Shown: piece after piece, positions 1-39,909 of the stretch | Numbering within the stretch: the stretch's first letter is position 1 | Layout: each line of letters starts with the position of its first letter | Virus record (IMG/VR): IMGVR_UViG_3300031825_000041 | Span: 1-39,909 of that record | From: a virus | Strand: one strand, 5' to 3' | DNA length: 39,909 nucleotides | Translations under genes and position numbers: made by a program | The notes under the pieces: generated by a model | What the model was told of the DNA's origin: nothing | Seen by the model: the letters and a program-made list of their open reading frames with translations, nothing else | Database searches by the model: none

Positions 1-127
1 ATTAACAGTGATACCTATATTCGCTCCAACATCAACGATGGTTAGATCCTTTTTTTGATTTAGCACATCAAGATAAACACCTTCAAGGTAAATTTCTTTA
101 AAGATGTAAGGGATAAAGAGGGTATCA
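1..127. repeat. Terminal overlap copy 1: bases 1-127 are identical to 39783-39909
   Basis: Read directly: both copies start attaacagtgatacctatat and end agggataaagagggtatca. This implies a circular or circularly permuted unit of 39782 bp. A 127-nt overlap is typical of an assembler k-mer overlap. Confidence 0.95.
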
Positions 128-201
128 AAATTAATCGGCTCACCGTTTTGATCTGTTCTTGGAAAATGCAACGCTCCTAATTTAACTTTTTTATCTATCA
201 T
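1..201 (-). CDS. FkbM-family SAM methyltransferase, N-terminal segment of a gene split by contig linearisation (continues 39782->39279)
   Basis: Minus-strand ATG at 201-199 follows AGGAGGTGAAAT (rc of 202-213). The translation MIDKKVKLGALHFPRTDQNGEPINFDTLFIPYIFKEIYLEGVYLDVLNQKKDLT runs in frame through the 127-bp overlap into the ORF listed at 39279-39848. Total length is 705 nt (234 aa). Confidence 0.8.
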   Translation of the reverse strand, partial: MIDKKVKLGALHFPRTDQNGEPINFDTLFIPYIFKEIYLEGVYLDVLNQKKDLTIVDVGANIGITVN

Positions 202-211
202 ATTTCACCTC

Positions 212-688
212 CTAACGTTTAAGTGATATAAAGCTTGGTTTATTGTTTTTAAGCATAAATTTAAGAATTGTAGATATCTGTTCTTTAGTTTCCGGAAAAT
301 ACTGCACAACATTTGGGCAAGTACCAAGCAGCATAGCGGCATCAGTAGCATCATGAGAATGGCCATCGTGGGTGTAATCTTTATTCCTTCCGCTGCCTAC
401 TAATTTAACAGGTACTCCTTCTACATCTAAATAAAGTTTTATTGTTTCGTAAGGTCGTCTTAAAAGAAATGGTGTAATTGAGTAAACGAATGGAACCTTG
501 CCTTTAAGAGCAAGTCCTACAGCAATACCCATCATAGCTTGCTCAGAAGCCCCACAATTGACGAAACGATCAGGAAAGTCTTTCTGTATCTGATCCCACA
601 TCATGTACCCTAAATCTCCTGTAAGAAGCCATACGTTAGGATTTTCTTTCATTATTAAATAAAGCTCATTAGCAAATGTTCTTCTCAT
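212..688 (-). CDS. Transketolase-like ThDP enzyme, C-terminal (pyrimidine-binding) subunit, 158 aa
   Basis: Motifs FVNCGASEQAMMGIAVGLALKGKVPFVYSITPFLL are typical of the transketolase/DXS Pyr domain. Its start overlaps the stop of the N-terminal subunit gene (685-688). Confidence 0.75.
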   Translation of the reverse strand: MRRTFANELYLIMKENPNVWLLTGDLGYMMWDQIQKDFPDRFVNCGASEQAMMGIAVGLALKGKVPFVYSITPFLLRRPYETIKLYLDVEGVPVKLVGSGRNKDYTHDGHSHDATDAAMLLGTCPNVVQYFPETKEQISTILKFMLKNNKPSFISLKR

Positions 689-1308
689 TGTGTAATCTCT
701 TTATACTTCTCCTCATCCATGACTACATAATGCCCTGCAACGCCTTGTAGCCAATCAGGATAATCCAATAAATCAGTTTGTGCTACTAACGCCGGATAAA
801 AATATTGCATACGAGTATCTAGAAGTTCAGGATCAGTTTTACCAAGAGCTGAGTGTCCATTTGCGTTTACTGTTATTCGTAAATTCTCAAGCCTTTGTTC
901 TCCGGCTATTCGTAGAGCTTCCCAATTACTACCTTCAGCCATCGCTCCATCTGAGGTTAAGACATAGACGTTTTGTCTTTTATCAGCTAACGCCATGCCT
1001 ACCGCTATTGGCAATCCTTGTCCTAGACTGCCAGTAGAGCAATAAATGAGGTCTTGAAGATCACGATTAGGATGGACACCATGTTTATCGAATAATTGTT
1101 CAGCATCTTTAAAGTGAAGCTTCTCAAGCACAACATAGAGAGCGAGTCCGGCGTGACCGTTATCTAATATAAAAGGTTCATCGTGTTTTTTAACTAAATA
1201 GATATGATCTATAAGTCGTACTGCGGTAAGACAAGATGAGAGATGAGCTAAACCTTTTTTATATGAGATATCTATAATTCTACGTTCGAGTTTATTGAGC
1301 TGCTTCAT
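685..1308 (-). CDS. Transketolase-like ThDP enzyme, N-terminal (diphosphate-binding) subunit, 207 aa
   Basis: Contains GHAGLALY, GSLGQGLPIAVGMALA and the ThDP motif SDGAMAEGSNWEA. Paired with 212-688 as a split enzyme. Confidence 0.75.
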   Translation of the reverse strand: MKQLNKLERRIIDISYKKGLAHLSSCLTAVRLIDHIYLVKKHDEPFILDNGHAGLALYVVLEKLHFKDAEQLFDKHGVHPNRDLQDLIYCSTGSLGQGLPIAVGMALADKRQNVYVLTSDGAMAEGSNWEALRIAGEQRLENLRITVNANGHSALGKTDPELLDTRMQYFYPALVAQTDLLDYPDWLQGVAGHYVVMDEEKYKEITQ

Positions 1309-1382
1309 GCTTCCTCCTTTTGTATTCAGACTTATATTTTCTCCAATCCATACCCTCTTTCTTCATTTCTTTCCTAATTTTC

Positions 1383-2192
1383 TTAGCTTTTTTGTGACTC
1401 ACTTTTTACCTCCTTTAAAATATATTCACTCACCATTTCTTTAATTGAGTTTTCAAGAGTTTTTTTAGGAAGCCAACCATATCCACGAGCCTTATAGTTA
1501 TTAGATACCCAGTCTGTATTGTCATAAGATCTAAAGGATTGAACCCTATTGATATTTGCCTTTAATCCTGTTACTTTTTCAACAAGCTCAAGCACTTTTT
1601 CATTTGAGGTTTTAATTCCGGTACCTGCCTCAAATATTCCCCTTGCTCCATGCTGTGAAAGAGAAAGAATACACTCAACTACATCGTCAACATCTATAAA
1701 ATCATGTGTTGGTTCGCCAACGAAATTAATTCTTTCTTGTTTAAGACATGACCGGATAAGAGTTGGGATTAAATGAACTGCTTGCTCACCAACCCCCGTA
1801 ATAGAGAAAGGTCTGATAATACAGATTGGTATATCATGCTTTTCCATTTCAGCTAGAAGAACTTCCTCTGCTGCTTTTTTTGCTCTAGAATACATGATCT
1901 GTGTTCGAAGTTTTACCGAGGACGAAGAAATATACACAAACGATTTAAACTTAAAATCTTTTGCTTGAAGAATAATTTTAATAAGATCTTCTATATTCGC
2001 TCTGAAAATCTTCTCGTCATCTAATTGAAGATGGTGGATGTTACCATAAGAAGAAAGAAAGTAAAAATAATCAAAAGGTTCTAGTTTAGTAGTTTGAAGC
2101 TTATCATGAGGAATAGTGATAACATCTCCCTGTAATCTTTTAAGAAGATGTTGACCTAAAAAACCAGAACTTCCACTAACGTATACCTTCAT
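1383..2192 (-). CDS. NAD-dependent sugar epimerase/dehydratase (extended SDR)
   Basis: N-terminal Rossmann motif VSGSSGFLGQHL and catalytic YxxxK (YSRAKKAAE); 269 aa. Confidence 0.8.
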   Translation of the reverse strand: MKVYVSGSSGFLGQHLLKRLQGDVITIPHDKLQTTKLEPFDYFYFLSSYGNIHHLQLDDEKIFRANIEDLIKIILQAKDFKFKSFVYISSSSVKLRTQIMYSRAKKAAEEVLLAEMEKHDIPICIIRPFSITGVGEQAVHLIPTLIRSCLKQERINFVGEPTHDFIDVDDVVECILSLSQHGARGIFEAGTGIKTSNEKVLELVEKVTGLKANINRVQSFRSYDNTDWVSNNYKARGYGWLPKKTLENSIKEMVSEYILKEVKSESQKS

Positions 2193-2208
2193 AACCTAAA
2201 TTTAGCCA

Positions 2209-2240
2209 CAAAAAAACGCACCAACCTTTCGGCTGTGCGT
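2209..2240 (-). terminator. Intrinsic terminator (cassette c)
   Basis: Minus strand ACGCACAGCC-GAAA-GGTTGGTGCGT followed by TTTTTTTG. The stem has one bulged G and a GNRA loop. Confidence 0.75.
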
Positions 2241-2272
2241 TATGTCCGTAACATTACGGTATTAGCAAATTA

Positions 2273-2301
2273 TTTATATACTCTTTTTTGAGATTTGTCA
2301 A
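2273..2301 (-). promoter_or_regulatory. Sigma70-type promoter TTGACA-17-TATAAA (cassette c)
   Basis: Minus strand TTGACA (2301-2296, overlapping the TGA stop of 2298-2825), 17-bp spacer, TATAAA (2278-2273). Followed by the box TTTGCTAATACCG shared with 9396-9408. Confidence 0.6.
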
Positions 2302-2825
2302 CCCACCCCAAGAGCTGCAAGGGTTTTGACTGTTGCCCCCGCTGCTGAAGGAGTATACTCAACATACATGTCAACTGGCCCCGCAACAGTACCGCTTCCT
2401 AATGGATCTTGTGGGCCATCGGCATAAGTATCACTATTTTTCCAGGAAGCTCCGGCAGTTGCCTGTCTGCTCCATGTAAAGTTAATTGCTCCAGGGTCTT
2501 GAAACAAAATTCCATAAGCGTATTTAGTCCCTGCGGTTAAAGCAATTGCATTAGCTCCAGAGAAGGGGAATGTTTGGTCTGCTTCAGCAGTTGCAGTTAA
2601 CATCACCTCATCGCCCGTAGCAAGAACATGCCCTGTATCGCTCCAAATAACACCTTTAACTAGTGATGATCCGGCGGCGGAGAGCCACACTCTAGCATGA
2701 ACTGCAACCAAAGTTCCGTTACTAGCCGGAGTCGACTCAGCGTCGGCGGCTTTGTTAACTAAATTTGAGTCTGCACTTGAGGTTGAACTTCCTGCATTAT
2801 CTCCTGTTTGTCCAAATGTTGCCAT
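2298..2825 (-). CDS. Ala/Ser/Thr/Gly-rich virion-associated protein (function unknown)
   Basis: ORF track; located in the late head-proximal block. GC-richer than the genome average by eye. No motif recognised. Confidence 0.6.
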   Translation of the reverse strand: MATFGQTGDNAGSSTSSADSNLVNKAADAESTPASNGTLVAVHARVWLSAAGSSLVKGVIWSDTGHVLATGDEVMLTATAEADQTFPFSGANAIALTAGTKYAYGILFQDPGAINFTWSRQATAGASWKNSDTYADGPQDPLGSGTVAGPVDMYVEYTPSAAGATVKTLAALGVG

Positions 2826-2826
2826 A

Positions 2827-3120
2827 CTAATTATCCTCGCAAGCTTTATCCAACTTTATGAGAGCATCATTAGCATCAGCTTGATCTGGAGCAGTTAGAG
2901 TACAGTCTTCTTGTTTACCTTCCAAAGAACATAATTTATTTCTATAGTCTACTGTTTCACTGCTGGCTTTTATATAGCAATTTGTTCTTATTTGTGAGGG
3001 AGTTAGGACTTTAACTTCTTGAGTTTTAACAGGCTTAGAAACCTCTTTGTGTTTAAGAAGAAAAAAAAGACCTATTATTGATAAAAAATATAAGAATATA
3101 AAAATTGATATTATTTTCAT
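2827..3120 (-). CDS. Small membrane-anchored or secreted Cys-containing protein
   Basis: N-terminal hydrophobic segment IISIFIFLYFLSIIGLFFLL followed by a polar domain with 4 Cys. AT-rich ORF lying between two GC-richer genes. Confidence 0.6.
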   Translation of the reverse strand: MKIISIFIFLYFLSIIGLFFLLKHKEVSKPVKTQEVKVLTPSQIRTNCYIKASSETVDYRNKLCSLEGKQEDCTLTAPDQADANDALIKLDKACEDN

Positions 3121-3196
3121 AAGCGTGTAATTTTATAACTAAATTATTAAGAGATAATTAAATTATTCCTGAAAGTATACCAACTTCCTTTAAGGT

Positions 3197-4219
3197 TTAT
3201 TTATAGAAAAATACTGCTTCTAATGCTGTTGTTGGTGCTGCGTTTCCTCCACCTGTTGTTGTTGCGGCAACAGACCACCCTGCATTACTAAAAGTTATTC
3301 CATTTGTAAATTCCACGTTTGCTGCTGAAGTTGCGGGAATACAAATAACAAAAAGGGGATTAGTAGTTCCAACAGTGACCGAAGCGGCAGCGGTGTTATA
3401 TAAAACAACATATGTAGCTGCGGCATTTGGATTATAAATATACCATCCATAAAGATTTCCGGCAGATGCTTTAATGACTTGAGCAGAATTAGTTAAAGCA
3501 GTTCCTCCATCTTGAGAAGTTGCTGCAAATACGGAAAGCCCATTGGCGGTTTGTGGAGCAACGTTTACCTGTCCAATATTATTAGTTCCTGCGTTAAGCC
3601 CTACTACTCCCGTTGAGTCATTTGCAATTGTCACTCTTTGCACGCCTGTACCTGATGCTCCATTACCCATTGTGGTTGCTACGCCATTTATCTGCGCTAC
3701 ATTAACACTTTGATTAGCCTCAAGATGTCCAATCTGATTTGATCCGGTCTGAAGGGTTGCTTGAGTTGCAAAAGTACCCGCATTGGTAACATCATGAGAA
3801 GGAATAGAGGCTACTGAAATTGGCAAAGCTGTGCCCGATCCATCTACCTTTAATCCTCCCCCTGCACCTAATGCAGCAGGTAATAAAGCGATTAAAGATG
3901 TAAGTCTCTGAGCAATTCTTTGAAGTCTTCCATTAAGGCCTGATGAAGCCGTATCTGTAGCTGGTGCTGTTTCAGTTACCGCACCGATAAGGGTTTGTTC
4001 TGTTACCTGATTAGCAGCCGTGGCATCTCCGCCACCACTCATAACGGCTACATTAACTTTCAAATTTCCATCCGTATCTGATTGAAGTCTTTTTAATGAG
4101 CCACTAAATTCTGCCAGAAGAATAGTAGCAAAAACATTATATAACTCATCAAACGATGAGTTTTGCATGTATTGTTCAGAATATTTATTTTGACCTGCTG
4201 GTCTTTGTGGTACTGCCAT
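3197..4219 (-). CDS. Gly/Ala/Thr-rich virion structural protein (possible decoration or fibre protein)
   Basis: 340-aa ORF downstream of the capsid genes. Low-complexity GGG/TA-rich middle and a beta-rich C-terminus (LYGWYIYNPNAAATYVVLYN). Confidence 0.55.
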   Translation of the reverse strand: MAVPQRPAGQNKYSEQYMQNSSFDELYNVFATILLAEFSGSLKRLQSDTDGNLKVNVAVMSGGGDATAANQVTEQTLIGAVTETAPATDTASSGLNGRLQRIAQRLTSLIALLPAALGAGGGLKVDGSGTALPISVASIPSHDVTNAGTFATQATLQTGSNQIGHLEANQSVNVAQINGVATTMGNGASGTGVQRVTIANDSTGVVGLNAGTNNIGQVNVAPQTANGLSVFAATSQDGGTALTNSAQVIKASAGNLYGWYIYNPNAAATYVVLYNTAAASVTVGTTNPLFVICIPATSAANVEFTNGITFSNAGWSVAATTTGGGNAAPTTALEAVFFYK

Positions 4220-4220
4220 A

Positions 4221-4595
4221 TTAATTTCTCATTGTTTTTATATAACTTAAAAGTTTTGCTATCTTGGTTGTTGTCGGATCATAAGACTTTATTCCAACTG
4301 TCAATTCTAAATCCTTAAAATAGTCTTTAATCGCTTTGGTTGAGTTGGCAATCTCTTTCCTGCTTATTTTATCTCTCAAAAACCCATCTATATCCATCAC
4401 TTCCATTGTGTAAGCTTTATCTTTATTCCAGAAATCACCCAACTCATATTGATCGACGATAAACGGATGATCGTTCTTTTCCTCATAACTCGTATACGGT
4501 ATATCTGCCTCAACGTGACTTGTACTAAAAGGTTTCTCTCCTTTTGGTAAAGGTGCATCTTTTACCGGCTCTACTGCTGTTCTGAATGTACTCAT
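4221..4595 (-). CDS. Hypothetical protein (head-completion region)
   Basis: ORF track; start overlaps the stop of 4592-4873. Confidence 0.65.
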   Translation of the reverse strand: MSTFRTAVEPVKDAPLPKGEKPFSTSHVEADIPYTSYEEKNDHPFIVDQYELGDFWNKDKAYTMEVMDIDGFLRDKISRKEIANSTKAIKDYFKDLELTVGIKSYDPTTTKIAKLLSYIKTMRN

Positions 4596-4873
4596 AGTCT
4601 TCTATTGCCTTTATTATTTCCCCAACTATGCCCATAAGACTCTTCAAGTTTTATTCTCTGAATATGCTCTTGAATACGTTTTACTCTTTCAATGTCACGC
4701 CCACGAAAAGCTTTAATAAGTTCGGTTCGTAATGATTGAATCGGCGCAGACTCACTCATAATCTGATAAGCTATTTTCTGATAATATTCACGCTCACCAA
4801 TAGAACGCGCGCCCTCAATAGCTTTATCAAGTTCCTCAAGATCCATTTTTCTACCGTAATCTAAGGTTTTCAT
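4592..4873 (-). CDS. Hypothetical protein (head-completion region)
   Basis: ORF track; helical and charged; coupled to its neighbours. Confidence 0.65.
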   Translation of the reverse strand: MKTLDYGRKMDLEELDKAIEGARSIGEREYYQKIAYQIMSESAPIQSLRTELIKAFRGRDIERVKRIQEHIQRIKLEESYGHSWGNNKGNRRL

Positions 4874-4875
4874 AA

Positions 4876-5007
4876 TTACTTACGTCTCTTTGCGACTTCC
4901 TTTATATAAAGTTCAAACTCTTCCGGTGTAAGAGGCTCATTTTTACCTGCCCTTTCCCAGATGTCAACGATTTGATCTATTTTAACTTCTACCTTTTTTT
5001 CTGCCAT
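4876..5007 (-). CDS. Small hypothetical protein, 43 aa (not in ORF track)
   Basis: Manual translation: MAEKKVEVKIDQIVDIWERAGKNEPLTPEEFELYIKEVAKRRK. SD-like GGATGGTGAT lies upstream. The stop is 2 nt before the next start. Confidence 0.5.
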   Translation of the reverse strand: MAEKKVEVKIDQIVDIWERAGKNEPLTPEEFELYIKEVAKRRK

Positions 5008-5024
5008 AAATATCACCATCCTTT

Positions 5025-5078
5025 GAGTTGTTGCCCTATGTTGGTCTCTCCCATAGGGCGAGAAAGACCAAACAACTC
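5025..5078 (-). promoter_or_regulatory. Nested stem-loop immediately 3' of the capsid gene
   Basis: Outer stem GAGTTGTT/AACAACTC (8 bp) and inner stem GCCCTATG/CATAGGGC (8 bp). The 11-nt internal loop TGGTCTTTCTC is complementary to the hairpin loop GGAGAGACCA. Confidence 0.5.
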
Positions 5079-5079
5079 G

Positions 5080-6036
5080 TTAAGCTGAAGCGAAACGCCC
5101 CGTAATAACCCAATTAGAATTAAGTATTTTGGTTGCGTATGATCCAGCCCATGAGATAAACGACACTCGACCTGCTGGTGAATTAGAATCCACCTGATTA
5201 GCCAAGATGTAGAGTTTTGGTTGATCCTGTTGCAAGTCGTAGACTCCGAAAGCGTTATCTCCGTGAACATATGAATAGAACCTAACAACACCCGAAGATG
5301 CTGTTGAAGTTGCTTCAGTTCCAGAAGATACGTTCTTATTAAGAAGCCATCTAACTTGGTAAAGTTCTCCCATTTCTCCTGTATACAGATCTTTAATATC
5401 TGAATACGTTTTACCGTTAACCCATGTAGTATCACCGATAAGGTTGTATTTTGAGTACGGATCAGTCTTTCCGATAAACAATCCATCTTTATAGACCATC
5501 GCTTTGTTAAGCTCAAGTTGTCTAACCATCAAACGAATATCGCAAGCGTCCAATGTATCACCTGCCGTGAAGGTATCAACTAAGTGGTTATTACCGTAGT
5601 AACTGGTTCCGTTTTGAAGTTCAGACCTTACAAGCTGATCAAGCGTTTCTCCCATGTTCTGACCTACGAGTTCAACCTTTTCCTTCATACCGGAATCAAT
5701 TGAAACCAAAGTCAAGAGTTTTCCATGAGTGGTTGTTAAACCATACTCTGAAAGTGTCATAGAGATAGTTGATGCGTTGATCGGACACGTTACAGGGTTA
5801 CTCGCTTCTCCCAAGGGAGAAGTAATAACTGTTAATGGGTTATAACGAGTGAAATTCACTGTACGACCCTGACCTGTAGCATGAGTTCTAATCTGCGCAC
5901 CTTCCTTCATGATCAATTCATATTGCGCTCGTGCTAAAAACACTTTTTCGTAATATGTTTGTACTTCCTGAGCAAGATTGCTTGTAACGCTTGTATTTGC
6001 GTCTGTACCATCTACACCACGTCCTACTGCTGCCAT
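5080..6036 (-). CDS. Major capsid protein (HK97 fold, N4-gp56/P22-like family)
   Basis: 318 aa, directly after the scaffold gene. N-terminal pattern EVQTYYEKVFLARAQYELIMKEGAQIRTHATGQGRTVNFTRYNPL is typical of this capsid family. Confidence 0.8.
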   Translation of the reverse strand: MAAVGRGVDGTDANTSVTSNLAQEVQTYYEKVFLARAQYELIMKEGAQIRTHATGQGRTVNFTRYNPLTVITSPLGEASNPVTCPINASTISMTLSEYGLTTTHGKLLTLVSIDSGMKEKVELVGQNMGETLDQLVRSELQNGTSYYGNNHLVDTFTAGDTLDACDIRLMVRQLELNKAMVYKDGLFIGKTDPYSKYNLIGDTTWVNGKTYSDIKDLYTGEMGELYQVRWLLNKNVSSGTEATSTASSGVVRFYSYVHGDNAFGVYDLQQDQPKLYILANQVDSNSPAGRVSFISWAGSYATKILNSNWVITGRFASA

Positions 6037-6067
6037 AATTTATTCACCTCTCTTTCTGCCAAAGATA

Positions 6068-6835
6068 TTAGCTGTGAACGATCCCTAATTGCGCTTCCAG
6101 CTCCGCAATTGATTTCTCAGATGCGGTTTTCTCACCTTTGCGTATAGAAGTTGGTCTGATAGCGGCCTCTGTTACCTGCTTGGCTATTTTCTCAGTTGCC
6201 TGTCCAGCTTCTTTAGCTACTGCCCTGTTGTAGGGCCGCATCAGTTTATCCACAAACTTTTTAACTGATGTTGAGTACGGATCTGCTTTTAATTTAGCTT
6301 CAACCGCCTCAGTAACCATTTCGGAAAGCTCCGAGTCAAAATCATTAGATCTTGGGTCAAGCTGTGAATATTCCCTCATTACCTCAGCCGTTTCATTTCT
6401 GTGACGACTAATAGCTTCTGATTGTCTACTTCTCAGCTCAATTCTTGCCTCAGTTTGCTGCATTAATCTTTGTTCACGATCCGCAATCCTTCGATTGAGT
6501 TCCGCTACATCAATTTCTTCACCCTCTTTGACAATCGGTTCTTGCGGATTAAATTGTGGGGCATTAAACCCCTTAGGTTCTACTGAACCTGTAAGTTCCG
6601 CAATTTTGTCTTGTAAAGACTTGACCTGTGTCTCAGCAGTTTTAGCTCGCTGATTCAATTCCCTAATCCTTTGACTTGCTCCTTTTCCGCTTGTTTCAGA
6701 AGGTTCCCCCGTCAGTTCCGCTTCTTCCTCAAGTGTTTGTTCAGTAGTCGGCGACTCTACCTGCAAGTTTTCTTCTTGCTTATTTTCTTCACTGGCCTGT
6801 GAAACCGCCTGTTGGTTTTCATCCATAATTTTCAC
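6068..6835 (-). CDS. Scaffolding protein
   Basis: 255 aa, highly charged E/Q/K-rich predicted coiled coil, located between the portal-side genes and the capsid gene. Confidence 0.7.
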   Translation of the reverse strand: MKIMDENQQAVSQASEENKQEENLQVESPTTEQTLEEEAELTGEPSETSGKGASQRIRELNQRAKTAETQVKSLQDKIAELTGSVEPKGFNAPQFNPQEPIVKEGEEIDVAELNRRIADREQRLMQQTEARIELRSRQSEAISRHRNETAEVMREYSQLDPRSNDFDSELSEMVTEAVEAKLKADPYSTSVKKFVDKLMRPYNRAVAKEAGQATEKIAKQVTEAAIRPTSIRKGEKTASEKSIAELEAQLGIVHS

Positions 6836-6940
6836 CCCCTTCCCTCACACCGATTTACGATCGTGCGATGTTGTCGCTAGCTTAAACGCTAGATGCTGAG
6901 TAGTCCTCCATTCCGTAGATTACTACTCAAGATCTAATCT

Positions 6941-7168
6941 TTAAGCCATCCCCAATTCTTTTCTCGTTTTAAGAATCGGCTCGCCCTTTTCATCAATTCC
7001 GACCATGATCTTTTCTGCCCCGATGAAGATTCCGTGTTCGAGTTCGCAACTCTTACAAACCAAATAATATCCCCGTTGTTTATAATCATGATTTCCCTTC
7101 GGTATAAAGCTAAAGTTAGGTCTTGTAAAATCAAGCTGATCTTGTTCAACTTTATCTTCTTCATTCAT
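6941..7168 (-). CDS. Small hypothetical protein (likely start MNEEDK at 7168)
   Basis: The ORF track gives 6941-7201. An internal ATG at 7168 overlaps the upstream stop (ATGAATGA). The overlapping ORF 6934-7164 in another frame is judged spurious. Confidence 0.55.
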   Translation of the reverse strand: MNEEDKVEQDQLDFTRPNFSFIPKGNHDYKQRGYYLVCKSCELEHGIFIGAEKIMVGIDEKGEPILKTRKELGMA

Positions 7169-7490
7169 TCTTTGCCTCCAATGCTTCTTTTGCGTCATCA
7201 ACGATATTGAAAATCTTGTTAATAATTCCCTTTGCTAAAAGCACTGTGGTTGTGTTTTTGCCTATTTCTTCATAAGACATACCGCTTGCAATAGCTGACT
7301 CGTTTATCTTGTCGAGTTCCGTTAATGAATTGTTAATGTGCGATTTCAACGCTTTCCAAAACTCTGAGCTTGCTCCTGTTCCCAAGATCTTTTCCTCATC
7401 GGTTAATTGGGTTACGTCTAATTCCTTTTTCTCCTGTATAAAGTTTGGTATCCCAAACGCTGGCCTAAGTGCCTCTCCCTTTTTTCCCAT
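7161..7490 (-). CDS. Hypothetical protein, 109 aa
   Basis: ORF track; immediately downstream of the portal gene. Confidence 0.65.
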   Translation of the reverse strand: MGKKGEALRPAFGIPNFIQEKKELDVTQLTDEEKILGTGASSEFWKALKSHINNSLTELDKINESAIASGMSYEEIGKNTTTVLLAKGIINKIFNIVDDAKEALEAKNE

Positions 7491-7494
7491 ATGC

Positions 7495-9309
7495 CTAAGC
7501 TCCTATTACTGGCTGTTGTTCTGATTGTTGACCCATCTGTTGCATTTGGTTAGGCATAGGCGGTGTCTGATTGACATTCCCTGTCATCTGCATAAGAGCT
7601 TGTTGAAATTGATTATTTGTTGCGGCAAGCGTGTTATCTGCTTTTTCTCCATCAGTCATTTCAACTAAGATCTTGTCCCAATCCTGAATACCCCCGCCTG
7701 AAATAAGACGCTTAAAGAGCTCACCAAACTTAAACTCATACCCATCGGCTTTTAACTGCTCAACTAAAAGATTTCCCTGTGGGGTTTGTGATTTTTGATA
7801 AAGGTCAAGAAGTGTCGCGAGGTTTTGCTGCTGTTGGTTTTGATCTGCCGCATAAGTTGAGCCTGAAACTATTTCATAGTCATAAAGTGTTGAGCCTGTT
7901 TGTTTTTTATCAATCGTTAACTTTCCTGTTTTGTCATCATACATTTGTTTAATCTCCGGATAACTTCTTTCAAGAGTTTTAATTTCTTCATCAAAAAGAC
8001 GCATGGTAATTGCTGAAGATTGTTTCTTTGAGATAAGATTTGCAAACTTCTTCATTACTGAAGATAAGAATTGCTCCATGTAAAATCTATCTGCGTTATC
8101 TCTAGTATTTTCCCGTTGTGCCTGAAGCTTAATTGCATCTGGAGTCTTACCAAGTCCTGGATCTGTTTGAGAGGTAACTGTTGTATCAGTAGTTCCAAAC
8201 ATATTGAGAATTGCAGCTGTTCCTACTTGATAAACATTGTTAAAGGTTGAAATCCCTTGTGGGGTTAATTGAAGTGGCATTGCCGCATTTCCTATCTGAT
8301 TACGAACCAGCCACTTAGCAGCAGCGTTCATTTGGATAGAGCTCATTGAAGCGATATTGTCTTTATTGATCAGTACAGGCGGGAAGATAGACATCTTCAC
8401 CGCATCTAAATAAAGATTCCATGCTGAGTTAATTGTCATCTGCATAGTTTTACCTCTCTCAAAATCTCCCATACCCATGAAGTCGTCTAAAAGAGGGATC
8501 GAATATTTACATTTCACCGGAAGATCATCGTCATCGTGTGGGTTCTTCTGATCTCTAAATTCCATATCCGCATCAACGGCATAATCGACCCATCTGTCAC
8601 GTTCAAACTGTGTTAGAACTTCATAATATCCTGTCCCTTTAGCAGGATCTTGTTGTGGATATTGATTTTGGTCTCTTTGAGAAGTTGCTTGCGGATCTCG
8701 TGCCTGTTTTGAGCCTGTTTTTTGTTTTAATTTCTCAATAATTAAAGGTACGTTTTTAAACCCATTCTGCTTTTTAAGCCCCTCAAAATATGATAAGGGT
8801 TTCCATGTACGGATAATTACGTAATCTGAGTCATCAAGTGATACTGCACCGACTTGAGGAAAGACATCGCGGATATTAAGTAGCCACATATCGGGCCCTA
8901 CATAGCCATTGTTGCGTACATTCCAGTCAATAAGTGTAAAAAAGTTGCCATAGATATTTGAATAAAGATCTACCATCCGGCACTTAGTTAAGAAATCAAA
9001 CTGTGAATTAGCATTAGGAATGACATACTTATCAAGAATGAGGTTCATTAGCATTGAACAACCAATGTCATTTTTAGAAATAGGTTTGACTTTTCCTGTT
9101 TGGAGCTGTGCCATAACCCTATAAGAGCGTTCTAGAGTAAGTGTTGAAAGTTTAGGATCAAAGACTTGAGATTTTGTTTTAGCGGAAATGTTATCGTTTG
9201 TCTGATTATGGAAGAGTTGTTCAGAGGCATCCCACCCCAAGCGTTTTTGCTTGAGATAATCCTCTGCTGATTGTTTTCTTGTTTTAACTTGATCGGTAAG
9301 TGCGCTCAT
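7495..9309 (-). CDS. Portal protein
   Basis: 604 aa, first large gene after terL and upstream of scaffold and capsid. Q-rich C-terminal tail. The call rests on position and size. Confidence 0.75.
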   Translation of the reverse strand: MSALTDQVKTRKQSAEDYLKQKRLGWDASEQLFHNQTNDNISAKTKSQVFDPKLSTLTLERSYRVMAQLQTGKVKPISKNDIGCSMLMNLILDKYVIPNANSQFDFLTKCRMVDLYSNIYGNFFTLIDWNVRNNGYVGPDMWLLNIRDVFPQVGAVSLDDSDYVIIRTWKPLSYFEGLKKQNGFKNVPLIIEKLKQKTGSKQARDPQATSQRDQNQYPQQDPAKGTGYYEVLTQFERDRWVDYAVDADMEFRDQKNPHDDDDLPVKCKYSIPLLDDFMGMGDFERGKTMQMTINSAWNLYLDAVKMSIFPPVLINKDNIASMSSIQMNAAAKWLVRNQIGNAAMPLQLTPQGISTFNNVYQVGTAAILNMFGTTDTTVTSQTDPGLGKTPDAIKLQAQRENTRDNADRFYMEQFLSSVMKKFANLISKKQSSAITMRLFDEEIKTLERSYPEIKQMYDDKTGKLTIDKKQTGSTLYDYEIVSGSTYAADQNQQQQNLATLLDLYQKSQTPQGNLLVEQLKADGYEFKFGELFKRLISGGGIQDWDKILVEMTDGEKADNTLAATNNQFQQALMQMTGNVNQTPPMPNQMQQMGQQSEQQPVIGA

Positions 9310-9349
9310 AGGATAAGTCCTGTATTTCCTATCCTAAAAGCCCTAAATA
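9310..9349 (-). promoter_or_regulatory. Conserved leader (shared with 28725-28765) ending at the portal ATG
   Basis: 41 of 51 positions are identical in an ungapped hand alignment with the leader of gene 28056-28724. Hairpin AGGATA/TATCCT here versus AGGTTA/TAACCT there (a compensatory change). Confidence 0.6.
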
Positions 9350-9380
9350 CCAAAAAAGCACCACGCCTATTGGCTGGTGC
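9350..9380 (-). terminator. Intrinsic terminator (cassette a)
   Basis: Minus strand GCACCAGCC-AATA-GGCGTGGTGC followed by TTTTTTGG. Same bulged-G architecture as 2209-2240. Confidence 0.75.
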
Positions 9381-9413
9381 CGTAATCCGCATTAGATCGG
9401 TATTAGCAAACTC

Positions 9414-9442
9414 TTTATACCACTGCTATTCCTCTTTGTCAA
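9414..9442 (-). promoter_or_regulatory. Sigma70-type promoter TTGACA-17-TATAAA (cassette a)
   Basis: Minus strand TTGACA (9442-9437, inside the last codons of 9426-9626), 17-bp spacer, TATAAA (9419-9414), then TTTGCTAATACCG. Confidence 0.6.
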
Positions 9443-9626
9443 GTTTTGTTTCTAATTGGTACTTTCTCCGTCTATTCTTTACGATATTAAGAGTTTCAAT
9501 AATAGCTACTCCATCCTTAATCTCTACGTTAATAGTTATTTGTCCAAAAGGCGTCAATCTAACCTCATTTTCTACAATCATGTGAAGTATAGGGTTCTTC
9601 TTGAGCAGTTGATTTAATTCATCCAT
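9426..9626 (-). CDS. Hypothetical protein, 66 aa
   Basis: ORF track; overlapping chain of small ORFs after terL. Confidence 0.6.
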   Translation of the reverse strand: MDELNQLLKKNPILHMIVENEVRLTPFGQITINVEIKDGVAIIETLNIVKNRRRKYQLETKLDKEE

Positions 9627-9834
9627 GTTTGATTATAACTTCTTGAATTTCTATCGTTTTTAACTTTAAATAATCTGCTGCTGTTTTGTACTCCATGACT
9701 ACCGTGTCAGCGATATTACCGTTATTAACTCTTAAAACTACAGTAAAAAGTCCATTCTTTTTTAACTCAATCTCTTTCTCTATATCCACATGAGCCTGCT
9801 TGTTGTGTTGACGTATATTAAGTTGATAGTTCAT
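9619..9834 (-). CDS. Hypothetical protein, 71 aa
   Basis: ORF track; overlaps both neighbours. Confidence 0.6.
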   Translation of the reverse strand: MNYQLNIRQHNKQAHVDIEKEIELKKNGLFTVVLRVNNGNIADTVVMEYKTAADYLKLKTIEIQEVIIKHG

Positions 9835-10022
9835 TTATTATGATTTTCTATATGATCGTTTGGATCTTCTGTCTTTTTAATTTCAGACCTAGATTTTTTA
9901 CACCAAGCACAAAGGATTTTATCGTCTGAAGGTATTTCTTTGCTAAAACCAGCAGGATAAGAAATCCAAGCATAACTTGCCCTATAAGCAATTCCCTCTT
10001 CTCCTTTGTATTCTGTCATCAA
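9831..10022 (-). CDS. Hypothetical protein, 63 aa
   Basis: ORF track; start overlaps the terL stop. Confidence 0.6.
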   Translation of the reverse strand: MMTEYKGEEGIAYRASYAWISYPAGFSKEIPSDDKILCAWCKKSRSEIKKTEDPNDHIENHNK

Positions 10023-11311
10023 TAAAACCCTCCTTGAAACTTATTCGTATCATCTGGTAGATCGTCTTCATCATTTCTATCTGGTCGCATACTGTCAAAG
10101 GCGTAACGCACCGCATCCATACAATGATCCCAACCCTCAGCAGGAATGTTTAAAGGATTGCCTGTATCTTTATCAATCTTCCAAGCATAGTTCTCGTACT
10201 CTTTAATTAAGTTCGCGCTTCGCTTTGTAACACTGATTTTCTTGTCTTGAACATACTGTATGCCTTGACTAACACTACCTTGACCTTTCTGTGAGGGTAA
10301 GATGTTTACACCGTAGAGCCGTATCTCATCTATTGATTTAGGCTCTGCTGAATCTGCTATTACTAATGTTTGCGGTATCGAGAGAGCGAGAATAACATCA
10401 CTAAGTTGCTTATTAGACATTTCTTTCTTCCATAATTGTTCATCAAGAATATAGCCTCCGTTGTAGTAATAAATATCAACAATGGCCGAAGGATCATTAC
10501 TGTAGCCAAAATCAAGACCACGCCTCTCAAGTCTAGCTTCATGAGGAATTGAATCTATAAATACCCAGTTATTGTAGATCTTACCCACCACAGTCTCAGG
10601 AACTAAGCCTTTAACCATGTTCCAATAATGAGTAGGTTTTGTATTTCTATAGCTCTCGTATAGTGTTACGCTTGCAGGAGCAGTATTGATTATGTTGTCT
10701 GTGTAGTCCGATTTAATAAGAACCGTATCTTGTGTACCATCTTTTAATTCAAAATCATAGAATCCTTCCTGCTCGCTGGGTAAAAGCTTCATCCATCGTT
10801 TAATGATCCAATGGTTCTTTGCCGGAGGGTTGAGAAGTAAAATAATCTTAATATCTCCTTTAACTGTACGCAAAGAGTCATCTAATTGCATGAAATCATC
10901 CTCAGTAACCTCATCAGCTTCTTCAATAATCACACAATTGTAACTTGCTAATGATTTTAACTTTGCTTTCTGCTCTCCCGATGATTTCTTAAACCCTACT
11001 GCATTAATAGAATTAGCTCCATATTCAATCTTCATCAAACTATCATTGACATCAAGTTGATCTAGAACTTCATTCTCTTCTGCTCGGTCTGTAATCTCAC
11101 GATATATTGAGTTTCGTATGTCTCCTAAGATATAACGCATAATTGCACACCTGAAGTATTCAGCGGCCATGAGTCTTGCATTAGCATATTGTGAAGCTAC
11201 GGTTGACCTACCACCGCCACGACCACCCATCAATATGACGTATCTAGCTTTATTATCAAATAGAGGTTTATAAACCTCATTAACTTTCTGATTCATCTTT
11301 GAAATTAACAA
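10019..11311 (-). CDS. terL: Terminase large subunit
   Basis: Walker A-like MGGRGGGRST, Walker B-like VIIEEADE, and C-terminal nuclease motif GWDHCMDAVRYA; 430 aa. Confidence 0.9.
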   Translation of the reverse strand: MLISKMNQKVNEVYKPLFDNKARYVILMGGRGGGRSTVASQYANARLMAAEYFRCAIMRYILGDIRNSIYREITDRAEENEVLDQLDVNDSLMKIEYGANSINAVGFKKSSGEQKAKLKSLASYNCVIIEEADEVTEDDFMQLDDSLRTVKGDIKIILLLNPPAKNHWIIKRWMKLLPSEQEGFYDFELKDGTQDTVLIKSDYTDNIINTAPASVTLYESYRNTKPTHYWNMVKGLVPETVVGKIYNNWVFIDSIPHEARLERRGLDFGYSNDPSAIVDIYYYNGGYILDEQLWKKEMSNKQLSDVILALSIPQTLVIADSAEPKSIDEIRLYGVNILPSQKGQGSVSQGIQYVQDKKISVTKRSANLIKEYENYAWKIDKDTGNPLNIPAEGWDHCMDAVRYAFDSMRPDRNDEDDLPDDTNKFQGGFY

Positions 11312-11663
11312 AGGTTATTATGTTCCCTTTGTCTCCACCTACATTAACTTGTTGCATGAATTGAGGCTTCTCTCTATATCCCTCGTGGTTATTTTTAAGC
11401 CAAAAGATTAACTCTGCTGTTGAGCCGCTAGCTGCTTTATTGATTAACACACCCTCCATATCATCACAAAGAACTAGCTTAGCCTCTTTGATTGCAGTAC
11501 GAAACTGCTCATCTGCTTCAAGCCAATTGTAATAGGTTTGTCGGTTAATACCAACGGCTTGACAAGTCAAGCTAATGTTACCTCTTACCTCATCACTTGA
11601 ATAAAATTCAACGAACTTAGTTTTTTTTATATTGTCGAATTTGTCTATCTGTTTCTCTAGCAT
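11280..11663 (-). CDS. terS: Terminase small subunit (HTH type)
   Basis: 127 aa directly upstream of and overlapping terL. Contains an HTH segment ISLTCQAVGINRQTYYNWLE. Confidence 0.7.
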   Translation of the reverse strand: MLEKQIDKFDNIKKTKFVEFYSSDEVRGNISLTCQAVGINRQTYYNWLEADEQFRTAIKEAKLVLCDDMEGVLINKAASGSTAELIFWLKNNHEGYREKPQFMQQVNVGGDKGNIITFVNFKDESES

Positions 11664-11743
11664 ACCTTACATGTTTCCGGATCACTTGATCCGTGTATAC
11701 ATTTATTATTCATTGCAAACACACGATTTAAGTTAGTATTCAT
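11657..11743 (-). CDS. Small ORF, 28 aa, translationally coupled to terS (not in ORF track)
   Basis: GGAGGTATT precedes the ATG. Translation MNTNLNRVFAMNNKCIHGSSDPETCKVC. The stop TAG overlaps the terS ATG (ATGCTAG). Confidence 0.45.
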   Translation of the reverse strand: MNTNLNRVFAMNNKCIHGSSDPETCKVC

Positions 11744-11820
11744 AATACCTCCATCAACCTCTTATATATAATCTCTCTAGATCAGTCATAGGTATTTTTT
11801 CATCTCACTCTTCATCACTG

Positions 11821-11839
11821 ATCCCGATTTGATCGGGAC
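11821..11839. promoter_or_regulatory. Palindrome TCCCGAT-nnn-ATCGGGA (copy 1 of 2)
   Basis: atcccgatttgatcgggac; the same 7+7 palindrome recurs at 17557-17573. Confidence 0.5.
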
Positions 11840-11847
11840 TGATAGAC

Positions 11848-12078
11848 TCAAAACTTCATCGGAAAATAATCCATTAACCTTGGTTTAGGTAATCTATTAA
11901 ACTTACTCCAATTATCAAGAATTATCTGGCGTTGTTCTTCAAATGTTGGTTTTGCCCAAAACTTCCACCAAGGAATTGATCGCCATTCTTTAATTAATGT
12001 TTCGTTATGTTTAGAAACCAACTCTTTCGCTTTATTCCACTTTTTTAAATGTTGTTCGTATGTCATATCGTTTTTCAC
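11848..12078 (-). CDS. Hypothetical protein, 76 aa
   Basis: ORF track. Confidence 0.6.
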   Translation of the reverse strand: MKNDMTYEQHLKKWNKAKELVSKHNETLIKEWRSIPWWKFWAKPTFEEQRQIILDNWSKFNRLPKPRLMDYFPMKF

Positions 12079-12093
12079 TCCTTTATAGGGGAG

Positions 12094-12312
12094 CTAGACC
12101 CCACTATAAAACACTTGCATATCAAAATAGCTTCTACCCCAAGTAGTGCTATGATGTTTAGCTCCGCATCTTCTACAATCATTTGGTATCTCTGAAGGTC
12201 GTTCTATGCCTGCAATAAGTCCAAACAAACATTTTCCACACTTGAAGATATAATCAGTTTTTGCCTGACATATATAATATAATCCATCTTTTTCAACAAT
12301 TACTCTTTTCAT
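12094..12312 (-). CDS. Small Zn-ribbon-like protein, 72 aa
   Basis: Cys pairs CGKC ... CRRCG. Confidence 0.6.
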   Translation of the reverse strand: MKRVIVEKDGLYYICQAKTDYIFKCGKCLFGLIAGIERPSEIPNDCRRCGAKHHSTTWGRSYFDMQVFYSGV

Positions 12313-12491
12313 TTTTCCACCTCTTTCTTAGAGAGCCAAACTAAATCAATTAATTCGTTTATTTTCTGAGCTAATATAAGAATTGCTATTGTATGAGCAT
12401 CAGTATTATTAGGATCCATATCTTTATGAAGTTTCTCATGCCATTGTGTATATCCTTTTTTGTCCTTAGTTAATTTTATTTTTTTAATCAT
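12309..12491 (-). CDS. Hypothetical protein, 60 aa
   Basis: ORF track; the stop overlaps the next start. Confidence 0.55.
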   Translation of the reverse strand: MIKKIKLTKDKKGYTQWHEKLHKDMDPNNTDAHTIAILILAQKINELIDLVWLSKKEVEK

Positions 12492-12593
12492 ATCTCCCTT
12501 TCTGGTGAGTCTGATAAGTGACTCTTAGGGTACAACTTTGGAAAGCTTTCGGGTCATAGAGAAAGATCTCTGCGGCTCGTGTACCCCTAAAAA

Positions 12594-12719
12594 TCAACCA
12601 AGCCATCTTACTTGATATTTACCGCATTTCTCACAATACCTATCCTGAAGACCATTGCCTTCACTATTATTCCTAGGCTTACTCCATTTACCCCATTTAT
12701 GAAAAATCCAAATACACAT
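12594..12719 (-). CDS. Small Zn-ribbon-like ORF, 41 aa (not in ORF track)
   Basis: Manual translation: MCIWIFHKWGKWSKPRNNSEGNGLQDRYCEKCGKYQVRWLG. The C..H ... CxxC pattern is common in small phage proteins. Confidence 0.45.
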   Translation of the reverse strand: MCIWIFHKWGKWSKPRNNSEGNGLQDRYCEKCGKYQVRWLG

Positions 12720-12736
12720 ATATTTATTCAATCCTC

Positions 12737-13165
12737 TCACTCATTTACTGGCATTATTATTTTGCCATCATAAATATCTGCTGCCATCTTGCAAGTTTTA
12801 CAATTCATACACCTACAACATGCATACCCCATTTCATTTAATTTATTAGCTATTTTTCTAATTTCTTCTTGTCTATTTTCCATTTTCCCCTCCTTCCCAA
12901 ACAATTTTTGACGCATTTCTTGACGTAAAGAGTTTCTATGATAGTCTTTGGGAGTGTGATCTTTATAACTAAGTTCTTCTGAAACAATAAACGTGCTCGG
13001 TTTATCGTCTTCTCCTATCACCTCATCATCAATGAGCTTAATAATCTCACTAATTAAAACTTCTATATCTTTTTCTGTAAGAGTACACTCTCCATAGTAT
13101 TCATTACCAGTATCTATCTTGTAACTAATTAATATTTCTTTTAATTTATCTTCAAATTTACTCAT
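12737..13165 (-). CDS. Hypothetical protein with Cys-rich C-terminus, 142 aa
   Basis: ORF track; C-terminal CCRCMNCKTCK. Confidence 0.65.
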   Translation of the reverse strand: MSKFEDKLKEILISYKIDTGNEYYGECTLTEKDIEVLISEIIKLIDDEVIGEDDKPSTFIVSEELSYKDHTPKDYHRNSLRQEMRQKLFGKEGKMENRQEEIRKIANKLNEMGYACCRCMNCKTCKMAADIYDGKIIMPVNE

Positions 13166-13220
13166 CTATCCTCCTCTAGGCCATATTTTGAAAGATACTC
13201 AGATAACCAAATTGGAAAAG

Positions 13221-13565
13221 TTAATAATACTTGAGCTTGTTTTGTTTCTTCCCCTTTTTTGTATAGATCTTCAACTTCCTGTCTCCATTTAATAAAAAGC
13301 TCTGGGATCTTCTCCGCACTCCCTTTCTCGCCTCATCATATCCTCTTTGATAGGCTTCACGAACTGCTTGGCCCCTCTTTACATACTGTATTATCTCTTC
13401 AGATATTTCAGGCATCTTTGGATGCTCAACAGGGTGATTATATTGATCAAGTTGCTTTGGTTGGTCACCATGGACTGAACAATCTTTGTTAGTAAACCAA
13501 TCTACTCCCTCAACTGCGAAAGGGCCTTCTTTTCTACAAATACACTGTTTATTCTTCATGGTCAT
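13221..13565 (-). CDS. Hypothetical protein, 114 aa
   Basis: ORF track; basic C-terminus. Confidence 0.6.
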   Translation of the reverse strand: MTMKNKQCICRKEGPFAVEGVDWFTNKDCSVHGDQPKQLDQYNHPVEHPKMPEISEEIIQYVKRGQAVREAYQRGYDEARKGVRRRSQSFLLNGDRKLKIYTKKGKKQNKLKYY

Positions 13566-13887
13566 ATTGTCCTTTCAAGAGTTCTTTTAAAAACTTTAAT
13601 AATTTACTTGCTGCCATAGGATGAAACAAGTTACTTTGCATCATCGTTTCCCATACGTCAATTTCAGTTTTTATTCTTTTTTGTTCGTCTTCTTTAGCCT
13701 CCCTCTCTACCTCTTGGAGAGCATCGAGAAGGAATTGCTCGATGTCATCAATCTGACAATTACATTTCCCATCTTGGTTATTTAACAAACTTTCGCATGG
13801 TAGGTGAGTAATAACAGATTCTTCATGATAAAATTTCCTTTTAAAGGACTCCACTATCTTCTTATGTGATTGGGATGAGTTAGGCAC
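13549..13887 (-). CDS. Hypothetical protein, 112 aa (GTG start)
   Basis: ORF track; GTG at 13887-13885. Confidence 0.6.
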   Translation of the reverse strand: MPNSSQSHKKIVESFKRKFYHEESVITHLPCESLLNNQDGKCNCQIDDIEQFLLDALQEVEREAKEDEQKRIKTEIDVWETMMQSNLFHPMAASKLLKFLKELLKGQYDHEE

Positions 13888-14145
13888 GCTTCTCCTTTCT
13901 TTTCTTCCAAAACTCTTTTATGCTTATACTTATTTTCTGTTTAACTAAATCAGGTTGTTTGCCACCAAGTTTAGTTGGTAATTCTCCATACTTTCGTTTC
14001 TTCCCGCAATATGGACAAAACTTCCAATCATCTTCCCGCAATATGGACAAAACTTCCAATCATCTTCTAAATATGCCTCACACCAATAACAGTAAGCTTT
14101 ATGAGCCTTCTTGTATTTTTGTTCAAATGTTTCTATTTCTTTCAT
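13880..14145 (-). pseudogene. Zn-ribbon gene frameshifted by a 32-bp tandem duplication
   Basis: The current ORF 13945-14145 ends prematurely. Deleting one 32-bp copy gives a 234-nt ORF: ...EDDWKFCPYCGKKRKYGELPTKLGGKQPDLVKQKISISIKEFWKKRKEKRA. Its TAA (13882-13880) overlaps the GTG of the next gene. Confidence 0.6.
13999..14067. repeat. Perfect 32-bp tandem duplication (about 2.1 copies)
   Basis: ttcccgcaatatggacaaaacttccaatcatc occurs at 14001-14032 and again at 14033-14064, with tc/ttc microhomology at the edges. Confidence 0.95.
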
Positions 14146-14153
14146 ACGCTATT

Positions 14154-14387
14154 CTAATGGTTAGATTTCACAGGTAATGGTGGTTTTGGACAATCTCCGC
14201 TATATCCATGAAATTTAAACACCTCTTCTCCCTCTGGCATGGGCTCTCCACAAAGCTCACAGAATGCTTGGGACTGGTTTAGACAGTCTTTGCAACCTTT
14301 TTCTCTTATCTCGACAGGTTTATCTTTCGCTGGACAGCGACATTGAGAGATTATATTTCCACATGAACATTTAATTATTTTGTGCAT
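14154..14387 (-). CDS. Cys-rich small protein, 77 aa
   Basis: Multiple CxxC-type pairs (CSCG, CRCP, CKDC, CELCG). Confidence 0.65.
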   Translation of the reverse strand: MHKIIKCSCGNIISQCRCPAKDKPVEIREKGCKDCLNQSQAFCELCGEPMPEGEEVFKFHGYSGDCPKPPLPVKSNH

Positions 14388-14389
14388 AT

Positions 14390-14542
14390 TTAGTGATACC
14401 TAGTAAAATCAAGGTCTTTACCAATTACAATAAAGAATCCCCATCGAAAACCCCGTCTATAATGCCTGCCTACACTTGGAAAGAACCTGATAATTAACTT
14501 ATTGTCTTTAATTTTTATATAAAACTTTTTATTCTTTTTCAT
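14390..14542 (-). CDS. Small basic ORF, 50 aa (not in ORF track)
   Basis: Manual translation: MKKNKKFYIKIKDNKLIIRFFPSVGRHYRRGFRWGFFIVIGKDLDFTRYH. GGGAGGGAATAGCGT lies upstream of the ATG. Confidence 0.5.
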   Translation of the reverse strand: MKKNKKFYIKIKDNKLIIRFFPSVGRHYRRGFRWGFFIVIGKDLDFTRYH

Positions 14543-14571
14543 ACGCTATTCCCTCCCTTTAGATGGGGGAG

Positions 14572-15018
14572 TCACAGTAGTCTTTCTCTTTTTAACCATG
14601 CTATACACTCACAGCTAAGAACATAATTATAATTCTCATATTCTGTTTGAAATCTCATTCTTTTATTGCCGATTTTTGCTTTTAACTCATAAACAGTTCT
14701 ATAATTACCCCGTAAGTTATTACTCATCAATTCTGTTTCAGTAAACCTAAATGCCTTACCTGTTGCTTCATTCTTTGCCTTAAATTTAGGTTTAAGAGTA
14801 ATTGCATCCAACCAAGCAGTTTTAGGCAAACTATCAGTAAATTTGTACCAAGCATATCTGTCCATTCCTCCACGAAAACCAATTATTGAAAATTCAAGAC
14901 CAACTCCTTTATTTTTTAAAAAATCCATTATTTCTTTTGCACTATATCCCCAAAGCTTATTTAGCACTTCATAAGAATCAAAAACCTCTCCTAATATTTT
15001 TTTAACTTGTTTTTTCAT
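14572..15018 (-). CDS. Hypothetical protein, 148 aa
   Basis: ORF track. Confidence 0.65.
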   Translation of the reverse strand: MKKQVKKILGEVFDSYEVLNKLWGYSAKEIMDFLKNKGVGLEFSIIGFRGGMDRYAWYKFTDSLPKTAWLDAITLKPKFKAKNEATGKAFRFTETELMSNNLRGNYRTVYELKAKIGNKRMRFQTEYENYNYVLSCECIAWLKRERLL

Positions 15019-15035
15019 AATTTCCCCCTTACCCT

Positions 15036-15302
15036 CTATTCCTGAGAGTCCTCCTTAATTTTATTTACACAAGTAGCACAAAACTCCATAGCTCCCTTTT
15101 TTGGCTGAATCTTCTCCCAAGTAAAGGTAAATCCATTATCAGGCCATAAATACCTTACTTGCATATTACAAAGAGATTTAGAACCAATTTCAGGATTGAT
15201 AGTAAAATGTCTTTTACCTTGTCTATTATTTTCACCTTCTACAGGTTGTGAAGGATGAGTAACTAGGCATACTATGTATTTTTTATATTTTAAATATTTC
15301 AT
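15036..15302 (-). CDS. Hypothetical Cys-containing protein, 88 aa
   Basis: ORF track. Confidence 0.6.
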   Translation of the reverse strand: MKYLKYKKYIVCLVTHPSQPVEGENNRQGKRHFTINPEIGSKSLCNMQVRYLWPDNGFTFTWEKIQPKKGAMEFCATCVNKIKEDSQE

Positions 15303-15377
15303 AATCTCCCCCTTGGTGTATTAGGTGTTAAGCCTCACGATAATCTACTATCCCAAGTTAGTACTTGGGGCAAAAGA

Positions 15378-15563
15378 CTAATAATCTTCTTCTTTAAAGA
15401 AATATCTCCAAATCAAATATCCTATTACAACTAAGATAAGAGGAAATTTATATTTTTTTATAATATCTATTCCCCCATCAATTCCTTTTGAAAGAATATT
15501 TGATGCGTCTGATACTACATCTTTTAACTGCTTATCCATAACTTTTTTAATTTGTTTTTTCAT
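15378..15563 (-). CDS. Small membrane protein, 61 aa
   Basis: C-terminal TM segment FPLILVVIGYLIWRYFF. Confidence 0.6.
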   Translation of the reverse strand: MKKQIKKVMDKQLKDVVSDASNILSKGIDGGIDIIKKYKFPLILVVIGYLIWRYFFKEEDY

Positions 15564-15985
15564 TTTATTAAAAGATTAACTATAAAACCAATTATTTGAT
15601 CTATATTGTTCACAAACCTCCAAAACAAAACAACTATTCCTAAATAAATTGCATATCTAAAAATTCTTGGCATACGTTTCATCTTTTTAACCTTCACCTC
15701 CTCTCTAGTTTTTTCATTATTTCTTTTTAATAACTTATATTTCTTATCAACTCTTTCTTCATCTTTATCTTCAAGAACTACAAGAGATAAATCTATTCCA
15801 TTAACAAATTCATAAAGATATTTATTGCATTTATAACAATAATAAATTAATCCACCTGAAAACAGACCCCCTACATGTTCTAAACAATTACTCTTATCAT
15901 GCCAATGAAATGAAAAATTGTTCATAGCAAGAAATATAAAACCCAAAATTAAAACTGTAATTATAAATGCAATGATTAAAATCAT
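15560..15985 (-). CDS. Membrane protein, 141 aa
   Basis: N- and C-terminal hydrophobic helices with a central CxxC pair. Confidence 0.6.
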   Translation of the reverse strand: MILIIAFIITVLILGFIFLAMNNFSFHWHDKSNCLEHVGGLFSGGLIYYCYKCNKYLYEFVNGIDLSLVVLEDKDEERVDKKYKLLKRNNEKTREEVKVKKMKRMPRIFRYAIYLGIVVLFWRFVNNIDQIIGFIVNLLIK

Positions 15986-15992
15986 AATCCTT

Positions 15993-16073
15993 TCATCCTC
16001 TCCCTTGTCCTAATAAATAAATTACATATAAAGTTGCTACTACTCCCCAGATAAAAGAAATAAAATTATTCAT
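15993..16073 (-). CDS. Small hydrophobic peptide, 26 aa (not in ORF track)
   Basis: ATGA overlap with the stop of 16070-16462; translation MNNFISFIWGVVATLYVIYLLGQGRG. Confidence 0.4.
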   Translation of the reverse strand: MNNFISFIWGVVATLYVIYLLGQGRG

Positions 16074-16462
16074 AGATTTTTAATTCTCTCCTTGTAATCT
16101 GCTTCTATAGCCTCATAATCAGCAATCCTGTATTTGACTGGTATTCTTGCTTTACTAACAATCTCATCATAGGTCGCCAAACCAAGTTCATCTATCAACT
16201 TACGGGTAAAGATTTGGTATTGACCTCGACCCCAAATATTACAGCCTGCACATTGAGGTCTGACTACACGCTCCTCAAAGAGTATTGCGTTATTACGACC
16301 ACCTATGCCGTGTCCTGCATTCATATTCTTGTAATCAGTGATCTTTCCGCATGTATAACATCGAACACATTTATCAAACTCCTCAGTGTCTTTCAACCTT
16401 ACCCACAGGCTAAATGCCTTCCATGCCTTTTTTTTAGCACTACTTAATGTTATTTTTTTCAT
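16070..16462 (-). CDS. NinG/Rap-like recombination nuclease
   Basis: AWKAFSLWVRLKD ... CYTCGK ... AGHGIGGRNNAILFEERVVRPQCAGCNIWGRGQYQIF matches the lambda NinG family pattern. Confidence 0.6.
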   Translation of the reverse strand: MKKITLSSAKKKAWKAFSLWVRLKDTEEFDKCVRCYTCGKITDYKNMNAGHGIGGRNNAILFEERVVRPQCAGCNIWGRGQYQIFTRKLIDELGLATYDEIVSKARIPVKYRIADYEAIEADYKERIKNL

Positions 16463-16465
16463 ATT

Positions 16466-16738
16466 TTATTTCCCTTCATATTGCCACATAACCGCATTAC
16501 AATAAGCATGTACAGCTCCCTGAGTTTCATCGGTCACATGATTGTGTTGTAGATGTACTGGATATTTCAGAAAGTTAGCTGGAAAATAATCCCAATCAAT
16601 TATTTTGCCTGTAATCCGTTTTGGTGGATCTTTACTCAAATCCTCTTTACAATAAAAACACTTACCATTTTGAGATTTAATGTAATCCTCTCTGACCGTT
16701 CTTCTCTCTTGTAGTGTTAATTTTGAATATTTTTTCAT
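16466..16738 (-). CDS. Endonuclease VII-like (HNH-type) resolvase
   Basis: CFYC ... HLQHNHVTDETQGAVHAYCNAVM resembles the T4 EndoVII motif DHDHxTGxxRGxLCxxCN. Confidence 0.55.
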   Translation of the reverse strand: MKKYSKLTLQERRTVREDYIKSQNGKCFYCKEDLSKDPPKRITGKIIDWDYFPANFLKYPVHLQHNHVTDETQGAVHAYCNAVMWQYEGK

Positions 16739-16839
16739 ATCTTTAAAATCATCCCCACAATCATTCCAATAAGAAGTAACCCTCCAAATGCTATCTCGCC
16801 TATTGTTAACTGCCTATCTGATAAATGTTTAATGGTCAT
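16735..16839 (-). CDS. Small membrane peptide, 34 aa (internal start of the ORF listed at 16735-16935)
   Basis: The ATG at 16839 lies 1 nt after the methyltransferase stop. Translation MTIKHLSDRQLTIGEIAFGGLLLIGMIVGMILKI. The longer version would overlap the methyltransferase by 95 nt. Confidence 0.45.
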   Translation of the reverse strand: MTIKHLSDRQLTIGEIAFGGLLLIGMIVGMILKI

Positions 16840-16840
16840 A

Positions 16841-17530
16841 TTATTGATTTGCTTTAAAAAACGCATTTGCAAATCCTGCTGGTGTGATTGAACGTAATTC
16901 TTTTCTTGTTCTTTTATTGCCGGGCACTTCATCAACGGGACTTTTTAATGCTTTAATTTCCGACATAAGCAATGCATCGAACTTCTTATCATTCTTCATC
17001 ACCCATTTTTCCAATTTAACCGGTTCGTTGAAATATCCCCATAGAGCTGTATTCTTCTTATAACCATCACCAAATTCATAAGGCTGAAACGTATATACCG
17101 GCTTTCCTATATGCCATTTCAACATACCAAGATTAGGGTTTTCTAATGCCCAAAACTTTAAAGGTGGTAATTTTTGGAATTGGTTATGCAGCGTCCGCTG
17201 ACAAGCGCTTATAATCTCAAAACATTTATTGACCAATGCCATACTGTTAGTTAAATCTCTGGGTCGTTTTGGACTCAATCGAACAAAACTAAACATGGTA
17301 CAGGGTGGAGCTGCGAGAATACCGTAGACATCCTTTGGATCAATCACAAGTGCGACACCAGTATCATCACCGGCTCTAAAATTTATCTTATTATCTTCAA
17401 AAGTGGTATACATAATGTCATATTCAGGAACAGTGATAACCTTCACATCATAGCCAGCCTTTTTATATGGCCTACTCCATGCTCCTGTTCCTCCGCATAA
17501 ATCTAAAATAATTTTGTTTTCGTTATTCAT
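16841..17530 (-). CDS. DNA (cytosine-5) methyltransferase, short form
   Basis: Motif I DLCGGTGAW, motif IV AAPPCTMFS, motif VI ALENP; 229 aa. Confidence 0.65.
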   Translation of the reverse strand: MNNENKIILDLCGGTGAWSRPYKKAGYDVKVITVPEYDIMYTTFEDNKINFRAGDDTGVALVIDPKDVYGILAAPPCTMFSFVRLSPKRPRDLTNSMALVNKCFEIISACQRTLHNQFQKLPPLKFWALENPNLGMLKWHIGKPVYTFQPYEFGDGYKKNTALWGYFNEPVKLEKWVMKNDKKFDALLMSEIKALKSPVDEVPGNKRTRKELRSITPAGFANAFFKANQ

Positions 17531-17543
17531 ACTTTCTCTTTCT

Positions 17544-17586
17544 GCGTGGTATTAAGTCCCGATTTAATCGGGATAAGCTGCCACGC
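17544..17586. promoter_or_regulatory. Nested hairpin containing palindrome TCCCGAT-nnn-ATCGGGA (copy 2 of 2)
   Basis: Outer stem gcgtgg/ccacgc and inner stem tcccgat-tta-atcggga (17557-17573), just upstream of the methyltransferase start. Confidence 0.5.
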
Positions 17587-17588
17587 CT

Positions 17589-17672
17589 CTATTTCAACCT
17601 CATAACTACCCAAAGTAATCCCAACAACATCGCTAGAGCTAGTAAATATAATAAATTTTGTTGGTTTAGCAT
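17589..17672 (-). CDS. Small hydrophobic peptide, 27 aa (not in ORF track)
   Basis: Manual translation: MLNQQNLLYLLALAMLLGLLWVVMRLK. Confidence 0.35.
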   Translation of the reverse strand: MLNQQNLLYLLALAMLLGLLWVVMRLK

Positions 17673-17673
17673 A

Positions 17674-17826
17674 TTATGTTTTCTTTTTTAATAACTTCTC
17701 TTTTGCTATTTTTAAGCTCCGCGCTTGTAAAACTATCGTCTCCTGTCTGCTTCTCTTAGTTGCCGGATCGGCATACTCTTTTCTTAATTTATCTAACCTG
17801 TCGTCTATTTCCTGTATTGTAAGCAT
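17674..17826 (-). CDS. Small helical ORF, 50 aa (not in ORF track)
   Basis: Manual translation: MLTIQEIDDRLDKLRKEYADPATKRSRQETIVLQARSLKIAKEKLLKKKT. No SD; TAATAT lies 9 nt upstream of the ATG. Confidence 0.4.
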   Translation of the reverse strand: MLTIQEIDDRLDKLRKEYADPATKRSRQETIVLQARSLKIAKEKLLKKKT

Positions 17827-17859
17827 ATTTGTAAATATTATCGTCTATATGTCTATATA

Positions 17860-18158
17860 AAACTATATCACTGTTCTTGCGGCTACGCCGCCTCTACCCA
17901 TAACTTTGCTCTATTCCCTCTGCCTAGATCTTCTCTCCGGTAGGTTCCTAGTCCTCCCTCTGGTATGGTTGTTACTTAATACCAGATAAGTGTTTCTATT
18001 CACCGTCTGAGTGAGTCTGAGTAGAGAGCCGACTAGTCCATTTTTATTCGCAAACTATTACTAGAAAATGGCGGTTGCCGTATCTGCTATCCAAAGTAAT
18101 CTCTTACTTCTATCCGCCCGCCACTTTGCGAGTAACGAGCGAGTAGAAGAACGCAAAG
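17860..18158 (-). ncRNA. Candidate structured RNA or replication-origin-like region (unclassified)
   Basis: About 300 nt with stops in every frame of the strand I translated. Helices: ACTTTGCG/CGCAAAGT, AAGTAA-GAGA-TTACTT (GNRA loop), CTGGTAT/ATACCAG, GCGGC-GTA-GCCGC. Direct repeats: GTCTGAGT x2 and CAGAGGGA x2. Confidence 0.35.
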
Positions 18159-18443
18159 TTATGTCAAAGAACTAAAACCTAACTGTTCAGGCTTAACTAA
18201 TACTTGTCTACTTACCCATTCGCCACGCTCATTTTTATATGTTTTCCATGTCATCTCTTGTTTTTGTGGTTGACGGGTGGTGATAAGATAACCTTTTTCT
18301 TTAAGCTCTTTGACTCGTACTGGAAGCTGGATATATTTCATTCTCCATTGATAAGAGTTCATTCCTCTAACACCCGATCCTTTAAGGACTTGTAATATTT
18401 CTGATTGCTGTTTATTTAATTTCATATATTCCTTTCTACCCAC
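18159..18443 (-). CDS. Putative winged-helix DNA-binding protein, 94 aa
   Basis: The segment SEILQVLKGSGVRGMNSYQWRMKYIQLPVRVKELKEKGYLITT resembles a wHTH. Weak call. Confidence 0.4.
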   Translation of the reverse strand: MGRKEYMKLNKQQSEILQVLKGSGVRGMNSYQWRMKYIQLPVRVKELKEKGYLITTRQPQKQEMTWKTYKNERGEWVSRQVLVKPEQLGFSSLT

Positions 18444-18862
18444 TTTATGAGTCTCGCTTTAGTATTGAAAACAAAGTATTGACTTCCGGTTGATTTCGAA
18501 GCACTTAATTCATAACCATTTTCTCTTTTAGTGATATTGATGATTAAATACAGTTCTTTTGGTTTAACTTTCTTCACAGGCTCTTTAGGTATTACGAACT
18601 TGACGTTATCCATATTCCATGACTCACCGTCATATGGTTGTTTACGGGGCTTGGTGACCTTTTTAGAGGGTTTAAGAAGTTCTAGTTCAGATAAATTATA
18701 GACACTATGTTTTTCTCCTGCACTACCTGTTAAAGTTGCCCAACCATCTTTAGTGATTGTTTTTATTTTCCCAATCGAACCGATGGAGTCGCAATGGTTA
18801 CCATAAATACAATCAATAATTTTTACTCTGTCGCCTATTTTAAATTTATATTCTTTTTTCAT
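18422..18862 (-). CDS. Hypothetical protein, 146 aa
   Basis: ORF track; the N-terminus looks like a small beta-barrel (KIGDRVKII). Confidence 0.6.
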   Translation of the reverse strand: MKKEYKFKIGDRVKIIDCIYGNHCDSIGSIGKIKTITKDGWATLTGSAGEKHSVYNLSELELLKPSKKVTKPRKQPYDGESWNMDNVKFVIPKEPVKKVKPKELYLIINITKRENGYELSASKSTGSQYFVFNTKARLIKWVERNI

Positions 18863-18901
18863 ATTTCTCTTATGCCCAAAATAAAGAGAATGGGCAGTAA
18901 C

Positions 18902-19408
18902 TCATTTTAATAATTTCAATTTATTTATTCTTCTAGTCATCCATAAATCGATTTTTTTAATGGCGGCACTCTCGGCACTCCAGGCGGCACTCTGATGCGC
19001 TTCACAAGGACACTTTTTATATGCTATCGCTGCTTCGATTGCTTTTCTTGGTCGATCATCGTTTGGGTATACATCTTCAAAATTTTTAAGAACTAATTTA
19101 GCGCAGTAGATAGCCAAATCAACACTATCTCCTTTTTGCCATTTATATGCTTTAACTATTCTCATTTCTGAGTAAGCTTCTTTATCATTCTGAATATCAG
19201 ATGCGCCTTTACATTCAACAACGGCCAAGATTTCTCCTTGAATATATGAAAATGCTTGGTAAACTTTTTTGGAGCAATGGAAACCTCTTTCACATAACTT
19301 AACAACTCCTTTTGTCTTTTTCCATTCTCCAATTGTCCAAGCCTCATTACCTGAGTCAGATTTAATTTTTCCGTTTATTTCTCTTAAAAATTTATATCTA
19401 GTTATCAT
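18902..19408 (-). CDS. Hypothetical protein, 168 aa
   Basis: ORF track; the nested ORF 19162-19347 is judged spurious. Confidence 0.65.
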   Translation of the reverse strand: MITRYKFLREINGKIKSDSGNEAWTIGEWKKTKGVVKLCERGFHCSKKVYQAFSYIQGEILAVVECKGASDIQNDKEAYSEMRIVKAYKWQKGDSVDLAIYCAKLVLKNFEDVYPNDDRPRKAIEAAIAYKKCPCEAHQSAAWSAESAAIKKIDLWMTRRINKLKLLK

Positions 19409-19673
19409 AATTCTCTTTCTTAAAAGCTAGGCATTTTATTATTAAGGACTTCATGTCCACCTAGCCTTTAACCAGTGCTACTGCCTTTGAGCCAAATTCT
19501 TGCCTATTATTGACTCAAAGTAGTCGGAGTCATACTTCCAGTATTGCGTTTACTGGGTATTTAGGCTTCGCATGGGTGTTTTGCACCCTCTTCGGTCAGC
19601 CAGCCGCAAGCACATACCCGACTACTCTCAATCAACAATTTAAAGTTCTCTCCTGATCAATTAATAAAACCCT
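19409..19673 (-). ncRNA. Candidate structured non-coding RNA (unclassified), minus strand
   Basis: 265-nt ORF-free gap with at least 6 helices. These include a 12-bp long-range helix (19617-19628 with 19517-19528) and an 11-bp terminal helix (19460-19470 with 19421-19431). Their non-Watson-Crick positions are G-U only when read on the minus strand. Confidence 0.45.
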
Positions 19674-20105
19674 CTAATAATCACTAAATTCCGGTTCATC
19701 ATTTATCTGTCTTTCTGGAATAGCTGGTGTCTGTATTGGCTGTGGCCATTCTTTATATTGGCACCCATATGATTGCTTTGTCTGAAAATTATATTTATTG
19801 TTTTCGCATTTAATAGGTGCTTTGCTTCCTACTGCTGGCTTAATAAGTCTTCCTCCATCCGTAGGGCATGTGCGACCTTCAATATATTCAACTGGTGCAG
19901 ATGGTTTTTTACCAAAGCTATTTTGAGCTAAAGGTGTAAATCCGCTTTCAAGCCAATTTTTTTCCATAGCCTTCATCTTAAACATAAGTGTACTTGCCTT
20001 TTCATCTCGCATAGTGAACAGCCATTCAAATCCGTCTTTACTTTTAATTTTTACTGTTGCACTTGCTGGTGCTTCTGGTAATACATTTTTTTGTTCGTTT
20101 TCCAT
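19674..20105 (-). CDS. Hypothetical protein, 143 aa, acidic C-terminal tail
   Basis: ORF track; ends in NDEPEFSDY. No confident family assignment. Confidence 0.6.
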   Translation of the reverse strand: MENEQKNVLPEAPASATVKIKSKDGFEWLFTMRDEKASTLMFKMKAMEKNWLESGFTPLAQNSFGKKPSAPVEYIEGRTCPTDGGRLIKPAVGSKAPIKCENNKYNFQTKQSYGCQYKEWPQPIQTPAIPERQINDEPEFSDY

Positions 20106-20106
20106 A

Positions 20107-20304
20107 TTATTTTTCGCTAACTCCTTCCTGAGCTACATATTTTTCTTCTAACTCTTTGCAATCTTCATTCATACGATTACCAACTGCGCATCTTGTATAC
20201 CAATTACCAAATTGATCTTTACCCCAAAACCCTAGAGGATGAACCTGACACCACTTCTTCTCTTGGTTTGATCTCTCTACAAATGACACACTTGGCTTAT
20301 ACAT
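20107..20304 (-). CDS. Hypothetical protein, 65 aa
   Basis: ORF track. Confidence 0.6.
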   Translation of the reverse strand: MYKPSVSFVERSNQEKKWCQVHPLGFWGKDQFGNWYTRCAVGNRMNEDCKELEEKYVAQEGVSEK

Positions 20305-20489
20305 TATTTAAATACCTCCTCTAACTCTCTTTGTGTCTTTGGCTTCATCTTACTGACAGCGTTTTTATTAAGCTCTAGAACCCCATGAGTTATCTCTTTT
20401 GCTAGTTCGTTCTGAGCTTCAGCGTTAACTAAAGTTCTTTCAGAGATTATTTGATTAACTAATCTTTCAATTTTTGTACTGTATTTCAT
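20304..20489 (-). CDS. Hypothetical protein, 61 aa
   Basis: ORF track. Confidence 0.6.
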   Translation of the reverse strand: MKYSTKIERLVNQIISERTLVNAEAQNELAKEITHGVLELNKNAVSKMKPKTQRELEEVFK

Positions 20490-20686
20490 TATTTCTCCAA
20501 TTCTTCAAACTTTTTCTTCAATAAATAACATTCAATTTTCGTTCCTCTAATATATTTACCAAGTAAATCTTTGTTAATCTGTGCCCATGTCTCAAGGTCT
20601 TTAAAACCTTCTTCAATCTTTTTCCATGCTTCATCTTGTAATAATATTGTTTGATCGTTCATAGTTATCTGTTTAAATCTAAGCAT
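20489..20686 (-). CDS. Hypothetical protein, 65 aa
   Basis: ORF track. Confidence 0.6.
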   Translation of the reverse strand: MLRFKQITMNDQTILLQDEAWKKIEEGFKDLETWAQINKDLLGKYIRGTKIECYLLKKKFEELEK

Positions 20687-20847
20687 CTAACTGGTGCACT
20701 TTGAATTGATAATCCACTACAAGCTATTCTTAATTCTTCCTTTGTTTTTGCATTGTTAACACGATCATTAATCTGAGTCCAACTAACAAAAGCCAAAGCT
20801 ATTAATCCTACCATTACTGCTAATGTTACTAATGCTATTTTGTCCAT
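20665..20847 (-). CDS. Small membrane protein, 60 aa
   Basis: TM segment IALVTLAVMVGLIALAFVSW. Confidence 0.55.
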   Translation of the reverse strand: MDKIALVTLAVMVGLIALAFVSWTQINDRVNNAKTKEELRIACSGLSIQSAPVRCLDLNR

Positions 20848-20849
20848 AG

Positions 20850-21416
20850 TTAGTACCAGTTATGCTCCTTCCAGAATGCCCATGCTTCTTTAGGTGTGCC
20901 ATATCTTGATTTGATATAGTTAAACCCAAACTTGATTTGATCTTCTAAGTCAGTGCCACCCATCTTTGAACAAGGAAGGGCTTGGAATAACCCACACGCT
21001 CCACCATTTGGATTGACAGCCTTTGGATCCCAACCAGACTCATGGATTACTATCTGATCAAAAGCATCTACCTGATCCTCTCCGAACTCAATTTTGACTA
21101 AAGAAAGTACAATTTCTCTTGTCTTCATATCTGGATTGACTTTCATAGGCAGATCGACAGTAAACTTCTCAGTGTATGGAGCTGAAGCATCTGCCTTAGG
21201 AGCATTAACAATAGGCATTAAAGCATTAGTTAAAACAAAAACTACTAAAGTCATTACAGTTGCTTTGTAAATAATCCTTTTGAATTTGTTTAAGAACTTA
21301 GCTAAGAGTTTAAGTAGGTAGAAAAAGATAATAATTACTAAAGCAATTGGATAAGCGATAACATCAGCTACTTTTTTTTCCGGTGCTCTTAATGGTTCGT
21401 GCAAGAGGTTTTTCAT
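20850..21416 (-). CDS. Membrane-anchored transglycosylase-like muralytic protein
   Basis: Two N-terminal TM segments. The C-terminal HESGWDPKAVNPNGGACGLFQALPCSKMGG resembles the transglycosylase-like domain of Gram-positive surface proteins. Confidence 0.55.
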   Translation of the reverse strand: MKNLLHEPLRAPEKKVADVIAYPIALVIIIFFYLLKLLAKFLNKFKRIIYKATVMTLVVFVLTNALMPIVNAPKADASAPYTEKFTVDLPMKVNPDMKTREIVLSLVKIEFGEDQVDAFDQIVIHESGWDPKAVNPNGGACGLFQALPCSKMGGTDLEDQIKFGFNYIKSRYGTPKEAWAFWKEHNWY

Positions 21417-21634
21417 TTATCTCCTTTCGCTTTTGGAAATCTGCTTCTGACGGCTTCAACTGACATACTGAGGATTTTTGATATATCTGTATAAGAATAG
21501 TCAAACTTGGTGTAGAGATGCTGAATTACAAGATTTGTAGGCTTGTTATAGTAGATTGATAATTTGCTTAGAGCCTCGTTAAACTCGAGCTGATTGCCCT
21601 TTGGTCTAGATTGTGTTATAATTTTCTTAGTCAT
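21413..21634 (-). CDS. Small HTH protein (sigma region-4/Cro/Xis-like), first gene of the leftward operon
   Basis: YSYTDISKILSMSVEAVRSRF resembles an HTH. No SD; the ATG abuts a 9-bp hairpin. Confidence 0.4.
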   Translation of the reverse strand: MTKKIITQSRPKGNQLEFNEALSKLSIYYNKPTNLVIQHLYTKFDYSYTDISKILSMSVEAVRSRFPKAKGDK

Positions 21635-21669
21635 AAAGCTGTTTTCGTTTAGAGAACAGCTTTTTTTTT
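21635..21669. terminator. 9-bp hairpin with a T9 run on the plus strand, abutting the first early gene
   Basis: aaagctgtt-ttcgtttagag-aacagcttt followed by tttttt. This is terminator-like only when read on the plus strand. Confidence 0.4.
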
Positions 21670-21748
21670 GTGAGTTAGACTAAAATTTTCGGACTAGGCC
21701 CACAACTTTAGTACGAAAGTTTTAATTGCTGTTTCTAAATCTGTCCCT

Positions 21749-21777
21749 ATGGTAGCATACTTTTTTTCTGGTGTCAA
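21749..21777 (-). promoter_or_regulatory. Candidate early leftward promoter TTGACA-17-TGcTACCAT
   Basis: Minus strand TTGACA (21777-21772), 17-bp spacer ending in TG, then TACCAT (21754-21749). Confidence 0.4.
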
Positions 21778-21863
21778 GAGCCAGTTTAAGGCTAAATAAT
21801 TTAATTATATTTTAATAATGTTTTAATATTATTAACTTTCAGTTCGCTAACTCACCGAATAAA

Positions 21864-22829
21864 GTGAATGAGTTAACAAACTTCAAGTTATATATTATAA
21901 GATCGGGGAGAAAAAAGCGAACGGCAGAACTGCACGTTTCACTGTTATCCCGCCTCTTTAAAGCGTCAAAAAATCTAAATCTAGACCAGATTAATAATTT
22001 TCTTCTAAGCCTAATTGAGTCGGGGAGGAAGGCAACTTACGTCAATGATTACATCGACACACTAAGAGTTTACGGCAGGTTTATCAAAGATGACAGGTTC
22101 AATTCGTTAGAATATTTTAAAGAAGATATTTTTATCCAGGCGACCATGTCTGATGCGGAGATTGAGGCTTTTCTCTCCCTGCCCCCGCCGACTAACGGTG
22201 AGAGAGTAAAGAATAATTACGCAGTTTGGACATTATTTTTTAAAATCTTAGCTTATTCGGGAATGCGGCCAGGAGAAGTCGCCCACCTAGCAATCGACAG
22301 AGTAGATTTCGGCCGCCAGGTCTTTGTTTTAGAAGATACGAAGACTAACACCCCCCGCTACGTTCCCATCGCTCCTGCGCTTCTTAGTGACCTCACAGAT
22401 CATATTAAAACCCTAACTGGCGATAAGCTATTTCCCTCTACCAGAGGGGGAAAGTTTAGGCAAAACGGAGTAGTTAATGATGTAGACTGGGGATATAACT
22501 TCCACTCAAGAATTAAACGATTGGGGATTAAAAGAAAAAACCTCCGCCCCTACTCTCTAAGGCCTTCATTTATTACTAGAATGTTAGACGAGGATGTGAA
22601 TATTTTTAAAGTTCAGAAGATTGTCGGCCATAGACAAATCTCAACCACTGCCCACTATACCCACCTAACGACTAAAGATATAACCAGAGCTATAAATAAA
22701 GACCCTTTATCAAGAGCAAGCCTGCCCTATTACGAGAGGTTAAAATTATTCCGGGAAGGGACACGTAAATTACTTGAGGATTTAGCGCAATCCCCCGAAG
22801 AAGAAAAAGAAATGCTTAATAGTCTTTAA
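21864..22829 (+). CDS. int: Tyrosine recombinase / phage integrase
   Basis: SGMRPGEV (Arg), LRPYSLRPSF (box II-like xxLR) and VGHRQISTTAHYTH (His ... Tyr nucleophile); 321 aa, GTG start. Confidence 0.85.
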   Translation: MNELTNFKLYIIRSGRKKRTAELHVSLLSRLFKASKNLNLDQINNFLLSLIESGRKATYVNDYIDTLRVYGRFIKDDRFNSLEYFKEDIFIQATMSDAEIEAFLSLPPPTNGERVKNNYAVWTLFFKILAYSGMRPGEVAHLAIDRVDFGRQVFVLEDTKTNTPRYVPIAPALLSDLTDHIKTLTGDKLFPSTRGGKFRQNGVVNDVDWGYNFHSRIKRLGIKRKNLRPYSLRPSFITRMLDEDVNIFKVQKIVGHRQISTTAHYTHLTTKDITRAINKDPLSRASLPYYERLKLFREGTRKLLEDLAQSPEEEKEMLNSL

Positions 22830-22838
22830 CCCAAAATT

Positions 22839-22904
22839 GGTTGCCCCAAGTTCAAAGGATAGAACTCTACCTGTTGTTACAAATATTGCTCTCAAGGGGC
22901 AACC
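22839..22904. repeat. Inverted repeat GGTTGCCCC ... GGGGCAACC between the convergent int and lysis genes
   Basis: 9-bp GC-rich arms at 22839-22847 and 22896-22904, separated by 48 nt that contain the hairpin AGTTC/GAACT. Confidence 0.6.
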
Positions 22905-22997
22905 TGCTTGTGCTAAGACTCGAGATAAACAAAGCGCAAACGTTTATTTTGGGTCGCTCGCGTGCTAGAAACTTATTCAGTTTATCACATTTTTTGA

Positions 22998-23219
22998 TTA
23001 ATTTCCCTGTTTCAATTTTCTAAAAAAATCAATTCCTACCCCTATTATCCAAACTTTAAAAGCAATTAATAGTTCTGATCCTGTTGCGCCTTTTTGTAAT
23101 AACTCTAATTCGACTAAAGCAACTGGTGCTAAAAAGATAAGAGCATTTTTCCCCAAGCGCTTCCATTCATCTTTATTCATTCTCCATTTTTGACTATATG
23201 ACTCAACGTAAAACATCAT
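22998..23219 (-). CDS. Holin-like small membrane protein, 73 aa
   Basis: Two hydrophobic segments (ALIFLAPVALV, LLIAFKVWIIGVGIDFF), a charged C-terminus, and a position beside the endolysin. Confidence 0.5.
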   Translation of the reverse strand: MMFYVESYSQKWRMNKDEWKRLGKNALIFLAPVALVELELLQKGATGSELLIAFKVWIIGVGIDFFRKLKQGN

Positions 23220-23334
23220 CTAAATCACCTCCTAGTTCTATCTCTAAATACCCATAACTCCCCTCAACTCTTGAGGAGATGACAGTATAGTTAGAGAAAT
23301 AATCTTTAGTAAACTCAGGTAGATAAAAACTCAT
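23203..23334 (-). CDS. Possible small ORF, 43 aa (not in ORF track)
   Basis: ATGA overlap with the endolysin stop; translation MSFYLPEFTKDYFSNYTVISSRVEGSYGYLEIELGGDLDDVLR. May instead be non-coding. Confidence 0.3.
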   Translation of the reverse strand: MSFYLPEFTKDYFSNYTVISSRVEGSYGYLEIELGGDLDDVLR

Positions 23335-24173
23335 ATGTGTAAAATATTTTTGATTGTGTCAATAATTTTCTGCAAATTACTTTTAACGATTGGACTTCTG
23401 GTTTTTTTAATCGCGGCGTCTGCTAAACCTTCAATAATCGGCTGGACATTCTTCACCACTTCCTCGTGGGGCTTCTGAAGGGCGGCAATCGCCTTTAGGG
23501 CGTCTTCTACGTTAGCAACGTGTAATTGGTCAAAGAGACTTTGTCTGTCTTTCTCGGCCTTTATGCCACTGTCTATAGCGGTGGAGTCTTCTTCAAACTT
23601 TTTCTTATAATTTTCAAGTAACGTAGCGTCTGCCAGATTTACTTGGGAAAGCTGGGTTTTAAGTCCTTGATTTTCACCCATTAAGTTTGTATTTCTCTTT
23701 AATTCTTCTTGATAAAGGTTCCAATTATCGTCTCTGGCTTTACGAAGCTCATCGACAACCCCTTGGTTTTCTAAAGGCAAACTTTTAGGGTGAAACCAGC
23801 CTAAAACTGATCTGTAACTGTAGTGTTTAATGTGGCAGTTCGACCCTAAAGGATCGTTTTGTTCTAGAGCATCAAACCCATTAACATCCGTATTCTCTCC
23901 GGTTGCTATTCCTACGTGACCTGCCCCCCCATTATATGAGCCTGCCCAAATAACAATATCACCCTTTAAAGGAAAGTTGTCTTTTGCATTAACTATTTGG
24001 TCGTAAAAGATACCTGCCTGATCGAAGATTTGATAGGCATTATCTCCTGTAAATCTTTGTCCCCCAATCCATCTAGAATAACCATTGGCAAGATCAAAGC
24101 ACTGATCCCCGTAGGCTCCGTCATAGTCACAGTAGATACCATTAAAAAATGTTATAAACTCTTGTACTGTCAT
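23331..24173 (-). CDS. Endolysin with N-terminal CHAP domain
   Basis: Catalytic Cys context YGDQCFDLANGY and His context GAGHVGIATG; coiled-coil C-terminal half. Confidence 0.8.
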   Translation of the reverse strand: MTVQEFITFFNGIYCDYDGAYGDQCFDLANGYSRWIGGQRFTGDNAYQIFDQAGIFYDQIVNAKDNFPLKGDIVIWAGSYNGGAGHVGIATGENTDVNGFDALEQNDPLGSNCHIKHYSYRSVLGWFHPKSLPLENQGVVDELRKARDDNWNLYQEELKRNTNLMGENQGLKTQLSQVNLADATLLENYKKKFEEDSTAIDSGIKAEKDRQSLFDQLHVANVEDALKAIAALQKPHEEVVKNVQPIIEGLADAAIKKTRSPIVKSNLQKIIDTIKNILHI

Positions 24174-24361
24174 TTTCCTCCTGCGTAAACTATAAAATGC
24201 GGCAACATACTCATTCCTTGGACAGCGATATTTTTTATTAGAGGTAAATTCTGAACAATTGAGACACTAAGGCCTCCGGTTAAAAACCAACGCCATTTCT
24301 CAAGATTGGTAAGTCTTGTATTGTGTTCTTTTAATGCTTCTTTCACTTCTACATTTGTCAT
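24170..24361 (-). CDS. Small membrane protein, holin candidate, 63 aa
   Basis: ATGA overlap with the endolysin start. TM segment WRWFLTGGLSVSIVQNLPLI. No SD upstream. Confidence 0.5.
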   Translation of the reverse strand: MTNVEVKEALKEHNTRLTNLEKWRWFLTGGLSVSIVQNLPLIKNIAVQGMSMLPHFIVYAGGK

Positions 24362-24402
24362 AGATTGATAATATTGACTTTTTTTGTTAAAATCCCCAGA
24401 CT

Positions 24403-24468
24403 ATATTTATCAATCTTCCGGTGTAATGCCCCCTTCTTTGTCCGGAAGATTGAGGAGGGGGTATTAGA
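24403..24468 (-). promoter_or_regulatory. Two adjacent strong hairpins with mutually exclusive alternative pairing, upstream of the lysis cassette
   Basis: Perfect 12-bp stem tcaatcttccgg/ccggaagattga and 7-bp stem ggagggg/cccctcc. The loop sequence cccccttc can also pair with ggaggggg. Confidence 0.55.
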
Positions 24469-24478
24469 CCCCTCCAAT

Positions 24479-25141
24479 CTAAATAAAATTAAATAAAAAT
24501 GCTCCGCCAGTTGTTACCGGCTGAACAGGCATGATTGAAATTTGAGCTGTAACCATACGGCCAGAGGTGCTTCTTGTCCAGGTCTGCGTATAAGATCCAG
24601 CAGGAGTTATGGCTCCATTACTATCTCCGATAGCATCTCTAGGCGCGCCAACAGCCTGCCTTTGTGTTACATTAGTGCTGGCTGACAGCACGCCACCATC
24701 TACCGTGCAAACAATAATTGCCCATGAGTTATCCTTAACCGTAGTTACGGCAGTAGCTAGAGAGGTAACACCTTCAGCGGTATTAGAACTAGTTGCATCA
24801 GGTTGAGTAACTTGATCGGCTCCAGTATAAGATACGCCAAGTCCTACCATTGCTACTGATGAACTTGCAGAAATAACAATATCGTGAGTGCCTGTTGCTG
24901 GAGCTTTAAGATGCCATAATTCTGCCCAGTTGTTTTCAGTTCCAGTCGGAGCACCTTTTGATATGCCCTTTGTTAAAGCTACCCCATTGTATGTAATGCC
25001 TGTGATAACATCGGTAGCAACACCATTCAACGTTACTCCGACAACTAAAACAAGATTACTACCAGTACAGGTATGAGGAAATGTCAAACTTGTAGCACCC
25101 GCTGTACTACTAGATGATGCTGCGTCAAATGCTAATGCCAT
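24479..25141 (-). CDS. Thr/Ser/Ala/Gly-rich tail fibre or receptor-binding candidate, 220 aa
   Basis: Last gene of the tail block, with beta-rich low-complexity composition. About 55 percent GC in a 60-nt sample. Confidence 0.45.
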   Translation of the reverse strand: MALAFDAASSSSTAGATSLTFPHTCTGSNLVLVVGVTLNGVATDVITGITYNGVALTKGISKGAPTGTENNWAELWHLKAPATGTHDIVISASSSVAMVGLGVSYTGADQVTQPDATSSNTAEGVTSLATAVTTVKDNSWAIIVCTVDGGVLSASTNVTQRQAVGAPRDAIGDSNGAITPAGSYTQTWTRSTSGRMVTAQISIMPVQPVTTGGAFLFNFI

Positions 25142-25169
25142 ATTTTAACCTTTCTAAAAAGTTCCATAG

Positions 25170-26048
25170 CTATAAGTTTTGTCCTACAATAAAGCCGTCA
25201 TAAGAAGATGCCGCTATTGTTATGAAGCTAAAAATATCTGCTTTATTTGCAGTTGTAGTAAGAGTTGGAGTAGACGCAGAGGGCCATCTGACAGTTGATC
25301 CAGGAAACCAAGAAATTAATCTTGAACCCGTAGCGTCTTGAACCGCCCGTATAAGAAATGCTTGTCCAACTGTTGCATTCGATACATATATAGAAGTTGT
25401 CGTATCTGAAAGAGTAATCGTGTGTTTATTGGATCCCCCTACTCCTAAATTCATTGTAGTAGCACTCGCTGTGGTGGTATCAGTAATAAAACTTCCATAA
25501 ACAACATTAGCGTTAATAGCTGAGGCAGTAATAGATGAAGATGTAAGATTTCTTGAAGCTGTCATATCACTTGCTGAAATTGTTGAAGCAGCAACTGTCC
25601 TTAAAGCAGTAATATCACACGCTGAAAAATGACTTGCTGTTACTGTTCCCGATGCAGTTATATTACATGCCGTTATATTCGTGTGGTAACCTAACTGATT
25701 ATGCTGAAGAAGGAGCATATCTATTAAATCATTCCAGCCTTTAGCGGTGACAAGGATTTCTACAACTGCTCCTGCGGCGTGGGATTGCGCTGTACCTTCA
25801 ACCCCTCTCGTACAGGAAGTAAGATTAGAGCCAGATACAACACCAATAACTGTTTCTTCAAGAGATGAAGTGGCGGTACCATTTGCATCAACGCGGTCAA
25901 TTGTTGCCACAACAGCCGTATCGGTTGGTAAATTCGTTGTTGAAGCTAGGGGCACAGTAGTAACTGAAGCATCAGAAACCCCTGCGGCTCCAATCTGACC
26001 TACCCATCTTCTTGATAATTTTTTAAGTAAATCTGTATTTGCTGCCAT
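25170..26048 (-). CDS. Tail fibre-like protein with short periodic repeats
   Basis: Repeated ITAS-type units (NITACNITASGTVTASHFSACDITALRTVAASTISASDMTASRNLTSSSITASAINAN). Confidence 0.5.
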   Translation of the reverse strand: MAANTDLLKKLSRRWVGQIGAAGVSDASVTTVPLASTTNLPTDTAVVATIDRVDANGTATSSLEETVIGVVSGSNLTSCTRGVEGTAQSHAAGAVVEILVTAKGWNDLIDMLLLQHNQLGYHTNITACNITASGTVTASHFSACDITALRTVAASTISASDMTASRNLTSSSITASAINANVVYGSFITDTTTASATTMNLGVGGSNKHTITLSDTTTSIYVSNATVGQAFLIRAVQDATGSRLISWFPGSTVRWPSASTPTLTTTANKADIFSFITIAASSYDGFIVGQNL

Positions 26049-26049
26049 A

Positions 26050-28059
26050 TTAATTTAACCAACTGGAAGGCATCTTGGCTGGCAAGAGCGTTCCTTTCGC
26101 TTGTAAAGATAAAATCGTGTAATCCGTATCTGCGGTACTGGAGTAGACCTTAAATTGAATTGCATAGATTTTGGCCCGCTTCTTAATCGCTGCCTTAACC
26201 GTTGACTGGGTAAAAGTTGAGGGCGAGTCAAGCAGATAGACAGCCCAACTGCCAGCACCACCTCTTGTTGAAGAACGGGTGGAAGAAGCAACAACCGCGC
26301 CAGCTAAATCTGCTCCAACTCCGGTATTTGCGGCAAAAGAGGTGATTGTGGTTGAAGCTAGGGTAGTAAATGAGTTACTTTTTCCTATTCCTAAAATCTG
26401 AAAGTTTACAATTCCACGAGGACGGCCTAGTTCAACGATTGCTTCCCGAAGACTTAAAATGTCTGTTTTCTTTTTAGATACAGCAATAAGAGGAGAGATG
26501 TATGACTGCGTAAATGCTGTGCCCAAGTCATTGAGTGTATTTTCCGATAATTCAATTAACTTAGTGCCTGTTGTTGGAATATATAGGAAGTGGGTTATAC
26601 CGCTTGTATCGGTGTACTCTAAGAATTGTTTAGCTCCGTTTGTCCAGTCAACAGCCCAATTATCACGCTCCGTATCAAGGACAATTATCCTATCGTTACC
26701 AGACGTTGAGGTGGGAACTGAGATAAAAATTTTTGCATCGTAGAAATATGCGCAAATATTAGGTATTCCGCTTTGTGTTAATGACCTCCAATAATTTCTG
26801 ATAACTGAAGATTTTTCATTCGTTCTTAAAATGCCATAAAAGTTTCTTTCGGGGCCCAAAAAAAACAATCCTTTTCTATTTGGAAAAGCTATATCGTTAT
26901 TTGTTGCGACAACTCCCGCAAGGGACTCAGTACCAAAAGAACCAACTACCTTAACTGCCGATGGGACTGAAAAAGAGGTAGTGCCGACTGTGACAGAGGA
27001 AATATCTATCTGCCATACCGCACCCTTACCATCAGGAGTTTTACAAAGAACTGTCGCTCTCCCATCTCCTGTACCCGATTGATAATGCTTCACTGCTACT
27101 GGTGTTTCCCTACCGCCTTTTTCAAGGTTGATCCATCCACCACCGTAAAAGTCTGAGAACGTTCCTATAAATTGTCCTGTACCTGAAAAATAGACAGTAT
27201 ACATATTATTTGAGTCATTTGTTGCCCAGATACGATTTCCCGATACGCACATGGAAATAAACTTAGGGGCCGCGGTGGTATTTGATAAAGGAGGTACAAC
27301 GTAAGGATTAATCTCGGTACTCCCATCATCCGTAAAATTAGTGTCAGTCGTTGAAGTAACAAGTGCCTCCTGTCCTGTCGTGTCTGATACATAAAGCTGA
27401 TAGCGTGTTGCTCCTGATGAAGCAGTCCATGACCATGTAAGCTTATCTGTTCCGGCGATCCATGTATCACGGGCTTTATTTACAGTAATTGATGCTTCAG
27501 TTGAGCCTACAGTCTCACCTACATCATTTAACGCTGTTGCTTGTGCATAATAAGTGAATGATCCACTTGTTAATCCTGATGCTACTCGTGAAGCTGTTAA
27601 ATTAGTGGGTGCAGAAATTGATGAATATTGCGTTAGCGTTGAACCATTATAACGAGTTAACGGATCAGTGCCGTTTGCGATATACAAATAGCCTGAGATT
27701 TGCAAAAAATAACACTGTACTCCCGCGGTAAAAGTAGCACCTGAGATTGATGTAATAGAACTGCCATCAGTAGATTTATAAGCTACTCCATTAGATATGG
27801 CGATTAGCTCAGTTGTGCCATCAGATTTAACGAACTCCGCTGCTCCGTCTGGATTAGCTGGGTATGTTGCACCGTAGTAAGTAGTTCCCCACTTTGTCTT
27901 CCAAAGACCATCTTGTACTTGGATTTGGTTTGTTGAGTCGAAAGCATATTCAGGAGCCATACGAGCTTCGTCCACAAGCTTATTTGACCCCTTATTAAAT
28001 TGGTCTATTGTTATTAAGACTTCTTTTGCATTTGTTTTTTGTGAATTTACGAATTTCAT
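26050..28059 (-). CDS. Large tail structural protein, 669 aa (nozzle/tail-tubular-B-like or Tal-like)
   Basis: Called from size, position after a 222-aa partner with ATGA coupling, and an FN3-like segment PTNLTASRVASGLTSGSFTYYAQATALND. Family not verified. Confidence 0.5.
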   Translation of the reverse strand: MKFVNSQKTNAKEVLITIDQFNKGSNKLVDEARMAPEYAFDSTNQIQVQDGLWKTKWGTTYYGATYPANPDGAAEFVKSDGTTELIAISNGVAYKSTDGSSITSISGATFTAGVQCYFLQISGYLYIANGTDPLTRYNGSTLTQYSSISAPTNLTASRVASGLTSGSFTYYAQATALNDVGETVGSTEASITVNKARDTWIAGTDKLTWSWTASSGATRYQLYVSDTTGQEALVTSTTDTNFTDDGSTEINPYVVPPLSNTTAAPKFISMCVSGNRIWATNDSNNMYTVYFSGTGQFIGTFSDFYGGGWINLEKGGRETPVAVKHYQSGTGDGRATVLCKTPDGKGAVWQIDISSVTVGTTSFSVPSAVKVVGSFGTESLAGVVATNNDIAFPNRKGLFFLGPERNFYGILRTNEKSSVIRNYWRSLTQSGIPNICAYFYDAKIFISVPTSTSGNDRIIVLDTERDNWAVDWTNGAKQFLEYTDTSGITHFLYIPTTGTKLIELSENTLNDLGTAFTQSYISPLIAVSKKKTDILSLREAIVELGRPRGIVNFQILGIGKSNSFTTLASTTITSFAANTGVGADLAGAVVASSTRSSTRGGAGSWAVYLLDSPSTFTQSTVKAAIKKRAKIYAIQFKVYSSTADTDYTILSLQAKGTLLPAKMPSSWLN

Positions 28060-28724
28060 ATTCCAAATCCGGCATCTAAACCGTTATCTGTTTGATTTTG
28101 TGCCGGCATTTCATTTCTTGTTTTCATGGCTTCAAGTTTTTGAGTTGCTAATTGAAGTGATTGTGCGTTACCCTCTTCTTTTGTGAGTTCTGAAAGAGCA
28201 TAATAAACGGCAAACATCGGATCAGACATTTCAAAGGTATCTGAACCGGTTGACACACTTGAGGCATATTTGTAGTAGTTATAGTTAATTGTTTGGCCTG
28301 AAGTAATTGTTAGGTTAGGATTAAATTCTAAAGTGGGTGACCCATCAAGTAAGAAATAACACCAATTCCCCTTATCATTTTCATATAACTGTACATCTTC
28401 CTGTCTGATAACTCTATATGGGGTTTTATTAGTTCCTGTACCTAACCAGACATATCCAGAGCTAGGGAACCTAAAAAGCGTTGGGACAGTATATGAGGTA
28501 GCTGTAGTAGTAGTCTTATCTCCGTCTGAAGCATCAGCAAGCTTAACATAGAGCTCTTTCCAGAGCATACCTTCTTCATTTTCCCAGATATTGATTGCAG
28601 TATTAAGCAGGTCAGTCCAGACTGTATAATCTTCATCTCCGCTTGTGGGAGCTGTAGAGTCAAGCTCAAGGAGTGTGTTGAGCTTTGTTATTGCATTAGT
28701 TAATGTGGAAACGATTTTTGCCAT
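28056..28724 (-). CDS. Tail structural protein, 222 aa (adaptor/tail-tubular-A-like or Dit-like)
   Basis: Called from position and coupling with the 669-aa gene. Family not verified. Confidence 0.45.
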   Translation of the reverse strand: MAKIVSTLTNAITKLNTLLELDSTAPTSGDEDYTVWTDLLNTAINIWENEEGMLWKELYVKLADASDGDKTTTTATSYTVPTLFRFPSSGYVWLGTGTNKTPYRVIRQEDVQLYENDKGNWCYFLLDGSPTLEFNPNLTITSGQTINYNYYKYASSVSTGSDTFEMSDPMFAVYYALSELTKEEGNAQSLQLATQKLEAMKTRNEMPAQNQTDNGLDAGFGI

Positions 28725-28765
28725 AGGTTAAGTAATAAATTTCCTAACCTATAGACCCTAAATAC
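28725..28765 (-). promoter_or_regulatory. Conserved leader (shared with 9310-9349)
   Basis: GTATTTAGGGTCTATAGGTTAGGAAATTTATTACTTAACCTATG; see 9310-9349. Confidence 0.6.
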
Positions 28766-28795
28766 AAAAAAAGCGCACTCCCCTAAAGGATGCGC
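28766..28795 (-). terminator. Intrinsic terminator (cassette b)
   Basis: Minus strand GCGCATCC-TTTAG-GGGAGTGCGC followed by TTTTTTTG. Confidence 0.7.
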
Positions 28796-28831
28796 CTCAT
28801 TCAAAAACAAAGTTGAATATTGACTGCCCTG

Positions 28832-28861
28832 ATATTACGCCAATTGAACACTGTTTGTCAA
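28832..28861 (-). promoter_or_regulatory. Sigma70-type promoter TTGACA-18-TAATAT (cassette b)
   Basis: TTGACA (28861-28856) lies inside the last codons of the 1320-aa gene. TAATAT (28837-28832) contains its TAA stop. Confidence 0.5.
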
Positions 28862-31800
28862 GCCTTTTATTTTGGATGGCTTCATAATTTTATAACTAAT
28901 CTTTGCAGAAGGCATTGTAAGCTTGATTTTACTCATCTTTGGCTTTGTGATAACTTTAGCATTTGATAATTTAATTGTCGGTGATTTCCTTTTAGTGAAT
29001 TTGGTAAGTGTGACTTTTGCGGGTTTTACTTTGGTAATTCTTATCTTGCCTTTCTTCCCTGTTCCCGTACCTGTTTTTACCAACGAATTTCCTTTTGCGT
29101 CTGTTTTGATTTTCTTTAAGGCTGTTGCTTCTTGTTTTGAAATTAATCCCTGATCAACAAGATTATCTAATACACCGTTACTTGCAAATTGATCGCCTGC
29201 TGAACTGACGACCCTTCCTGTTATTAACTGTTTCAAAAGTTCATCATGACTCATGGATTGGACTTTAGAGGCAATGTACTGTGTTTTGACATTCTCTGAA
29301 TGATTAGCCTTGTATGCATACTCAAGCTGTGATGAGTCAACTCCTAGTTGTTTGTATGCTGCGTCTTTTTGATCTTGTGGAAGATTGGTTTTGTATATAC
29401 TTAATGCTTTATTAATTTGCCAGTTTTGGTTTGTATAAGCATCAATACCTGATCCAGTAGTCGGAGGATTAAGATCAATTGTTTTTACTGAACCATTATC
29501 ATTGTAGATGATTTTATTTCCCACATTTTGAACGAGTCCCGTTAATTGTGCTTTTTGTTTGGCAATACTTTCCTCCGCTTTTGCCTGTAATTGGGATTTA
29601 ACATCTGGTTTTTTTTCTGCCGCCGCTGCTTGCTCTAATCCTGTAAAATCTGGGTTTTTACCTTGTAAGATCATTTTCTTTGCAGCATCGATATTTTTAT
29701 TTAAAAGACTTTTCTGTTGCAACATATCATAATTTTCTTTTTGTAATGGCCTTTCACTTGTAGTTCTAAAGGGTGATAAAGCATTTTGAGCTTGATTTTG
29801 ATTAGGGATAGGCTCACCTGCTTTATCAGTTCTTGCTGGAACAGTCATTGAAAGTCCAGGTATTTGAGTAAATAACTGCTGTACTTGTTGTTCTAAAAAT
29901 CCAGCATCAGTATTAACTTTCCTTTGATAGGGATCAATAAGTCTCGCCATCCAACCTAAGAGAGCTCTATATGGAATAAGTTGTTGAGGATAATTTGAGA
30001 CAAATCTTGCCATTGCTTCGGGACTTCCCTTAGCTGCTGATACTAAATCTCCAATATTTTTAACATATGATTGATCGGCAAAGAAATTTCCATACTTAGC
30101 AGCGACATTTAAGATAACATTTAATTGATTTTGATTAATTGTTTTATTTTGCTCTGCATCATGTAGGGCTGAGATAAAAGCTATTGGGAAGCCAATTGCC
30201 GGAGGAAGCTTTGCATAAGATACCCAATTATTACCTATTTTAATAGCATAAGGTTGCATCCCCGCTGCTCGGAAAGCTGCTTTTTTCGTTGGATCAGTAG
30301 GCTCTGCCCATGTGGTTCTACCACTTGCTACAAGTATAGCTGTCGCTGCTGCTGCACTAGAGCCTAAAATAGCTTTTGATAATTGTTCTATTTTATTTGG
30401 CGCACCTTTAAGAGTTAGAAAACCAGCTGGAGAATATTCGACACCTTGTTTTAGAATATTCATAGGCGTTTGAACAAATGGTAAAGTAAATTTAGCAATC
30501 GTACTTGTAATAGGATTTGAGCTATTTCTAGCTTTTTGAATAAGTCCAGTAAAATCATCTATAGAATTAAGAAGTGTCCCCTGACGCTTTGTATGTAACT
30601 CGCTTCTAAAAAGTCTATACTTAGCATTATCTAATGCTTGAACCTCAGGAGTTGGTACATTTACTCCTTTACTCTTTCGATAATTTAATGCTGCCATTTC
30701 TCCACCCTGAGTAAGCTTTGTAAAGAATTGATCTGATGCCTCAAGAAGTCGTGTCGGAAGATTAAGATTACTTACTTTTTTACTTGTGCTGAGTGGTATT
30801 TGTCTGACATCTAAATTACCTGTGACTATTTTCCCTCGTAGTGAATTGGCAAATTGATGTGCAGCATCATGCAAGCTTCCCCAGTACCCTTTAGCGTATT
30901 GTGCTCCTTCAGCTGCAAATTGTGTTTGTGGTTTACCTGTCAATTTTGATCCTAAGAAGTCAAGTGTACCTGTTAAAGTTTTCTCAATAGGTGCGACAAA
31001 TCCGCTATTAAGAAGGTTTGATGTAGCATTAATAATATGGGTATTTGGAGACGAGAGCATTGAATTATAACGGATCAAATCTATCTTTTCCGCTAATGTA
31101 GGTTTAATGAATTTTCTATAAAAATCAGTCGCTTGTTTAAGATCATTAAAATCAACACCTTTTGCTGCCTTCGTTACTTTGTCAGCGTCTTTTTCTACTT
31201 TAAGTACCGCATCTAAAATTGCATCTCGTGAGGTGATGAGATTTGGATCAGCACCGATACTAAATGACTGCAACTTACGGGCTATATCTGCTCCATGAGA
31301 TTTAATAGCTAAAAGATTATCAATATACGCTTTATCTACTTTTCCTGATTGTGCGGCAGCCGCTAATTGTTGACGAGTTCTAAGAAGCCTTGCTGTAAAA
31401 TCTTGAGTTTGTGATCTATCAACAACACTATTTAATATTTTGGCTGAGTTATTAGCTGTTTGGATAACTTCCTGATTAGAGAGTTTTTTACCTACCACTT
31501 GTTCTATCTGTGGCTTAACTTCCTGAATAACTTGATTTACCTGTTGTTTAGCCTGTGGTGAGACATTCAATTTATTGGTATTAAAGTAGGGGTTTTCAGA
31601 ATTGGGTATTTTTGTTATACTACCACCTGATGAGCCCCCCGACAAAGAAGAAGGATTTTTGGGATTATTTAATCCAATTTCTGGTGTTTGCAGCGTTTGT
31701 GTGGATAATTCTCCATTATGTACCGGGAGGGGGGTGCTCGTACCCATACGATTGTTAACCTTATTTCCCCGTACGTTCTCAGTTGAAAGCCCCAAACTAA

Positions 31801-32797
31801 ATCTATTCTTTGTCTTTCCAATAGCCTGAAGTGTTGCATCAAAAGCATTTGCTAATTGTTTGTTAGTTAAATCCTTAGCTTTTTGTCCAAAGACATCCGT
31901 TGCAATTGCCTGTATTTCCTGCCCTAACTGACCGTAGTTTTTCTTACCTCCTGTTTTTTGAACATCAATTACAAAATCCATAATTTTTTGAATTGTTGGT
32001 TGGTCTGCTACTTTTGTAAGATAACTAGCTGCCTTAGCATAAGCAGGTTTTGCAAAACCAAAATTAACAGCACCAGTCATAGCTCCACCTGTTCTATCGA
32101 GATATGCTTGCGTTGTTTCGTTTTGTTTTGGTGGCCCATATGATTCTATAAGAGATTTTTTTATTTGATCTGGTATTTCTTGAACCTTTCCATTTAAAAA
32201 GCTACTAAATGGTGAGTTTTGTCCTAATTTCTGAGCTACCTGTAAATTAGTGGGGCTTTTAATTAAAGACGTATTAATAAAAGGAGCATTACCGATTGTT
32301 TTACCCACCTTATTCACTCCATTAACTATTGGTCGAACAAACTGCTGATTCCAGTTATAAGATTGACCACGCATAGCTTGATCTGTTTGACCTAAAAGAT
32401 TATTTATTAAAGGATTCGGTCTTCCTGCTTTATAATTTGCAACTCGTACTGCTCCTGTTATGGGTTCTGTTAATGGCTCAATATATGGATTCATCAATAC
32501 AGGATAGGTAAGGTCTTGGAGTCCCTCAAATGGCCCACGTTTCTTAACATCTTGAATAACTTTCCCAGCCCATTGAATAGGATTATTACCATTGTTGTTA
32601 AAGAATGGTTGTTGCTGATTCGCTCTAACTTGGTTTGCATAATTAGTTGCAGCTTGTTTTACTTGAGGACTTGTTAATGTTTGATGAATAAAATTAGCTT
32701 GCTGAACAATAGGCGCTCGTTGTACATCTTGTTTGACTGCCTGAACACCCTGATTAAACAGGTCTTTCAGTTTGTTTTGAAGATCGAGAAGCGTCAT
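28835..32797 (-). CDS. Very large virion protein, 1320 aa (internal/ejection protein or tape-measure-like)
   Basis: Largest ORF, in the tail block, with a Lys-rich repetitive C-terminus. No catalytic motif recognised. Confidence 0.55.
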   Translation of the reverse strand: MTLLDLQNKLKDLFNQGVQAVKQDVQRAPIVQQANFIHQTLTSPQVKQAATNYANQVRANQQQPFFNNNGNNPIQWAGKVIQDVKKRGPFEGLQDLTYPVLMNPYIEPLTEPITGAVRVANYKAGRPNPLINNLLGQTDQAMRGQSYNWNQQFVRPIVNGVNKVGKTIGNAPFINTSLIKSPTNLQVAQKLGQNSPFSSFLNGKVQEIPDQIKKSLIESYGPPKQNETTQAYLDRTGGAMTGAVNFGFAKPAYAKAASYLTKVADQPTIQKIMDFVIDVQKTGGKKNYGQLGQEIQAIATDVFGQKAKDLTNKQLANAFDATLQAIGKTKNRFSLGLSTENVRGNKVNNRMGTSTPLPVHNGELSTQTLQTPEIGLNNPKNPSSLSGGSSGGSITKIPNSENPYFNTNKLNVSPQAKQQVNQVIQEVKPQIEQVVGKKLSNQEVIQTANNSAKILNSVVDRSQTQDFTARLLRTRQQLAAAAQSGKVDKAYIDNLLAIKSHGADIARKLQSFSIGADPNLITSRDAILDAVLKVEKDADKVTKAAKGVDFNDLKQATDFYRKFIKPTLAEKIDLIRYNSMLSSPNTHIINATSNLLNSGFVAPIEKTLTGTLDFLGSKLTGKPQTQFAAEGAQYAKGYWGSLHDAAHQFANSLRGKIVTGNLDVRQIPLSTSKKVSNLNLPTRLLEASDQFFTKLTQGGEMAALNYRKSKGVNVPTPEVQALDNAKYRLFRSELHTKRQGTLLNSIDDFTGLIQKARNSSNPITSTIAKFTLPFVQTPMNILKQGVEYSPAGFLTLKGAPNKIEQLSKAILGSSAAAATAILVASGRTTWAEPTDPTKKAAFRAAGMQPYAIKIGNNWVSYAKLPPAIGFPIAFISALHDAEQNKTINQNQLNVILNVAAKYGNFFADQSYVKNIGDLVSAAKGSPEAMARFVSNYPQQLIPYRALLGWMARLIDPYQRKVNTDAGFLEQQVQQLFTQIPGLSMTVPARTDKAGEPIPNQNQAQNALSPFRTTSERPLQKENYDMLQQKSLLNKNIDAAKKMILQGKNPDFTGLEQAAAAEKKPDVKSQLQAKAEESIAKQKAQLTGLVQNVGNKIIYNDNGSVKTIDLNPPTTGSGIDAYTNQNWQINKALSIYKTNLPQDQKDAAYKQLGVDSSQLEYAYKANHSENVKTQYIASKVQSMSHDELLKQLITGRVVSSAGDQFASNGVLDNLVDQGLISKQEATALKKIKTDAKGNSLVKTGTGTGKKGKIRITKVKPAKVTLTKFTKRKSPTIKLSNAKVITKPKMSKIKLTMPSAKISYKIMKPSKIKGLTNSVQLA

Positions 32798-32802
32798 ACA
32801 TA

Positions 32803-33846
32803 TTATCCAAAAATACTATTCTTTTGTTGGTCAGTATTATTACTAAATCCAAAGAGAGAGGGAGCAGTTGTACCAGTTCCTGAAATACCTCCAATTGGAG
32901 CAGCAGTTGGCATTGTGTAATTAGTCGTTGAAACTTGAGAAAGATTAGACTTTAGCTGATTAATGTCATTTGAATGGTTCATTGCCCATTGATCAAGAGC
33001 AGATTTCCTATTTACCGCCTCAGCTTGTACGTTTTGAAGCTGTTGTAAAGCAACATTAAGAAGATTTTGCGACAGACTTGCCAAATCCTGTCCCTTTTGA
33101 AGTTGTCCTTGAGCTTGTGCCTGTTTAAGAGCATTTTGTTGTTCTGAGAACCACTGAGCGATACCTGAAATTTGTTGATCTCGTTGTGAGGCGAGATTAT
33201 TTACTTCCCCGTTATAAATTTCATTTAATCTTGACTCCCGTCCATTAATATCATTTTGAATATTTGCGTATTGTGCAGTGACATCTCCTCTCTGTTGAGA
33301 ACCCAGTTTAGTTAAGGCATAAGAATATTGATTAGCCGCTGAAGAGTCCGCAGCTCCCCGCGCGCCCAAGTAAACATTTCCTGATTGAAAGAGATTTCTA
33401 ATATTAGCTGAAAGATCGTTAAGCGTCTTAGCCTGTTGAGTATTAGCATTAGTTCTTTGGGTGCCCAAATCCTGAAGACCGAGGTTCTTTTGCGTATTAA
33501 GCTGATTTACTCCCTGATCGTATTGACTATTAGCAATACTTTCTTGTGCAGCTCTTTGAGATGGAAGACCATTGTTGAGAACATCATTAAGTGAATTAAA
33601 ATAAGCGTCATAGCCTGAATTAATGTCATTTCTCACTTGAGCTGATGGATCAGAAGTTGATGTGTTAACAGCTGGAGCTGGAGCAGTTGCTCCTAAAACT
33701 TGACCACCACCAGTCGTTGGACTCGATTGAGCAACTCCAGTTCCTATAAACGGGACATTTACGCCCGGACGCGACTGAGGTGCATACGTTTGACTGCCTT
33801 TGTAATTTGCGTATCTTGGGTCTGTTTGACTTGAACCGTAAATCAT
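32803..33846 (-). CDS. Gln/Asn-rich coiled-coil virion protein, 347 aa
   Basis: First gene of the tail block, with SD AAGGAG upstream and Q/N-rich heptad-like composition. Confidence 0.55.
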   Translation of the reverse strand: MIYGSSQTDPRYANYKGSQTYAPQSRPGVNVPFIGTGVAQSSPTTGGGQVLGATAPAPAVNTSTSDPSAQVRNDINSGYDAYFNSLNDVLNNGLPSQRAAQESIANSQYDQGVNQLNTQKNLGLQDLGTQRTNANTQQAKTLNDLSANIRNLFQSGNVYLGARGAADSSAANQYSYALTKLGSQQRGDVTAQYANIQNDINGRESRLNEIYNGEVNNLASQRDQQISGIAQWFSEQQNALKQAQAQGQLQKGQDLASLSQNLLNVALQQLQNVQAEAVNRKSALDQWAMNHSNDINQLKSNLSQVSTTNYTMPTAAPIGGISGTGTTAPSLFGFSNNTDQQKNSIFG

Positions 33847-33856
33847 ATGATATAAT
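33827..33856 (+). promoter_or_regulatory. Near-consensus plus-strand promoter TTGACT-18-TGaTATAAT driving a leaderless transcript
   Basis: TTGACT at 33827-33832 and extended -10 TGATATAAT at 33848-33856. The GTG start codon at 33863 is 6 nt after the -10, and there is no SD. Confidence 0.6.
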
Positions 33857-33862
33857 CTCCTT

Positions 33863-34348
33863 GTGAATAAACTTATAGGCTTTATTGGCCTAATCGTTTT
33901 TATCTCTTTAAGTTATTTCTTTGTTAATTTAAGTCTTCCGCCAAAGGCTGTTAGTGTTGTGCCGACACCTACTCCAAAAGAAAATAGATACGATCCATTA
34001 CCTAAACCTCTCTCTGCTGAAAAACTTACGGCACTCGTCAATAAATGGCGAGTCTCGCAAGGCTTTCAACCGTACGTAAAAAATGAAGATTTATGTCAAA
34101 TTGCTATTGATAGATCAGATGAAGGAGCCGATAACCATAAAGGATTTTTAGAAAAATACTCTAATTTCCCCTCAGTAATCCAAGAAAATTTAGTGCAAGC
34201 TAGTAACGAATATTCTGCTTTATCCTCATGGTTAAATTCAAAACCACATCTCGCAACACTTGAAAAACCATATAAATATTCCTGTATAGCTTGTTATAAA
34301 AACCAATGTAATCAGATTTTTTCCAATCTCGAAAACGGAACACGATAA
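33863..34348 (+). CDS. Secreted CAP/SCP (YkwD-like) domain protein
   Basis: N-terminal signal or TM segment LIGFIGLIVFISLSYFF. CAP-like blocks LVNKWRVSQGFQPY, ENLVQASNEYSALSSWLNSKPHLATLEKPYKYSCIA. Confidence 0.6.
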   Translation: MNKLIGFIGLIVFISLSYFFVNLSLPPKAVSVVPTPTPKENRYDPLPKPLSAEKLTALVNKWRVSQGFQPYVKNEDLCQIAIDRSDEGADNHKGFLEKYSNFPSVIQENLVQASNEYSALSSWLNSKPHLATLEKPYKYSCIACYKNQCNQIFSNLENGTR

Positions 34349-34360
34349 ATTATTAAAGAG

Positions 34361-34411
34361 CTAGCACATTCCTGTGCCACCGCATTTAGGACATTTCTTT
34401 TTCTTAGCCAT
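34361..34411 (-). CDS. Tiny ORF, 16 aa, with a CxxCxGxG motif (not in ORF track)
   Basis: AAAGGAGAAATAT precedes the ATG; translation MAKKKKCPKCGGTGMC. Confidence 0.3.
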   Translation of the reverse strand: MAKKKKCPKCGGTGMC

Positions 34412-34438
34412 ATATTTCTCCTTTCATTTTTTTCACAC

Positions 34439-34498
34439 AAAAAAAGCCGTCCTTAGAACGACTTTCTAGAACCTAGAAAATTATTCTAAAAACGGCTT
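34439..34498 (-). terminator. Long imperfect hairpin terminator (cassette d)
   Basis: Minus strand AAGCCGT ... TTAGAA ... TTCTAA ... ACGGCTT followed by TTTTTTGTG. Confidence 0.65.
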
Positions 34499-34540
34499 AC
34501 CTGACAACCTCGTGTTGGCTCAGCCAAATAGATTAACTCA

Positions 34541-34569
34541 CTTGTATCACTTTTTTTCTTATTTGTCAA
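34541..34569 (-). promoter_or_regulatory. Candidate promoter TTGACA-17-TGaTACAAG (cassette d)
   Basis: TTGACA (34569-34564) overlaps the last codons of the HNH gene. The -10 is weaker (TACAAG) but is preceded by TG. Confidence 0.35.
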
Positions 34570-35197
34570 CTACCAAAGTGTGATTTCCATAAGTAGGTGT
34601 TTTTCTGTGACAATTTGCGCAAAGCGTTCTACCATTACTTAATGTATAACGTAACTCAGGATATAAAGCCCAAGATTTAATATGGTCAGCATTTAACTCT
34701 CCGTTGCCTCGTTTACCACATTTCTGACAAATATAGTTGTCCCGTTCAAATACTGCTTTCCTCCATTGTTTATATTCTCTTTTTTGCATTAAATATTGTC
34801 TTTCAGTTTTATGTAATTTTGACAATCCTCCTTGCCAATTCCAATGAGAGCTTTCAGACATATCTAGTCCACTACAATTTCTAGAACAATATTTTCTGTT
34901 TTTATAAAAACTATCTGATCTAAAACAATAAAATCTTTTATTGCAAACCTTACAAAACTTAAAATAACCTGCCGTAACCTTACGAAGACACTCATTAGAA
35001 CAGTAGTTCCTAACATTTCTTTTTGCTTCACTAATACGAATTTCATAACCTTTCTTGCAGTTAAGACAAGTTTTATTAACTCTTTTTCTTGTTGGTAAGG
35101 CTGCGCACATTTGAGAACAATATTTACCTCTTCCTCGTTTAATAAAAGATGGGTATGTTCTAAAAAGCTTATTACAAGTTAAACAATTAAGCGTCAT
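34559..35197 (-). CDS. HNH endonuclease with three N-terminal Cys4-type repeats
   Basis: C-terminal ICQKCGKRGNGELNADHIKSW ... NGRTLCANCHRKT. Three repeats of the form CxxCxK ... YCSxxC. Confidence 0.8.
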   Translation of the reverse strand: MTLNCLTCNKLFRTYPSFIKRGRGKYCSQMCAALPTRKRVNKTCLNCKKGYEIRISEAKRNVRNYCSNECLRKVTAGYFKFCKVCNKRFYCFRSDSFYKNRKYCSRNCSGLDMSESSHWNWQGGLSKLHKTERQYLMQKREYKQWRKAVFERDNYICQKCGKRGNGELNADHIKSWALYPELRYTLSNGRTLCANCHRKTPTYGNHTLVVDK

Positions 35198-36270
35198 ACT
35201 ATAGATTTAAAAAATTCTGCGTATTTATGAATGTTGTTTTGAATCTGCCAATCTTTTTTAATAGTTTCAAAAGCATTCTCTCCCATTTTTTTTCTCTTTT
35301 CAGGATTATCTATTAAAGTTTTCAAATGAAAATACCAGTCTTGAGCTGATTTTGCCAATAAACCATTACTACCATTGATAACTTCTTGATACTGACGAAT
35401 TGATTGGTAAATTCCTGGAATACAAGCAGAACTGGTTTCTAAATACTTTATATTACTTTTCGATCTTGTATATATATTGTCCTCTAAAGGTGCAACTAAT
35501 ATATCAGCCTCATCCATAAATTTAGGGAAATGATCATTAATCCACTTGTATATATCAGAGTCTCCATATCCTGTTTCGCATCTCATTCCCCACATATCTT
35601 TTAGTTTAGGCAGGAACGCACCAACGAATTTAATTGATACATTTGGGTATTCTTTCATAATCTTATCTACTCCGGTAATAAATTCCTGATTTGAAAGATC
35701 ATCAAAATGAGTAGTAGATCCATAATGGAGTAATTTTATTCTCTCATTATTTTTAAATTCTGAACGATGTTTATATAGCTCTAAATCGACATAGTTTGGA
35801 AAGACTTTAATAAATTCTGCTCTTTTACCAGTATTATTAATTACAACATTTTTAAGATAGCTATTTGTAACAGTCATAAAATCAACTTCGTTACAGATAG
35901 CATTAAAATCAGATAGTGCTTTACTTCCTTTGTGATAAACAGAATAGGCTGGATTATCTTTTCTTATATCCCAAAGTGAGTCGTCTAAGTCCAGGATGAT
36001 TTTTACCCCATGTTTACGAGCCATAGCACCCATAGCCGCAAATCCCCAAGGGTTAGCAATATAATTAAGATAAAAAATATCATGGGTTTTAGCGAGGTCT
36101 ACCCAATCAGTTTTTTTACTAATATCAAATTGGGTTACTTCAATTTCAGTCTCATCATCTTTATACCCATGAAGATGTTTCATCGGTTGGATGATCCGGG
36201 CGAAATCCACGCCTGATGTACGTTCTTCCGTTTGGTGTGATGGTAAAGCAAAAATTTTTATTTTCTTCAT
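35194..36270 (-). CDS. Glycosyltransferase (GT-B fold, family-1-like)
   Basis: 358 aa with two-domain Rossmann-like organisation and a C-terminal acidic segment ADILVAPLEDNIYTRSKSNIKYLE. Family not verified. Confidence 0.55.
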   Translation of the reverse strand: MKKIKIFALPSHQTEERTSGVDFARIIQPMKHLHGYKDDETEIEVTQFDISKKTDWVDLAKTHDIFYLNYIANPWGFAAMGAMARKHGVKIILDLDDSLWDIRKDNPAYSVYHKGSKALSDFNAICNEVDFMTVTNSYLKNVVINNTGKRAEFIKVFPNYVDLELYKHRSEFKNNERIKLLHYGSTTHFDDLSNQEFITGVDKIMKEYPNVSIKFVGAFLPKLKDMWGMRCETGYGDSDIYKWINDHFPKFMDEADILVAPLEDNIYTRSKSNIKYLETSSACIPGIYQSIRQYQEVINGSNGLLAKSAQDWYFHLKTLIDNPEKRKKMGENAFETIKKDWQIQNNIHKYAEFFKSIV

Positions 36271-36521
36271 GCAATGGCTAAAATATCTTCTTCTTTGATC
36301 ATGATATATTCCTGATTTTCAAAATTAAATTCGTTCCCTCCCCACTTAGGATAAAGAACTTTCATTCCTTTTTTAACTTTCTTAGCTTCATCCCCAACTT
36401 CAAGAACTTCTCCTAATTGTGGTTTTTCTTTAACTGTTTCAGGAATATAAATTCCACCTGTTGATTTCTTTTCCTTCTCAGCAGGTTTAATTAAAATATT
36501 TGCAAATAATGGTTTAATCAT
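36267..36521 (-). CDS. groES: Co-chaperonin GroES/Cpn10 homologue
   Basis: IKPLFANILIKPAEKEKKSTGGIYIPETVKEKPQLGEVLEVG ... YIMIKEEDILAI aligns by eye with the GroES consensus (mobile loop STGGIYIP). Confidence 0.85.
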   Translation of the reverse strand: MIKPLFANILIKPAEKEKKSTGGIYIPETVKEKPQLGEVLEVGDEAKKVKKGMKVLYPKWGGNEFNFENQEYIMIKEEDILAIA

Positions 36522-37291
36522 TGTGTTGCGTCAATAAATTTATCTAAATTCTTTTCAAAAGATTTGACCATTCTAATATAATGCCCCCTGAATAGATCAG
36601 TTTCCAGCTCTATTTCTTCATCTTTTCCCCAGGAAATACCATTCATACCAGGCTCGTATGTGCTAAACTCTTCTTTTGTATATATAGGATTAATCATAAT
36701 AATCCGTACGCCACAAAGCCTCGCTACCTCAGTCATAGCAGTATTTGGGTCATAACAATACAAAACTTGGCACTCATTTAAAAGATCTGCTAAGGCCTGT
36801 TGATCTTGCGCAAACTCACGGTTAATTTCGATTGAGTCCTTAGGATGAATAAATTTAAGAGGATAATTCATTCCCTTCCCGATTAAGTAAGCTGTTTTCG
36901 TTCTTTTCCTTTTTTGGTCTTTAAATAAATGCAAATTTAAGATGGGAAGAAACATTGTGTTTTCATCCGTACCTCCATAAAGTCGGGAAAAGTAATAAAG
37001 CTTATCAGTTGGGTCAAATTCAGTAGGGCCAAATCGGGTCGACCCATCACTTAAAAGAGCAGGAACAACACCAGGCTTATTCAGGATATATCTCACTACT
37101 GTTGAGGCTTGAGCAGGATTACCTACTTCAATCTCAGGATAGATCGCAATACAATCACCTGTAGCAGGTCGTTCATTAAGAAAAGCTACCTGTCCTTTCG
37201 CAAGAAGCCACCCGTAGAGTCCGTACATAACACGTACACCACCGCTAGTTATCTCGAAAGGCGGAGCAGTAAGAACGTAAGGCCTAGACAT
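36518..37291 (-). CDS. Hypothetical protein, 257 aa (possible glycosyltransferase-like)
   Basis: ORF track; the N-terminal SGGVRVMYGLYGWLLAKG resembles a GT-B N-terminus. Weak call. Confidence 0.6.
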   Translation of the reverse strand: MSRPYVLTAPPFEITSGGVRVMYGLYGWLLAKGQVAFLNERPATGDCIAIYPEIEVGNPAQASTVVRYILNKPGVVPALLSDGSTRFGPTEFDPTDKLYYFSRLYGGTDENTMFLPILNLHLFKDQKRKRTKTAYLIGKGMNYPLKFIHPKDSIEINREFAQDQQALADLLNECQVLYCYDPNTAMTEVARLCGVRIIMINPIYTKEEFSTYEPGMNGISWGKDEEIELETDLFRGHYIRMVKSFEKNLDKFIDATQ

Positions 37292-37667
37292 AAGATCCTC
37301 CTCTCTGCTTGTACCACGGAAAATTTTGTATTGCTTTTAACTTCTTTTCTGGTGTTAAATCATATTTTCTATGGCAACTTGTACATAATCTTATCCAATC
37401 CGATAAATCTCTTTTATATTCGTGACTTTTATTTGCCCATTCGTACTTCTTAGCTGTTGTACTACCACAATGTTCACATTTTTGAGGTTTACCCAATCTT
37501 CTTTTTACCCAAGAATGTAAAGCTTGCATACCTACTTTTCCATCTTCTCTATAGTTCCAAGGTATAGATCCGTTTTTAAATTCAGTAGGAGGAGAAAGGT
37601 GTTGACCTTTTTTAATTTCTGTATCTACTGAATAATGTTGTCCTTTTTTAATCATAATATTGCCCAT
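37284..37667 (-). CDS. HNH-type homing endonuclease-like protein
   Basis: CEHCGS ... YEWANKSHEY ... WIRLCTSCHRKYD, plus an N-terminal duplicated IKKGQH motif. Confidence 0.55.
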   Translation of the reverse strand: MGNIMIKKGQHYSVDTEIKKGQHLSPPTEFKNGSIPWNYREDGKVGMQALHSWVKRRLGKPQKCEHCGSTTAKKYEWANKSHEYKRDLSDWIRLCTSCHRKYDLTPEKKLKAIQNFPWYKQRGGSYV

Positions 37668-37695
37668 TTTGGAGCTGTTAATACATAAGGTCTAT

Positions 37696-37992
37696 TCATT
37701 TTAATAAATTATTATCTTTTAATATTCCGTAAATATTCATTGACCAAGCTTTAACAAGACGTTCTTCGTCCTCACTCGTTAATTTTTCCCATCCTGTTGT
37801 ATGACGCAACGCTATATGTACAAGTTCATGAATGAGTGTTTGTTCCATTTTGTCTCGACTTTGATCTTTTTCTAAATGAATAGTTCCTTTTCCCTGTAAG
37901 GTCCTACCCCAACTGTCGCCTCCATCAAGATCTTTTACGATATAAACTTTATAATCAAATCCTGCAAAATGTACTTTTTTAGGTATTTTCAT
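37696..37992 (-). CDS. Small putative Zn-metallopeptidase (HExxH)
   Basis: LIHELVHIALRH motif; 98 aa. Confidence 0.4.
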   Translation of the reverse strand: MKIPKKVHFAGFDYKVYIVKDLDGGDSWGRTLQGKGTIHLEKDQSRDKMEQTLIHELVHIALRHTTGWEKLTSEDEERLVKAWSMNIYGILKDNNLLK

Positions 37993-38729
37993 AGATTTTT
38001 CATCACGTAACTCTGACCATAAGACAAATTATGAAGCCACAGTTTAACCTCATCAGTTAGTGGCATATTAGGAAAATCTAATTTAGGAAAATGGTTTCCT
38101 CGTGCGAAGTGGTAAGCTAGAACTTGTTCTTCACGACACATTAACTTATCATTTTCGATATAGAACTGTGGTTCTCTTCCAAGAGATTTACAACCGTAGT
38201 AATCCTTTTCTTTATCGAAGATTTTAAGTTTTAATTTTTTAATCTCAGGATCGTTGTAGACCACAAGATTAGCTATGTCATTCTCTTTTCTAAGATATTG
38301 CATAGCGTTTCTATTCGCTTCTCTCCATGTGGCTAAGAACTCTTTGGAGGTTGTCGCCCACATCCCAGCCTGCAAATACATTTCTTCAGTTATGTTCTCA
38401 AAAGAAGCGTTCTCGTAATCGTTGAAGTTCCACGGAAAACCGATGTCATAATCTAGATTGTCAAATACCTCAGTCATACGTCCGGTAATGACGTGATCTG
38501 CGTCTATGTTACATATGAGATCATAGTCTTTCTCAAGAAGTTCAGCCAAGAAAGGCTTTGCTTGATACCAGTTGATATTCTTCTCAGGGAATAACTTATC
38601 AACTGTATCTTGTCTAAAGACCACAAGATCAATATCGGGATGAAACTTCTTAAATGAGTTCACCATAATATGCGTACCTTCTGCGTAGTACAATCTGTCG
38701 TCTACTGCTGTAAATGCTACTTTTCTCAT
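37989..38729 (-). CDS. Putative nucleotide-sugar glycosyltransferase (GT-A, DxD type)
   Basis: The NIDADHVITG DxD-like motif follows a Rossmann-like N-terminus. Family not verified. Confidence 0.45.
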   Translation of the reverse strand: MRKVAFTAVDDRLYYAEGTHIMVNSFKKFHPDIDLVVFRQDTVDKLFPEKNINWYQAKPFLAELLEKDYDLICNIDADHVITGRMTEVFDNLDYDIGFPWNFNDYENASFENITEEMYLQAGMWATTSKEFLATWREANRNAMQYLRKENDIANLVVYNDPEIKKLKLKIFDKEKDYYGCKSLGREPQFYIENDKLMCREEQVLAYHFARGNHFPKLDFPNMPLTDEVKLWLHNLSYGQSYVMKNL

Positions 38730-39247
38730 CTTCTTGCTATAAAATGACCATTTAGTAATTCAGTATATCTATAACCCAACGCTATTAATCTATTTTTAAA
38801 TAATTCTCTTCTTTCATCCTGGTAATGCAACTCTCCAATAATCGTTGTAATTTTATCTGCCGGAAAGTCCAAAGCATTAATAATTTCTAACTCATCACCC
38901 TCTACATCAAGCTTTAAGACGTCTACGTACTTAATCCCGCAACCTTCCATGAACCCTTTTATCGTCTCTGTAACTGTAGACTCCACCCCTCCGATTTTAG
39001 ATGTATAAACTTTTATATTCTCAAAGCCGTTATCGCGTACTGACTTTCTAAATAAAGTCGTCACCTTTTCGTCGCAATCAACTGCATAAATTTGTTTAGC
39101 TTGTTTTTGCAACCAAAGACTAAAAGTACCGATATTACAACCTACATCAAGCACAATTAAATCCTCAAACAAAAACTTATATTCTTGTTTTTCTATAACT
39201 TCAAAGATATATCTTGTCGTATCACAATGAATTATCATAATCTCCAC
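38726..39247 (-). CDS. SAM-dependent methyltransferase (FkbM-like)
   Basis: Motif I LIVLDVGCNIGTFSLWL and acidic motif II YAVDCDE. Confidence 0.65.
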   Translation of the reverse strand: MEIMIIHCDTTRYIFEVIEKQEYKFLFEDLIVLDVGCNIGTFSLWLQKQAKQIYAVDCDEKVTTLFRKSVRDNGFENIKVYTSKIGGVESTVTETIKGFMEGCGIKYVDVLKLDVEGDELEIINALDFPADKITTIIGELHYQDERRELFKNRLIALGYRYTELLNGHFIARR

Positions 39248-39278
39248 TCAGCCCCCCTCCCAAGAGGCTGAATGCAAA

Positions 39279-39909
39279 TTATCTAAAAAAGAGAACAATA
39301 ATTGCACTACTATCGTATCTTCTTGCTTGAAATCCAAGACTTTGCAGATACTTTACAATATTTTGCCAGTCTGAGTGATGGAACTCACACTCAATAGCTT
39401 TGATCTTATGGGCAACTTTTTTAAATCCCTCAGAATAGAGAATTAACTCTTCCGATCCTTCAGGATCAAACTTCATAAAGTCCACTTCTTCAATACCGTT
39501 CTCTTCAAAGAAAGTATCTATTGATTTTGTTGGAACTTTAAAGCTTGGCTGATACCAGCCTCCAGGCCCTACAGGATGACTACCTTTAGGGTCAATCAAA
39601 GCATTAGTTGTTCTATTGTTTGGTGCTTGAGCAAATTCCATTTCTCCATTACGATCTGCAAGAGCGTAGTTAAACAATTCAACATTATCCCACTCGTTCA
39701 CTTTCTTATTTGCTTCAAGTGCTGCATAGTTTTCAGGTGAAGGCTCTATTGCATACACTTTTTTAGCAAAATCCTTAAAATAATTAACAGTGATACCTAT
39801 ATTCGCTCCAACATCAACGATGGTTAGATCCTTTTTTTGATTTAGCACATCAAGATAAACACCTTCAAGGTAAATTTCTTTAAAGATGTAAGGGATAAAG
39901 AGGGTATCA
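39279..39909 (-). CDS. FkbM-family SAM methyltransferase, 3' part (open to the window edge; N-terminus encoded at 201-1)
   Basis: Motif TIVDVGANIGITVNYF. The reading frame stays open upstream of the listed start (a GTG at 39848) to base 39909. Confidence 0.8.
   Translation of the reverse strand, partial: DTLFIPYIFKEIYLEGVYLDVLNQKKDLTIVDVGANIGITVNYFKDFAKKVYAIEPSPENYAALEANKKVNEWDNVELFNYALADRNGEMEFAQAPNNRTTNALIDPKGSHPVGPGGWYQPSFKVPTKSIDTFFEENGIEEVDFMKFDPEGSEELILYSEGFKKVAHKIKAIECEFHHSDWQNIVKYLQSLGFQARRYDSSAIIVLFFR
39783..39909. repeat. Terminal overlap copy 2 (identical to 1-127)
   Basis: Exact identity to the first 127 bases of the window. Confidence 0.95.

Follow-up and report, generated by a model that had tools for sequence, protein, structure and literature searches.

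Analysis of a 39,909-nucleotide stretch of viral DNA, here referred to as the window, revealed four cassettes in which a promoter fires into an intrinsic terminator placed ahead of a gene block. The order of promoter, ~57-nt leader, intrinsic terminator and gene, which a first-pass annotation had already read at these sites, is present in all four copies and recurs in more than 50 diverged relatives. The feature is an instance of promoter-proximal terminator control, a known regulatory logic, combined with a new RNA motif that is supported by covariation and has no Rfam counterpart.

In the 53,250-bp source contig the window's left-end genes continue directly into its right-end genes, and the window therefore represents one complete circular temperate phage genome of ~39.9 kb, with a G+C content of ~37% and nearly all ORFs on the minus strand. 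Family searches of the window ORFs assigned an integrase (21864-22829, plus strand), NinG/Rap (16070-16462), the small (11280-11663) and large terminase (10019-11311), the major head protein (5080-6036), a 1320-aa internal-virion-protein-like ORF (28835-32797), a CHAP endolysin (23331-24173), GroES (36267-36521), tail fibre proteins and an accessory block encoding an epimerase, a split transketolase, methyltransferases and a glycosyltransferase. The 604-aa ORF behind the first cassette (7495..9309, minus strand) had been labelled a portal gene; the label is borne out by its more than 850 homologues in public data, some of which are named 'Portal protein' or carry PF16510/PF23899, but not by the ORF itself, which gave no HMM match. 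No relative of the window was found in the isolated-phage collection by DNA or by protein, a search for relatives of the 1320-aa protein returned none, and no tRNA gene was found in the window. The host search matched only three short metagenome-bin contigs from three different phyla, and the CHAP endolysin together with strong AAGGAGG ribosome sites gives a mere hint of a Gram-positive host. The completeness of the genome had not been part of the first-pass annotation, nor had the family-wide conservation and the covarying hairpin core described below.

Cassette a precedes the portal gene and is read on the minus strand throughout. Its −35 box TTGACA (9442-9437) lies inside the last codons of a 66-aa ORF and is separated by a 17-nt spacer from the extended −10 element TG-g-TATAAA (9414..9422; TG at 9422-9421, TATAAA at 9419-9414). 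The 5' box TTTGCTAATACCG follows at 9410-9398, with the RNA predicted to start near 9407, and leads into the hairpin P1 (9400-9387), in which the arms CCG and CGG enclose the loop AUCUAAUG; this hairpin covaries in relatives and scores 25.8 bits with the covariance model R1 discussed below. A linker AUUACG (9381..9386) connects P1 to the intrinsic terminator, which combines a 10-bp bulged GC stem (9380-9358; loop AAUA, −14.6 kcal/mol) with a run of six T (9357-9352). The subsequent 42-nt leader (9309..9351) carries an SD-like UAGGG and, at 9336-9309, a 9-bp hairpin running into the portal ATG (9309). All parts that the first-pass annotation had listed for this cassette were thus recovered, including the 17-nt spacer, the leader measuring 42 nt where 40 nt had been given, and its three further copies were found where it had placed them. 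Its bulged hairpin stands only as a hairpin at 9400-9387, since the bulged form is not conserved and relatives keep a simple 3-6-bp stem (CCG/CGG in cassette a).

The other three cassettes also lie on the minus strand. Cassette b (2210..2301) precedes the epimerase/transketolase block; its −35 box (2301-2296) includes the TGA stop of the upstream ORF and is followed by the −10 hexamer TATAAA (2278-2273), the box (2269-2257), P1 (2259-2246; model R1, 24.5 bits) and a terminator at 2239-2217 with seven T (2216-2210). Cassette c (28766..28861), ahead of the tail block, comprises a −35 box (28861-28856), the −10 hexamer TAATAT (28837-28832), the box GTCAATA (28824-28818), a P1 with the arms UUCAA/UUGAA (28817-28800) and a terminator at 28795-28773 with seven T (28772-28766). 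Its leader (28722..28765) holds an 11-bp hairpin ending in the ATG of a 222-aa ORF, and GTATTTAGGG together with a compensated hairpin is common to the leaders of cassettes a and c. Cassette d (34439..34569) is a longer variant with an RNA of ~98 nt, in which a −35 box (34569-34564) and the extended −10 element TG-a-TACAAG (34549-34541) are followed by a candidate P1 with the arms UUGGC/GCCAA (34527-34515) and a long compound terminator (34498-34446, seven T at 34445-34439); it is followed by a 16-codon Cys-rich ORF (34411-34361) and, behind this, by the internal-virion-protein block. The overlap of the −35 box with the end of the upstream gene, noted previously for every copy, was confirmed in four out of four, the box lying within the last codons or the stop codon. 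The predicted RNAs of 57, 58, 62 and 98 nt each fold into a small hairpin plus the terminator, and the T-runs end 91, 92, 96 and 131 nt from TTGACA. An extended TG is present in cassettes a and d, while the −10 hexamers of a and b (TATAAA) and of d (TACAAG) are without the conserved last T, which is why a and b were absent from a consensus promoter scan.

The window holds exactly four copies of the octamer TTGACAAA, all of which lie on the minus strand within a cassette. This count is ordinary (3.6 expected); it is the placement that is unusual. A scan of the coding strand for stable hairpins followed by at least six T returned the four cassette terminators as the only strong ones in the window, and TTGACAAA lies 85-125 nt upstream of each of them. 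At the 8-mer density, our arithmetic gives an expectation of ~0.003 per terminator, and hence ~1e-10 for four out of four. The pairing of promoter and terminator in the window is real and far beyond chance. The 13-nt box, in turn, is found in its exact form only in cassettes a and b (0.10 expected).

To place the window in a family, 80 IMG/VR loci from uncultured phages were used whose portal proteins are 53-71% identical to that of the window, and the cassette unit was found upstream of the portal gene in almost all of them. Among the 59 distinct cassettes on which the family statistics are based, TTGACA is exact in 56 and a TAnnnT −10 element stands at 16-18 nt in 44, and the −35 box and the end of the T-run are a median of 93 nt apart (IQR 90-97). 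The T-runs are 6-8 long, the terminator energy has a median of −11.5 kcal/mol, and the T-run is directly followed by ATG in 32/59 and by GTG in 7/59 cassettes. In the longer loci of relatives, TTGAC precedes 35 of 45 coding-strand terminators by 60-150 nt, and some of the remaining terminators are preceded by an extended −10 element (TGTGATATAAT) instead. Second cassettes of relatives lie 8-11 kb downstream of the portal cassette or before tail genes. As judged from these loci, the promoter-hairpin-terminator unit is a family trait, and promoterless terminators appear essentially never to occur.

Between promoter and terminator, the relatives conserve the hairpin P1 with a stem of 3-6 bp whose sequence varies while its pairing is kept (CCGC/GCGG, GUGC/GCAC, ACGC/GCGU, CUGC/GCAG and CCAAA/UUUGG, and further GCAC/GUGC, ACAA/UUGU, GCAA/UUGC and ACGA/UCGU). 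RNAalifold, applied to an unbiased MAFFT alignment, predicts exactly the P1 helix, with double changes in all four pairs. In a first alignment 79.7% of the cells were paired compared with 54.5% in shuffles, at a covariation of 0.688 compared with 0.244; a second alignment gave 89.5% compared with 60.5% and 0.773 compared with 0.227 (0/500 shuffles as high in both cases), and slid controls of the second alignment reached a covariation of at most 0.24. The compensatory changes strongly support P1. Directly 5' of the hairpin, the family carries a box GYYRAUR (GCUAAUA in the window), with UUAGUUAGUC as a second class, while the loops differ by subgroup (UNURAU, CUAA, AUAUG, AGAU or CAUACGUA) and the linker to the terminator measures 0-8 nt, so that the conserved RNA element comprises ~25-30 nt and one short stem. 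The first-pass annotation had suggested modelling the cassettes by covariance across related phages; in 0.9 Mb of family DNA, a model of box, P1 and linker that leaves out promoter and terminator gave coding-strand hits almost only at cassette sites. In the window, model R1 matched cassettes a and b and did not detect c and d, and the motif definition is therefore still narrow. A search of Rfam 15 with the element gave no match at the gathering score and only chance-level matches (E at least 0.3).

In three genomes with two cassettes each, box, loop and linker are shared between the two copies, whereas their stems differ through compensatory changes and their terminators bear no relation to each other. 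The respective pairs read CAUG-CUGC-AUAUG-GCAG-CUCUA and UAUG-CGGC-AUAUG-GCCG-CUCGA (L097), CAAUG-CUCC-AUAUG-GGAG-UUCGG and CAAUG-CUGC-AUAUU-GCAG-UUCGG (L046/L123), and GUCUU-ACGA-CAUACGUA-UCGU-GG and GUCUU-GAUC-CAUUUGUA-GAUC-GG (L144). Between genomes, box, loop and linker differ. In the window the 13-nt box is common to a and b while c and d differ, and in L104 and L084 the two box classes coexist. Within a genome the unpaired parts are kept while the stems covary, as expected if these parts are recognised by their sequence, perhaps with two specificities.

Several other candidate features were examined and either rejected or found to be weak. An AUR-N6-URA frame is conserved across cassettes, and the corresponding mini-ORF (AUG, two codons, UAA in the loop) has no ribosome site and starts with AUA, AAG or AAA in about half of the cassettes, including all copies of the window. 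A long-range helix between the box and the segment behind the T-run, which would enclose P1 and the terminator, is strong in cassette a (−13.8 kcal/mol), but as a family feature it fails, with a mean of −5.4 for cognate against −5.8 for non-cognate combinations (p=0.87). A box-linker helix (UAAU/AUUA) or a loop-linker pseudoknot can form only with AUUA-like linkers (~15 cassettes inspected by hand); both are absent in L027, L049, L046 and L065 and thus not general. An upstream 'anti-box' around the −10 element gave a weak signal only. Likewise, the P1 loop could not be read as a −10-like sigma pause element, UNURAU being variable at the position of the essential A, and a Bacteroidetes-type promoter (TAnnTTTG) had no match.

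We tentatively interpret each cassette as a gate of conditional termination ahead of its gene block, with the leader RNA as the recognition element for a hypothetical factor, and give this interpretation a little under an even chance. A sigma-70-type promoter (TTGACA plus a −10 element that is often extended), embedded in the end of the upstream gene, would start a ~57-nt leader composed of the single-stranded 5' box (GYYRAUR), P1 with its conserved loop, the 0-8-nt linker and the strong intrinsic terminator. By default, polymerases coming from the cassette promoter or from upstream would stop at the terminator and release the short RNA. During lytic growth, a factor, most likely phage-encoded, would bind box and P1 loop as the nascent RNA emerges from the RNA exit channel, enabling the polymerase to pass that one terminator. 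From established knowledge of the elongation complex, P1 is expected to lie just outside this channel when the polymerase stands at the U-tract. Each block would have its own gate, namely portal/head, accessory sugar genes, internal-virion block and tail/lysis.

The arrangement of the genes is consistent with such gates. Because the −35 box is embedded in the final part of the preceding gene and, in most relatives, no space is left between U-tract and start codon, the downstream block has no promoter of its own and must be expressed through the terminator, as can be read straight from the sequences; the 604-aa portal gene can thus be transcribed only if the polymerase reads through at cassette a. 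The lambda PR'-tR' logic invoked earlier fits the cassettes, and the same layout also predicts the short terminated RNA. In the minimum-energy structures P1 and the terminator form as adjacent hairpins with nothing competing in this region, which speaks for a bound factor and against an alternative fold of riboswitch type. We infer that read-through is regulated, with box and P1 as the recognition element. The processive action predicted by the first-pass annotation fits less well than a local one, since each terminator has its own promoter and its own hairpin 0-8 nt upstream, where a single loading would not call for either. Among the points against the gates, box and loop are not common to all cassettes of one genome, the −10 hexamers of a, b and d depart from the consensus at the last T, and the layout would suit a small-RNA gene as well.

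A scan of all ORFs detected no Q, AlpA, N, NusG-type or other antiterminator or RNA-binding domain, although remote homologues could escape it, and no NGN or KOW domain was reported in any ORF scanned (Pfam, PHROGs, NCBIfam), while the host may encode a paralogue. The factor is therefore hypothetical, in line with the first-pass annotation, which had not recognised an antiterminator gene either. The window's early genes have no homologues in the examined stretches of relatives, and thus no conserved early regulator is visible. Two small ORFs immediately preceding cassette a (71 aa and 66 aa; 9426..9834, minus strand) may be regarded as candidates for the factor. They accompany the cassette at 62/71 and 50/71 loci, respectively; every other small gene co-conserved with it has a recognised role in structure or packaging. 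The C-terminus of the 66-aa product reads KNRRRKY, and its AlphaFold model has a modest pLDDT of 67; the product gave no PDB fold match, no sequence match and no Pfam family, and shows no detectable similarity to the adjacent 71-aa ORF.

Among known systems, lambda N-nut likewise places a single-stranded box and then a short hairpin on the nascent RNA between promoter and terminator, and its recognition elements likewise vary between related phages while being common to the sites within one phage. The nut consensus consists of a CGCUCUUA-like boxA and a boxB with a GNRA-like pentaloop, whereas neither cassette box class (GYYRAUR or UUAGUUAGUC) matches boxA, P1 carries the hexaloop UNURAU or other loops in place of such a pentaloop, and P1 stands 0-8 nt from the terminator. 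In addition, no N-like protein was identified, the only lead being the 66-aa ORF with its KNRRRKY tail and uninformative fold. In the LoaP-controlled dfn/mln leader, antitermination depends on a small hairpin, and an intrinsic terminator lies in the same leader (PMC12691694), a combination that is also found in the cassettes. However, LoaP is a NusG-paralogue factor working with a UNCG tetraloop, while the cassette loops differ and no NusG paralogue is encoded here. Furthermore, one LoaP leader serves a long operon, where the cassettes would provide one gate per block.

Lambda Q uses one site per late operon, whereas four to five occur in this phage, each with a covarying RNA hairpin. Processive antitermination of the Q/AlpA type, in which a DNA-binding protein would load onto a polymerase paused just behind each cassette promoter and render it terminator-resistant, P1 acting only as a pause or timing hairpin, also has to be weighed, and we judge it quite unlikely. 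The order of lambda PR'-qut-tR' and of P. aeruginosa PalpB-tB is the same as here (PMC9371919), with a sigma-70 promoter close before an intrinsic terminator, a default short RNA and downstream genes that need antitermination. The cassette promoters look constitutive, the window encodes NinG/Rap from the lambdoid nin region, the first early ORF encodes a 73-aa HTH protein resembling sigma region 4, and the region around the −10 element has a weak inverted-repeat tendency (p=0.005 vs shuffles). Q and AlpA need, however, a promoter DNA binding element as well as a −10-like pause element (PMC9371919), and by eye neither is evident here: beyond TTGACAAA, no element in the −35/−10 spacer is conserved across the four cassettes, and the early transcribed region holds no positionally conserved TAnnnT, the minimal NANNNT being too degenerate. 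No Q or AlpA family match was obtained among the ORFs, and the Q-like protein of the earlier proposal is hence not borne out. Moreover, such a protein would leave the covariation of P1 and its conserved loop unexplained, and a processive factor needs no loading site per terminator. HK022 put, which acts through the beta' zinc-binding domain, is likewise a cis RNA just downstream of the promoter that governs terminator read-through. A factor-independent mechanism modelled on it, with a leader that binds the polymerase and lets only transcripts from the cassette promoter pass, upstream transcripts terminating since a complementary segment masks the box, seems extremely unlikely. The cassette element does sit just downstream of the promoter, like putL (PMC9378689), and a strong anti-box is present in L005 (−8.1), L014 (−7.4) and L010 (−6.8 kcal/mol), with cognate anti-box pairs beating both shuffles (p=0.005) and non-cognate pairs (p=0.045), but the signal is weak overall and absent in many cassettes. 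The element also varies between related phages, which would be unexpected for a host-polymerase target, and put, which needs no protein, spans ~70 nt with two long stem-loops (PMC9378689), far larger than ~25-30 nt with one 3-6-bp stem, so that the put-like RNA mentioned in the first-pass annotation is not upheld. Overall, its interpretation was partly supported, being right in logic but not in the specifics.

Explanations without antitermination also have to be considered. The cassettes could be small-RNA genes whose abundant ~57-nt Hfq-type RNAs act in trans on host or phage messages, with the box as their 5' seed, while the downstream genes depend on incidental read-through, which we hold to be unlikely. 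Every cassette comes with a promoter of its own as well as a strong terminator of 6-8 U, the RNA length is conserved (IQR 90-97 from the −35 box to the end of the T-run), the paralogous copies have a conserved single-stranded 5' end in common and the linkers are A/U-rich, e.g. AUUUAA; Hfq-type sRNAs likewise feature a conserved single-stranded 5' segment, a hairpin and a long U-tail. A precedent is provided by IsrK of Gifsy-1, described as a prophage promoter-terminator unit with a functional read-through form (PMC4825925). IsrK, 5'-UTR-derived and Hfq-type sRNAs resemble the cassettes in that promoter and terminator yield a short RNA and read-through yields the downstream messenger. The short RNA may possibly act on the long form, as in IsrK. 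The cassettes differ in forming four paralogous copies, each fixed before a gene block. A purely trans-acting RNA would, however, need no fixed position directly upstream of the portal ATG, as seen in more than 50 genomes, covariation of the stem around a loop that stays constant in one genome is less typical of a seed than of a bound hairpin, and complements of the box are not enriched in the phage genome (18 matches vs 13 expected, with up to 3 mismatches). Passive insulation, by which a leaky terminator would end the upstream operon, the promoter would re-supply transcripts and P1 would influence only how stable the RNA is or how it is processed (an RNase E-type site in the AUU-rich linker being one option), appears very unlikely. 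In a compact genome with genes running one way, modules need boundaries, and AUU-type motifs occur in many linkers, but not one of more than 50 genomes uses the usual and simpler order of terminator before promoter. The PeSL units of T4-like phages, likewise multi-copy intergenic combinations of a sigma-70-like promoter and a terminator stem-loop, do have the stem-loop just upstream of the promoter (PMC4122927), whereas the cassettes fire into the terminator and carry an extra covarying hairpin in between. The cassette terminators also look efficient (median −11.5 kcal/mol, U6-8), P1 starts ~8-10 nt from the predicted 5' end and is thus not a protective 5'-terminal hairpin, and insulation leaves the within-genome conservation of box and loop unexplained.

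An RNA-centred developmental or immunity switch of an undescribed kind, in which every gene block of a temperate phage would be locked by a promoter-proximal terminator and the ~57-nt RNAs or a small protein such as the 66-/71-aa products, acting on box and P1 loop of the nascent leaders, would set the balance of termination and read-through at each gate, is in our estimation very improbable as well. In such a switch, which resembles an extension of P4 CI-RNA-type termination control to a whole genome, the box classes GCUAAUR and UUAGUUAGUC would represent two temporal classes.

For the annotation of metagenomic phages, the cassettes indicate that an order of promoter before terminator can be conserved and functional and is therefore not to be dismissed as a mis-call. 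If the cassettes are indeed conditional terminator gates, they would supply a defined search image for the missing antiterminator, and engineering would gain compact, portable promoter-gate parts. Morphogenesis in a large, abundant family of uncultured temperate phages would then be controlled by an undescribed RNA element and an as yet hypothetical factor, through a local gate repeated for each module in place of one late promoter or one processive antiterminator.

In the class-I cassettes, the promoter-terminator units whose 5' box adjoining the P1 hairpin is of the GYYRAUR type, a constant register of the form AUR-N6-URA was found, as in the window at 9391-9403 and in L005, L014, L026 and L037, which are IMG/VR loci of uncultured relatives with a homologous portal gene. 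Here, AUG or AUA lies immediately 5' of P1 and is followed by two triplets and then by UAA or UGA within the loop; the same arrangement can also be read as a direct repeat, YYRAU-N6-YURAU, with a period of 11 nt. Upstream of the portal cassette (cassette a), two small minus-strand ORFs of 71 and 66 aa occupy 9426-9834, between the large terminase gene and the cassette. Their conservation is nearly as wide as that of the portal gene (62 of 71 loci for the 71-aa ORF and 50 of 71 for the 66-aa ORF), the basic C-terminal tail of the 66-aa product is invariant, and in many relatives the stop codon of its ORF falls within the -35 box.

Behind cassette b lies an accessory-metabolism block (212-2192 and 35194-39848, minus strand) encoding a nucleotide-sugar epimerase, a split transketolase, methyltransferases, a glycosyltransferase, GroES and an IrrE/ImmA-like peptidase; epimerase and transketolase genes also occur near the portal gene in about 20 of the 71 relatives. 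The terminator of cassette d is followed by a 16-codon Cys-rich ORF (MAKKKKCPKCGGTGMC; 34361-34411, minus strand) preceded by a good ribosome site, and a CAP-domain ORF on the plus strand (33863-34348) lies directly after this cassette, antisense within the long minus-strand transcription unit.

On the minus strand, 21634-21777 comprises the early promoter (TTGACA-17-TACCAT; TG present) and the leader that it starts. This leader, about 75 nt long, has two UAGUC motifs and is closed by an A9-hairpin-TTT element immediately ahead of the ATG that opens the first early ORF, whose 73-aa product has an HTH resembling sigma region 4. Read on the plus strand, the same hairpin forms a T9 terminator, located just past a promoter-like site (both within 21594-21672) and about 190 nt upstream of the integrase gene.

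The palindrome CCCGAT-N3-ATCGGG is present in two exact copies (11823-11837 and 17558-17572), against a chance expectation of 0.36 matches at up to two mismatches; both are gene-upstream, one at the small terminase region and the other at the DNA methyltransferase. The coding strand of 17530-18159 (630 nt) is devoid of ORFs of at least 60 aa, with short plus-strand ORFs overlapping its right end, and contains several GC-rich inverted repeats. An Rfam search of this stretch gave no match; it may serve as an origin or encode a non-coding RNA.

The post-terminator leaders of cassettes a (9309-9351) and c (28722-28765), both on the minus strand, share GTATTTAGGG, and in both the start codon forms the end of a 9-11-bp hairpin, the arms of which are compensated between the two cassettes (AGGATA/TATCCT versus AGGTTA/TAACCT). 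These leaders look like split ribosome sites, in which the hairpin would place an SD-like UAGGG beside the AUG. Many portal-upstream terminators of the family (e.g. L027, L049, L056 and L062) combine a G-rich 3' arm (GGGAGG, GGGGG) with a CUCC-like 5' arm, a pattern also seen in the window at 28773-28783. Such a 3' arm provides an SD-like sequence 8-10 nt ahead of the ATG, but one that is paired within the terminator, and this pairing could constitute an added translational lock.

Follow-up and report, generated by a model that had tools for sequence, protein, structure and literature searches.

The sib retroregulator of phage lambda and the REP-type 3' stabilizers are hairpins located downstream of the gene that they affect, and they act on mRNA decay from the 3' side. 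The sib element overlaps a terminator and the att site, while REP elements are repeated across the genome. In phage early transcripts, HK022 put and lambda nut are cis-acting hairpins positioned upstream of terminators; put consists of two short stem-loops of defined sequence, and nut of boxA together with a 15-nt boxB. The idealized substrate of Escherichia coli RNase III is a 22-bp helix, equal to two A-helical turns, and mismatches at the target site lead to single-strand cuts that leave stabilizing 3' hairpins (PMC3867540). The early mRNA of phage T7 carries five intercistronic RNase III signals, cleavage of which leaves a stabilizing 3' hairpin (PMC3867540). RNase III of Bacillus subtilis cleaves duplexes closed by interactions more than 100 nt apart, and at cuts in both B. 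subtilis and E. coli the flanking positions are usually paired, more than 90% of them at −2/+2 (PMC11780869). Finally, the origins of c2-type (Ceduovirus) lactococcal phages are transcribed and non-coding, work without phage proteins, and differ in sequence between related phages (PMC7150918).

The locus studied here lies in a 39,909-nt stretch of viral DNA (IMG/VR record IMGVR_UViG_3300031825_000041; below, the window), the genome of a temperate tailed phage with a GC content of about 37%. Almost all genes are on the minus strand, while an integrase gene (21864-22829) is on the plus strand; further genes encode a CHAP endolysin, the large terminase, the major head protein, a NinG-like protein, and a DNA methyltransferase. 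At positions 19409-19673, a gap separates two minus-strand genes (19674-20105 upstream and 18902-19408 downstream), whose products of 143 and 168 aa have no known function. A BLAST search of GenBank phages with the gap, and with 20 kb around it, found no record resembling the window. A preliminary description of this DNA had called the gap free of open reading frames (ORFs); it does contain ORFs, all of them short (on the antisense strand, one of 48 aa that begins with TTG; on the sense strand, three of 25, 21, and 20 aa), and none is kept in the homologous gap of a related locus, L004. A small protein was rejected for this reason. A decayed protein gene, which the same description had named among the findings that would overturn its proposal, was rejected as well: a tblastn comparison of 294 ORFs from related loci against the gap gave nothing above 18 bits. 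Nor is the gap a lone exception to the tight gene packing noted there, since other large gaps exist, for example at 17827-18158 (332 nt) and 12492-12736 (245 nt). The latter contains no convincing minus-strand gene, and the same is true of 33847-34558 (712 nt; z, −4.0), which has a 161-aa plus-strand ORF at 33863-34348.

The minus strand of the whole gap folds with a minimum free energy (MFE) of −80.4 kcal/mol (z, −3.64), compared with −59.6 kcal/mol (z, −2.41) for the plus strand. For a 134-nt core, the corresponding values are −53.6 kcal/mol (z, −6.46), with identical MFE and centroid structures, and −39.9 kcal/mol (z, −3.64); the GC content of this core is 46%, against 37% for the window. 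The core is closed by a long basal helix, P1, formed on the minus strand by a 5' strand at 19618-19639 (AUUGUUGAUU-G-AGAGUAGUCGG) and a 3' strand at 19506-19527 (CCGACUACUUU-G-AGUCAAUAAU). The two strands constitute inverted repeat I1, are paired in both the MFE and the centroid fold, and covary in the alignment described below (A8). P1 has 22 positions, 18 of them Watson-Crick pairs, three G·U pairs, and one central G·G, in which G19629 stands unpaired opposite G19516, and its layout in the window is 10 bp, a 1×1 mismatch, and 11 bp. No complementarity beyond chance was found between the element and the rest of the window, and the element is present in a single copy in the genome.

These results bear on several claims of the preliminary description. 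All of the helices that it listed were located in the sequence where it had placed them, and its 12-bp long-range helix is present, although this is only part of the real 22-nt inverted repeat (19506-19527/19618-19639). It had also assigned the RNA to the minus strand on the grounds that non-Watson-Crick positions in the long helices are G·U pairs there. This was borne out: the full P1 contains three G·U pairs and one G·G, the terminal helix (see below) contains one G·U, G·U pairs are frequent, and for each of the five related hairpins the sense strand gave the better fold (sense/antisense MFE of −53.6/−39.9 kcal/mol in the window and −38.7/−21.6, −29.3/−25.2, −26.4/−16.1, and −28.2/−26.6 kcal/mol in the other four). 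The combination of six helices into one RNA did not survive, because only the two long helices are significant, the short interior helices are at chance level, and one of the six, CTTTGAG/CTCAAAG, excludes P1.

Twelve related loci were compared. Plain blastn and nhmmer searches of related loci with the gap, methods proposed in the earlier work, missed the homologues, but copies of P1 were recognized by eye and with regular expressions from short colinear anchors. In L004, the diverged copy reads TTGATTGA..GTCGRGTATG, then T.TGAGTCAATAA, then GCTAGGTGGA. The same basal helix also occurs in L006 and L017, and P1 is thus present in the window and three relatives. In all four phages, a lower stem of 6 to 10 bp and an upper stem of about 11 bp enclose an invariant G·G mismatch, with 10 + 1 + 11 positions in the window and L004 and 6 + 1 + 11 in L006 and L017. 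The center itself is invariant in four of four phages, comprising U·G, U-A, G·G, and A-U, that is, 5'-UUGA-3' opposite 5'-UGAG-3'. Alignment A8 of these four phages contains 21 pairs with 86.9% of cells paired. Covariation, a check that had been suggested beforehand, was evident for 13 of the 21 pairs (18 cells), which changed on both sides in this ungapped alignment of four sequences only, whose register was set by hand and anchored on the invariant blocks. Not one of 500 shuffles reached any of five measures, and sliding the partner strand by 1 to 3 columns left 0 to 2 pairs changing on both sides. The covariation analysis was also run as a three-sequence version, together with RNAalifold on the window and L004.

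The hairpin is significantly stable wherever it was found, with z values of −6.46 (window), −3.70 (L004), −4.46 (L006), and −4.63 (L017); in a fifth locus, L002, an analogous hairpin (z, −5.69) consists of 10 bp and about 10 bp separated by an A bulge. It is absent from L003, L005, L007, L009, L013, and L018, about half of the relatives examined, and it must therefore be dispensable. Wider searches added little. Looking up the exact proteins retrieved an identical contig (L001) and nothing else; in IMG/VR, neither the two flanking proteins nor two anchor patterns led to anything useful, and a profile scan detected three distant loci, all lacking the gap. A scan of JGI metagenomes with an anchor pattern yielded two matches, both attributable to chance and located in GC-rich coding sequence. 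Neither of two GTDB scans, one for the 143-aa family and one for a GroES adjoining a related prophage, found anything. The comparison also uncovered a separate shared segment, as the 3' parts of the gaps of L002 (3607-3683) and L017 (1158-1229) are 85% identical over 74 nt and contain a hairpin whose loop is CUGAAG and, between it and the next gene, (A)UCRAUAGAUAGUUUUGGAUAU. Hairpins with CAUGAA(G/C) loops are located at the equivalent place in the window, L003, and L018.

Where it is present, the hairpin either overlaps the stop codon of the 143-aa gene or follows it directly. The stop codon lies within the 5' strand of the P1 lower stem, at alignment columns 6 to 8, in L004 (UGA) and L017 (UAG), and the swap from UGA to UAG is compensated on the opposite strand; in the window and L006, the stop codon precedes P1 by 33 nt and about 11 nt, respectively. 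Because the 5' strand of P1 holds the stop in L004 and L017, the element is part of the mRNA of the upstream gene and not a separate gene. In the window, an in-frame UGA at 19632-19634 occupies the same columns of P1 as the L004 and L017 stops, with the real stop 14 codons upstream. The AT-rich spacer between this UAG stop and P1 (19640-19673, minus strand) includes a degenerate partial copy of the P1 5' strand (UUAAUUGAUCAGGAGAG) and has no counterpart in L004 and L017. The 42 nt separating the UAG stop from the in-frame UGA hold this degenerate copy, and the sequence suggests that a small duplication moved the window stop codon upstream.

The 143-aa protein itself (19674-20105, minus strand) has a zinc-ribbon-like CxxD..C..C region and an acidic-aromatic C-terminal tail (alignment A3). 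It belongs to a family of 39 homologous clusters (P0001-P0039), nearly all from metagenome assemblies, and no match was found in Pfam, PHROG, or the PDB; an AlphaFold model was confident (pLDDT, 87), and a fold search with it produced no match. Across the family, a conserved EAPAS..GFEWLFT.RD N-domain precedes the Cys-rich zinc-ribbon-like region, and the acidic tail ends in an aromatic residue (..PERQ..D[YF]), reminiscent of the tails of SSB proteins.

The constant association of the element with this gene, and the two-fold symmetry of its invariant center (UGA opposite UGA around the G·G, with covarying flanking pairs), are features expected of an operator. The RNA-binding protein concerned would be sequence-specific and probably a dimer, and the 143-aa zinc-ribbon protein is one candidate. 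The same features would also suit a translation-coupled switch, in which ribosomes terminating in the lower stem would open P1 and the freed 3' strand would pair with a downstream segment, altering expression of the next genes. The stop at columns 6 to 8 in L004 and L017, with its compensated swap, is consistent with such a switch, and a candidate alternative helix exists: the segment at 19485-19495 (minus strand), UUGGCUCAAAG, is complementary to CUUUGAGUCAA at 19510-19520 in the P1 3' strand (inverted repeat I4). The reported CTTTGAG/CTCAAAG helix thereby extends to 11 bp (CUUUGAGUCAA/UUGGCUCAAAG), and since it occupies the 3' strand of P1, the two are mutually exclusive. A similar 7-bp alternative helix with a U-rich tail is seen in L006. 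However, the window helix is marginal when folded without the P1 5' strand (z, −1.89), the other alternatives are likewise not significant (z, −0.97 and −1.35), and P1 is far stabler than every one of them. Furthermore, the stop lies outside P1 in the window and L006, and no RNA-binding fold is detectable in the 143-aa protein. We consider an operator or switch of this kind rather unlikely, though the symmetric center and the tie to the stop codon make it stronger than the other rival readings. In a bolder version, a specific protein, possibly the zinc-ribbon protein encoded next door, would recognize the G·G-centered helix and its invariant symmetric UGA/UGA core as a new RNA motif of phages. 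Translation termination on the 143-aa gene would thereby be coupled to what happens to the early or replication genes further downstream, with the 90-nt junction as a functional add-on; this we regard as unlikely.

The apical insert enclosed by P1 (19528-19617, minus strand) is predicted to form a helix extension and a three-way junction with GGGUG/CACCC, CCAGUA/UACUGG, and GGCU..CG/CG.AGCC. Folded without P1, the 91-nt interior has an MFE of −23.8 kcal/mol (z, −0.84), and 40 of 200 shuffles are equally good, which places the GGGTG/CACCC, CCAGTA/TACTGG, and GCTT-CG/CGAAGC helices of the preliminary description within chance. The interior measures about 90 nt in the window, about 78 nt in L004, 26 nt in L006, and about 15 nt in L017, and its fold differs in each. 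The apical insert is unconserved and has no significant structure by itself.

These observations speak to the reading of the gap as a free-standing phage non-coding RNA (ncRNA), as originally proposed, here taken as a transcript of about 135 to 260 nt that would start at its own promoter, end at the UUUU hairpin, and have P1 as the closing stem of a functional three-way junction. The well-defined core fold, in which MFE and centroid agree (z, −6.46), the elevated GC content of the core (46% versus 37% for the window), and the UUUU at the end of the terminal hairpin favor this proposal. Such an RNA would also be new, as Rfam 15, with its riboswitch, ribozyme, 6S, tmRNA, RNase P, Y RNA-like, and phage RNA families, gave no match to the window at the gathering score, only noise for 19300-19800 at an E value of ≤10, and none for the homologous gaps of eight loci at an E value of ≤0.1; ARAGORN found no tRNA or tmRNA. 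The failure of the earlier work to match the region to a known class was in this respect confirmed. Against the proposal, the interior is at chance level and unconserved, and it is reduced to a short loop in L006 and L017. Consensus scans, which are weak evidence, detected no promoter-like site upstream of P1. In addition, the stem holds the upstream stop in L004 and L017, leaving no room for a promoter outside coding sequence, and the UUUU hairpin is not kept as a terminator. The discrete six-helix transcript of 200 to 260 nt is thus reduced to a conserved basal helix around an interior that shrinks from about 90 to about 15 nt, and neither a conserved promoter nor a U-tract terminator, as would be expected of a separate RNA gene or small RNA, was detected; an independent ncRNA of this kind is improbable. 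Nor does the locus have the properties of a riboswitch, because the junction is unconserved and at chance level, and the downstream gene differs between phages.

The second significant hairpin lies at 19420-19471 on the minus strand, ahead of the downstream gene. Its stem, UUAAAGGCUAGG/CCUAGCUUUUAA (inverted repeat I3), was previously given as an 11-bp helix followed by UUUU; it is present and significant (53 nt; MFE, −19.7 kcal/mol; z, −5.50), with arms that are actually 12 nt (19420-19431 with 19460-19471). The loop is 28 nt and contains a small GGAC/GUCC stem, and the UUUU ends the hairpin about 12 nt ahead of the AUG of the DUF7666 gene. The hairpin is non-canonical, though terminator-like. 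It was not called by a terminator scan, and its 28-nt loop and four U residues differ from the genuine terminators of the same genome, which have short loops and seven or more U residues. Canonical terminators of the window are at approximately 2222-2260, 9330-9385, and 28750-28795. In L004, GCUAGG/CCUAGC of the terminal hairpin is kept around an insert of about 95 nt without a U tract, and neither L004 nor L006 retains the UUUU hairpin as a terminator.

The order of elements in the gap, a structured RNA, then a terminator-like hairpin with A- and U-rich flanks, then immediately the next gene, resembles that of antitermination modules, and the gap could accordingly be read as an attenuator or terminator between early gene classes, either a terminator or a put- or nut-like antiterminator RNA with a terminator; P1 and the terminal UUUU hairpin would then both have RNA polymerase as their target. 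This is very unlikely, given that no U tract follows P1 in any of the four phages, that the terminal hairpin departs in loop and U tract from the real terminators of this genome and is not kept as one in L004 or L006, and that no known antiterminator RNA family was matched in Rfam. A comparable arrangement was observed at 17531-17673 of the window, where a hairpin, GCGUGG..CCCGAUUAAAUCGGG..CCACGC, is followed directly by AGAAAGAGAAAGU and the AUG of the methyltransferase gene; a layout of hairpin, AGAAAGAGAA, and AUG is common to this site and the end of the studied gap. This hairpin-AGAAAGAGAA-AUG arrangement may be a recurring 5' stabilizer or the start of a message.

The gene that follows is not linked to the element. 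In the window, it encodes the 168-aa DUF7666 and Imm5-like protein (18902-19408, minus strand), in L002 a Lin1244_N replication gene takes this place, and in L004 the gap continues directly into a homologue of window 18422-18862, which indicates that the DUF7666 gene is an insertion. Its context suggests an accessory, moron-like gene that was inserted immediately behind the CCUAGC arm of the terminal hairpin.

The position of the gap just upstream of the Lin1244_N (DnaD-like) replication gene in L002 and L004 raised the question of a replication origin or priming site, either a transcribed, structured non-coding origin or a single-strand priming hairpin, as in lactococcal c2-type phages. In line with this, no recognizable replication protein was found in the window phage, and origins of the c2 type contain no ORFs, are located between promoters, and are dissimilar from one origin type to the next (PMC7150918). 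On the other hand, there were no direct repeats or iterons in 19300-19800, no AT-rich unwinding block adjoins P1, no change in GC skew was seen at the gap, and the strand-specific G·U pairing and the tie to the upstream stop point to mRNA. Moreover, the larger non-coding region at 17827-18158 is at least as good a candidate. We therefore think an origin in the gap quite improbable.

The region at 17827-18158 (minus strand) is ORF-free, 332 nt long, and downstream of an HTH_39 gene, with a GC content of 43% and an MFE of −88.4 (z, −2.7). Its middle has tandem ACTCA/GACTCA repeats, and its 3' part, a GGCGGCGUAGCCGC hairpin followed by the AT-rich block GTGATATAGTTTTATATAGAC, is common to L017 (1524-1762) and L007 (3963-4175). 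This region could be an origin or another RNA element. Separately, L007 contains a tRNA gene at 545-634 (minus strand; Rfam, 62.5 bits), about 300 nt from the integrase gene of the related prophage, and this tRNA gene is probably the attachment site of this phage group.

The element is a real, conserved hairpin of the sense-strand RNA, new as a motif yet familiar in kind, and it resembles a commonplace signal for mRNA processing or stability rather than a new complex ncRNA. By analogy with described systems, our preferred reading, held tentatively and at somewhat less than an even chance, is an intercistronic double-stranded RNA (dsRNA) element of the early mRNA, probably a processing site of the RNase III type or a 3'-stabilizing site. 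We arrived at the RNase III-type description because P1 spans about two helical turns around a central irregularity, is intercistronic in an early operon, can do without its apex, and shows none of the features of a terminator. Its length agrees with that of RNase III substrates (about 20 to 22 bp, or two A-form turns), and the invariant central G·G mismatch may mark a cut site. The base pairs tolerated in the proximal and distal boxes of a substrate are specific to each RNase III enzyme. A conserved basal helix around a variable interior also matches the B. subtilis duplexes that are closed over more than 100 nt. In the proposed mechanism, host RNase III, or a similar factor specific for dsRNA, would recognize the 22-position helix and cleave it at the central irregularity or close to it. 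The early message upstream would thereby be released from the genes downstream, with a hairpin that protects it at its new 3' terminus; the apical part, including the 90-nt three-way junction of the window phage, would be a tolerated expansion with no function of its own. Both RNase III as the reader of the helix and processing or stabilization as the outcome are inferred by analogy. The lower stem of just 6 bp in L006 and L017, the absence of the hairpin from about half of the relatives, and the usual pairing of positions around RNase III cuts argue against this reading, and the central G·G with its invariant flanks (UUGA/UGAG) could equally mark the site of a sequence-specific protein.

If the RNase III-type reading holds, the hairpin would be an intercistronic RNA signal, supported by covariation, in an uncultivated group of temperate phages, and it would mark the boundary between the early operon and a variable replication or accessory module. 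It would then be useful for annotating such phages and as a small substrate for RNase III or protein-binding work. The locus also illustrates that a striking single-sequence fold can rest on one long helix while the multi-helix interior is neither conserved nor significant. No long-standing question is opened by the hairpin.

When set beside the systems outlined above, the gap resembles the c2-type origins in being ORF-free, structured, located in the early region, and unrelated in sequence between related phages (PMC7150918). These origins lie between divergent promoters and replicate plasmids; the studied element is instead linked to a stop codon and shows the covariation of one helix. Both put and nut are unlike a 22-bp G·G-centered helix. 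The studied hairpin is like sib and REP in that it is downstream of the putatively affected gene, and it differs from REP elements in being single copy. P1 shares with the B. subtilis long-range RNase III duplexes strands that are about 100 nt apart and enclose unrelated sequence (PMC11780869). Unlike P1, those duplexes are mostly fully paired at the cut, and conservation at the 3' ends of genes is not known for them. The R0.3 to R1.3 sites of T7, like P1, are irregular hairpins of about two turns between early cistrons, with a central irregularity and no U tract. The internal loop of the T7 sites is larger and asymmetric and their apical loop is short, whereas P1, which shows no sequence similarity to them, has a 1×1 G·G center and an apex of up to 90 nt.

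Follow-up and report, generated by a model that had tools for sequence, protein, structure and literature searches.

A fixed seven-gene module predicted to modify glycans in the structural block of an uncultured family of temperate podovirus-like phages

The window, a viral DNA of 39,909 nt (IMG/VR record IMGVR_UViG_3300031825_000041), carries between its head and tail genes a core module of seven genes: SDR, TK-N, TK-C, FkbM, u246 (GT-A), u257 (GT-B) and GT358 (GT4). The module is a lineage-defining, fixed gene set and not a recent insertion. The best explanation, given about even confidence, is that it serves the cytoplasmic O-glycosylation of exposed virion proteins, for which we infer the acceptor step entirely.

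Positions 1-127 of the window are identical to its last 127 nt (39783-39909), as in a circular assembly with a 127-bp overlap. A second, independent 53-kb assembly (L045) is uninterrupted across the junction and 100% identical there. The gene row was thus confirmed to continue across the circular junction into 1-2192, as had been read from the sequence. In the second assembly the same phage was joined to host DNA, and this prophage-host junction adjoins type IV pilus genes. The phage also encodes an integrase and on these two grounds is temperate. It belongs to an uncultured family of temperate, podovirus-like phages of approximately 38-43 kb.

All features given here with window coordinates are on the minus strand. 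The sequence-only reading had counted ten co-oriented genes. The shared orientation was correct while the count was low: nine ORFs lie in 34559-39909 and the row totals 12 genes once the junction is joined, including three glycosyltransferases rather than the minimum of two proposed.

The relatives are the 36 examinable IMG/VR contigs that the u257 profile recovered. Among them, capsid identity falls to approximately 50%. Nearly the same order was found in 36 of 36: capsid, variable slot, SDR, TK-N, TK-C, FkbM, u246, u257, GT358, g347 and tail. The Q/N-rich conserved protein g347 (32803-33846) is the first of the internal-virion/tail block and always follows the module, with 32 to 54% identity in the relatives. 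Downstream of it are a 1320-aa internal virion protein (phrog_6651) and the SU10-adaptor-like g222. The module had been described as an inserted island, which is ruled out because every one of the 36 relatives has the core at this site; its GC content of 30.5-37% is not clearly foreign. This fixity is unlike that of accessory conversion genes.

Four further genes in the row had been correctly identified. These are GroES/Cpn10 (36267-36521, 84 aa; PF00166, 1.9e-25), a HExxH protein (37696-37992, 98 aa; weak Peptidase_M78/SprT match; phrog_1233 of unknown function, 7e-16), a 127-aa HNH endonuclease-like protein (37284-37667; PF01844, weak at 0.0018; phrog_8446) and a 212-aa HNH endonuclease (34559-35197; PF01844, 4.7e-10; phrog_1271, 1.8e-26). 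Their inclusion in a glycan island was not borne out, as all four are variable passengers outside the glycan machinery. GroES lies directly after the capsid gene in three relatives (L030, L031, L056) and at the window's position in one (L067), and most relatives are without it. The HExxH protein had no tblastn match in related loci. Both HNH genes are mobile; homologues of the 127-aa protein occur at differing places (L060, L075, L076, L082) and those of the 212-aa protein elsewhere in L060 and L080. GroES would act in capsid folding and take no part in the glycan pathway, to which the HExxH and homing-endonuclease-like HNH genes would likewise be unrelated.

Profile and fold searches of the ORFs upheld a glycan function. 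The first transferase, u246 (37989-38729, 246 aa), had no Pfam, PHROG or NCBIfam family match. Its AF2 model (pLDDT 84.7) matched LgtC (1.7e-7), WbbM, BoGT6a, glycogenin, GlyE and the UGGT catalytic domain among PDB structures in Foldseek, pointing to a GT-A fold of the GT8-like, retaining type. There are 547 homologues of u246, and its DxD motif (D76-A-D78) is invariant in the relatives. For u246, TK-N and TK-C invariance of catalytic residues was assessed across 24-36 relatives. The second, u257 (36518-37291, 257 aa; 478 homologues), was also without a family match in Pfam, PHROG and NCBIfam. Its model (pLDDT 93.3) has a compact GT-B fold, with AmGGT (8xsg, 1.9e-4), Gtf3 (3qkw), GtfC (4w6q) and SenB as best PDB matches at a TM score of about 0.55. 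Both proteins are predicted to be glycosyltransferases by fold, at moderate TM scores of about 0.5-0.6. The closest fold neighbors of u257 (AmGGT/Agt, Gtf3 and GtfC) act in the cytoplasmic elongation of glycans on adhesin proteins (PMC12159676). The last core gene encodes GT358 (35194-36270; phrog_7162, 7.7e-27), a GT4-type GT-B enzyme. Glyco_trans_1_4 was matched by 24 of 25 members of its family, and the family profile matched BshA, PglA and TreT in the PDB. In the very distant podovirus MW202801.1 a different glycan cassette ends with a GT358 homologue, which is at the same position and 26% identical over the full length.

Two FkbM-type methyltransferases had been claimed and both score above the curated TIGR01444 cut-off. 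FkbM 1 spans the junction, with its 5' part at 1-201 (start codon at 199-201) and its 3' part at 39279-39909, which continues at 128-201; the ORF as called in the window is 39279-39848. The joined protein has 234 aa (TIGR01444, 3.5e-28; cut-off 37.7) and is a single 234-aa gene in L045 (7309-8013). FkbM 1 is present in all relatives. FkbM 2 (38726-39247, 173 aa; TIGR01444, 5.3e-13; PF05050, 3.3e-9) is an accessory paralogue found in about a third of them.

The first core gene encodes an SDR nucleotide-sugar epimerase/reductase (1383-2192, 269 aa; PF01370, 3.1e-20) that matched phrog_540, annotated as nucleotide-sugar epimerase, at 2.7e-30. Its GxxGxxG and YxxxK motifs are both kept, and its best PDB matches were Pal, MoeE5, GalE and GDP-6-deoxy-hexulose reductases. 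In almost every relative it precedes TK-N. TK-N (685-1308, 207 aa; PF00456, 1.9e-13) and TK-C (212-688, 158 aa; PF02779, 1e-21) are transketolase-like ThDP (PP) and pyrimidine-binding (Pyr) domain subunits, respectively. A split transketolase had been proposed. The two-subunit, transketolase-like nature was supported, but the pair is not the ordinary split form; it is a conserved truncated version, a miniature ThDP enzyme of two subunits that descends from split transketolase. TK-N is 201-235 aa long in 35 relatives, with H52, H79, the GSLG motif, D120-G121, E125-G126 and N150 invariant. In TK-C the activating E49 and D108 and H112 of the DG.H motif are invariant. The nearest PDB matches of TK-N were human transketolase and the N chain of the split-chain transketolase of Carboxydothermus hydrogenoformans (6yak). 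The C chain of that enzyme (6yaj) was the best match for TK-C, with only residues 37-191 of the chain aligned. The phage pair shares with it two subunits in PP-then-Pyr order and conservation of the ThDP-binding motif, active-site His residues and cofactor-activating Glu. It differs in size, at 207 aa compared to 309 aa for the N subunit and 158 aa compared to 341 aa for the C subunit, where the whole transketolase C-terminal domain is missing. When 1.84 billion representatives were searched with TK-C the approximately 50 best matches were mostly 150-175 aa and were followed by canonical C subunits of approximately 300 aa. The miniature form makes up a cluster of its own in the global protein library. 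By eye, two substrate-phosphate-binding residues of canonical transketolase appear replaced in the miniature form, suggesting that its substrates may differ.

The variable slot (2298-4219) encodes g340 (3197-4219), g97 (2827-3120) and g175 (2298-2825), candidate acceptor or fiber-like proteins. None had a family match. S, T, A and G together make up 46% of g340 and 50% of g175, and g97 has an N-terminal TM segment. Over its first 48 aa, g340 shares 51% identity with a 112-aa ORF found at the corresponding position in a relative (L001). Slot length in the relatives varies between about 0.4 and 7.5 kb. On four distinct contigs the genes immediately upstream of the module encode Ser-rich-repeat proteins of 843-1189 aa, in which Ser makes up as much as 62% of a 60-aa stretch. 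Three different N-terminal domains occur among these proteins, which have one C-terminal motif in common. One of these domains is phrog_14065 and is 31-36% identical to gp13 of Streptomyces phage Hiyaa, whose gene stands between those for the capsid and the head-tail adaptor. Other slot proteins of the relatives match tail-fiber/collagen-like PHROGs. Slot extras of the relatives include GT2, UDP-sugar dehydrogenase-like, methyltransferase, cytidylyltransferase and Asn-synthase-like genes. The slot products of the relatives are predicted to be surface-type (fiber-like, Ser-rich) proteins beside the module. The earlier suggestion that 2298-2825 and 3197-4219 encode acceptors is favored by these neighbors and weakened by the window's own slot proteins, which lack a Ser-rich repeat and are only moderately S/T/A/G-rich; we infer an acceptor role at most.

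A serious alternative, though rather less likely, is that the module instead alters a host-surface glycan or glycoprotein such as wall polysaccharide, S-layer or pilin glycan. Soluble transferases, which are also able to work on lipid-linked or teichoic-acid intermediates, would then act on host-made lipid- or polymer-linked intermediates, and the purpose would be superinfection exclusion in the lysogen or prevention of progeny re-adsorption to infected cells. Prophages are known to modify host glycans through GtrABC O-antigen seroconversion and through soluble enzymes such as TarP, which glycosylates wall teichoic acid. Like these, the present phage is temperate and carries glycosyltransferases, and its host junction is beside type IV pilus genes. 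The FkbM-u246-u257 trio was also found in a Candidatus Levybacteria MAG, with u246 and u257 53-62% identical. There it is surrounded by DegT, SDR and GT2 genes, with phage genes absent within 10 kb. This looks like a cellular glycan cluster, so these enzymes can serve cell-surface glycans. The cytidylyltransferase and ORFs of the relatives that look LicD-like by eye are typical of teichoic-acid-type decoration. In addition, the window's module is bracketed in a moron-like way. A long terminator-like hairpin followed by U7 (34437-34497) marks its end; the RNA fold of 34425-34560 has -41.2 kcal/mol (z = -4.96) and no shuffle was equally stable. Between g175 and the SDR (2209-2245) there is a hairpin of 11 bp with GAAA as its loop, plus U7; TTGACA-17-TATAAA, recognized by eye, precedes it. 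With these hairpins and the promoter-like site the module might form a unit of its own that is expressed in the lysogen. However, a comparable hairpin and T-run upstream of the SDR was found in 6 of 27 relatives, while 20 of the 27 have none between the head genes and the SDR. Conversion genes are normally variable morons near the attachment site, whereas this seven-gene module is fixed in the structural block. Profile searches and a TM scan found no flippase, polymerase, priming transferase or membrane glycosyltransferase in the module and no TM-like segment in any of its enzymes, and the GtrA flippase and the membrane proteins GtrB and GtrC are absent. The giant Ser-rich and fiber-like proteins right beside the module would also be left unexplained.

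A free or lipid-linked glycoconjugate (methylated oligosaccharide or glycolipid) made as a decoy, signal or protectant, with the Ser-rich proteins as unrelated neighbors, is improbable. The set of SDR, ThDP enzyme, FkbM and three transferases resembles natural-product and oligosaccharide pathways, and the fold matches of u257 include the small-molecule enzymes SpnP, SpnG, SenB and a methylmannose polysaccharide mannosyltransferase. Carrier, export and lipid-linked functions are not encoded, however, and neither the structural-block position nor the adjoining fiber-like genes would be accounted for. Very improbable is a collection of unrelated auxiliary genes, in which the transketolase would strengthen the pentose-phosphate pathway, GroES would aid folding and the transferases would be incidental morons inserted through HNH-mediated mobility. 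The passengers are truly variable, and TK-N and TK-C retain 35-40% identity to canonical split transketolase subunits. Against this, the seven core genes keep almost the same order over deep divergence, and the consistent truncation of the transketolase, its retained catalytic residues and its near-constant SDR neighbor suggest a dedicated role outside central metabolism. The least probable is glycosylation or methylation of phage DNA bases against restriction, of which T4-like glucosyl-hmC is an example. DNA is indeed glucosylated by some phage GT-B enzymes, and phage enzyme HY126 is at rank 49, far down the u257 fold list, but none of the large early-region ORFs could be a pyrimidine hydroxymethylase (the largest is a 229-aa DNA methyltransferase), three transferase classes with sugar-nucleotide tailoring far exceed the needs of DNA glucosylation, and the structural-block position and Ser-rich neighbors do not fit.

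The proposed virion glycosylation has partial parallels. In mycobacteriophages, cluster O Corndog-like and cluster F Che8-like phages glycosylate their virions (Freeman et al. 2023, as summarised in PMC11600133). As here, tandem glycosyltransferases and an O-methyltransferase are phage-encoded beside structural genes; according to that summary they modify capsid and tail-tube proteins of the virion within the cytoplasm. Sequence similarity was not detectable, as u246 and u257 had no tblastn match among 50,697 GenBank phage records. The present phage further differs in being podovirus-like, in adding its own sugar-nucleotide tailoring (SDR, ThDP enzyme) and in having a capsid protein without an S/T-rich C-terminal tail; its likely acceptors would be separate fiber-like or Ser-rich proteins.

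Serine-rich-repeat adhesins of Gram-positive bacteria are O-glycosylated by GtfA/B, then Gtf3/GtfC, then the GT8 enzymes GlyD/GlyE. The module similarly combines a GT4-type GT-B, a compact Gtf3/GtfC-like GT-B and a GT8 GT-A enzyme, all soluble, and in relatives the neighboring genes encode very long Ser-rich-repeat proteins that carry a globular domain at the tip. The likeness is at the fold level only (TM approximately 0.5-0.6, 10-15% identity). The module lacks a GtfB-like partner and accessory Sec genes, the window lacks a Ser-rich-repeat protein, and the acceptor would be a component of the phage particle rather than an adhesin that is secreted. Chlorovirus PBCV-1 and giant viruses encode their own SDR-family sugar-nucleotide enzymes, several glycosyltransferases and sugar O-methyltransferases, which act in the cytoplasm on structural proteins. 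Their capsid and fibril glycosylation is autonomous and virus-encoded, as the module would be, and giant-virus transferases were among the viral fold matches of u257. These viruses have eukaryotic hosts, PBCV-1 glycans are N-linked, there is no sequence relationship and the ThDP enzyme is on the phage side only.

If the module glycosylates virion proteins, the three transferases would assemble, within the cytoplasm and late in infection, a short O-linked glycan on Ser/Thr-rich exposed proteins, namely the products of the adjacent variable slot and possibly also fibers. GT358 would probably start the chain, and u257 and u246 would probably extend it. FkbM would probably O-methylate a sugar, with the SDR and mini-transketolase as the probable source of a non-standard donor, e.g., a C2-extended or branched sugar. 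The resulting glycan coat would shield the particle, stabilize it or change its stickiness.

The first 127 nt of the window (1-127) are an exact copy of 39783-39909. These identical ends indicate that the assembly is circular and that its true length is 39,782 nt. An independent ENA contig of 53,250 nt (ERZ27250632 k141_231295) was 100% identical and unbroken across the window junction. The overlap cuts the FkbM1 gene, so the ORF listed as 39279-39848 really starts at window position 201 and encodes 234 aa. Nine tightly spaced ORFs were found on the minus strand at 34559-39909, and the row continued past the junction with the transketolase-like subunits TK-C (212-688) and TK-N (685-1308) and with the SDR gene (1383-2192). 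In total 12 co-oriented genes separated the head genes from the tail block. The sequence-only reading had described ten genes in a row running over the circular junction; the continuation was borne out by the 127 nt overlap and the contiguous 53,250 nt contig, and the count was corrected to 12. The head genes were the terminase (10019-11311), a portal-sized protein of 604 aa, a scaffold-like gene and the major capsid protein (5080-6036). The tail block comprised g347, an internal virion protein of 1320 aa, the SU10-adaptor-like g222, g669, a fibre and an endolysin.

At the nucleotide level the region had no match among GenBank phages, and the capsid protein was at most 30% identical to anything among them. 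No Rfam match was found in the window. A DNA methyltransferase was located in the early region (16841-17530; phrog_757, 7e-33). A protein with a transglycosylase domain (20850-21416) adjoins the attachment site. The opposite strand encoded a CAP/SCP-domain protein, hydrophobic in an N-terminal segment, between the module and g347 (33863-34348, plus). Homologues with the same position and orientation were present in the related loci L036/L080 and L060, and the gene looks like a secreted moron.

An IMG/VR scan based on the capsid gave 42 related loci, and the module was present in every locus with enough downstream sequence. Scanning with the u257 profile recovered the order capsid, variable slot, SDR, TK-N, TK-C, FkbM, u246, u257, GT358, g347 and tail genes in 36 of 36 contigs, among which capsid identity fell to about 50%. 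The module keeps a fixed place within the structural block, and among relatives its neighbours include fibre-like and Ser-rich proteins. It had been described as an island inserted between the head and tail modules, a claim contradicted by its presence at the same site in all of these relatives. A recent island insertion was ruled out by this synteny census. SDR was absent once (a contig seen as L038/L068) and had moved elsewhere on the near-identical contigs L082 and L083. FkbM2 was present in about a third of the contigs. The position of the HNH genes differed between contigs, GroES lay directly 3' of the capsid gene in some, and the HExxH gene was found only in this phage among the related contigs compared. 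In L058 (6428-8614) extra genes lay between TK-C and FkbM1, as they did in L055, L057, L065 and L066. They comprised genes for a PP-loop protein of Asn-synthase-like type and a TagD-like cytidylyltransferase, together with two ORFs judged LicD-like by eye, which suggests a phosphodiester-type decoration of the glycan. Each of u257, u246 and TK-N had hundreds to thousands of homologues, the nearest all on contigs of 35-43 kb. GenBank phage searches with these three found no cultured phage relative carrying the module.

The genes of the module were assigned by profile and fold, and the glycan-modification function proposed for it was found to be sound. FkbM1 and FkbM2 scored 98.9 and 49.6 bits against TIGR01444 (cut-off 37.7) and 80 and 37.5 bits against PF05050 (cut-off 22.7), so that both FkbM-type methyltransferases of the sequence-only reading stand above curated cut-offs. 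The GroES, HExxH and two HNH genes it listed were likewise present. GroES scored 89.1 bits against PF00166 (cut-off 21.1; residues 2-83 covered; Cpn10 1.9e-25). One HNH gene was clear in profile searches and the other weak, and the HExxH protein had a weak M78/SprT-like match. The SDR assignment was likewise borne out by profile. The gene caller split the HNH gene at 34559-35197 (212 aa) into genes of 60 aa and 100 aa on L045 (12246-12733), a 100% identical piece of the 53,250 nt contig, leaving its true start uncertain.

Three glycosyltransferases were present, where at least two glycosyltransferase-like proteins had been counted. GT358 was a GT-B glycosyltransferase by profile search (phrog_7162, 7.7e-27). 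Glyco_trans_1_4 was matched by 24 of 25 members of its family, and the family profile found BshA, PglA and TreT in the PDB, which makes GT358 GT4-type. Its best GenBank matches were weak (26-30% identity) and were to Streptomyces phage glycosyltransferases and one uncultured podovirus. The two ORFs with no family, u257 and u246, are predicted to fold as glycosyltransferases in models built from alignments of 35-36 homologues. The u257 model (pLDDT 93) is a compact GT-B with AmGGT, Gtf3, GtfC and SenB nearest in the PDB. AmGGT shares 51% identity with its homologue ApAgt, an enzyme that extends N-linked glucose on adhesins (PMC12159676). The u246 model (pLDDT 85) is a GT8-like GT-A with LgtC, WbbM, glycogenin, GlyE and UGGT as PDB neighbours, and a D-A-D motif was invariant among its homologues. 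Profiles of both gave nothing usable against PDB sequences, the identification being by fold comparison only, and tblastn of both against 50,697 GenBank phage records gave no match. None of the module enzymes had a TM-like segment. The module enzymes are soluble proteins of these classes.

TK-N and TK-C belong to the families PF00456 and PF02779, with human-type and split-chain transketolases closest. They share with split-chain transketolase (EC 2.2.1.1) the PP and Pyr domains, the ThDP/Mg motif and the activating Glu, but the full-length subunits and the C-terminal domain are absent. TK-N has 207 aa against 309 and TK-C 158 aa against 341 in the split-chain reference subunits. TK-C aligned with residues 37-191 of 6yaj only, the transketolase C-terminal domain being missing. 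These miniature lengths were kept in 35 relatives. The ThDP/Mg motif D120-G121...N150 and the active-site histidines of TK-N were invariant, as was the cofactor-activating E49 of TK-C. The "split transketolase" of the sequence-only reading was right as to the two halves and is better described as a conserved truncated form. When 1.84 billion representatives were searched, most of the roughly 50 best matches were 150-175 aa long, followed by canonical subunits of about 300 aa at 35-40% identity, and the miniature form was its own cluster. The pair was almost always encoded beside SDR. Matches to TK-N in GenBank "phage" records were full-size split transketolases on unverified gut contigs and not the miniature form. 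We take the pair to be a ThDP enzyme that is active and specialised and that descends from a split transketolase, and we infer that its reaction may be C2 transfer onto a keto sugar. Nothing relevant was found in the literature on a transketolase-like enzyme in nucleotide-sugar pathways, nor on the sample accessions.

Among relatives the variable slot between the head genes and SDR ranged from about 0.4 to 7.5 kb. In the window (2298-4219) it held three genes, g340, g97 and g175. The S+T+A+G content was 46% in g340 and 50% in g175, and g97 had a TM segment. Over its first 48 aa g340 shared 51% identity with a short ORF in the corresponding position of the related contig L001. In relatives, some slot proteins matched tail-fibre and collagen-like PHROGs. 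Additional slot enzymes there were GT2 (11 loci), UDP-sugar-dehydrogenase-like (6), Methyltransf_24 (5), cytidylyltransferase (5) and Asn-synthase-like (4) proteins.

No Ser-rich-repeat protein was encoded in the window, where g340 and g175 are merely S/T/A/G-rich. Four separate contigs from relatives encoded such proteins immediately upstream of the module (L001 10944-14144; L004 16766-20335; L005 9959-13297 and 13299-14228; L038 11613-14144). The four large proteins were 843-1189 aa long, with a globular N-domain followed by 400-700 aa of SPSAS-type repeats reaching 62% Ser per 60 aa. Three kinds of N-domain were found and a C-terminal motif of about 25 aa, ..LIL[VI][DN]GK[LF]A..[FY]Y..I, was common to all. 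There was no homology between g175 and these N-domains. One N-domain was phrog_14065 (5.5e-72) and 31-36% identical to gp13 of Streptomyces phage Hiyaa (MK279841.1, 7210-12333). Hiyaa gp13 (1110 aa, annotated as a minor tail protein) is encoded in the stretch from the capsid gene to the head-tail adaptor, where it directly follows the annotated methyltransferase gp10 and two genes of unknown function. KimJongPhill and Zuko, which are related to Hiyaa, carry a GT358-like glycosyltransferase. A different glycan-type cassette occupied the same capsid-to-tail site in the very distant 40 kb Manatee Spring podovirus MW202801.1 (8216-12879). It encoded an Fe-S oxidoreductase, a glycosyltransferase, a PhyH dioxygenase, a methyltransferase, a NodB-like protein and a GT358 homologue. 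The earlier suggestion that virion proteins are plausible acceptors was strengthened by the Ser-rich and fibre-like slot proteins of the relatives; the window itself has no Ser-rich repeat, and its virion proteins are candidate acceptors.

We propose that, late in infection, the three glycosyltransferases would attach O-linked glycans to exposed virion proteins in the cytoplasm. FkbM would methylate a sugar, and SDR and the miniature transketolase may supply an unusual donor. In mycobacteriophage virion glycosylation, glycosyltransferases and an O-methyltransferase are clustered with structural genes; here three glycosyltransferases and two FkbM genes lie between capsid and tail genes. The Che8 major capsid protein has an S/T-rich C-terminal extension as acceptor. 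This feature is absent here, as the capsid protein ends ...NSNWVITGRFASA and its S+T content is 18% overall. By tblastn against GenBank phages, neither u257 nor u246 matched the glycosyltransferases of characterised phages. The reference arrangement is described in PMC11600133, and cluster O mycobacteriophages are a parallel to the pairing of an O-methyltransferase with three glycosyltransferases seen here (PMC11600133). The GT4 initiator, Gtf3/GtfC-type GT-B and GT8 extender of the serine-rich adhesin pathway were matched at fold or profile level only. A three-glycosyltransferase set beside Ser-rich-repeat proteins is a further parallel, with these candidate acceptors encoded in relatives and not in the window. 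The GtfB co-activator and SecA2/SecY2/Asp of that pathway were absent from the Pfam, NCBIfam and PHROG matches of the module and its neighbours.

Modification of the host surface, though doubtful on balance, is a serious rival because the phage is temperate, a similar gene set occurs in a Levybacteria locus and hairpins bracket the module. The 53,250 nt contig joins host DNA at about 21680-21695 of the window, upstream of the integrase (L047 1-9817). No tRNA was found at the attachment site or junction. The 13 kb host flank encoded PilB, PilC, a pilin, PPDK and phosphoglycerate-mutase-like and RsmI-like proteins, had a GC content of 41% compared to 37% for the phage, and its proteins were singletons. 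TGA was the stop codon in 19 of 43 window genes, so the genetic code is standard and the host is unlikely to use code 25. For the relatives, cluster look-ups returned only one name, the MAG "Actinobacteria bacterium RBG_13_35_12". A genome scan found a Gracilibacteria-binned phage fragment and a Candidatus Levybacteria locus which looks cellular, where FkbM, u246 and u257 (the latter two at 53-62% identity) lie among DegT, SDR and GT2 genes. Targeted folding gave two good hairpins in the window, one with U7 before SDR and a strong one after the last HNH gene. However, the upstream hairpin was present in only 6 of 27 relatives, and the transcription architecture is thus undecisive between the virion and host-surface readings. 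A consensus promoter and terminator scan gave counts no higher than shuffles. A near-consensus TTGACA-17-TATAAA (2266-2301, minus) overlaps the g175 stop codon and is followed by a small hairpin, the terminator-like hairpin and SDR. This order is reminiscent of antitermination-controlled late promoters, and a similar pairing was present in L051 and L061. A tiny ORF seen by eye, MAKKKKCPKCGGTGMC (16 aa, about 34361-34411, minus), has a strong Shine-Dalgarno AAAGGAG just downstream of the terminator-like hairpin. GtrABC-type conversion morons encode a membrane flippase and glycosyltransferase and vary in presence, whereas here there was no TM segment and no GtrA or GtrB family match, and the module was in 36 of 36 relatives.

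Profile searches of the module and its neighbours found no flippase, polymerase or priming transferase. A free glycoconjugate as the product is improbable. An unrelated set of auxiliary genes is very unlikely. DNA glycosylation is highly unlikely. The T4-type acceptor-base enzyme is a pyrimidine hydroxymethylase (thymidylate-synthase-like); the early-region ORFs, the small ones judged by length, are all at most 229 aa, the largest being the DNA methyltransferase.

Within the virion reading, a more specific and rather speculative picture can be drawn. Mucin-like fibres, each with a lectin-like tip, a Ser-rich stalk of several hundred residues and a short conserved anchor, might be densely O-glycosylated by a phage-encoded adhesin-like pathway. 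One sugar of the glycan might be methylated, C2-extended or branched and be formed on a nucleotide-sugar by a minimal, previously undescribed two-subunit ThDP enzyme derived from transketolase. If true, both the sugar chemistry and the type of virion surface structure would be new, with possible mimicry of a host surface glycan.

Virus-encoded virion glycosylation is known. Two elements are unusual here: the conserved miniature transketolase and, in relatives, phage-encoded serine-rich-repeat proteins. The compact ThDP enzyme may carry out new carbohydrate chemistry. Cultured Streptomyces phages have weakly related genes (Hiyaa gp13 and the KimJongPhill/Zuko glycosyltransferase), which make the idea partly testable in the laboratory. 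To our knowledge only a few actinobacteriophages have been shown to have glycosylated virions, and with this module the phenomenon would reach a large uncultured lineage from the environment, with hundreds of homologues on contigs of about 40 kb. This lineage is a natural variant series in which the core stays fixed and both the tailoring enzymes and the putative acceptors, fibre or Ser-rich, can be exchanged. Conservation of the glycan genes equals that of the capsid gene, suggesting that the coat would be central to the biology of the particle and not optional.
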